This document shows, piece by piece, positions 1-64,000 of a DNA stretch of 64,000 nt. The stretch lies in NCBI GenBank assembly GCA_009602725.1, contig WELB01000012.1, positions 1 through 64,000 of the forward strand, written 5' to 3'. Position 1 is the stretch's first letter; each line of letters begins with the position of its first letter. The DNA comes from Spirogloea muscicola. Lineage: Eukaryota. Under the pieces are notes generated by a model. The model saw only the letters and a program-made list of their open reading frames with translations, did not search any database and was not told the DNA's origin. The position numbers and the translations under genes are program-made.

Positions 1-13418: not shown

Positions 13419-13899
13419 GGCTGCCCGACGGTTGCTCCAGCACAAGCACCGCCCTTAACCCTTCTGCTCAAGGGCTTGGCGCCAACCCAGCTCCCGCACG
13501 TCCGTCACGACTTGATGTCGGAGGCGGTGCTTGGTGCCGCGCCGCGCGGAGGAGCCGTGAGGGCCGTCGGGCGAGGTCCTTCGCCGACGAGGCAATTTGG
13601 CAACGATCTGGTCTGCCGACGTGCGTGGCTTGCCGGCTCTGCCGATGTCGATGACCGAGGCGAAGGACCTGCACCAACAATGAGAGAAGGTGCGTGGTGC
13701 GCAAGATGTGAAAGGTCAAGTACACAAACTTTTCCTGAAAGGGAGGCCAAACGAAGCCGGGACACCGATCGTGAGACGAACACCGAAAAAGTCTACACGG
13801 AAAACAGAGTACGGCAATGGCTGTGAAAGGCCAGCCCAACAAGAAGAAAGTGCTCTCCCATAGAAGTTAGCCCAATATAACGTACAAGTTCCAAAGGGC

Positions 13900-14185
13900 C
13901 ATAAGACGCCAGATTCAAATAGCCTCCGCTTTCTCTCTCGCGTTCGCTTTGTTTGCAGCGCTCGCAAGCTCTGGCGATTCATCAGCTTGCTTGGCGCGCT
14001 CTAAGTTCCCCTGGCCCCTTCTCGTACTTTGTTCCTTCTTTTTTGGGCTGGCTTTTCCCAGCCCCTATCCTCAATGGGCGAGCCATTTCTTCTTTCTCTA
14101 AGTCAGGCCACCGGCTTCCGTGGTGGCGCTCCGGCTCCCCAACTTAGCTTGTCGGATTTGTATGTGCTCACCCGTGGGTACTCAC
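13900..14185 (+). mobile_element. CRE-like ORF C-terminus interrupted by another family's 3' end
   Basis: LQRSQALAIHQLAWRALS|QATGFRGGAPAPQLSLSDLYVLTRGY is split by the insert 14007-14095. CTCTAAGT is duplicated at 13999-14006 and 14096-14103. Confidence 0.8.
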
Positions 14186-14619
14186 GTCACACTCTTACCT
14201 TTCCTTGCCACCTTAGCATAGGCCTGCGTCTTATGTAGTCTTCATTTCTGCACTAAAGTTTTGACTAATGTACTGCCTTGATCGGCCTCCCTTCCATTCC
14301 ATGCACACCGCGCGCCTTCTCTCTCTCACAACGAATGGGTCCTGAGCCTTTCACTTCACTCGGAATCTGTCCATTCTCCACGGGGTAGCTTTTCACGTCC
14401 CCTTTGGATGAGCTTAAATGCTTCGGGCTGGCGGCTTTCAAAGCTAGACGCTGCGCAGCTGGTTCAGAAGCCACACTCGCATCACACGGCACGGCCATCA
14501 GCTAACTCAGCGCAGAAGATGTAGGAGATACACAGAAATGAAAAGCTGGCGGTCGATGTTCGCGCCCCACCCCCTGCCAAGGAAGCTCCTGATGCCTTTC
14601 GGCAATTTGGACCTTGTCC

Positions 14620-14892
14620 GATCTTTCTGGGCTGGCCATTCACAGTCTGTCCTGGTAGGATAATCACTTAGTAATCTCTAGTTAGGAGCGGCGTATCAGA
14701 TAGACTAGCCGCCGTAAAGCAATCCCCTTGACGATAGCCAGAGGCTGCAGCTAGAGCCCGGCCAGCACGCAGATGCAAGGCGTGGGCCATCGAGCGCTGG
14801 AGTGATATGGACAGGCGCATGCGAAATACCTGCGCTGGCGAGCCAGCGACGTTGAAGTCGGCCTGCTCGCCTCGCCTGCGGGACACGGGCAC
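14620..14892 (-). mobile_element. CRE-like family B ORF C-terminal fragment
   Basis: QVFRMRLSISLQRSMAHALHLRAGRALAAA...ASLSDTPLLTRDY*, homologous to the other element C-termini and to 32700-32990. Confidence 0.72.
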
Positions 14893-14982
14893 ATCCCTTG
14901 CCCCATTTGGCCTTCGTTAGTTTCAAATACACGAAAGTTTCCTTTGGGAGGGCCACTTTCATTCACAGCCCCTGCCCCATTT

Positions 14983-15767
14983 TAGGGTGCGCCAGTGTGA
15001 GTGTGGCTTTCGTGCAGAGGGTGCTGAGCTCGCCAATCACATGCTGCGTTGCCCTACTGGACCGGAAGTGGTGGGCATCCACAACCTCCTCCGCGATGCC
15101 CTGGCGGGTTTGATGCGCGACGCCGGGTACCGTGCGGTCGTGGAAGTGAACAACATCATGCCTATCACCATGGGTGCCCAGGGACGTCATCATCGCCGCA
15201 CACTTGACATTGTCGGCGTGCCACCTCGTGGAGGACCACGGGCCTTGGTCGATGTTGTTGTTACGGAGGCAAATAAAGGGTCCAGCATCGACACACATCG
15301 TTGGCCACGCAGGCAGTGCAGAGCAAAGAAAGCTGCAGCACTACTCCTATTACCCCCAATGCGATCAGCTCCTGCCAGCCGCAGTTGACATCTTTGGCTG
15401 TATAGGTCCTCGATTCACACTCTCCTCCAGAGTATTGCCAAGCTAAGGTATGCACGACGTGCAGATGTATTTCCTTCTGAGATGGGCCTGCCAGCTGCAT
15501 ATCTGTCGTTCTTGCGACGACGCGTTTCGGCCTAGTTGCAGCGTGCTCAGGCTAATGCTTTGCACCATAAAGCTGGGCGAGCTCTAGTTGGTGGCAGAAG
15601 GGCTTCATATCTGCCATCCAGTATTCAGGCATCGTTTAGCGACCTTTACGTATTGACCCGTGGTTACTGAGCGGGTCAATCTGCTGTAGATGATGTACGT
15701 CTCTAGATGTGCTTCCCTTTGTACTTGGCTGTACTTGGCCTTGGTTTGTTTCAAATACCCGAAAATG
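14983..15767 (+). mobile_element. 5'-truncated CRE-like non-LTR retrotransposon (CCHC + restriction-like endonuclease), frameshifted
   Basis: CECG...HMLRC zinc knuckle, HNLLRDAL, RRTLDIV, LVDVVVT, AEQRKLQHY, AVDIFGCIG, LQRAQANALH, then the stop and a 3'UTR. Confidence 0.85.
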
Positions 15768-16134
15768 GCCTGCGGGACACGGGGGCACAGCCCTTGCCCC
15801 CTTTTGGGCATTCCTTCTTGGGCTGGCTTTTCCCAGCCCTTATCCTCAATGGGCGAGCCCTTCACTATGGGAGGGCCACTTCCATTCACAGCCCCTGCCC
15901 CATTTGGGAGAGCTCACTTCTTTCCTTTGTTTTCCTGTTAGGCTGACCCCCAACGGTTGCTAAGATTGACGATAGAGACGGCGCCCCGGCTCGGAATGCC
16001 CGTCCGAGCTTAAACTTCGTAGAAGGGGAGAGAAGGCGCGCGGAGCGCATGAAATAGGAGGGGGCAGTGGCTGTGAAAGGCAGCTCAAAACGAAGGATAA
16101 GGTTCAAAGATTGGAAGGGTCCCCATCCATCTGA

Positions 16135-17450
16135 AAGAAAGTTCCGTGTATTTAAAACAAACGAAGGCCAAATGGCCAAGTACAAAGGCAAGCACATCTT
16201 AAGACCTACATAACCTACAGTAGATTGACCCGCTCACTAACCACGGGTCAAAACATAAAGGTCGCTAACTGATGCCTGAATACTAGGTGGCAGATACGAA
16301 GCCCTTCTGCCACCAAGTAGAGCTCGCCCAGCTTTCTGGTGCAAAGCATTAGCCTGAGCACGCTGCAAACAGGCCGAACTTGTCGTCGCAAGAACGACAG
16401 ACATGCAGCTGGCAAGCCATCTCAGCCGGAAACACATCTGCATGTCGTGTGTAGCCTAGATTGGCTACATTTTGAAGAGAGTAATGAAACGAGACCTAAG
16501 CAGCCAAAGATGTCGATTGCCGCCGGCAGGAGCTGATCACATGGGGGGAAACGGAGTCGTGCTGCAACTTTCTTCGTTTAGCACTGCCCACTGCGTGGCC
16601 AGCGATGTGTGTCGATGCTGGACCTTTATAGGCCTCCGTAACCACAACATCGACCAAGGCCTGTGGTCCTCCACCAGGTTGCACGCCCACAATGTCAAGT
16701 GTGCGGCGATGATGACGTCCCTGAGCATCCGTGGTGATAGGCATGATGTTGTTCACTTCCACGACCGCACGGTACCCGGCGTCGCGCATCATACCCGCCA
16801 GGGCATTACGGAGGAGATTGTGGATGCCCACCACTTCTGGTCCAGTGGGGCATCGCAGCATGTGAGTGGCGAGCTCAGCACCCTCTGCACGGAAGCCGCA
16901 CTAACACTGGCGCACCCCAATCAGGTATTAGGGTGGGAGGCCGAGGAAGAGTTGAAGCAACGTCCGAAAGGCCTCGGAGCTGATGCTGAAGGCGCTGGCC
17001 ACGACGTGTGAGGTGATCCAGTCTGTGGCTCCAGGTGTGGCGAGGGAAGTAAGTCTTGCCAGGCTCCTTGGATTGTTGTGAATCTCTGGCAGCCTCTTCA
17101 AGCTTCTGCGGCGCTCATCCTCCACTGCTGTAACCAGTCTAGATTGTGCCCCTCTATCCGAAGCTTGGGCGAGGGCGGAGAATGGCGTGAGTAGGGGTCG
17201 TATAGAGGGGAAAGAGCCGATTGCCGAGTCACGGATGCTCCTCAGATCCGCTTGGAAGGGGAAGGAGCCTTCCCCCACATTGCGTACGGGATCGTGGTGG
17301 CAAGGGAAGCGCATGGGAAGCATAGAGGCGATCTGGTGCCAGCAGCCCAGGAAGGCTGCTTGCGCCGTCTGCTCCAACGACCGGCAGCCAAGGCCGCCCA
17401 TGCGAGTGGGGAGGGGAGCCTGGAGGGAAGATGAAGCGGAGGGGAAAGAA
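16135..17450 (-). mobile_element. 5'-truncated CRE-like non-LTR retrotransposon (post-RT thumb region + RLE)
   Basis: LQAPLPTRMGGLGCRSLEQTAQAAFLGCW, ARLTSLATPGATDWIT and ISSEAFRTLLQLFLGLP are typical of CRE-clade elements. They are followed by the same CCHC/RLE domain as 14983-15767. Confidence 0.88.
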
Positions 17451-18160
17451 GAAGTGGCACTCCCAATAGGGGCAAGGGCTGTGAAAAGCCAGCCCGAAAA
17501 AGAATTGACAAAGATTCGAAGGGGCCAAATGATGGAGGGGCCTAAAAGCGCTAAGCAGCTACGAAAGGGCCTCAAGATGCTGTCAGGGGGAGGATGGACC
17601 ACTCAGTAGTTACAAGTGAGGAGCCTCAAATGCGACAGACTAGCTGCCGGAAAACCATCCCCAAAGAGGAATATTGTAGAAGAGATGCCAAGGACTGCAG
17701 CAAACTGAAAGGGCATATGCTCAGTCTGATTTTGGGCCAACTCGTCCAGCAAGAAGCCGGCTTGCTGTGAACGGCTGAGGAAGAAGTGGCTCTCCCAATG
17801 GGGGCAAGGGCTGTGAGAAGCCAGCCCGAAAAGAATTGACAAGGTTCGAAGGGGCCAAACTACGAGCTAAAGCGAGGAAGGCAACGAGAGGAATAAGCGC
17901 GGAAGTGCCGAGCGTCGGTGGCGCACACTTCTAGCCTCGGACAACAGCCTTGGGGTTACTGAGAGTTTCGTAGCTGCTTAGGTTCTTGTTGTGCTCGTTA
18001 TTCTTCGTGCTTCCTCAGGCCCCTGCTCTTGTGTGCTTGCCTTTGTACTCGGCCATTCGGCCTTCGTTCGTTTCAAATACACGAACTTTTTCCTCTCGTC
18101 CTTTGTTCATTCTTTTTTGGGCTGGCTTTTTCAAGCCCCTATCCTCAATGGGCTCACTCT
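17450..18160. mobile_element. Stack of CRE-like 3' ends (two family B ends on -, a family C end with a nested family A end on +)
   Basis: C-terminal peptide ASLSHLRLLTCNY* and repeated GGGCTGG...CAGCCC hairpins. ~17781-17869 is essentially identical to ~63773-63863. Confidence 0.78.
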
Positions 18161-18228
18161 TAATCTAGCCTCGAACACTCCGCGCGCGCGTGCCTTCGCT
18201 GTGGCTCCGGCCAGCCTCCCTGGAGGCC

Positions 18229-21200
18229 ATGGCCGCCGGCCAGAGCGCCGCCTTCTCCGCTGATAGCGCAGCGCTCAGAGCTCTCCCATATGGCTGTGGC
18301 AGTCCGCCTCCTGTCCCGCCCAGCTGGAGCTGCCAGGCGCTCGTCTGCCAGCCCCGGCTCGACGGTCAGCTCTTAGTCACGCCTGCAGGCACTGCCTCTG
18401 TGGAGGAGCATCGCCGAGCAGCCTACAGGAGGTGGACCTGGCCAGCTCATCGTAGCGATACGGAAGCCAGAGATCACGCAGAACAGCGAGTAGGAGCAGG
18501 TGGTCGAGTTCAAGCTCATGCAAGGAGGCTTGATGGTCTCCAAGGACTTGCCACACCCATCAATGCGGCCTATGGTGAGCTTGAAGTGGTCACTCAAAAA
18601 AGCGCATAGAATGTGGTGCAACATTCATCACGAGCTTCTGGTACTAGTCTGGCTGTCTGAGAACATGCTCATGGCATTGCTCTTGACTAGACTTGATCAC
18701 CTGTGACCAGCTCCTTCTCGTTTGTAGGAGAGCAGGCACCAGGAAGGCACACTGATCAGCCTATGCAGCTCTCAGACAACAAGCCAGTGGCAAGGGCGGG
18801 TGAACCTTATGCAAGGTCTGAACGAAGTGCTGAAACCGGTCCGCATGATCACATGGTCGAGGACTCGAACAGCTTGGATAATGGGGGCACTGGTGGAGGG
18901 GGTCATGATGGTGAGCATCATGATGGAGGTGGCCACAATGACGGACCAGCAACTCCGGAGGAGAAGATGTTGATATCATCCGAGGCTGATGATGAAGAGG
19001 CCATTCCGGAGGATGTGAGCTTTGAGCAAGCAGCGGGGACAACGTGGCATCAAAGTGCTGTAGAAGGTGGTGCAGCATTGGAGAGGAGCCAAGCACCGCC
19101 TGTCTTTGCTTCACTGAGTAGCCCCAGGAGCAGTGCACCACCAAGCACAGAAGGTGCTCTATGTGCAGCGCTGAAGCACATGATCTCTGTTTGATTTGGA
19201 GGCTCTTGGTAGGATCTGTAGGTGGCATATGTAGAGATACGTACAAGTATAGCATGCAGTTCATCCATGGAATCCTCCAGGCTTTTGTACCCTGTCAAGT
19301 AGCACACACAATTTACCATGTAGCAGGATAGTTGTCTGCAGCCCACACTGCAGTCCTGACATCGCAGTGTTCAGTACAGTAAGTGTCCAGTCAAAAGTGG
19401 GCCTCACTTACACGAGTACAATGTGCTATTCTGGTCACAGATGGCAACGCTGCTGCAACAGGCTCTATGTTGCATCAGAGCACCAGTGATGAGGAAGTAG
19501 TATCTGGAGCTGATTCTGGCAAGGTGAATCTGATCCCTTCGGCCTGCCAGATAAAGCCAGACAGTGCATGATGAGTCCAATCAAGTCACACTTCAGCAAT
19601 GAGAGCTTGACTCCTGAAACTGCTTACTATGGCCCTTCCATGAGTGACTAGCAAATGTGAGATGTCTAGCCTGTGTCGTTGTCAACACGCGATCTGGCAC
19701 TCTCATATACGTATAGCACCATCTTGGCTTCAAATGCGTTCAGTGGCCAGCTCAGGAGGGTGGAAGTACGCTGATACCAGACTCCAATAGTGAAGCTGCT
19801 GGTATCATTGCTACATTGAAGCGGTGGACTGCCAAGCTTATGGAGGTTGTAAGTGGAACTACAACAATGAAAGATGAGGCTGGCGGGCCAAGGGTCCAAC
19901 CAAGCAGCAGGCGTGAGACAGAAAGAGAGGCTCTCCTTTCGGAGACAGCTAGGCTGGTCCTGGACATGCTTGAGCAGCAAGAAGGTGACGGAGCCCTTGC
20001 TCATCGTTCTGAGGTGCGTTGTTGCTGCAGGCAAATCCCAGGCAATACAGCAGCAGGAAAATGGAAAATCAAGCACCAGTATAGTGAGTACATCTGACAG
20101 CGGTGTAAGTACAAAGTCTTTGTAATGTGCTAGAATGTCCTCAGACCAATGAGATGAAATTGACAGGTCAGTGCTCTTAGGAGGCTGCAAAGAGAAGCTT
20201 TTGCTGATCTGCTCAAGGCAAGAGAGCGCTTGGACAAATTGGAGCACCATACTGGTCTTAGACGCCTAAAAGGTCCTGCTGATCCTCAGGTTTGCCTCTG
20301 ATTTGCCAACTATCAACACTTGTGAAGCATGCCTACTGCTCAGCTAGAAGAATATGTGCTGCAAGGAGAAGGCTCACTTGCAAACAAGCAAGACCCATAG
20401 CATCAAGATTAGTGCAAAATTGGACAGTCAAGTATGCGAGTTTGGTCATGCTTTGTCCAGGGTGGCCCTCGGACAAGGTTGAAGGGCGAAGTCACAGCAG
20501 GAGCTGCCTACGTCCACGTGGATCCATCTGCTGGGGACATAGCCCGCTCTGCTTTAGAGCAGGTCTGACTTGAGCTGGTTGATGTCTTTTCACTTGTATG
20601 TTTGTGCTCCTTGATGTGCTTGCCTTTGACATGCACCTCACAGAGATTGCAAAGAGATTGTCTGCTGTGATGATAGTTGTGGAATAGTCATGTCCTTCAT
20701 CAGTGTTGCCAGACGTCAAGTCTGTCAGTTGCCTTTTATGTTTGCGCCATCTATTCTGACAACTACTCACGGGATTATGGTTGTGCAGCTGGACAGGGCT
20801 GGCATGAAGACTGGTTTACAGGTCAGGTTCAGATTTGAGACCCCCTTTCGGAAATATGACTCATTGAGTACACAATTCATTGCTGGCTACGAGGATCGAA
20901 GTGGCAGGTGCTTGTCAGTACATCATGAGGCCCTTTTGGGCTGGCAAGTATTCACGGCGTAGGAGTGATTGGATGTTCAGTTGCTTGTACTCCATACGTG
21001 ACCCACAGCTAGCAGTGGGTGCTCTCCACTTTGTCAAGACCAATACAAGAAAGACAGGACAACACTGCTTTCCTCAATCTCCATGACTCTGCGCTGTAAG
21101 TATCAAGCAACTCAACATTGGGCTTACATTGCCCTCGCAATGCAGCCACTTGACAGGCGGCCCTCTTCTGCTGGAGAAGGTCATGTACACGACTGAACTT

Positions 21201-23689
21201 AGCGAGGAGGTGACTATCAAGGCAGCACCTATTGGTGCAAATGGAAAGGATATGATTGAGAATATCAATCCCCTCCAGGTATCAAGTTGACTATTATCAT
21301 GGAGCAGTAACCTTATGAATTAGTTTACGGCTCATGAGAAGCTATGCCCAAGTCTGGAAGTCGTGCATGCAATAAGCATCATAAAGTTTATGACACACTC
21401 AAGATCATAGCTGAATACGTCAAAGTCTTGTCTAGCTCTTGTGTGACTTTTGGTGATCCCCTTAGATCTTTATCTGAGGGGATCATCCATGACAAGAAGT
21501 GCTTAGAATGAGCAGTCAAAGCGAACATGACAGTTGTACTGCATGCCCCAGGCAAAAGCCCACAGTCCATGATAGGTCCTTGTAGCGCACTTGCACTGTC
21601 TGCCAGTCCAGCAAGCATGCATGCTGCAAGTAGGACGCAGTCGTGAGCAGCGGGCTTGTCTTCCTAGCCCGAGTGACCACGAGGACGTACGAGGATTGGA
21701 ACAGCAAGTGCGACTCCCATGGCAATAGCTGCAATAGCTGCATTGCAGCATGGATTGGCCCGCATGACTGACAGAATGCCAGTTCTTATTCAGGACCAAG
21801 CTTTAACTACATCTGCAAGGAATGGACCAAGCCTTTTCAGCAGATGTGTTGGCTCTGCCGTGGGCGTCTCTGTGAAAGCATCGAGAGCTTCTTTGTGTCT
21901 TGCACAGCTGTTGGGTATCGGGAATGATGGCCTCTCTCAAACAGGCATTGAAGATGGGCCCGTCTGCTCCAGGTAGGTCCCCAGCTGCTGACAACTCACT
22001 CAAGCTTGAGTTTGAGTTTTCTCTCGTTCATGTGTGTATGACATCACCTTGTGCTCAACCTACAACCAGCAACAATGAAGCATCACTGAAGATGTGGGCA
22101 AACGCTGAGATTGATCTTTTCATAGCATGGCCTGCTGGCAGCTTAGGAATAGGCTACTGACATGTGGTCGTCGTGCCAATTCAGTACTTTGGCACAGCTC
22201 ACGCTACAGCCCATGGACCGCCTGCTTCTCTCTTTCTCTTCTGTGAGCCAATTTTGGCCATCACCTCCGCCTCTTGGGGCCACTGGCATGCATTGGAGCG
22301 AGATGGGTCCTTTGATCATACCAAAGCTCAGGCCTCTTGCCACTATGACTCGCTTTTTCCAACATAGATACTCTACAGAGCAGCAGATTGATGGAGACGG
22401 TGCACCGGGGGCGCCTCAGGTACTTCAGTAGGCTGAACTGCTTGCAATTGTGCTGGGAAATCAGCAGCTGTCTACCTCCTCTGATGAATAGTGATGATAT
22501 ACGTAAGGCTTCAGTGGATTTAAGCAGACTTTTATATGAGAGTATGCAGTTCAATCAAGTACACGGGCTTCCTGGCACGACCATGCAGGTACGCCTTTCA
22601 TGGACAGATCTGGCTTCACACACTCACGCCACACACAACACGTTCTCTACTGATAGCAGTCTTGCAATCAACTATGACCTGGCAAAACGAGAACCTGCTA
22701 GTTGCGCCCTTCATTACAGCAGCGTTGTGATCCTTGTCTTTGGCAGCAAAGTGGCTATTGGGACAATATGCTGCTGCTCCTTTCACCTTCTTGCCAGTTG
22801 CATTGGCATTGATAGAACTATTGGCATAGTATCTCCTACGATGGCCTTCTTGCTTGGAAAGGAGTCATCCAGAATGACAGAATGTCTAGGGTCAGTCAAT
22901 GAGATTGTTTGCTTACCTACTGTGTTTCCATGCAGTCTGTTGCTATGACTGGAGCACTTGATGTGGGGGCTGCAGCAACGTTAGCTTGTTGGGCCCAGGC
23001 AGAAAGAGGCCTTTGGTCATCCGAGAGAAGTCACAAGGGACTGGAGTGGAATCTCAGCCTATCGAGGTTAGTGTAGCACTCATCCTGTCTTGAAGACCTG
23101 CTGACTTCAGCTTCACATTCTCACCTCCACATGTGGTGCGTGAGTTGCTACATTGGTCTGTATGAAGTACTCCTGTGCAATTGAGAGGTAGCCGGAATAA
23201 CGAGCCTTATGATGTTGACGGCTTTCTTCTGGCAGGACACCAGATGGCTCACAATCAACAGGCTGGGGTATTGCCATTGGCAGTGGAAGCTCAGATATGT
23301 GGTTCACGGAAAATGATAACTCTGAGAATGCACATACATTAATCCAGGTAACTTCCAGCTACATTGATATGATGCTCTCGAAAATGTCTGAGTCTTGCTG
23401 TGACTTGCGGAAGTGTCTTCTAAGAACCTGGTCCAAGCACAGGCATGTGTGCGATATTGCTTACCGGGGAGAATAGAGAGACAACAGCTGTAAGGTTTCA
23501 GGCTGGTAGCAATCGGAAGCATAACGTGCACAGTTCCTTTCATTAATGCTTCAGGGTATACAGGCGGAGGCATTCCTGCAGCTTGGCGTTGGTAGAGGTT
23601 GCAAACTGCAGCCGGGCTTGCTTTATGTCACAGATAGATCATCGAGAAATGTCCTTTCCTTTATCCTACGTAGTCACTGGACACTCTGA
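18229..23689 (+). CDS. Probable outer-envelope beta-barrel protein; homolog of an uncharacterised land-plant family (recalled as At1g11320-like) and of cyanobacterial SomA/OprB-type porins
   Basis: About 13 GT-AG exons; those from 19744 onward are phase-consistent (19744-20013, 20167-20289, 20461-20562, 20789-20907, 21146-21278, 21794-21972, 22185-22419, 22936-23066, 23236-23347, 23564-23689). They encode LRRLQREAFADLLKARERLDKLE, TRLKGEV, VRFRFETPFRKYDSLSTQFIAG, LLLEKVMY, GWGIAIG and AEAFLQLGVGRGCKLQPGLLYVT...FILRSHWTL*. Confidence 0.8.
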
Positions 23690-24579
23690 CCCCTGGCTCT
23701 GCCTAAGGGTTTCTGTAGCTCAAATGCGATGCACGTGCACTTTGATCCATTGATCGTACATTCGGCCCAGTAAATCTGACAGGGTGTGAGGGAAGCTCTG
23801 GGCCATGGTGTCGAGAGAGGTTTTGTGGCTTCTCGGATGGTTGAGATATTGAGCAAGTGCAGACCAAGTGCTCTCTGTCTTCGGCAATGCAGGTTGCAAC
23901 CACAACATGCCTCCAATTCTCATATGCTTCCGAAGCCCTTCCATGTACTGTGAGGCATCTCCCATGGCTTGGGCCGTTGTCAACCTGCACCTGTCAACAG
24001 CGTGCAGGTATGAGGTCGAAGCTTTGAAGTCATTCATTGCTGAACGGACACTTTGCTGCAAGAGATCGTAGTAGAGAAAGCAGAAAACCGGCCCCTGAGC
24101 ATGGTCAGTAAGGGCAGGGGATGACTACCAGAGCCTGTCCTCTTGGGGGTGTGCTCTGGTGGCTCGCGTGGCCCTGCATAGGCTGCCGAGGTTTTCTCGC
24201 GCCGCGCCCTTGGCCTCTGCTCCACAGCAAGCAGTGGAGTCATAGTACAGCCCTGTGGCTCTCCATCACGGGCAGTCTCCAAAGTCCACGACAACGAGCA
24301 TTCCACGTCGGAGATCCCTGCTCAGGAATTACCTTGGCAGTGTGTCGCAGTGGCTCAATGTTTGTATTGCGGACATTGTCCACTGCATAAGTCTTGAAAG
24401 GCTGGCGACAATGCAGGTCATGCGGGGACTGAGTTATTGTTGTGATGTTTCCTGCAAGCCCGATTCCAAGAGAAGAATACGAATCTCTTTCTGAAATTTC
24501 AGCTGTGACAGCCATCGCCCGCATTGCCGAGGCGTACTTCACCTCTTTATCTCCAAAGTGGTGAAATTTAGAGCACCAA

Positions 24580-25548
24580 GGGCTCAGAAGCGCTTAGCAG
24601 GAGCGCTCGTAAAAATCAAGCGCTTCGAATGCCGCGGGGAGCAGCAGGCGGACCGTCGCCCGGGTTCTGTGCGCATCCCAAGTACGAGGCAGGGGCAGCC
24701 ACCAGAAGGCTCCCGGCTGTCGGCACCTGAACGTTCGGGAACCCCTGGCATGCGCCGCGGAGGCGTGTGGGGGCCCACGGGGGTGCTGAGGCGGACCGGC
24801 GGTAGCCGAAGCTGAACCCCCTCGCCAGCTGCGGAACACGAGGGATAAGCATGAGGGGGGGGGGGGGGTGAGGTCGAGGGGAAGAACGTGTGGGGGGTGC
24901 AGTAAAAGGGGGCAGCAGAAGAAGCAGAAGTAAAAGAGCGCGCAGGTGCGCATGAAGTAAAAGGTTGGCCTTTCCAGCCAAAACATTGTGTTCAGGCAAT
25001 AATAGTGCAAGAATGGGGCCACATGGGGCTATTTGGGGGGCTTCGGCAGCTAGCGGCGCTCGTCAGGCCCGCCTCGGTGAAGCGGCGGACGAGAAAGGCC
25101 GACGATTGGGGGAAGAGGCGGCACCGTGCGCAATGAATGGCGGGGCGACAAGGGGAGAGGCGGTACAAGTGGGGCCCGGCACGGGGGGGGGGGGGGAGGG
25201 GAGGGGGGAGGGCCCAAGAAATCGGCGCGCCCGGTGGCCCAGGCGCGGCAGGGGGAGACGGCATAGGATGCCCATGTGTCCTTAACGGCGGGGGGGAGCG
25301 ATAAGTGTGCCCAGCGGGGCGGCCCGCCCGCCGTCACGTGGCCGCGCGGCCCGCGGGGGGCGGGGGAGCTGGCACGCCGCCGCCGTGGCGCCAGGCGCCC
25401 GCGGCAGAGGCGCGGGGAGCAAATCTCCGATCTGGGCGCCGTCTCCGCCCACAGCACCTGGCGGCCCCCTCCTCGTCGTCACGCGGCGGGCGCCTTGGCC
25501 GGTGGGCNCCGCGCACGGCCGCGGCCAGCGCCCAGCCGCGCGGCCGCC
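24580..25548. promoter_or_regulatory. GC/CpG-rich promoter region of the MYB gene, with G-runs and a G-box/ABRE
   Basis: Very GC-rich with long G tracts at ~24854-24900 and ~25182-25213. CACGTGGC lies at ~25335 and GATAAG at ~25300. Confidence 0.5.
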
Positions 25549-28159
25549 ATGGTGCGCGCGCCGTGCTGCGACAAGACGGGCCTGAAGAAGGGGCCGTGGA
25601 CGCCCGAGGAGGACGAGAAGCTCGTCAAGTACATCGGCGAGCACGGCGACGGCAACTGGAGCACCATCCCCAAGAAGGCCGGTGAGCGGGCGCCGCCGGC
25701 TCGCCAAACCGCCCCTGCGCGAGGCCTGCCTCGCCCGTCACCTGCATTGCGCTGGCCGGCATTTGCCTTCCCTTCCGGCGTGGCCCTGGGACCCTGACAC
25801 AGCCGCTTTGCCTTGCTCAGGCCTGCTGCGATGCGGCAAGAGCTGCCGGCTACGCTGGGCCAACTACCTGCGGCCGGATCTTAAGCGCGGCTCCTTCACC
25901 GACGAGGAGGAGCAGCTCATTGTGGACTTGCACGCTGCCATTGGCAACCGGTATGTGTGGCTTTTTCAGCTTGTGCCAGCCCTGAGCGTCCTTGAGTGGC
26001 CCACTCAATGCCTGCATTGGGTCTGGCGCCGCGACCACTGACCTGACCCAGAGCACATCTCCTGCTTCCTGCTGTGGCAGATGGGCCCGCATTGCTGGCC
26101 AGATGCCTGGTCGTACAGACAACGAGATCAAGAATTACTGGAACACGCGCATCAAGCGCAAGCTGCGGCAGATGGGCATTGACCCCGTAACACACAAGCC
26201 CCTGTCCGAGCTGGACGACTTCAGCAGTGGCCTGTCAGGTGTGCGCCATTGCTCACATGCTGCCCTCACACTTGGCATTTGCGCTAATAATGTATGAACC
26301 ACAGATTTATGCAATAGTGAATTGGATGCATAGGCATGGCGACTGCGTAAAGAGGCATGGCAACAATGCTGATTTGCTTGGTCTTGACGCAAAGGAGTGC
26401 TGTGTTTGTTCTGTTTGTAGCCAAGGTCTCTCCCAAAGTAAAGGTGGAGCGACCAAGGGGCCCTCTGCGAGGGCCTTTACCTGCGGGCTTGCTGCTGGAA
26501 GAACTATCACCAAGCGCAGCCGCCGATGCCGTATACCTAGAGCAAACACAGCTGAAGTCGAGCTTCCTCCTCCCATTAGCTGCGCCATCACACCTCCTGG
26601 CCTCCCCCAAGAACCTCTCCCCCCGCGCCCAGAAGCTTGTGCGCCAATTTCGCCGGAGCACGGCGGCCGCAGCAAACAAGAGAACGCTGGAACAAACCTT
26701 CAACAATGACATGGAGGGCATGCCTCCTCACCGCAGCCTGCATCATGAGAGTTCTGATGAGGACCAGTCAGAGGCCAGCTGCAATACCAGCTCAGCATCA
26801 GAGAGGTGAGCTTGGCACCTGGCACCTCTGTCAGCTTGCAAAATACGAAATTTCTGTCATGGACATTGGGGCCATTTTCTTGCTACATCTTCACTTTTGA
26901 TGCAAGTCTCTGACTTATTGTAAGGGTTTTGACAATTTCCTTCACCAATATTAGGTCCTGGTCAGGCCTAGCCCCGTAGGGCCTGACTTGCTTGGCATGG
27001 TCATAATGGGCATTCCTTGCCACAGTTGGTGTCTTACACTGCTACGATGTTGTCACTCCGGCTTTTGCAGCGAGGAGAGTGAGGAAGTGAGTGCCTCAGA
27101 GAGCTTGGAGGAAAGGGAGCTGCCCTCATCACCAACGAGCGTCATCCCTACCACGAGGTGAGGAATTTTGCCGAATGCTTGTACATCTAGTGGCGAGAGA
27201 ACCGGGCTGGCATCTGACTGGCTTAAGGACTCTTTTTGCTAGACAGTAGGCTGGAAATGCTGGACAAATGATGCAGGCAGGCTGACTATTTTCTTGTCGG
27301 CTTTGGTGGTGCAGCAGCGTGGCTGCCACACACGCCATGCTCAAGCGCGCGGACATTTCCATCTCCATCCCCAACCTGGGCGAAGCCTTGCAGAGCCCGA
27401 GGGTGGACGGCGAGGCGCTGCTGCCCATGCTCATCGACCCTGCCACCATCAAGTAAGACGCCTGGGCTGCTCATTTGACGCGGCCAATTTTTGATGGGCT
27501 TGTAAGCTTATCGAGCAGCTTCAAAAGTCCACGTTGCTTGCCATCAGCTGCTGATAGCGGTGGTCTGACTTCTGCTCTGCTCTGACTTCTGCAGTGGAAA
27601 TGTCCTGAGCCCACTGCTGGCTAAGACCTCCCTCTGGGGCACCGACACCGAGCCGCTGTGGTGGGAGTCTGAATTTGCCAGCGGCATGACGCCCAAGCCC
27701 GCTGCAACAATTCACGGTACCAGCCTCATTGGCAATCTCACGTCCTTTGACGAACAGCCGGCCACAGCCCGCAAGGGCAGCCGCTCTGAGTGCGACCTTC
27801 TCTCCTGGAACTCGGCTTCAGCGACCGTCGAGACCTCCGCCAGCATAACTATGGACGGCCTTTGGGAGCTCTCCGACCTGCTGCAGGGCTCATGCTCAGG
27901 CGGCCCGCAAGCTCCTGCTTCGCAGCAGCAGCAGTCCACCTGGGTTGACTACCTCTCCCACTCCGTGCTGAGCCCCCGCAGCAGCAACTGGACGGGCGGG
28001 CCCACCGCCAGCCTGCAGGAGTCCTGGGACAGCACGAGCCTTGCGGCGGGCATTGCCGGCTTGCTCAGCCCGCTCTCCCATTCGCGCTTCTTTGGCATCA
28101 CCCGGCCCTGGCCCACTGAGTCTGACAGTGCCCCGCCGCTGCGGGTGCCAGTTGTATGA
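25549..28159 (+). CDS. R2R3-MYB transcription factor (subfamily VIII type, GIDPxTH motif)
   Basis: [25 protein letters not shown]...[24 protein letters not shown]...[43 protein letters not shown]. Further exons at ~26421-26805, 27071-27157, 27315-27452 and 27594-28159. Confidence 0.95.
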
Positions 28160-29939
28160 GGTGCTTCCTCACTCGAGTACAGAGCCCTCACCTATGGTAC
28201 TAGATCTCCCACCTCGCTTGCTGCGAGGTTGGCTTCCGTCTGAGGGTTTGGTCCCCCTCGGTCTTTGTATAGGTCGTAACGCTTGGCACGTTACGCAGTC
28301 AGGTATTGCTTATTAGGTGTGTTGAAGCAGGACTCCCTGGATGGGGAGCTCGAAGAGGACTGAGAAACAGCTTGTTTCCCAGTTAGCCAGCGCGCAACGC
28401 TGCAACCTCTCTTGGCTGGTCACGCTGCAAGCCAGCCAGTGGAACTGCAGCATCTGCCAGATGGGACCCACGGATATCAGCAGCACCTTCTCTTGGACGT
28501 ACAGTAGGACCTAGTCCTACTCATATGAAGGTGGCTGCTGACATCCGTGCAGGGTTCAGCTGCAACCGTCCCTCCCCTCTGCCCTTCTTTTTCTCTCCCT
28601 CCTCTTATTTGCAACTTTTGGAGGGTCCCAACTTATGCCTTATGCGAGGGACCTAAGGTGGCAATAGCCCATCTGGTCGCCACTTATCTTAATAACTGTA
28701 AGAATTTGACACTACTGGCAGCAATACTGCTGTCATCTTGTCTGTAACAAATTGTATTTCGAAGTATATTTTGATTTCTTGATCCACTGCCCGTGCAAGA
28801 CGAGTGACTTTTGTCGTTTCACCCAAAATCTGGTCACTTCACCAAGTGCTCTCTCGGCCTTGGGGAACAGTTGTCAAGGGACCCCTTCAGTTCATGTCCG
28901 CAGCCTTTGATGGTGCAGACAGCTTCCGAGGCACTGCTTCCACGGATCGGTCGACCAAGACGTCCACAGTGAGATGACGGTCGAATTGGATGCGCGCCGC
29001 ATCTTCGGCGCTGAGACGCTGTGGCTCACCCAGGAGCAGCACAGAGCCCAACTCGCAGCGGGCCTCAGGGGGGACCGCGTTGGCCGAGCGAAGCCAAGCA
29101 GGGGGGCACATGGGCTTCCGCGGCGCCCGCTTGCACGCCAGCGACGGCCGGCGCCCGGAACGGCGCACGCAGCCTGGCGGGCGGGCAAGCTTCGGGAGGG
29201 GGCCGGGAGGGCGCTCCGTCGTGCGGGGGCCCCCGCGGGAGTGGGGCGGGGAGGCTAGCCACGCTGGACTGGGGCCCTGTGGGGCCGCGGAGATCGTCCC
29301 ATGGGGGGGGGGGCGGGGAGGGCCCACCGTGCGGGGCGGCGGGGCTGCACGGCGCCGGCACGACGGGCCGAGCCAGAAGGCTCCGCTGGCTGGCGGAGAA
29401 GGCCTCGTCACGTCGCGCAGGGGCGGCCGGGATGGGGCGCCCCCCCGCTTGTCCGGCGCGCTTGTCCCCGCTATCTCCCCCACTGCCTGCGGCGGCACGT
29501 ACGTGGGAGAAGCGCCCCCGCCCCGTACTGCGCCGGCCCTGCAGCCGCGGGGCGGCCGGCCGCCCCCCTTCTGACAATTGAATGCACGTTCGCTCGCCGG
29601 CCGCCAGCTCACCTGGCGCCGCCCCGCCGGCCGCGTGGCCCCGGCTGCCGCTCACGTGCCGGCCACGCTCCTTGTTCCCGGCCCGCCGCGCGTGCCAACG
29701 CGACGACGCCGCTGGTTTGCGCCGTTAGCGTCTCAACCGACGCCACGGTTCTCAGACCGGGACCGCCGCGGCGCGCCCGTCGCCACGCCGGCGCCATCCG
29801 GGAGCGCGACCGTCGCGCCGCCCACCGCCGGTCGGCCTCCGTCAAGCCTGGCCGTTCAGCGGCCCTCGGCGGGCGGCCTAGGCGGAAATAGACAGGAGAA
29901 GCGGACGGCTTTCCGTAGAGATGGGCGCCGGCAGCCTAT

Positions 29940-30990
29940 TTGTCGTTTTTGCGACGTCGTGTGTCCGCCTGTTTGCAGCGAGCTCAGGGCTCATGCTTTG
30001 CACCTGAAAGCTGGTCTAGCCTTAGCTGGCACAAGGGCTTGTCACTGCTGTCCGGTATTCGGGCATCAATAGGGACCTCTATGTGCTGACTCGTGATTAC
30101 TGAGCGGGTATGACTAGCAGAAGATGATGTACCTGTCAATGTGCTTGCCATTGTACTTGGCCACTCAGGCCCTCCATCAGTCAAGACACACTCCATTCCT
30201 TTAAGAAAGAGAAGACCCATGCAATAGAGGGCGATGGCTGTGATTGGCCCCTCTAGGAGTAAGGAATGTACAAGCTTCGAAGGGGCCAGAAAAGCGCTAG
30301 AGCACACAGCAACTCAAGTGGCCACTGTGTGTTCAACATTCCCTGTTGAGCAGCCGCAAGAGAGAGAAGGCGCGCGGTGCGTACGAAGAGGGATTTAGTG
30401 TGTATGAGAGATGGAGGGCTTGTGTGGCCAAGTACAAAGGCAAGCACATTGACAAATATACGTCAACTGCTGCTAGGCTGACCCGCTCAGTAACCACGAG
30501 TCAGCACATAGAGGTCGGTAATTGATGCCCGACGGCAATCAACAAGCTCTTGAGCTACGAGCTAAGGCTCGACCAGCTTTCCGATGCAAGGCATGAGCCT
30601 GAGCTCGCTGCAGACAAGCTGACGTTCGACGTCGCAAGAATGACAAGTATGCTGCCGGCATGCCCATCTGAGCTGGAAGCATATCCTCATGTCGAGCAAA
30701 CCCCGAACTTGCAGTATTCTCCAGTAAGGTAGGGAAGCGAGGCCCCATGCAGCCGAAAGTGTCAATTGCCGTCGGTAGGAGGTGATCGCTGCGGGGGTAC
30801 TCAGAGTAGTGTTGGAGCTTTCTCTGCTCAGCAGCTCCCACTGCGTGGCCAGCAATGTGCGTCGAAGCGGAATTCTTGTATGCCTCCGTCACCACCACAT
30901 CAACCAAGGCTCGTGGGCCTCCGCCAGGTTGTACACGCACAATGTCCAGGGTGCGCCGGGAGGGGCGGTGGCTGTGAAAAGCCAGCGCAG
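29940..30990. mobile_element. Two CRE-like family A fragments in tail-to-tail orientation (29940-30200 +, 30395-30955 -)
   Basis: The minus copy encodes RRTLDIV...LVDVVVTE...AEQRKLQHY...LQRAQAHALHRKAGRAL. The plus copy repeats its last ~250 bp in inverted orientation. Confidence 0.85.
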
Positions 30991-32699
30991 ACCAAAAGGG
31001 TAGCGATGGCCGCCCTTCCACCACGTCGGTGCCCCTTCGAACGTGTCATGCGCGAGGATGTCAATTGCTAGATTTGGTCGATGTGTATTTCCAGAGACGA
31101 ATGCTGACATGCCAGACTACACGATACACACCGATTGAAGATGTTGGTCGCATTGACCAGGGTGACATGAAAGGCAGTCTGATAACAGACCAACAGTAGC
31201 AAATGTGTATCAGTATCAAATATCAAAGCACCATTAATAAGTCAAGATCGGGCGAACTTCGAATCTGTTGCAGGGACTTCTCATACTTATGAGAACTCTC
31301 ACCTGGCATCTATTGTTGCTGCAGTTACTGATTTTGACACTGCAAGCAGAAATCCAATGAAGTAAGGTGAAAGTGCTTGCAGCAGCTTGCTAGGATTGGC
31401 AATGCTCGGTATCCTGCATATTTCAAAAGTCAAGGAAACCTAACCGTCACTCAAGAAAAAGGTAGCTGTGAATGTAGCAGTAGACCTTGATGTCAAGCGA
31501 GCCACTGGAACGCTCTTGACGAAGTTGCACATAGCACGTATTTTGAGCTTCAGTGATATTGGATAATAAAGGATGATTTGATGATTTGTAATGCTGCTGA
31601 AGATGTGCAGTATCTGCAGACTACATCTGTAAGAGCTGCAGCATGTGCAGTGAAGAAGGCATATTCCTGTAGTATTGATGTTGTGCCTCGCAGGTTGTAC
31701 AAAGAAAGAAAGAAACGATCTTCTTCATTGACCATGCTTGATAAGTTGGCAGGAATACTAAAGGTTGCAGCAATACCGACCTACTGTTTGTTTTGCTGGA
31801 CACTGGCGGACCAGTACTACTGGGTCGGCATATGTTAGCCAAATCAGTACTGCAGCCAGCTGACATATTCAGTAGTAACACGAAATTTTAAGCTGCAACC
31901 GGTGGTACCAAGACTATCGTCGGACTAACAAAGAAATCTTTGCGGATTACTTTATACCCTGATGTGCCAGGGAAAGGATCTCTCTACACTGACATGTATG
32001 ATAACCAGAGCAAACAGGTCAAAGATTCTGCGTGCTGCTAGATCCTAGTGCCCCTAAATTTGGTTTGGATTACTACTGTGAGACTGCATGCTACAGGACA
32101 GATTGGAAGAACTCTGGTATTGATAAGGTTCGAATTCCATTATTGAAAGCCTGCCGCCATGCAGATACTCAAGCCAATACTGGAGTTCCCACCTAAGAAC
32201 CAGCTGAAAAAGGAGAAATTAGAAAGGCCGTTGGAGGAGGGATTGGTGAGGCCGATTGAGGATGCTGGATTACCACCAGTCGCTGTACCACCGCCAGTTG
32301 CTATAAGTCCACCAGCTGCTGCACCACCGACACCAGTGATTGGTGGGCTTAAGAGGGTACTCTCAGCGGAGTCCCTCCGAGTGGCGCTTCAGCCTCCCAG
32401 GATGCCAAAGGCGCTCGCCACTAACGGTATGACAGATAGAGATCTGGGCGACCTAGTTGTTGAGGAGAATTATGGGCAGTACCTAGCAATATTGCCTGAC
32501 TGGACCATGACGGGGCACCCCGAGTCAACCAGGACTTCCACAACTCAAACCGTCTACCCAGGCCGTAACGAAGGATCAGCAGAGGATAAGCAATTCTTGC
32601 TGGAGGCATACCCTCTGGTTCTGTGATAAGGCTTTGGTAGTATCGGATCTATTCGCTGGCAGTGCTACAGGACTTGCAGGGTTGCTTCAAGTACTACCC

Positions 32700-32990
32700 T
32701 TATCAGGAAAGCGCTAAAGCACACAGCAACTCAAGTGGCCACTTGGTGCTCCAAATATCTTAGTGAGCAGCCGCAAGTTAGAGAAACTAGTCTCCCGGTA
32801 GCAGGTCCTCTGTCTGCAGAGGCTGCAGCCAGAGTGCGACCGGCACGCAGATGCAACGCGAGTGCCATTAACCCGCTTCAGCGATACTAACAGGCGCATG
32901 CAATATACCTGGGCGCGAGAGCCTGCCGCAATGCTATCGGCCTGCTCCCCCAGGTGACGTCGTGCACCGCGCTAGCCGGTTGAGGAGCTC
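32700..32990 (-). mobile_element. Degenerate CRE-like family B 3' fragment
   Basis: Aligns with ~14700-14850 (gcacgcagatgcaa...acaggcgcatgc...atacctg) and with ~30290-30360. Confidence 0.7.
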
Positions 32991-33264
32991 GAGCTACCGA
33001 GTGCCAAACGCCCAGTGGACGTCGAATGCAAAGGATGTAAAAAGAGAGAAATGATGTAAAAGGAAATGACCATGTCCAGTAAGCGATAGCTGTGATCGGC
33101 AAGGGGTGGACAAGCAGCTGCAGAAGGTTTTCTCCACTACCTTAGAAATAGTACTTTCCTCCGTCGGCCCACGCCCTTCCCCTCCATGCCCCGTGCTAGG
33201 CCCCCCAGCCGCGCGCGGCACCGCGTGGCGCCTCCATAAGCGCAACTGCCGCTCCGCTGCCACC

Positions 33265-36200
33265 ATGTTCGAGGGCTTGGTGCACCAGCTTGTGGCCGGC
33301 TACCTGGGCCACTACTTCACTGGCGTGCAAAAGGAGCAGCTGCGCATCGGCCTCTGGAGTGGTGAGAAGCACCGCTGGGCGGACTCGCCACTCCGCCTGT
33401 CTCCTTACAGAGCGCGTTCTGCCTGTCCCAGCGGCCTGCTTTGCCACCGGCTGCGCGAAGATATCCTGACCTCCTCCTTCACACTACTCGACTTAGACTT
33501 GAAGTCTTGTGGAGCTACAAACCTCATGCGGCTGATCTGCAGCATCGGCACTGCGGTGGCCACAGGCATTGTGCTGCTGGAGAATGTGGAGCTGAGCCTG
33601 GAGGCCTTTGACCATCTGGAGCTCCCATTCGCAATCAAGATAGGTCGGTCAAGCTCCGTTGCCTCTACTTGTGACTCACTACACTCTGCTCAATGGCAGC
33701 CTGGCTGGCTGCAATGCCGCCTGTGCTACAGGAGCTGAATGATTTGGTTCTTGAATATTCAACCGAGTGTCATTCAGCGCGGGTTGGAAAGCTGAGGCTG
33801 CAAGTGCCATGGAAGAAGCTCGGCTGGGAGCCCCTGGTTGTCTCCATGGAGCACGTGACCATCTGTGCAGGCCCCAGGGAGGAGGCAGAGGTACGTCAAC
33901 AATCTCGGATTGCTCCTGGCTCTGTCAGCCGCCTGTGCTCACGTGGTCTGACTGTGCTGGCCTTGACAGGCTGCACATTTGCTTGCGACTACTTATCTGC
34001 GTGTACCAGGGCAGACAAGTGGTGCTGCTATTATCTGTTGTCACAAGCAATTATCACCTGCAGTTACTCCTCTTCTCACACTTAGTAGTGGCCTCTGAGG
34101 CGGTGGTTTTGTTAAAGTGGGCAGGTAGAGCTCTTGCTGCCATTTTGTCTCTGACTGCAGACGCGTATTTGACACAGTGGGAAGCAGGTCCGTCTGAAAA
34201 GAGAGCACGAGAAGCAAAGCGTGCCAAGTTGGCAGCAGCCGAGCTCGTTAAGCTCTCCCGCCGTGTTTCAGGTCAGCTTCAGGGCTTCCATCTTGCATCT
34301 CCACCAGTTGTATAGCGTCCAGCTGCTGGTGAAAGGAGCTGCATCGAGGGCAGTGCTAGTCAAGGCCAGGTCTGTCAGAATGTTGGAAGCTGCACAACAA
34401 AGGGCAGGTTATTGTGACTGGGGCTGAGCAGTAAAGACTTGGACATATGCATGTGTTCAGGCTTGCACATCTCAAGTCGAGCCTCTCCTGCTGGCACTGT
34501 GGCCTGATGCAGAGGATAGGTCTGGATTATCCTACATCTCCTACTTGTCAGCAAAGGTAAGCTTGTGCACCAGTTTGTGGCGATCAGCTATTTCTTTTGG
34601 ACCTGCAATTCAAAGCATGGGCCCTTCAAGACTTGGTGGAGCTCGACCTTCTTACGCTGCATATCGTACGCATGCAGAAAGGGCTTAAGTAGATTGATGC
34701 TGTTCAGCTGGTTATCGCTTTCCACCTGGCTGTGCGTGTTTGTGCTGATCACGCAAGAATGCACTTTCTGATGTTCAGATCATTGATAACGTTCAAGTCT
34801 CCGTCAGCAACATTCACCTTCGTTATGAGGACTTTCAGACAAATCCTGAGGTAATGATTTGTGGTTGTAGTGCTGATGCACTGTTGACCTTGCCATGGGT
34901 AGACCACTAGTGGATAGAACAAAGTTGTGATACCCATGCCAAACCACCAGATAGCCAAGTCCTCATCACCTCTGCTTTTCTCCTGCAGGAGCCATTTATT
35001 ATAGGACTGACTCTTGAGAGTTTTCTAGTAAAGACAACTGACGCTATAACTTCACGAAACTCCTTGAGTTCCTCAGGTTCCTCAAGGTGACCCATAGCAT
35101 GCAAGTCAAGCAGCTCTACCTTCTCATGATGGCTTCAGACAGTAGGGTTGGCACTAGATGTTTGTGGAGGGCACTTTCATTGTCCATCTTGATTTTTAAT
35201 AGACTCTGCTCCTATGACTTGGCTGTAGAATTAGTACTTATTGGGATCTACACTTACTTACTCAGAATCTGACTGACTGGTGGTCAGCTTGGTCCAATCG
35301 TCTGCAGCCCTTCACCATCCGGGATCAAGAAGAGTCAGAGGGGTGTGGTACATAAGCGAATTAGCATCCAGAAGCTGGCAGTGTACTGGGACTCGGACGC
35401 CAAGATGCTCAACTGTAACGAGCAAGGGCACCTGGAGGCTGCTGACAAAGGAGAAGAACATGCCTTCATATTGCAGCCTATGGATGCAGGCCTTGACCTC
35501 ACTGTAAGCCACCTTCTTGTTGCATGTGCAATCAGATTTCAAGTGGACTCTGTTGATTGTCATGTTTGCAAGTACTTGCAAACATGACAATGCAAGTCAT
35601 TGTGAGCCATGACAAGTCATTGATGCCGTGCAGATCAGCAAGAGCCTAGGTCAAGCTGATGGGAGTCCTCAGTACGATGTTCAGGTGGCTGTGAACGACG
35701 TGGTAAACCTTCTACTTCAGTTCTAGTCACAGCCACTGATTTGGGCCAATCTCCCAACATAGCGCTAGGGCCAAGAGCAACCTGCAATTGCTATATGTAT
35801 AGGTCGTCAGGTGCATGATTCTGATGACGTGTCAGGCTTCACTTTCATGCACATCTTCATATCTCCATGTCTTGGGGGCAGGAGAGCATCTACTTTCTAG
35901 CAGCTGATATGGAGAAGTTGCATGTACACTGCAGGCACTTGCACTGGACGATCATCAATACCTGGACATGCAACTGTTGGCAGGGGTGATGTCCATCTAT
36001 CGAGTGCGAAGAAGGTTGGCCAACAGACTGCAAAACAGACTACAAAACATCAATGTCTGACATGTACCAAGTAACCGCGGCATGAGCAATGTATATGTAT
36101 AAGTATGGTGACAATTTCTTATGTATGTTGGCAATCTCATTGGAACACAGCAAAAGCTTCACTGTGCCCCTGTGAGGAGCATCTTCCTCTCAGGAGCATC

Positions 36201-39200
36201 TTCCTTTCTCGTACTGTACAGATTTGGCAGATATCGCCCAAATCGTGCTGATGGTGCGAGTATGAACTGGAGAAAGTGGTGGCAATATGCAACAGATGCT
36301 GTCTTGGTGGATGTGAAGCAGCGGCTCAAGCGCAGCTCCTGGGGCTACCTGGCTTGGCGAATGTCTGCGACTCCTTCCTTTGTCGTGTTCTGGTCACATG
36401 GCTAGTGAGCTCCCTGCATATATGAATTAATCCATCTGCTTGCCAAGTGGAGAGATTGGCTGGCTATGTCAGTGTCAGAAATCTGACATGTCTTATGCAA
36501 TTAACGTACAGGGAAAAGCAGAAGGACTATGTTGCCGCGTACAAGCGGAAACTGTGCTGTGTCAGGCAGGGGCAGGTAACCCTTCTCAAGAATCGGTGCA
36601 GGTCTCAGGGTCTTGCCGAGCTTCAAATTCGTGTATTCATATCATGTGCCATCATCTCGCTCCTGACAACACACAAGGGCTGGTTTTCGATCACATAGCT
36701 CTTGAAAGCGGACGAGATCAAGAAGCTCGAGGTGCTGGAGGAGGAATTAGATGCGGATGACATTCTTTTCTTCAGGAGCTTAGCAGAAGCACAGCTTCAC
36801 GTGAAAGTGAGGCAAATTTGTTCTATGTTTGTCTGTGTTCTCTATGTCACTCTCTATCTTAGTTATGCTGTAAATTCATCTGCTTGAGCACCTGATTTGT
36901 CACTTGCTGAGCAGTGTGGGTTGCTGTAAGCATCAGCAGAAAAGCTTCAATCAATCTGTGATATGAATATGATTGACAGCAGTCCAGCAAAAGCACATTA
37001 CTCAAACTCATGCTGTTCTTACGTCTCGCTCTACACAGAGTTCAAAAGAAGGACAAGAAGAAGCACAGAAGATGATGCCTGAAAGTGGCACGGCGCAACA
37101 TCCAAAGCAACGTGGATGGCTTGATTGGCTGTCACTTGGCATGCTTGGCTCTTCCATGACAGCCAATGACTTCACTGGGGCCATCACGCAAGCAGACCTT
37201 GAGGTCAACAAATAACCTCAGCACAAGAAACGCACTGTAGAGATCGTATAATTAATCGCCAAATTATAAGATTGACTGAAGTCATTACTTGGCGTGTGAC
37301 TTGCTATAGGACCTCTATGCAGCAACAGAATTTGTTCCCAGTCCTTTGGAAGAGCAGAGCTACTATTCAAAGGGCTTCTGTGTTGCAGCAGTCAGCATCC
37401 AAGTGGCTGAGGCCATTGGCAGCTTACGAAGCTTGTGAGCATGAAACACACAGGCTCAAAGTAGGTTGTCCTAGCTGGCATGTAAAGATTGTCCTTCCAA
37501 GCAAGTTGCTTCTCGCAGATAAGCAGAAATGATGTCATACCAGCTTATTTCAAGTCCTACCCGAAAGAGTGTCCACTCTCATATCTCACTGTACTTTCCC
37601 AGTCTTTACTGAATGTGGTGTTGTGCCTGCAGGACTCTGAGATGTACTCTCGTGGATGCCAGATTGATGGATGTGAGGGTGAGCGTAATGGTGTGGGGCA
37701 AGTCTGTAACAGTCACTGGAACACTGGGATCACTGGAGGCGGTAGACCTGTGCAGCTTTGGCACACTTTTCCCCTGTATCATTGGCGCACAGGTGGTCCA
37801 TTTCAGATGCCTGTGACTCACCACTACGTTATCTGCAGATATTGGCACAAAGCACAGTGCAGGCCTTGAGTCAACAATGTAATCATAAGCACGATCACGT
37901 CTTGCATGTCAGACTGTTAGGCTGACCACAAAATCGTGAGTGCTTGCTAAGTTGCCCTGACACTGATGCACATCTCTTTGGCTTGCCCAGAAGCATGCTG
38001 CTTCTGCAGAAGCCGGAAGTGAATCTCAACTGGATGACACGGCCAGTTGCATCCATCGAAGCATGAGTATTCCTACAGCTTCAGCTGCATCGCAGTCTGC
38101 CACGGAAATGCCACTGCTTAGGTCCAAGAGCAGTGCTTTTCTGCCACCCTCTGTGGTTTGCAGCCCTACTACGAGTTTCTTACAGCTTCACTGCCAGATT
38201 GCACCAGAGGATTCAGATATGGACATTGACATCAAGGTTTGTGTGTGACTCATGCTTGAAATGTGCGTCATGCGAGGCTAGCTTTGCAGTTTCCTGCCGA
38301 TATCATAGAGCTTGACTCTCATTCTAGGAAATGGTTTCATTGCTCTGCAGGTGTCACTGCAGCCCTTGCAGATTGTGTACAGTCCTGAACTCGTGAGACA
38401 AGCTGCAAGCTTTTTCAGCCACCGCACTTCAGTGCCAACGCATCACCAATTGGTGAGGCATTTGTCGCATCTGTATCACATGATGGCAACTTAGACAAAG
38501 GGGGATGACAATAACCACATGTTCCTTGCCAGTCTCTCGTGTGCGCAAACAATCGTAGTACAGATGTGCAAGGTAAAAGCACCTCTGCCAAGCACCTCTG
38601 CCATTCATCATGGTGTATGCTGATGCCTTGCAAGGAGTCAGGTGGTTGCTGCCTTGAATGGCCTTGAAACTTTGAGAGCACGGACGCTTTCAAAGGCCGA
38701 GTGAGAGCAAGCCCTTTCCCTGATTGATGAAGCTGACAACTTGCATGAGCATGCTCAATGGTATACTGCCTTGCATAATGCCACATATTTTTCGATATAT
38801 TTGATATGCTCAGCATCTGAACACTTGCAGCAGCTGAGTAGCAATAAACTGTTGGATAATTGGCAGATACGTTATTGCCACACACAAGCGGGTCTCCATA
38901 CAAGTAGATATAGATTCCACTTGCCTCGTCATCCCAGAGTGCAGCACCTCGCCGCATGGCCTGCTCCTGGTATGCGTTCTTATTGATCCAGGTTGACAAA
39001 GTGCAAGGAGGCATGTTGTCCTGCTCTGAAACAGCACGACCGAGCCTCGCTGTGAAGTGTAGTAGGTCACTAGTGCTGGCAGCATTGTCCTCTCCTAAGT
39101 CTCTCCTTCAATGAGATGGTTTTCACCAATAAGCTGGCATTGGGCTGAATATTGCAATGGCGTGTTTCATCTGTTGCATGTGATCAGGCTGTGAGCTTTG

Positions 39201-42200
39201 GGTCAATCCATTTTGCTTCTGCTGCTGACCCGCCAGCGCAAGCTCGAATGAGCTTAGATTTCGCGACGCGGGAGGCGTACATACATTCAGGAGAAAAACC
39301 TAGGAATATTGGTCAAGAAAGTAGCCTTCACTTGTTAGAAAAGGCCGCTCTTTATGATCATTACAGGCTCGATATTGCAAACTTGCAGGTATAGATACAT
39401 TTTAATTTCCCTTACCCTTTCCCTTACCTCACCCAAGGCAGCCCTTCTCCTCTCCTTGATGTATTGCTGCTTGTATTATTATTGAGCAGTAAACATGCTT
39501 CAGTGAATACATTGTCGTACTGAGCAATGTCAACTTTGACAGGAAGGTTGCACCCGCAATGGCATCAATCCTCTCCTTTTCTGATGTAGGCCATTAATCA
39601 CTTATTATTTGGCAGGTCATCATGGCCCAGCAAGATGAGGATTGGCACGCTATGCTGCGCAGCCAAGTTGTAGATCACGAGCGGCACCTGTTGCAGCCAT
39701 TAAGCTTGCAGCTTACTCTAGATATGTGTGCCTTACAGAATGACAAGACATTGACAAAGCTGAAGGTCTGCATACCTATCTTGCAAGCTGCTTTTCATTG
39801 CAGATGTACTGCACTTCCCACAAATATGGTGAATGTCCACTAACAGAAGTGCTGACATCTGCAGAACAATATGGCTCATCGCCCTTTGGCAATTTGCAGG
39901 TGGGAGGAACAGCTTCCGAGTTGAACTTGCCCCTTAGCCTTGCAAAGTGCCAGGCACTTGGCAAGCTGATTTCCAACCTTGGTAAGCATGTCACATCCAA
40001 GGACAAGTCCACTTCATGTGGCGGAGCATTTTCCCTGCCATCTACGTTGACAAAAGCAGCAGCTGTACAGACGACTGAGGCAGAAAGGTTGAGACCGTGT
40101 GATGAGTCAGAGAGCCTAATGGCTTCAAGACAAGCTAACAACACCACTGTCAGCAGCAGTGACACCACTACTTCTGGCACATCTTCTATACATACTGTGA
40201 TTCCGCAACAAGATCGATCCGAGTTTCTGAATTCTATACAAGTGAGGAGCAGAAGCAATGGGGAAGCAAGCACAAGTGGGCAGCTCCCATCAAACGAGTG
40301 CTGGGGACCAGCAACCCTGGAGCAAAGGTCGGGGTCTGCTGCAACTCCATTATTTCCAGATATAAGCTGTGGGTAATGAATTAGATAGCATATCTTGCAT
40401 CTCTTGCGCTTGAAATGGACAAGAGGCGTGACTGAAGCATTGTAATGGTCATATCACACAAGCCCTTGTGTCGGTACCCTACTTTTCACACTACTAAAAG
40501 TGTACTCCTGTGCTATGCAGTGAAGCAGCATTGGTCGATTTAGCGTTGTTCGTGGAAGTGGTAGTACTTAGCTGGAGCCCTGAAGCTGCAGTACATACTG
40601 GGCTTCTGAGAGCTAGCCCTCCAACATTGGTCGCTCGTGGCAGTGACTGTCGCTTGAGGTACTTCCAGAAGAACAACAAGACAAATAGTTCTGTAGAGTA
40701 CAATGGAGGACCCGCACATACTGTAGGTGCAACTTGGAAGATCATGGCTCCTGATTTTAAAGTCGTCATCCCAGAGGCTGACAGATTCTCTTTTCAGGCT
40801 GAGGCAGGTAGGTTTGGCCAAGAATGCAGTGTATATGCAGTATGACTTTGAATATGACTTTATGATGTGCTGTGACATGCATACCCCTGCATCCCTTCAT
40901 GGGTGGAGCGCTGTCAGTCATGGTACTATCGATAATTATGCTGATGATAGCTAAGAAAAGTTTGGCATAACGCTTGTGTTAGATCTTGTGACACACAGAT
41001 TCTTGTCAGCTGCGTACTACGAATTTACTGGGGGAGGTAACTTTATCCAGGTGTTATGTGATCACAATGAACTTTTCAAGTACAATTGAGCAGAGTGCAG
41101 GGAGGTTGGAGTTAGGTACAAGCTTTGATGCCAAAGTTGTTGGGATTCAAAGCATGCTAAAAGGACAAGATGGCAAGGAGCAAGACTTTCAGATGCCTCT
41201 TCTCCAGGCTTCAAGGGTACAGGTTTGTTAGCATCTTCTGGGTAGGCAAGTATGTTGCATGGAGGGAGGCATGATGCATGGTGTAGTCGATCTCTATATA
41301 TGACTCCCTAGGAAGACTCAAGCACATATGGTGGGACACGGAAGGCATCTCTATTGTTGTCAGACTTCTCTCCTTACTGGCATTTTGATATCTTCAATCT
41401 ATGTGGGCTATGCAGCTGACTTGCTTGATTATGAAGTTGCCACGGAGCAGCAAGAGCAGTCAAGGTCATGATAGTGGCCATGAGGCTGCAAGTGTGACCA
41501 ATGTGACCATCAAATGTGATGGACGTATTGGGGATATCCAAGGGTGGTGTTCCCACCAGATCCTAAAATTTGTCTCATCATTCGAGTTGGAACACTTAAG
41601 GCGTGCACCACTTTCTTTAAGTGATGGAACGGAGATCTCTGCGCAGTTCTATGTGGAGAAGTTAAGCTACCACTTGGGTGACAGCAGAGTATGTCCTGTT
41701 ACTCTTTTCTCAGCGAGGGGCACAAGACATAGATATGCACAGGGGTTAGAGATTACTGAGTCTAGGTTATTTTAGGTACTCAGTGCAGCCAAATGTCATT
41801 GCTGCTTACTGGTATCAAATTACACACAGAATCCAGTTGGATTTATTGAGAGCAGAGTTGTAGCTTGTGGAGCTACTCGTGGATGCGTTGGGCAACATGC
41901 TCTATCAATTGCAGGGGGAAGTTAGTGACCAATTTCCAACAACAAAGCGCTGTTGATTGCAGTGGAAGTTTGATGCACCAATTTTAGATTGTTGTCTGCG
42001 GGAGCTGAATGTATCTGGTCAGCTTCTCAACCTGGAGGCAACAGCATGCGTATCGATGGAGCTAAATTTGAACTACCACAACACACACAAGGTTTGCTGA
42101 ACGTTAAAGCTGAATCTCCTCCGTTGTTCCATCTTCTAAATTACTGCAGGACTTTCTACTTTACTGCAGGAATGATGAGGCAACCATTGGCCCCAGTCTG

Positions 42201-45200
42201 GATCGCAGGCAGAACTACGTGTTGTACTGCTATCTTGCAGGAGCGGTAGCAGCACGTGGTGACTCCTCATGTCATATTGAGTAGCTTCAGGAGCCTCATC
42301 AATGTTGCCTAATGACTGCTTCCCTGCATTCTCCCTTGCCTAGGCGGCTTGGGAGCCAGCTGTTGAGCCTTGGCTCCTGCAGGCTGCAGCAGTGTGGGCT
42401 CTGGAGGCCCTCCATCCAGTCTCTGTTTCGAGATCGAGCTACAGTCTAACATCAACAGCCATGCTAAATTGCAACATCACCCCAGCTATGGCTCAGGCAT
42501 GGCTGCTCTGCCATCAAGTGAACCTGCAAAAATTTTATCAGCAGTACTACTGGCTGTGACTAGGTATGGGTTGGGTGGCATTGCTTTCGATATGAGATCC
42601 TTCCTTGCACTTCCAAAATCAGGCCGTTGATCCTGCATCTAGCTCTGCAGGCTATGAAACGAGCCGTGGAGATATTGCAGGAAAGTGGTCAGATCGTGAG
42701 CGACAAAACCTTAGCATCCTCTCGTCCATCTCCTTCGCATGATGGGAGCCGCACAAAGACGCCTCTCACAAGTGATGTCACCAGCAGTGATCTGTATGCC
42801 CCTTACTCATTGCGCAACCTGACCGGTGAAGTAATGAGGTACTGGCTAAGCAATGGCAGTGAGGTTTATCAGCCAGGCAGCAGTGCTACCTCTGGAACTC
42901 TCCTGCCTGGTATGGACGTGCCTCTCTGGTTCGATGGGATGGAGGAGCTGCAGACTGACCAAGATAGTGGTAATGCACCTAGTGCCACTGCTTGTGGCAT
43001 TCATTCCTCTTAAGTGTCTATTGGTCTGCAAGAAATGGGACGTTGCTCATGACATTCACTTGTCTGGATCTCACCTAAATTCCTAACTGGTTGACAATCT
43101 CGCTGCAAATGCAGAACGCAGAGACGCACAGAAGAAGAGGCAGAGGGCTCGCCATAGGTGCATAAGCATACAATTAGATGGCATGTCACTTCCATCTTCC
43201 CCGATCTCTGTTGAGCTCGTTGGCACTTGGGCATTTCTCGCTTCAATGGCTGGCCTAAAAACTGGGAGTGAAAAGGGCTCAGCTGGAGAGTTGGCAACGC
43301 ACTACACGAGCAGCAGCAACAGCCGCGCGGGAGAAGATGGAAAGATGTGGAGCTCATACCCAGATCTGACCATGCTGGAGCCCAAAGACAACCTAGCAAG
43401 TCTGGAATTTGTCAGTGCCCTTGTATGTGAAGTGACAATGCAGCGATATTGTAAGCAAATAAGCTTCCGTTCCACGGTACTCATCTACACATCTACCTCC
43501 AATTCTAGCTGCACCTTTGTCTGCTGTCGTATCACCGTGCAGCCATATTAGCTTGCATGCCACATGGTGCTGCAAATGCTAAGTCAACATGTGCGTCTTG
43601 ACTGCTTCCAGGTTTCTCTTCAGAATGCAACGATGGTACCTTTGGAGATTCGTTTTGACATTCCAATTGCTCCCAATCCTACGGTCATGGCTCCAGTGCC
43701 ACCTGGCAAGGTCATGCACATTCCTGTCCATCTTGCGGAGACGGGTGACATGAGATGGCGGCCATACGGCAGCGGGCATCAGTGGAGCGAGAAACAGCAA
43801 CTGCCCAAGCTTCTTCAGCACAGCGGCCCTGCTCGGACAGTTGCCTGCACTAAATCCAGCCCTGGAGGTGCTCCATTTCGTTTCTGCATTGACATAAGTC
43901 GAGAGACCCTGAACATCCTTCCAGCAGGTCAGCAACAAGCCTTTGAGGGCAAAAAACTTTCAGCTAGTACCGTGGAGAGCTGCATGTGGATAACTCTGTA
44001 GTATTTTTCAAGAAGGTATTGATGATACCTGCTCCATTGTGTGGCGGCCAGAAGGGGCAAGAGACAAGCATGCTGCTCCAATACGCCATAAGAGTGCAAG
44101 GCGTGAGGAACTTATCCCCTTTACCAGGCCTGTTGGACGGGCTGCCCATTTTCAGCAACCGACTAGTTGCTCAATGTGGAACATTATCGTCCACCCACCC
44201 CTTCTTATACGGAACCACTTGCCTTGCCAATTCAAGGTATCAATTTTTGGACAAGGTGGTGTTGTAGCTGTGCACGAACTCAGAATCATCCAGGCAAGCA
44301 GTTGCTTCGCTTTTGTCCTCCCTACTTCTTTCTCATCAAGACCTGGTTTCATTTGCACATCTGGTCAGTGACTTCGTCCATAATTTAAGTGATGTTGCTA
44401 TTGACTGATAGGCTTGTGAAGCTAGATATCCGTTTCGGAAGGAGGCGTGTCATGGAATAGCCCCATCCTCTTCTATCCATCTTTGTTTCTGTCATTGTGG
44501 TTCAGGGTCAGTTTAAGAACTTCTTTGAAAGCTGTATCCTCTCAGCCTCATGGCTACGCGCAAGTGGCACATGTCACTTTTAGAAACCTTGGGAGCAGTT
44601 CCTTTCCTGCCAGCCACAAGGCCAAAGCAGACACTTTAAGCAACTAAGCCAACAGTGATTTGGGGTGCAGGGTGCTCTGGCTCATGTATACGAGGTGGAC
44701 GCTGTACATGATCTTCAGATGTGCTTTGAGTTGGAAGGCTTTGAACGGAGTGGATCAGTATATCTTCCACGAGCTTCTATTCTGAGTGCTGAAGCAGGCC
44801 TGAGTCTTGTGGACCACAAGGACTGCACTTTACCAGCAGCTTCTGTGTTTCTTCAACCAATTTCAGCAACTGGTTAGACTCATCACCCCTCAAACTGACA
44901 ATATGGCATTTACTTCGGCCATATAGGAATGCAGTTTGTAATGTGAGGCACAGAGTAAGGTAGCAACCTCAGCTTGCTGCATATGGTTGTGCAGGACTGC
45001 CTTTGTCTTTGGTGCTGCAGTGGACAGTGAATGCCGCCTGTGGTACCAGGCAGGTGGCTGTGGCGGCTCCTTTCTTGCTCTATAATGCAACGTCTCTCCC
45101 CTTATCAGTCACAGATGGCGAGAGAGACGTTGCCTTAGGTATTGTTGCCCAGATCCTGCTCGGCAGCAGGCAAGAAGCAACGCCATCCGAACGGCTCGAG

Positions 45201-48200
45201 TGTGGGGACTTCAGTGTACCATCCTTGACAAGCGTCACAAGCCCTTCTGCTGCAAGGCCAAGAGGGCTGCTTGATGCTCTGCCAGGACCGGATGACCTCG
45301 GTGGGAGTCAGGGAGCTCCAGTAGAAGGGAAAGCAGGGAAAGGAGCTCCGTCAGAAGGAACAACTCTGCTGAGGAGTATGACATTACCGACCAGATTTGC
45401 AGACACTGCGGACGTCCAGAGCAGCTTGGGACTGGCATCAGCCTCTGCTAGTCACTTGGCAGATATGGAGGCTCTGCTACTGACAAAGAGGCTGCGAGAT
45501 CAGCTTGCAAAGGACAGCAAGGAGGTGGGACTCTATTCACCTCCAAAAAGGCGAGAACAGCGGGAGCCATGTCTGAAGCTGGGATACCAAGGGATGTGGA
45601 GTGAAGCGATGCCGTTGGAACCTCCTGGTGCAGTTGCAGTAGTGTCTATTCCACAGCGAAGAGGGCATGGGGCGTACATTCTTGCTCTTTCTGTAACACA
45701 TCCTGTTGACCTGCCTTTGACAAAGATACTTACCTTCCAGCCCAGGTCCGTCAGCTCAAGCAAGTAGTCTTAGCTCCACGAGCATTTCGCGAGCCCGTCA
45801 AGCCCATCCCCAGATCTGGTTTCTTCTGCTCGACCTGCTGACTTGTGCATTAGTGCATGTCCTCTTGTGAAATCATCTGATATCTAGTGCATGTCCTTGT
45901 ATACTATCATATTGATGAGGTTAATCAAGGCTTAATGACGCTGCACTCTCACTACACACAGGTTTGTTCTTGTGAATGGGATGGGAGTGGATGTTTGTTA
46001 CCGTCAGCAGGGGACTGACACCTTTCTGCGCCTGCCGGCTGGCGATCACAAGCCCCTCCATTGGACAAATATACAGCGGTACAGCTGTTTGTTTCTTTCT
46101 CTGCGAGTAATCTAATGTTTGACCTGAATATGAGAGCTTCAATGATGCATTGTGATGCTATGATGCTATGTACTGTCGCATTCTTGCTGTAGCTTGCAAT
46201 GCCATGCTGGCCAGCTCGTGCAAGTTGGAATTGATTGGCAAAAACCTGATCTTGGGCCCCACAGGAGCCTGCTTGTCTGCACGAGAATTGATGAACATGG
46301 TTGGGACTGGTCGGGAGGTTTCGCGCCAGAGAAGCTTGGAGATACACAGTTGAAGCTACGCAATGTTGTGACTGGAGAAATCCACATGGCCAGGGTCAAT
46401 GTTAGTACACCGAAGCCGAATGACGGGGCTCTGGCAGAGCCTGCAAGCCAGAGTGTTAATAGGAGTGGGACCTGTATTATCCTGATGACGCAGGATGAGA
46501 CGCAGTTCATGCCCTATCGTATTGAGAACTTATCCACCGAGGTACGAAGACTTGGACCATCCAGGATAGTAAGAGCCAAAGCTAGCTGAATGGTTTCCGT
46601 GCTAGTTGCATAGTATGTCATTGGACATCCGCAATCGTCGCAGTTATATTACTCTGCAGACTGCCACTCATAATAATTCTAATCCATCAGCTCGGCATTT
46701 GAGCTTCTAGTGTAGGCCGTACTTGAACGAAAAAGTGACATGTTGAATGCAGACCCTCATTTTCTATCAGCAACGATGTGAGACATCAAGAGACACATTA
46801 CGACCTTACAGTTCTTGCCTGTATGCATGGGATGAACCATGTTTGCCTTACAGACTTGTTCTCAAGGTGCACAATACGTATACTTTTCCGACATCCTTAC
46901 ATTCATGCACCATAGTTTGTTGGACTACTGTGCACAGCAGCTGTACAATTTGACAATATGCGCTCCCCAAGGAGCTCCTCATTGGACCTGGTTTCTGATT
47001 CAAGAATGTTCATCCACAAGGGTGATGCACATTGGCTTTTGCAGGTCAGAGGAGCTACATTGGGTACTTATCAATTAGATGAAGTCAAGCAGCATGGACA
47101 AACCACACTAGCTGCAACTGCACAGGTTGGTGTTTATCTACATCGTAAAACTGCATCAAAGATCTTTCATGTCAATGCTGATCTGCAATGCATAGGATGA
47201 TGGCAGTTGCTCCTTGTGCTGCTAACCTTATGCTCCTCACCTCCTCTTGCATGCAGCGACCTGAACGGCATCTCCAAGTGTCAATCTCCTCGGAGGGTCC
47301 AACTCGGGTACGCTTTGGATGAAGCAGTGCTCCTAAGAAACTCAAAGAAGACTTATTCCTGTTAACATGGAGTCTGTATATTATGGAAGCATGTGCAGGT
47401 AGTTGTCTGGCAGCCCATCATATACATTGACCTCATCGTTCTGGAGTCAAGGCAGTACACCATGGATACTCATAGAAGAGCATATGATCGTGCAGGTACT
47501 CAAGGTGATGGATCTCGACTTACATGTGGTGGAAGACAATCCTGAGGTTGCATCCTTCAGCAATAAATACCAGAAGGCGACAGCAGCCGGCTTTGTACCT
47601 CCAAGTTTACAATTTTTGGAATCCGAGGTCAACATTACGCTGGACAAAATCGGCATCTCCATAATTGACTCAACTCCCCAGGTACAGATCAGAAAGTCCC
47701 TCTGACTTTCACAGTCACAAAGCAACTGGCAGTGACTTATAATATCACGTCACAAGTCTTAGAGTTGAAGCAATTTTGTGAGATGGAGCAGATACATCCA
47801 GTCCACAATGGGCAGTCGCAGACACCACAGTTTGCTCTACCAGTGTATAGTGCCTGTAGATGACAGTAATTTCAAGCGCAAGGCCATTTGCAAGAACTGA
47901 TTGCTGCAAATTACTGCAGCTTCTGCAAAAGCTTTGCACAAGGGGACTTACTATACTCAACTGTACCTGCAGGAAATAGTCTACGCATCTGTGCAGGGTT
48001 TATCATGCTGTTATCAGAAGGGGCACCTGCAGCAGCTGCTAGATGTTCAGGTCCAAGCCCTGCAGGTTGATAATCAGCTCCAGTATGCCACTTTCCCGGT
48101 ACTTCTGTCTTCTGTACCAACTGCAGGCGCTATTGCCACCTTGGGCTCTTTTGAAGTTGCTGAGAATGTCAGTTCTCTGGCTGCCCTCTCGATATTGGCA

Positions 48201-51200
48201 ATCAAGTGGCGGCAACCTGTTGGTTTGGTCGACTGCTTCCAAGACATCTGCATAACGTACAAATCTGTCACCCTCCTCTTGGTTAGCCAGCCCTGGATTT
48301 TCTTGTTTTTGGCGAGTCTACCTACTTTCTGCTCTATTTCTCGCCGCGGCTGACTTAGCAGAGTCAGGCTGTCACAGAGCATATCCAATTTTGTCTTTTA
48401 GCAAGACATTATGCAAGCCTATCGGACAAAGGAACTGGATTTTGACCTTTCCATTGTACTGTTGTCTGCAGTCTAGCGCCCTTAAGATTGGAGTTGGAAG
48501 AGCGCCTCTTCCTACGTCTTCTGGATGTCATGCACCAAATATTAGCTCTGAATGGGCGCCAGGAGACTCTTATTGAAGCTAGGGCTTCTGATTATAAACT
48601 TCCAGTCACGTCGTCAAGCATGACCAGCCCAAGCCCAAGAAGGAGCACAGGACATTCTCTGGGCCGCCTTGCTGGGACCAGGGCCAATTCGGACTCGGAC
48701 CTCCCTGCCCTCGGCGCCAAGGCTGAAGCCAAAGAGACTGCTCAGTCTGCAGCTAAAAAGCACAAAGTCGCAGAGGCAGAGCATGGAATATATTATGCAG
48801 AGAATAATGCCCGTATCATCACAACCATGAGCACAGGGGGATTGCCTCAATATCTGCATGCTAGAGCAGATGACGATGTTATGATCACTTTGCCACCAAA
48901 TCGGAGGAAAGTATATGTGGAGAAGCTGCAAGTTGCCAGGGTGGACATACTACTCAGCTTCTGCAGTGAGCCCTGGCTGCAGCAACAGAAAAGGGGTGCT
49001 GCTTGGAGTCTTCTGGAGTCTGCTGGCTTTGTGCTGCAGGTACGGGCTTGTGCCTGGAACTGTCTATCTAGGCAGTGTTCCCTGCTGTTTCTATTTTCTG
49101 CAAAGGCTGAGATGGCTTGGCTTTCCAGGAGTTTGTTTGATTGTCCAATAAGTAAAGCGTGGCTTTCCTAATGAGTTAATCGCTGAAGGCCTGCAGTACT
49201 GTAGCTTTGTGCATTCTGACTTGATAACCTGCCTCGACTTCGATATTGTAGAGGCGGATGCTTGCACTGGCGGACGTCGAGGAGGCCTCTGTGCATTTGA
49301 AAGAGCTGACTCTCCGCCACCCATTGGGAAGCCTAGAGGCACTCCGAGACATGGTAGGTAGGCACTATGTGAGACAATTCTTGCAGGTCTCCTACCAGAT
49401 TTTGGGATCAGCAGACTTCCTTGGCAACCCAATCAATTTTTTGGCAACTCTGGGGTCTGGCTTGTGGGACTTTCTGGCTTTTCCTGTTGTAGGTCTTGCT
49501 CGGGTACGCCTTCAACCTCCCAAGGAATTGAAGCCTATCGTACTTGTGTGCTGCTGCTTACCTTTCTTGCCTGACTGGTGTCTCTCTGTATTACGTTAAG
49601 CATCCCAGACTATATCTCTTCATGCATGCTCACCAGCATTAGTGCTCCTGATTATTGTAATATGCCATGACCCATGTTGTACTTCCTTCTTAGTCCTTCC
49701 TCGGGGTGAGTACTCTGATGCTATTTCAACAGTCTGGTCCATGCAATGTCTCCTACGCAGAGTCCTCAAGAGTTCAGGCATGGTGTTACCAAAGGTACAC
49801 GGAGCTTGGTAAACAAGACAATATTTGCGTTCAGCAATGCTGCTGCTAGAATGAGCGGTGCTGCAAAAAAGGGCGTGGCAGCTTTGGCGCTAGACCACCA
49901 GCTTGAGTCCAGCGTGGTGGTGCGTACCTGTCCCTTCGCTAACATTTCATGCTAGAGAGAGTGTCCTTCAAAATCTACTTCCAAGGCATGTCATGCTCGT
50001 CATTGAAACGAAAAACTGTGGTAGAGGTCACATTGATCTGAGGCCTTCAGTAGCGGTGGTGTGAAGTGGACACAAGGACGTCCACATGCGCAGGGGTATT
50101 GTGAATTTCGTTGTGCTTGTTGGCTACTGTCTGCTTCTGATGGCCCCTTTTTCTGTTCATTCAGGACACAAGCATCTTCAATGTCTTCTTAGAGGCTTTG
50201 ACTGGAGCACTAGAGCTTCCAGTCAGGGGCGCCGAGCAGAATGGCATTCTAGGGATGCTGAAGGGTGCTGCCATTGGCCTCCTGGGGTTGGCGGCCAAGC
50301 CAACAGCCAGCCTGCTCGAGCTTGCAACAAGGACTGCTCACAGCATACGAAATAGCACGCAGCCCCTCAACTCGAGGCCAAGACGAGCGAGGCCCCCGCG
50401 CCACCTCAGTGCTGACTCGCAGCTAGGTTTATACAGCTGGGAGGAGGCTCTTGGCCAGGCCGTGCTCCTCGAGGCACTGAATGGACGGCTTCAGGAAGAG
50501 GTATGAAGTGAGATCTGTAAGGAGGTGTGTACTTTTGAAAGCACTGTTGCTCCTCGTAGCAATGATTATGCCCTTCAGTTGCTCCCTGAGTGGCGCCGTT
50601 GTTAAGGCTCCCGCTTGGCGTTGCAGGTGTATGTGACCTGCAAGCCCCTGCGAGAAGACAGCACAGTGGCTCTGCTGACACGGGAACGATTGTTGTGTGT
50701 TAAGAGCTTGCTAAGTGGCCACTTGCCTCTAGGCCCAGAGTGGCAAGTGCAGTGGGAGGCGGAATTGTTAAATGTTCTGCAACTCAACCAAGTTGGCTCA
50801 CAACTGACAGGTGTGCTCTATTTTGCCAGTTGTTCCAGCTGCTCTCGCCTCTATCCGCTTGCCTAGTAGGACAGTCATAAGGTCTTCTAGTTGTCCCAGC
50901 AAAAGCTTTGACGCTTAATAGTCTGCAAGTACATGGCCTGTCTTGCTTTTATCCTCAGCTTCCCTGCCGACGAAGGGACTCACTGGATATTGGCTTGGCC
51001 TGCAGCCTTGGTCATGATGCCAATCAGTACCTGGGGTGAAGCAAGTAGGACAATGGCACTTACGCGGAAAGTCGTGCCTTGGCGGAGCTCGCCACTCGGG
51101 GTTTGGCTTTTCGACTTCATGGACGAAGAAGCTGCCAGTAGCTTCCAAGCGTCTATCCAGTGGGCTCTTTCCAATGCCGAGCACAGTCAGGGGGTCCTTA

Positions 51201-51265
51201 CATCACGTGCCCGCTTTGCCCGCTTTGGGGGCCGCTTTGCAGCAGCCCTTGCAGCTTTGCCATGA
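33265..51265 (+). CDS. VPS13: VPS13 lipid-transfer protein, resembling plant VPS13X (multi-exon)
   Basis: Chorein N-terminus MFEGLVHQLVAGYLG...VLLENVEL...RVGKLRLQVPWKKLGWEP, IIDNVQVSVSNIHLRYED, WRKWWQYA, WEPAVEPW, PYRIENLS, YAWDEP, LQVDNQL, ILGSADFLGNP, GLTGALELPVRGAEQNG and RARPPR. Some middle exon boundaries are uncertain. Confidence 0.94.
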
Positions 51266-51399
51266 GCTGTCTAGACTCGAATTTGCCTCCTTGAGTGGTT
51301 GCGGATTGGTGTAGCCCTTCAATTTGGTTGCTCCACGCTGGGGCCGAGGGAGGCCGTCCCTCTCCTTCTGTGCTGCTGGGGCTAAAGAGAAAGACGCTT

Positions 51400-52842
51400 C
51401 CAGTAGAGGGCGGTGGCTGTGATTGGCCAGCCCAGAAAAGACTGGGGGGCTTTTAACCCCAGACCTTGTACATTCCTTCGGGCTGGCCTCTCACAGCCAC
51501 TGCCTTACATAAAAACAGCTGTTTCTCCTTCACGTTTCTTTGCATCGCCGCGCTGGTCGCGCCCTTGCAGCAGCCTCTGGCTTGCGCAGCGGGGTTGCTC
51601 TTTCTCCCCTCAGCTCATCTGATTTCCTACTGCTGACACGGGGTTAACTAAGAGCGCCCTGGCTGCCTAGCCTGTGGCTCCGTCATGAACACCTGTATGC
51701 ATCTGGCTGGCTTTCACAGCCGCTCTTTTAATATCAGCAGCCATTCGTTTCACAGAAGTGGTTCTCCCAATGGGGGCAATTGCTGTGAAACGCCAGCCTT
51801 CACAGCCCCCGGCCCCCTCTGGAAGCTGGTCGAGCCCTAGCTGGTGGCACAAGGGCTTGTCACTTGCCGTACAGTACCAATTAGCGACCTCTACGTGCTG
51901 ACTCGTGGTTACTGAGCGGGTGGGCTTAGCAGCAGGTGATGTGCATCTGTCAGTGTGCTTGCCTTGGTGTTTGGCCACTCAGGCCCTCCACCACTCAATA
52001 TACACTCCATGCCTTTGGAGGAGCTCACCTTCTTGCTGCTGGGCATCTCCATCGACACGGCCTGTTCAATCTGCCATCTCCTCCACGGACCCGTGGTTAG
52101 CGAGGGCACAGCAGCGGGGCGACCTTGTTAAATCTTCTCGCGGGCTGGCCCGGTGCAGCTCCTCGCCCCCCAGCGGAAGAGCTGCTTCGTCCACTTCGGA
52201 GCCGACGGCGGGCCAGGCGGGAAGAAAACAGCTCTTCCTAACATTGGAAGAGCGGTTTGTTTTGGGAGTGCTCACTTCTTCGGGGTGGCCCTCTCGAACG
52301 GCTGGCTCTCCCAGAAGAAGGGCCCGCCCATCGAGGATAGGGGCTGGAAAAAGCCAGCCCAGAAAAGAATGAACAAAGGACGAGAAGGGGCCAGGGGAAG
52401 CACTAAGAACAACAAGCACAAAAAAGAGCAAGCGCGGCCAGATTAACTGGTGGCTGGGAGAGGCCAGCCCAAAAGAATGGACAAGGTCTGAAGGAGTCGG
52501 AGTGCTAAGGACTGAGACAGCAGTAAGCGAACTCTCAGTAACCTCTCGAAAAAGAGACGAAGCAGCTACGAAGCACTCAGTAACCCCTGCTAAGCAGCCT
52601 CAGGTCAGAGAGACTGGGTTCCTGGAAGCGGGTTCCCTGGCCAGAGCCAGAGGCAGCTCTCCCAGAGAGAAAGGGCTCGCCCATTGAGGATAGGGGCTGG
52701 AAAAAGCCAGCCCAGAAATGAATGAACAAAGGACGAGAAGGGGCCAGGGGAAGTACGAAGAACAACAAGCACAGAAAAGAAACGAAGCAGCTACGAAGCA
52801 CTCAGTAACCCCTGCTAAGCAGCCTCAGGTCAGAGAGACTGN
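51400..52842. mobile_element. Nest of CRE-like 3' ends including a head-to-tail tandem of family C
   Basis: A family A end at ~51820-52010 (+). Family C units on - (EPSLSDLRLLSRGY* + UTR + hairpin) are repeated at ~52320-52620 and ~52670-52842. The insert 52429-52548 is flanked by AAAAAGAG duplicates. Confidence 0.82.
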
Positions 52843-53348
52843 CCTCCCTTTGTAAGAGTTTCTATTTCCAAGTAACGTCCTTTAGAGCCCTCCCTCTCTC
52901 TTCCAGGCCCCCATTCTCCCTCCCCTCGAAGGCCCTCCCCTCTCCCCGCCCGCCGCAGCCGGCGCCAGATGCCGAAAGATTCCCCTCTCACGGGAGGGGG
53001 GGACGGAAGGCGCACCTCCGCCGTCCTCTGCGGGGAAAGATGCTCCCGCGGGTCGACGCCGGAGCTCGCGGCCGCCCTGCCGGCCCCAAAAGGGGGGGAT
53101 CGGCAGGCCCCGGCAGAGGAAGGTGCCACCCCTCACCCCCCGGAATCCCCCGCGCTTTAAATCCGTTTCAGTGTGGGAGGTATCCCTTACCGGGCGGTCG
53201 TCGGAAGCGGCCTGCCTGGCATTCGCCGACAGGTTCGGGGTTGGAAGACCGTGCTTCGAACCCCCGCCATGGAGGACCCCCCCCCTACCGTGGCGCGAAC
53301 GGCCCCTCCCATCCTGCGCGCCTACCTTGCCCGCCTGCCGCCACCCGC

Positions 53349-53387
53349 GCCGCCGCCGTCGCCGCCGCCGCCGCCGCCGCCGCCGCC
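53349..53387 (+). repeat. (GCC)n repeat abutting the PEPCK start codon
   Basis: Seen directly; it ends in GCCGCCATGG. Confidence 0.95.
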
Positions 53388-56300
53388 ATGGCGACCGTCC
53401 ATAGCCCCCGCGCCAACGGCATCGCCACCGGCCTCGGCCTGCCCAAGGGCCTCCCCAAGATCGTCGTCAAGCCCGACGCCGCCGTCTGCACAGACGACAC
53501 CACGCCCAACCTCCGCGTCTCCAACGTCGACGAGCTGCACTCGCTGCAGAAGAAGCGCTCGCAGCCGTCCACCCCCAAGACCAGCCTCTTCACCGACGAG
53601 GAGCGCCAGAAGCAGCAACTCGAGTCCATCAGGTCTGCCGGGCCGGCGCGCCAACCGTGCAGGCCATCCTCATTGCTGTTGCTCCCTGCTCTTTACTTGG
53701 CGAGGCTCGGCTCGGCTTGCCCAGCGCCGGGGCTGTCCACGCTCTCAGCCTGAGATCCGGCCCCTGTCGCCGCCCCTGCAGCGACTCGCTCGCCTCGTTG
53801 ACGAGGGAACGAGGTCCCCAAGTGGCCAGGGGAGACCCGGCCAAAACGGTGAAGCAAGTGTCTGCGGTGCCCGCGAGGCCCACCGTCAGCGACAGTGCGC
53901 TGAAGCTCACGCACGTCCTCTACAACCTGTCACCAGCAGGTGAAGTCATTTTGTGTCCTGGTACAGGCCTGGCTCAGCCCTGAGATCTGCCTTTGCACCA
54001 CGATGGTGGATGACTGGCCTGACCCTGAGCGCTTGCTGAGGCCATTGCAGGTGTGCTTTCTGCCAGGAGGCAACCGTGTCGGCTTGATGCGGGTGGCAGC
54101 CTGCGATTTGGACATCCTCCTGCATAACGGACGATATGCCTTTTCTCTTGCAGAGCTTTATGAGTTTGCGCTTAAGAACGAGAGAGGCTCCTATTTCACC
54201 TCCACCGGGGCTCTTGCCACGCTGTCCGGAGCCAAGACTGGGCGGTCGCCCAAGGACAAGCGGGTCGTGCGCGAGGAGATCACTGAGGATGATCTGTGGT
54301 GGGGCAAGTGAGTAAAGGCTAGCATGCTCCTCTCACCCTTTGTCACATGTGCATTGTGTAAGGGTGGGCACTGATTTGCAGACAATGTCTCTGTTGACAA
54401 TCAGGGGATCTCCGAATATTGAGATGGATGAGGAGACGTTCCTTATCAACAGGGAGAGGGCTGTGGACTATCTGAATTCACTGGAGAAGGTGCCCTTGCT
54501 TTACTGCATTAGCTATGCCACTGTGTATGGAGAGCGATAGCAGTGCGGCCAGCTTGACTCTGGCTCTAATCACTGAATCTCCTATCTGTCTTTTGCCGTG
54601 TTGTCAGGTCTTTGTGAATGATCAGTTCCTCAATTGGGACCCAGAGCACAGAATCAAAGTGCGCATCATATCTGCAAGGGCGTACCACTCACTCTTTATG
54701 CACAACATGTAGGTCATTCCTGCAGCACGCCACTTGGTTGTTGCCTCTGTGGCAGTGGGCATGGCAGCTATCAGAAGCCAGCTGCAGTTCTCGTGGCGTT
54801 TGGTGCAGCTGGTCTTGTCAATTTCAGGTGGGGTGTTGGTCTGCTGACATTGTGAAATGTTGAGTGTTGCTCAGGTGCATTCGGCCCACTGCTGAGGAGC
54901 TTGAGAACTTTGGAAAGCCAGACTTCACAATCTACAATGCCGGCCAGTTTCCCTGCAACCGCTTTACCCATTACATGACATCGTCCACCAGTATTGACCT
55001 CAACCTGAAGCGGCGAGAGATGGTGATTCTCGGCACACAGTATGCAGGAGAGATGAAGAAGGGACTGTTTAGTGTGATGCACTACCTTATGCCCAAGAAA
55101 GGAGTCCTGTCGCTGCATTCTGGATGCAACATGGGCAAGGATGGCGATGTAGCGCTTTTCTTTGGACTCTCAGGTATAGTAGATTGAAATTCAAGTTTCT
55201 TGGCCGTCACAGCTTGGGGTGACGCTCTTAGATGAAGAAACAGCAGGCGTCAAGCAGCTGACGTGGAATGTTGCCAAGCGGGTGCAGGCACAGGTAAAAC
55301 AACCTTATCCACGGATCACAATAGGTTCTTGATTGGCGATGACGAGCACTGCTGGACTGACAATGGCGTCTCTAATATTGAGGGCGGGTGCTATGCAAAG
55401 ACAATTGATCTCTGTCCTGAGAAGGAGCCAGATATTTTCCAAGCCATCAAGTTTGGAACAGGTCTCAACAGAACCCAGCCCCCGCGGCTCTCTCCCTTGC
55501 CTAATCAGTTCCATAAGCCGCTGCTGCCACCTGCCGCGAATATGACGTAGCTTGTGGGCTTTGCGTGCAGTGCTTGAGAATGTTGTGTTCGACGAGCATA
55601 CCCGGGAGGTTGACTACTACGATAAGTCTGTAACAGGTGCAGCCTCTACTTATTTCCTAGGTTGCATCCTCTGCTCTGCTTGGTTGCAGCTTTGAACATA
55701 GTCTGATGCCAAGCTTTGGCATATGCATGTCTCCTCGTGCAGGAGAGTCTTCAGTATTCGGCAAGCTGAACAGTGTCACACATATCTGCAGCTAGCACTA
55801 ACGGCCAGGGAGTGTTAGTTGGGCAATTGTAGCTCAGCATAGTGGCTGAAGCTTATCTTATCTAGCGTCAAGTCTTAGGGAAGAGACTTCTTAGTCTCGG
55901 CAAGTCACTGCAACACAAATGGCCGCCGCGAGCACTCAATAGCAAGAGCGTCAGATTGGGCCATCGTCATTGAGCATAGTGACTAAAGCCTGACGTCTTC
56001 ATGGCATCATTCCACAGAGAATACCCGAGCAGCCTATCCTATTGAGTTCATCAAGAATGCCTTGCTACCTTGTGTCGGACCCCATCCCAAGAACGTCATA
56101 CTCTTGGCTTGCGATGCATTTGGGGTCTTGCCACCTGTTAGCAAGCTGACCCTCGCCCAGACCATGTACCACTTCATCAGCGGTTACACTGCTTTGGTGT
56201 GTTAATCCACACTACCCCGGGAGATCGTGCCATCTGTGTTTGCCTTGCAATTGCTGTGCTTGTATTAGCAGGACTGGCTTGCATTGTCCACATCAAGTGC

Positions 56301-57179
56301 CTGACATCATTTGGGCTTGAGCCAGGTGGCGGGTACTGAAGATGGTATCAAGGAACCACAGGCTACATTCTCAGCTTGTTTCGGAGCTGCCTTCATTATG
56401 TGGCATCCTACAAAGTATGCCTCCATGCTGGCAGAGAAGATGCAGAGGCATGGAGCCACAGCGTGGTTGGTTAACACTGGGTGGTACGGAGGAAGGTGCA
56501 CCTCGTTTTGCCAACTTCGGCCCCCTGACCAATGTGTCACCGTGACTTCAGTTTAAACCTTGCTAACTCAAGGCAGCAACCCTTTAGGTCTCACAGCTGG
56601 AGCATGCAAGCATCTCAGGCGATTCTGCATGTGCAGTTACGGCGTTGGTTCGAGAATGAAGCTTCCACATACCCGGAAAATTATTGACGCAATTCACAAT
56701 GGCTCGCTTCTGAAAGCCAAGTACACGACAACTCCTATCTTCAACTTGAACGTTCCAAGTGAAGTCGATGGTGTGCCAAGCGAGGTTCTTCGTCCAGAGA
56801 ACATGGTATGCTACCAGATTGTTGTGGAACCTGTTGCTACATGTAATGATTGCTTAGCTTGACAAAAGGCATGGGTGAGAAGGACTATCAACAAATGATT
56901 CACTGGTAGATTGGCGAGGGTATGCAAGGATGTTCAAGCTGTTTGCGCTTGCTTGCATCTTGATTGTTGAGTGCTTATGTGTGAGGAGTTTGCTATACTT
57001 GTCAGCATCCTGCAAACTCATTGGAGCACTTGTTCTGTTGGCAGTGGACTGACAAGTCAAGATACAACGCAACCCTTAAGAAGTTAGCTGGGCTGTTTGT
57101 GAACAACTTCGAAAAGTTTGCTGATCACAAGGTTGGCAAGTTGACGGAGGAAATATTGGCTGCTGGCCCAAACATCTAG
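53388..57179 (+). CDS. PCK1: Phosphoenolpyruvate carboxykinase (ATP-dependent), plant type
   Basis: [100 protein letters not shown], and C-terminal ILAAGPNI*. Confidence 0.97.
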
Positions 57180-58617
57180 ACTATGAAACCATACCTGTAG
57201 TGTCAATCGTGTCAAGGTTGGCCACAATCTGGCATTTAGTTATCTGTTACACCGCTCGTCCCCTCATGAGTTCCATTCTTCCCTAGTATTTTTGAGAGGC
57301 CCCTAGAAGAGGCCAAGAGCAGGTCAGCAGGACCTTGTACAGAATGCACAGCACCAATCTTTCATTCTTGAGCAGGCTTGTGCCCTGTCATTAGCACGTG
57401 CCATTAGTCCTCTTTAATTGTAGGCTCGCTTCAGACTGGAGTGCCACTACATTGTGAACAATGTCCAACACTCATAAAGTCCTTTCCATTTCTGTTTTGC
57501 ATAGACCTCCTTTGCTCTGCCTTGTACTTAACAGTGCACACCAGGCAAGGGTGGTCAACTCCATCATTCTACTAATGATATTTTGACATACTGACTTGAA
57601 GGGTAAAGGCTGAGGGGTGTTAAGTGGTTCACTGTCCATCCGATGCCCTAAATCAATAAGGTTGGGCAGTCGCTTGTGAACGACCTTTGTGCTGGTTACA
57701 CTGGACGGTAGCTGGGCGCACAGTGGCAGGCGTCATAGAAGTCGCACTGGCCTGCTGGTCTACAATAATAGGACTTCTGGAATTTGTAATGCGACTTCTG
57801 GGAATTGGAGTGCGAGGCTACATCGGAAGCGCGAGGACTCCTCAACAGTGGTCACCTGTACATGTTGCTCCACACGCTATCATCAGGGTGGCCCTCTTCC
57901 TGGTGGAGTGACCTGGTTGCTCAGCTTTGCTGTAATCATCCTGATCCTCGCTCTCGAGAACCTCCCTCAACAACCTCCAGATTCACAAGCTGGTCAAGTA
58001 CTGCCTGCCGTGGTTTTCAAGTGGAGGCCACAACACTTTTGTTAAAGGACAGAGCACTCATCAGTGATCCCATTTAGGTTCCTGTTGTGGCTATTCGGCC
58101 TAGTCTGTCCAGGGCCCTCCACCAACTACACTAGCTCGGATGCTGCAGTTTGTCAGCATGTCAGCGCTATTCTCCATGTTATTTTGCACATTACTGCTAG
58201 GTCTAAATGCATCTTGTCATTCAGGGCGTGCTGTGCATGCGTGTAAATGTAATGGAAGCATGCACTAAACAGGACTGAAGTAGTTTCTCTCTCCTAAGCA
58301 ATACATAATCACGAAGAGAGCACGAATGACAAAGTACGTTCTTCTCCCTAAGTAACAGCTTTTGACATTGTAAAATGTCCTGATGTCAGCAATAAATTAT
58401 GATAGCTAACTAGACTGCCGCTAAGTGATCTGCTCATCACATGTAGTCCTGCATAAGTAGGTTGAACGCCACAGCTATGCTAGTGAACACGTATTCTGGC
58501 TAGCTGAGGTGACAGCTGGAGATGTCATTCTATTCAACTTCCGAGACAAGTCAATTGACTGATGATTGTACCTGGAGCTCCTCCACAGACTTCAGCAGGG
58601 TCCAACTATGCTTGACG

Positions 58618-61600
58618 TCAGGCGTAAGTTACAGCCATATGCACTGATGCGATAATCAGAGCAGTAGTGGCAAGCATGCCCCAGACCTGGCCATCTGCTG
58701 CTCCGGTAGCTGGAGCTGGAGGACTTTTGCCTGGCGTTGAAGGGACAGGTGCCTGAGGTACTGGGACTTGCGAGTGGTTACCTGCTATGACGAGAGGGGC
58801 ACTGAAGGACATCAATAGCTGTAGGGGGTAAGCGAGAACATACAAGGCATCACTGAGCAATGCCAATGCAATGTCAACATTACTCATGCTTCTCATTCAT
58901 TATCCCGTTCAAATGCACACCCCCTGTCTCACATTTTTACCTGTAGGCTAAATATATTCAAGAGCTCACAATCAAAGTCACTTGCGCAAGTAGTGTGGGC
59001 TCTTTGCAGTCTACGGAGGGGTCTTTCTTGACCTGACTCAGGAGGAGGCGCAGCTGATGGTGCTGTTGGTGATGGTGCAGGCTGTGGGCTCATAGCTCCA
59101 GCAGGAAGCGAAGGTGCTGGTGCAGGTACTTGGCTTTGTGGACCCGAAGCTGCAGGTGAAGCCTCAGGAGGGCTGCTGGAAGGCGTTGGTATCGGGGCTC
59201 CGGGGCTTTGAGGAGGAGGGGAGAGAAGTCCAGGAGGAATAGGTGAAACTTTTGGGGGTGGCAAAGGTGCTGGCTTGGTTGTAGGTCGAGGATTAGGAGG
59301 GACGGCGCTTCCAGGTGGGACCGATGAACGAGGAGCGTCTGGGGGTGGATAGGTTGCTGGCGCCTGTGGCGTTGGTGGGGCAGAGACGTTCTGACCTGTG
59401 AACAAGAGAACCTCCTATCAGACCCAATATGAGAATCAGAGCCACGACACCACCATGTAAGCTCCAGTGTTCAACAATGTGGCTAGGAGAAAGGGCCATC
59501 CCAAACGTAAGCGTTGCACAGAAACGTGAGCAGCATCAACCTGTTGGTGGAGGACCAGCAGCTGGTGGTGGAGGCGATGGAGGTGGGGATGACACTGCAC
59601 ACTGCACAGCTGGATAAAGGGCCCGTGTGCCTTGTGTGCTGTTTCCTCTTTGTGCAGAACCATCACAAAGAAGGGAGGTTGGTGGGGCCTTTGTTGTCTT
59701 TGCTGAGACTTGGCAGCTGCAAACTTCCTGAGATGTCAGGCACAGCTCGTTTCCGGTCGAGCAAGCGCTTGTGGTGATGGCAGCGACGTTGACTCCTTGT
59801 CCATCACTTGCATCAGCTGCACATGTATACCAAAGTTCAGCTTTTGGCAAGCAAAGATTAAGCTCATCTTGCTCCAGTTTGCATCTGGACACAGGATCAA
59901 TATTCTAGTATCATGGATGATCCAAGTGTGGTTGAGGATGCATGAATCTGTCCTAGAAAGCGGCACGCCTGGATTCGATGTGTATTGCCATGCATGCAGA
60001 AGTTACTGCATTGTGCCGAAAGTGGTAAGAGCGTGCCTGCAATAAATGCAAGATCAGTAGATTCAGCAAAAACTCCAGAGTAAACAGTGAGATTTTGCCC
60101 GGACGTAAAGCTAACACCCGTTGTCAACGTCTGCAGAGTGATGTTGAAGTCCTGACTTCCCCAAGGGGACCGAAGCAATGGTAAAGAGGCACTTGCAGTT
60201 GCCCAGTATATGAACCTGGATAAGTGATCAGAATATCAGTGATGACTCCACAGGAGTGAGCGATCAGCCTAAGCTTGGCAAACCATTGCGTCCATACCAC
60301 ATGGTGCGTCCATACCAGGTTACTCCATGCACTTGCACAAGAGATGCACACAAAGAGGGTTACCCCACCTTTTGTAGTTGTCAAAGAGTACAGCTTGGAA
60401 CGACCCGGCAGCTGGTAGAAGATAGGCCTCTTGCTGCCTTGTGCTCAATGGGCTTGTGACATTTATCTTTCCATAACTTGGGGGGTTGTCTGCACCAAAG
60501 TATGCCATGCCCTCGCTTGGATCCACAACCACATTCATAGCACCATCGCTTGTGACGTTGAATGTGCTGCTTGATGACAACGTTGAGTTTGTTGCATCGA
60601 GATCAACAAATACAACTGTCAGAATGCTATCCTTCTTCGCAAAAAACAATCCCTGACGATGAAGTTGTTGGCATGCGAAGATTCCCTCCACAGCTGGATA
60701 CCAATGGATCAGGAAAGGATGATATGGGTCTGAGGCGTCAACTGCAGCAATACCAACAGTCTCGAAGCTGTCCAGATTTGCACAGCCAGTCAGTGTTAGA
60801 GGTTCTCACAGACACGTCGTAAGAAATTTGTGGAGCTATCGGATCGAGCGAGACTCATAGCAGCAGAACTATCAGTCCCTTAATTGCAAGTATGTCGTAT
60901 TGCTGCAAAGTATGTGACATCCATATTGTTGGGGGTTGCACAAGTGAATTACATGTTGGCACAATACCTGCTCAGCCTTATCTGCAGCCAAGCTCACACT
61001 GACAAGATGACTTTCAGTAGTGTCGGGTTGCATAGCCGAATGTACTCACCCCAGCAAAGACCGACCAGTCGATGAATCAAAAAGTATGCACTTAGGACTC
61101 CCTGGATCCAAATTCAAACTGCTGATGTTGAAGAGTACTTCAGACATCTCGTTCAAAGACCCTGACAAAGTAAAGCAGATCACTTGGTGGAAGGCAATCG
61201 AAGCGAACATATGGTGCACCCCCCAGATTTGCTGTCATGCCTGGCAATTCAACGGTCATTGCCATGCACATGCTCCTACTCTTCATGACCATGATGCCAG
61301 CCTGCATGGTGTTCAGGAGCATGATTGGCACAAATGCAAGACATCATACCTGAGTAATCGATGATAGCAAGGCCTGGGTTGCCACTTCTGCTGAAGGCTA
61401 CGTATGCAAGTCCAAGAGCTTTGTTAAGGACGAAGGGTGTCTTATCGTCATCAGATGCATAACTCCTACGTCAAGGATGTGGTGGTGTCAATCAGCTATT
61501 GGCTTCTATGTTGCACTTACACTCCTCTACACAATAACACCTGTCAATGCTCAGTAAAAAAATGTTTACAATTGTCAGGCTGGCCGGGATGTGGGATCAT

Positions 61601-62148
61601 GCAGCAAAGGCAAGCAATGCTGAATGCACCTGCTTGAAAAGTTGCACGAGTCAAAGACCTGCGAAGACTGAAGGTTGACAGGTAAGCGCCACAACTCATT
61701 CTCCACGGAAAAGAGAAGGATGCCGCGGTTCTCATCAAGAAACATAGGCCCATACTCTTTGCTCCGATGGAGGGGGAGCTGTGTCATAACAGGGAGAATT
61801 ATAACACCAAGCTCTACAGCAGCTGCAACTCAATTAAGTGCTGTAGCCCGCAATTGTGTCAATCTTATTTGTACCCATTGAATCCAATTACGGGGGGGCC
61901 GATAACAAGCTCAGTGTCCTGTCTTTCTGTTTCAACCATGATTTAAGTGGTGCACGATGGTCAGAGTGAAGGTCAAAGCAGTACTCTTTGTCTGATACAA
62001 GTGCTGATGCTGCTCTCACCTCACTGAGCTCGTGAAGGCCGGTCGCCCCAACTCCCCCCGCTGCAGGACAGCCTGCACCGCTGGCGACCTGAAGAGATTC
62101 GACGAGTAGGAGCAGAATTGGAACAGCTGTGGCCAAGGCGGCTGCCAT
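58618..62148 (-). CDS. Secreted cell-surface protein: signal peptide, beta-propeller-like domain, Pro/Ser/Ala-rich stalk, hydrophobic C-tail (putative GPI signal)
   Basis: N-terminus MAAALATAVPILLLLVESLQVASG. Exons encode GLAYVAFSRSGNPGLAIIDYS, GIAAVDASDPYHPFLIHWY and VVVDPSEGMAYFG. A Pro-rich exon lies at ~59035-59395, and the protein ends WGMLATTALIIASVHMAVTYA*. An alternative in-frame ATG is at 62181. Confidence 0.72.
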
Positions 62149-62244
62149 TGTCAGGCCGCGATGGGAAACACAGAGTGCCATCAGCTAGCTCTGGAAGCGA
62201 GGGTGCGACCCGCCCGTCCAGTGCACTGGCTGGCTCAAGTGACA

Positions 62245-62302
62245 CGGCGGCAGCGGCGGCGGCGACGGCGGCGGCGGCGGCGGCGGCGTTGGCCGCGGCG
62301 GC
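62245..62302 (-). repeat. Imperfect (GCC)n in the 5' region of the secreted-protein gene
   Basis: (GGC)n run on +, seen directly. Confidence 0.9.
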
Positions 62303-62679
62303 GAGAGGTAGTACAGCTGTCGGGGCGGGCGGCAAGGAGCAACGGCCGCACGGAAACTGCTGCGGGCAGAGGGGCGGTATGAGAGCTCGAGCCGATCAGG
62401 CAGGCCTGCAGGGCTCCGCTGCAGGCCCTGCGGAGTGTCCTCTAGCAGCCTCTGTCAGGAAAGTGGCTCGTCCAAGGCGGCTGTAAATTGGGCAGACCAT
62501 GAGAATGGGGTTGCAGTCCGCTCTCGATGTTTGTAGCCCCGTCCTTTGCTGTTCCTTGCTGCGGAGCCGATTCCCGCAGAGGACTTGTCTCCTCATCGGG
62601 CCTTGCTATTGCAGCATTCATTGCCGTACACCTGGCATCCTGTTTTCTTTTCTGTTTCGGCTCGCGACAACCCACGCGA

Positions 62680-62740
62680 AAGCTGACCTTGTCAATAATA
62701 TTTGCGGGCTGGCTTTCACAGCCCTTGCCCCCGTTTGAGC
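62680..62740 (+). mobile_element. Short CRE-like family B 3' end remnant
   Basis: ccttgtcaat...gggctggctttcacagcccttgcccc hairpin motif. Confidence 0.65.
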
Positions 62741-63377
62741 CACTTTCTGGGCGATAACCACTCCGCGCTGGAACCGTTTCGTTTGATCATTGAGCCGGCT
62801 GAAATACGTCAAAGTAGAACTGCCCAACACATCGCACCACCTCCCTGCAGCCATTGCCCTCTGCAAATCCGTCTACCCCGTCCGACATTGCCAGTGATGT
62901 TGATATGTGGCCGTGCATGCACATACCACATTGATCAGGCAATCCATAAAACCAAATAGAAGCATATGGCACATACACTCGTACCTGATTGCTTGATAGC
63001 AAGAATGACACTTCTGTGCTGGAAAGTGTATGATCTACTGATTGAAGCGTCGTCCAGCTAGGGCAACAGTGACGTCCACTAGATGATGGTACATGGCAGG
63101 GGCACTCACGTGAATATCGCAACATCCATGTCTGTTGTGAGCCAGGACAAAAAGCTAAACACCTAGACCCCAATCCCAGCTATGCTCACAAGATACCTAC
63201 TTGTCTGAGCTGCTTCTCTAGAGAGGGCTTGACTGCTTCAGCTGACGCCAAGGACGAACGCTGCAAAATAGGAGGGGGAGGCGCGCGGCCTGCATGATAT
63301 AAGAGGATGCCACAAGCAAGCCACTATTTCGTAAAGAAAAATCTAAGAGGGGCTAAGCTACCATAGTGGACACACCT

Positions 63378-63404
63378 CTACACACACACACACAGACACA
63401 CACA

Positions 63405-63444
<40 letters not shown>

Positions 63445-63460
63445 CACACACACGAGCACA
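63378..63460 (+). repeat. (CA)n microsatellite with interruptions
   Basis: Seen directly. Confidence 0.97.
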
Positions 63461-63771
63461 TACTTATCTGGCAGACAAATCTGGGGCGCTGGAGCACCAT
63501 TCCGCAAACCAGTGGCCTGGCTTAGTGCTCGCCCCACGCTGATGTATTGATAGAGCCTGGGAACGCTGCAAAGTCAGTAAGAGCCGCATTCTGTGTCAAG
63601 CGCCGGTTGCGGGTCGCAAGTATGCCCTAAGCTACCGGCCCGACTTCGACGGCGCGACGGCGCGCTTCGACCACATGGGCCAGGCGATAAAGGGAGGACC
63701 ACTTGGTACCGTGGCCGCCATCAATGTCCATAGCGCACCGATGAAAGTGGTCTCCCTGGGGTGGTCCTTGT

Positions 63772-63895
63772 AGAAGAAGTGGCTCTCCCAATGGGGGCAA
63801 GGGCTGTGAGAAGCCAGCCCGAAAAGAATTGACAAGGTTCGAAGGGGCCAAACTACGAGCTAAGCAGCTACTGCGGGGCCTGAAGAAGTGCCGCT
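63772..63895 (-). mobile_element. CRE-like family B 3' end
   Basis: About 90 bp essentially identical to ~17781-17869. Confidence 0.8.
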
Positions 63896-64000
63896 CCTTC
63901 CTTCTTCCAACATGGTTTGTCACTCAGCCAGGCACAGTCAACGTTGGTAAAAATGCGTCAGCAATCAGACGTCGAGGAGGAGGAGAAGCCCGCCGCTCCA

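Follow-up and report, generated by a model that had tools for sequence, protein, structure and literature searches.

A nuclear gene of the At1g11320/UP1 family in the alga Spirogloea muscicola is homologous to cyanobacterial SomA/SomB porins and encodes a predicted 16-stranded barrel

Among the closest described relatives of the gene reported here are the cyanobacterial SLH-OprB porins of the SomA/SomB and Slr1841/Slr1908 type (NF033921, TC 1.B.23). These ancestral porins serve as an ion-permeable channel and a tether (10.1101/2020.03.24.006684; PMC8707739), and the Slr1841-type porins account for ~80% of cyanobacterial outer-membrane protein (10.1101/2020.03.24.006684). The present family bears on the open question of how plastids derived their outer envelope from the outer membrane of cyanobacteria. 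A 2025 preprint survey covered four OEP barrels and could not trace any of them by sequence to a cyanobacterial source. The section of Imai et al. 2011 (PMC3045335) on the Arabidopsis protein At1g11320 reports an HHomp match of 100% to SomB and suggests, in a tentative note, a chloroplast barrel. This was the sole source of the SomB link in the literature searched, a set largely free of subscription papers. A later preprint states that cyanobacterial porins of the SomA/SomB kind are not conserved in plants, a statement that the At1g11320/UP1 family contradicts for green plants. The porin link in green plants is real, partly known and under-recognised. An earlier note on this DNA had called the protein a candidate unrecognised channel, leaving open whether the link was in print; it is not wholly unrecognised, given the 2011 report and the envelope localisation of UP1::GFP described below; the single printing of the core link also lowers its surprise.

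The window, a stretch of 64,000 nucleotides, contains a spliced gene on the forward strand (18229..23689). Its 14 exons (18229-18574, 18728-19153, 19441-19523, 19744-20013, 20167-20289, 20461-20562, 20789-20907, 21146-21278, 21794-21972, 22185-22419, 22550-22588, 22936-23066, 23236-23347, and 23555-23689) form a single stop-free ORF of 810 amino acids that runs from an ATG at 18229 to a TGA ending at 23689, and all 13 introns have GT-AG borders. The earlier note had described a phase-consistent multi-exon ORF here, and every motif block it cited is present in place and in order on the forward strand; a first exon draft needed one addition, the 39-nt exon at 22550-22588. The deposited gene model P0001 has the same end coordinates and is identical to the 810-residue protein apart from 38 residues of exon 9. 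These residues, encoded by the 5' part of the exon (21794..21907, forward strand), correspond to predicted strands 6-7, are absent from deposited models P0001-P0003 and leave a gap in the alignment. They include the GSAVGVSV block, which the earlier note was right to count as coding. The shorter deposited exon 9 was rejected. With the 38 residues, the score against an HMM built from 127 cyanobacterial porins rises from 40.8 bits (P0001) to 58.6 bits.

The exon junctions were compared with the contigs of run X5, which was taken as RNA by guess, no run being recorded as RNA. Nine GT..AG joints were found and all nine coincide with introns of the model. Thus, 9 of the 13 introns are bridged directly by spliced contigs, and the remaining four are otherwise supported. 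Introns 2 and 3 are covered by one X5 joint with 86 letters between its halves, equal to the 83-nt exon 3 plus 3 nt. An X5 loose end coincides with the end of exon 1 at intron 1, and another joins exon 8 across intron 8 to 21794, where the long exon 9 begins. Splice joints were absent among the listed matches of the DNA run X1. At least 99% identity was seen in only 30 of the 80 X5 contigs, and some could thus stem from paralogues of nearly the same sequence or from a relative. A homologue search with a single exon returned the gene's own model as the sole match.

Profile comparisons establish collinear homology between the encoded protein and the cyanobacterial SomA/SomB (OmpM-type) porins, from the stalk helix to the last strand. 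The NCBIfam model NF033921 (por_somb) matches P0001 with E=8.3e-8 (31.3 bits) and matches 12 of 12 whole proteins (E 5e-13 to 1e-4). Among 36 further members, 27 match at E<=0.1 and 23 of these at <=1e-3; At1g11320 itself gives only a weak match (E=0.035). The scores lie far under the curated cut-off of 100 bits, the best relative reaching 48.5 bits. Profile-profile alignment with hhalign gave 99.7% (E=7e-27) over about 360 columns and was collinear from the coiled-coil helix, at residue 143 of the cyanobacterial porin L002, to the last strand; Pfam OprB begins at the same residue of L002. As a control, 200 shuffles of the core were run against the porin HMM, which reported 79 with a best score of -0.1 bits and did not report the reversed 810-residue protein. 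The Pfam OprB profile, which the earlier note had proposed for a check, matched 0 of 76 members at E<=0.01 and 0 of 7 at E<=10. A Pfam search of P0001 and 76 relatives found nothing except unrelated fusions, a PDB sequence search gave glycine-linker noise only, and one of three single exons matched por_somb (E=0.04). Identity with the cyanobacterial porins is about 18-19%, and many positions are common to the family and the cyanobacterial consensus. The differences from the SomA/SomB porins are that the algal gene is nuclear and spliced, its product lacks SLH, and the invariant C-terminal F-x-F of the porins is usually W-x-L/F/M in plants. The protein ends in W-T-L, and a terminal F is seen in 43% of the 44 rows from plants, compared with 100% of the 45 from cyanobacteria; an Arg preceding the C-terminal motif of the last strand is common to both groups.

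Searches in the bacterial direction bear on the donor. All 8 records found by tblastn of P0006 against 72,556 plasmids were cyanobacterial porins; of 23 found with P0035, 14 were cyanobacterial and the other nine were E=5 noise on the P0035 N-terminus. The plant profile matched 39 of 121 sampled genomes of the cyanobacterial phylum at E<=1e-12 (best 1e-34) and left 82 without a match at that threshold. In the ESM Atlas, streptophyte clusters scored 0.96, as did OprB porins of cyanobacteria. Horizontal transfer into the green-plant ancestor from a non-cyanobacterial OmpM/OprB bacterium would fit the report of non-cyanobacterial channels in glaucophyte outer membranes (10.1101/2020.03.24.006684) and a weak por_somb signal in Thermus, Deinococcus and Thermotoga controls, which SLH alone might explain. 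It would also fit the taxonomic spread: no red-algal or glaucophyte member appeared among 15 taxon-named matches, which came from 30 looked up of 150 listed (211 found, the 61 weaker ones unlisted). A Chlamydomonas member was likewise not seen in the 30 looked up. This origin is very improbable, in that the organism-named bacterial core matches in the ESM Atlas and plasmid searches are all cyanobacterial and many positions match the cyanobacterial consensus.

The gene is a member of the At1g11320/UP1 family. The P0053 cluster contains the Arabidopsis protein Q9SXB7 (At1g11320/UP1), the profile match has E=1.7e-55, and the window protein falls within the family tree, in agreement with the kinship to an At1g11320-like land-plant family that the earlier note had proposed. 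The two proteins are about 26% identical and share the same helix and the same 16 strands, but 35 residues precede the helix in At1g11320 versus about 373 in the window protein. The window protein groups with conjugating algae and land plants (99/98) and the land plants form their own clade (100/99), with a branching order that roughly follows plant phylogeny. Ten plant rows and all but 10 of the 45 cyanobacterial rows were excluded from the tree. Having no non-cyanobacterial outgroup and a long branch to the plant clade, it shows no nesting within cyanobacteria and does not identify the closest cyanobacterial paralogue class. Members range from chlorophytes to angiosperms. A porin retained in streptophytes, as first proposed, is too narrow as a range; a streptophyte-only distribution was rejected on finding named chlorophyte members among the matches looked up.

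At1g11320 carries the database label GDSL esterase/lipase, which one preprint repeats. If the label were right the family would be enzymes, a reading that is hardly credible and effectively refuted. The GDS[LYIN] and DxxHP motifs are absent from the window and Arabidopsis proteins, as had been noticed before for GDSL, FGDS occurs in 0 of 220 proteins screened, Pfam gives no match, and the predicted fold is a beta-barrel in place of the SGNH fold of such enzymes. The label is wrong.

The window protein is predicted to form a long helix followed by a 16-stranded barrel. The helix (aa 372-405; 20002..20256, forward strand, spanning intron 4) corresponds to the stalk that SLH porins build as a coiled coil. 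It covers aa 369-404 in the predicted P0001 structure, its R-L-x-R-E motif is kept in 91-98% of 44 plant rows, and its best heptad phase is 70% hydrophobic. The predicted barrel occupies aa 421-810 in exons 6-14 (20473..23686, forward strand), with strands mapped from the At1g11320 model (pLDDT 84, 16 strands and a helix at 37-71). All 16 strands could be mapped onto the window protein, and in all 16 the hydrophobic register equals that of cyanobacterial porins. The window's own protein was folded as P0001, 38 residues short, which gave 14 strands and a mean pLDDT of 59.

The best VIA match of the At1g11320 model was OprB of Pseudomonas putida (4GEY; Z 23.8, rmsd 3.7, 283 aligned). OmpM1 of Veillonella parvula (8BYM/8BYS) aligned with Z 21.5 and rmsd 4.0 over 280 residues that include part of the stalk helix. 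OmpM1 was joint first among 48,161 chains in the fold search. The Z-scores scarcely set it apart from other 16-stranded porins. OmpM1 has a triple coiled-coil stalk ahead of its barrel (PMC10628300). Both bacterial porins resemble the predicted 16-stranded fold but are 8-10% identical in sequence with no sequence-level PDB match, and OmpM1 keeps its SLH. The top fold matches were bacterial 16-stranded porins, and no plastid barrel was in the top 50, which excludes nothing. The comparison with the described plastid barrels OEP21/24/37/40, Toc75/OEP80 and TGD4 covered Pfam, which gave no match for P0001 or the 76 relatives, and the fold search. A further candidate relative is BUL16 ('barrel of unknown localization', bioRxiv 10.64898/2026.07.15.738633), which is described as having 16 strands, like this family, together with an N-terminus that varies and is of low confidence, and which is reported as confined to Magnoliopsida. 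The text of the preprint has no mention of SomB or OprB and 0 matches for NP_172599.

The protein differs from At1g11320 in its N-terminal region. This begins with a transit-peptide-like segment of putative targeting role (aa 1-75; 18229..18453, forward strand) composed of 19% Ala, 13% Ser+Thr and 5% Asp+Glu. An acidic low-confidence linker follows (aa ~76-340 in exons 1-4; 18454..19950, forward strand) with 16% Asp+Glu and no SLH; pLDDT is <50 over aa 1-298 of the P0001 model. Within it is a glycine-rich run (aa 168-182; 18883..18927, forward strand) with 8 Gly in 15 residues, matched by 4 of 500 shuffles. The acidic, disordered N-terminus of the earlier note is thus present as the linker, but is preceded by the transit-peptide-like start and interrupted by the polyglycine run. 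The missing SLH domain was called correctly: the por_somb match of P0001 begins only at profile position 66, and PF00395 is absent from P0001 and 76 relatives and found in both of two cyanobacterial controls.

The glycine run resembles, by composition, the Toc75 polyglycine, an envelope-sorting signal according to PMC5147994. In both cases a Ser/Thr-rich, acid-poor start is followed by a glycine run before the barrel. Among 47 relatives with an extension of at least 80 residues, 35 have such a run at <=8 of 500 shuffles; the other 12 long N-termini lack a significant run, which counts against a Toc75-like reading. Toc75 differs in belonging to another barrel family, P0001 and the 76 relatives having no Omp85 domain match, and the run of the window protein is shorter. 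Most algal and fern members have the transit-peptide-like start and polyglycine, and seed plants lack them. The At1g11320/UP1 family may be a second barrel to use a Toc75-type signal.

Localisation data come from Arabidopsis. UP1::GFP labels the chloroplast envelope and proteomics also places At1g11320 there (PMC6601204); FAST and GFP fusions likewise give a chloroplast-envelope location (PMC6601204, PMC13263057). One preprint, the same that repeats the GDSL label, reports that At1g11320 leaves the envelope fraction in the cold. A real barrel at another site, in the inner envelope, in the mitochondrial outer membrane or in two places, has several records on its side. The supplement of PMC6601204 curates At1g11320 as 'Inner Envelope Membrane', gives it no transit-peptide prediction and 7 peptide matches, and carries a TAIR note reading 'mitochondrion, plastid'. 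Imai 2011 (PMC3045335) leaves a mitochondrial location open, and the COB preprint did not assign the 16-stranded BUL16 group to the chloroplast. This placement is improbable: the Arabidopsis fusions mark the chloroplast envelope, and the cyanobacterial kinship and Toc75-like polyglycine point to the plastid outer envelope, the likely site of the window protein. Porin-type barrels are known solely from outer membranes.

On balance, the At1g11320-family homologue of SomA/SomB encoded here probably forms a channel in the outer envelope of the plastid and lets through small solutes, inorganic ions for example. The gene would derive from the cyanobacterial endosymbiont with vertical inheritance thereafter. 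The bacterial signal peptide and wall-binding SLH would have been replaced by a transit peptide and polyglycine, so the precursor would take the Toc75 route, with entry via TOC, a stop in the intermembrane space and insertion by OEP80. The N-terminal extension may later have been lost in seed plants. In the intermembrane space, the conserved helices of three chains would make up a stalk like that of OmpM1. The barrel would work as a passive channel of low abundance and not, as in cyanobacteria, as the bulk tether. Such a protein would be a plastid-surface solute channel with a traceable cyanobacterial pedigree. A bolder version is possible but doubtful: the dominant cyanobacterial porin, reportedly discarded at the origin of the chloroplast, would live on in all green plants as an outer-envelope channel of the trimeric OmpM type that traded SLH for a Toc75-like transit peptide and polyglycine and still carries metal ions such as iron into the plastid. 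The papers searched contained no channel measurement for the family. With an Arabidopsis gene that is named, localised to the envelope and hidden by a wrong lipase label, the ion route across the outer envelope becomes directly testable.

The same origin and fold could instead serve a structural job, which we regard as rather unlikely. The barrel would then be an anchor with little transport, its stalk helix linking the outer envelope with a partner in the inner envelope or the wall, or else scaffolding a complex. Tethering is a main role of the ancestral porins, the helix is among the best-kept parts in green plants even where there is almost no N-terminal extension, and many Gly, Pro and Asp positions in the first strands and loops are invariant. 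Against an anchor, the wall-binding SLH is gone and the Arabidopsis protein is scarce by its peptide count, compared with the abundance of Slr1841-type porins. The less hydrophobic strand face is also still charged, with ~10 basic and 8 acidic residues per protein in plants and 11 and 6 in cyanobacteria.

On the forward strand at 18229-23689, the porin-like blocks quoted in the earlier note are present in the order claimed, and the continuous multi-exon reading frame it described resolves into 14 exons with 13 of 13 introns bounded by GT-AG and a stop-free product of 810 residues. Contigs from X5, a read run taken as RNA by guess, contain nine GT..AG joints, all coinciding with model introns; 30 of the 80 contigs are at least 99% alike, and some possibly derive from paralogues or a relative. 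No model-intron joint occurred among the matches listed for the DNA run X1. An additional X5 joint spans 86 letters, which is 3 nt more than the length of exon 3. Loose contig ends agree with the end of exon 1 and with a long exon 9. The deposited protein model (P0001) is identical to ours apart from 38 residues absent at the start of exon 9. The X5 splice evidence, including the long exon 9, therefore shows that the GSAVGVSV block was rightly included and that the deposited model is wrong at exon 9. These residues are also missing from P0002 and P0003, two copies that are about 90% identical, and strands 6-7 are skipped in all three deposited models. Both copies have the source prefix of P0001 and lie on other scaffolds, which suggests a recent duplication or triplication of the gene. 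The C-terminus of P0003 is a read-through.

The NCBIfam profile of cyanobacterial SomA/SomB porins (por_somb, NF033921) matched P0001 at E = 8.3e-8, starting at profile position 66. It matched 12 of 12 whole relatives and, at E ≤ 0.1, 27 of 36 further members (nine gave no match); the Arabidopsis protein At1g11320 itself reached only E = 0.035. Pfam OprB (PF04966), proposed as a check, did not detect the plant family proteins. In hhalign, 148 plant sequences against seven cyanobacterial porins gave 99.7% and E = 7e-27 over ~360 columns that begin at the coiled coil and end with the final strand. The aligned region is the exact Pfam OprB span of the bacterial porins, which follows SLH in the protein order. 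The porin link may have been overlooked because Pfam OprB is blind to the plant proteins. An HMM that we built from 127 porins gave 58.6 bits for the corrected protein and 40.8 bits for P0001; the best of 200 shuffles scored -0.1 bits. ESM Atlas returned 0.96 for streptophyte clusters and cyanobacterial OprB porins alike. These results bear out the SomA/OprB-type homology. All por_somb scores of the plant proteins lie below the 100-bit family cut-off, and the wall-binding SLH domain of cyanobacterial SomA/SomB porins is absent from the window protein, as previously noted. It is thus not a formal SomA/SomB family member. The name GDSL lipase, still used for the Arabidopsis protein in a preprint (10.1101/813725), implies a function whose probability we consider negligible.

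The predicted At1g11320 model (pLDDT 84) consists of a long helix (residues 37-71) and 16 strands, all transferable to the corrected window protein, and the cyanobacterial alignment and plant strands have a common hydrophobic register in 16 of 16. The P0001 model has 14 strands, in keeping with its 38-residue exon 9 gap. Foldseek returned 16-stranded porins for both models, in line with the expected beta-barrel. VIA ranked OprB first (Z 23.8, rmsd 3.7, 283 aligned) and gave Z 21.5 for OmpM1 (rmsd 4.0, 280 aligned), which tied for first place in a comparison with 48,161 chains; these Z values mainly capture the common barrel. OmpM1 is described as trimeric, combining SLH with a triple coiled-coil stalk and a barrel (PMC10628300). 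The window protein is like a SomA/OmpM porin in its descent and in the fold predicted for it.

Among the relatives recovered by sequence searches are proteins of conjugating algae, mosses, liverworts, Selaginella and ferns. A profile search of 1.84 billion representatives gave 211 matches at E ≤ 0.001, including Arabidopsis Q9SXB7 (At1g11320; E = 1.7e-55), which supports the kinship proposed with this family. Taxa were looked up for 30 of the best 150 of these matches, and all 15 carrying a name were green plants; the other seed plants were Welwitschia, Elaeis, Paspalum and Oryza, and Chlorokybus and Mesostigma were also named. Chlorophyte members come from Tetraselmis, Coccomyxa, Bryopsis, Apatococcus, Ostreobium, Cymbomonas, Myrmecia and Trebouxia. 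Retention in streptophytes holds, but restriction to them does not, and the family is pan-green. A 44-row tree roughly mirrors plant phylogeny: land plants are supported at 100/99, the window protein groups with conjugating algae and land plants (99/98), and Mesostigma and Chlorokybus branch deeper. The host of the gene is thus probably a streptophyte alga near the land plants. Some Arabidopsis-cluster records (P0174, P0170) combine the family protein with an S-receptor-like kinase, which suggests that adjacent genes were merged in these models.

The N-terminus, earlier called long and acidic/disordered, fits that description at residues 76-340, but residues 1-75 are Ala/Ser-rich and acid-poor. 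A Gly run at residues 168-182 was equalled in 4 of 500 shuffles. A comparable run (≤8/500 shuffles) occurs in 35 of 47 members with an extension of at least 80 residues and is absent in 12; the Arabidopsis, Elaeis and Welwitschia proteins have 31-35 residues ahead of the helix. In Toc75, polyglycine downstream of the transit peptide is reported to prevent the barrel from entering the stroma (PMC5147994), and by analogy the similar run here may act likewise; this point was not found for the At1g11320 family in the literature searched.

The reading we favor, as fairly probable, is a barrel protein of the plastid outer envelope. The precursor would be imported through TOC and the barrel inserted by OEP80, as in the pathway described in PMC12373785, with the stalk directed toward the intermembrane space and the barrel, low in abundance, letting small solutes through passively. 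The ancestral cyanobacterial porins are reported to pass inorganic ions and aid iron uptake (10.1101/2020.03.24.006684, PMC8707739). No report of channel activity for family members was found in the literature searched, which counts against the channel reading; that the protein is mainly a structural tether is less likely, though its probability is appreciable. A proteomics supplement (PMC6601204) assigns the Arabidopsis protein to the inner envelope and gives no transit peptide prediction for it, counting against an outer-envelope barrel and favoring one in another membrane, which we regard as improbable. Neither the 44-row tree nor a second one of 89 rows placed the plant clade inside the cyanobacteria, a point against the envelope-porin reading. 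A non-cyanobacterial donor is very improbable; tblastn of 72,556 plasmids with the Sphagnum protein returned only cyanobacterial porin loci (8 of 8 records), and the Mesostigma protein gave 14 cyanobacterial and nine noise records. A 52-row plant profile matched 39 of 121 cyanobacterial-phylum genomes at E ≤ 1e-12.

The earlier note spoke of a candidate unrecognised channel; the core SomB link was noted once, by Imai et al. 2011, who identified SomB with HHomp as a 100% homologue and proposed a possible chloroplast barrel (PMC3045335). It was found nowhere else in the literature searched, a scope mostly outside subscription journals. Envelope location of the Arabidopsis protein is recorded in PMC6601204 and PMC13263057; the main text of PMC8836251 does not mention At1g11320. 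The preprint 10.1101/2020.03.24.006684 states that plants have not conserved porins of this kind, PMC4827864 lists the cyanobacterial family as bacterial only, and 10.1101/2025.06.18.660430 describes four other OEP barrels without cyanobacterial sequence matches. The unassigned 16-stranded group BUL16, given no cyanobacterial link in the accessible part of a 2026 preprint (10.64898/2026.07.15.738633), may be the At1g11320 family. New here are the whole-length collinearity, 16-strand model, green-plant range, putative polyglycine signal and corrected gene model.

Among individual cyanobacterial-phylum genomes, the best porin paralogue against the plant profile was far ahead of the next in G001 (C99:48761-49927; 119.7 versus 75.6 bits) and G002 (C73; 81 versus 52 bits) and had no clear lead in G003 (C24; 79.4 versus 73.8 bits). 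One porin (L026) lies on a contig labelled Acetobacteraceae and nests among cyanobacterial porins, probably a binning error or transfer. Directly 5' of the gene is a repeat-rich block (15000-18153) with nested inverted arms at 15000-15279/16623-16902 (93%) and 15526-15729/16175-16378 (91%); one motif recurs at 15803, 17448, 17780 and 18102. Read depth is extreme at 18100-18150, so a high-copy element seems to stop ~75 nt 5' of the ATG. Downstream are a Myb DNA-binding domain exon (25267-25797, +; E = 1e-11) and forward-strand matches to the VPS13 N-terminus (33070-33738) and C-terminus (50141-50506), a pair that points to an extended VPS13-like lipid-transfer gene of many exons at 33070-50506 (+).
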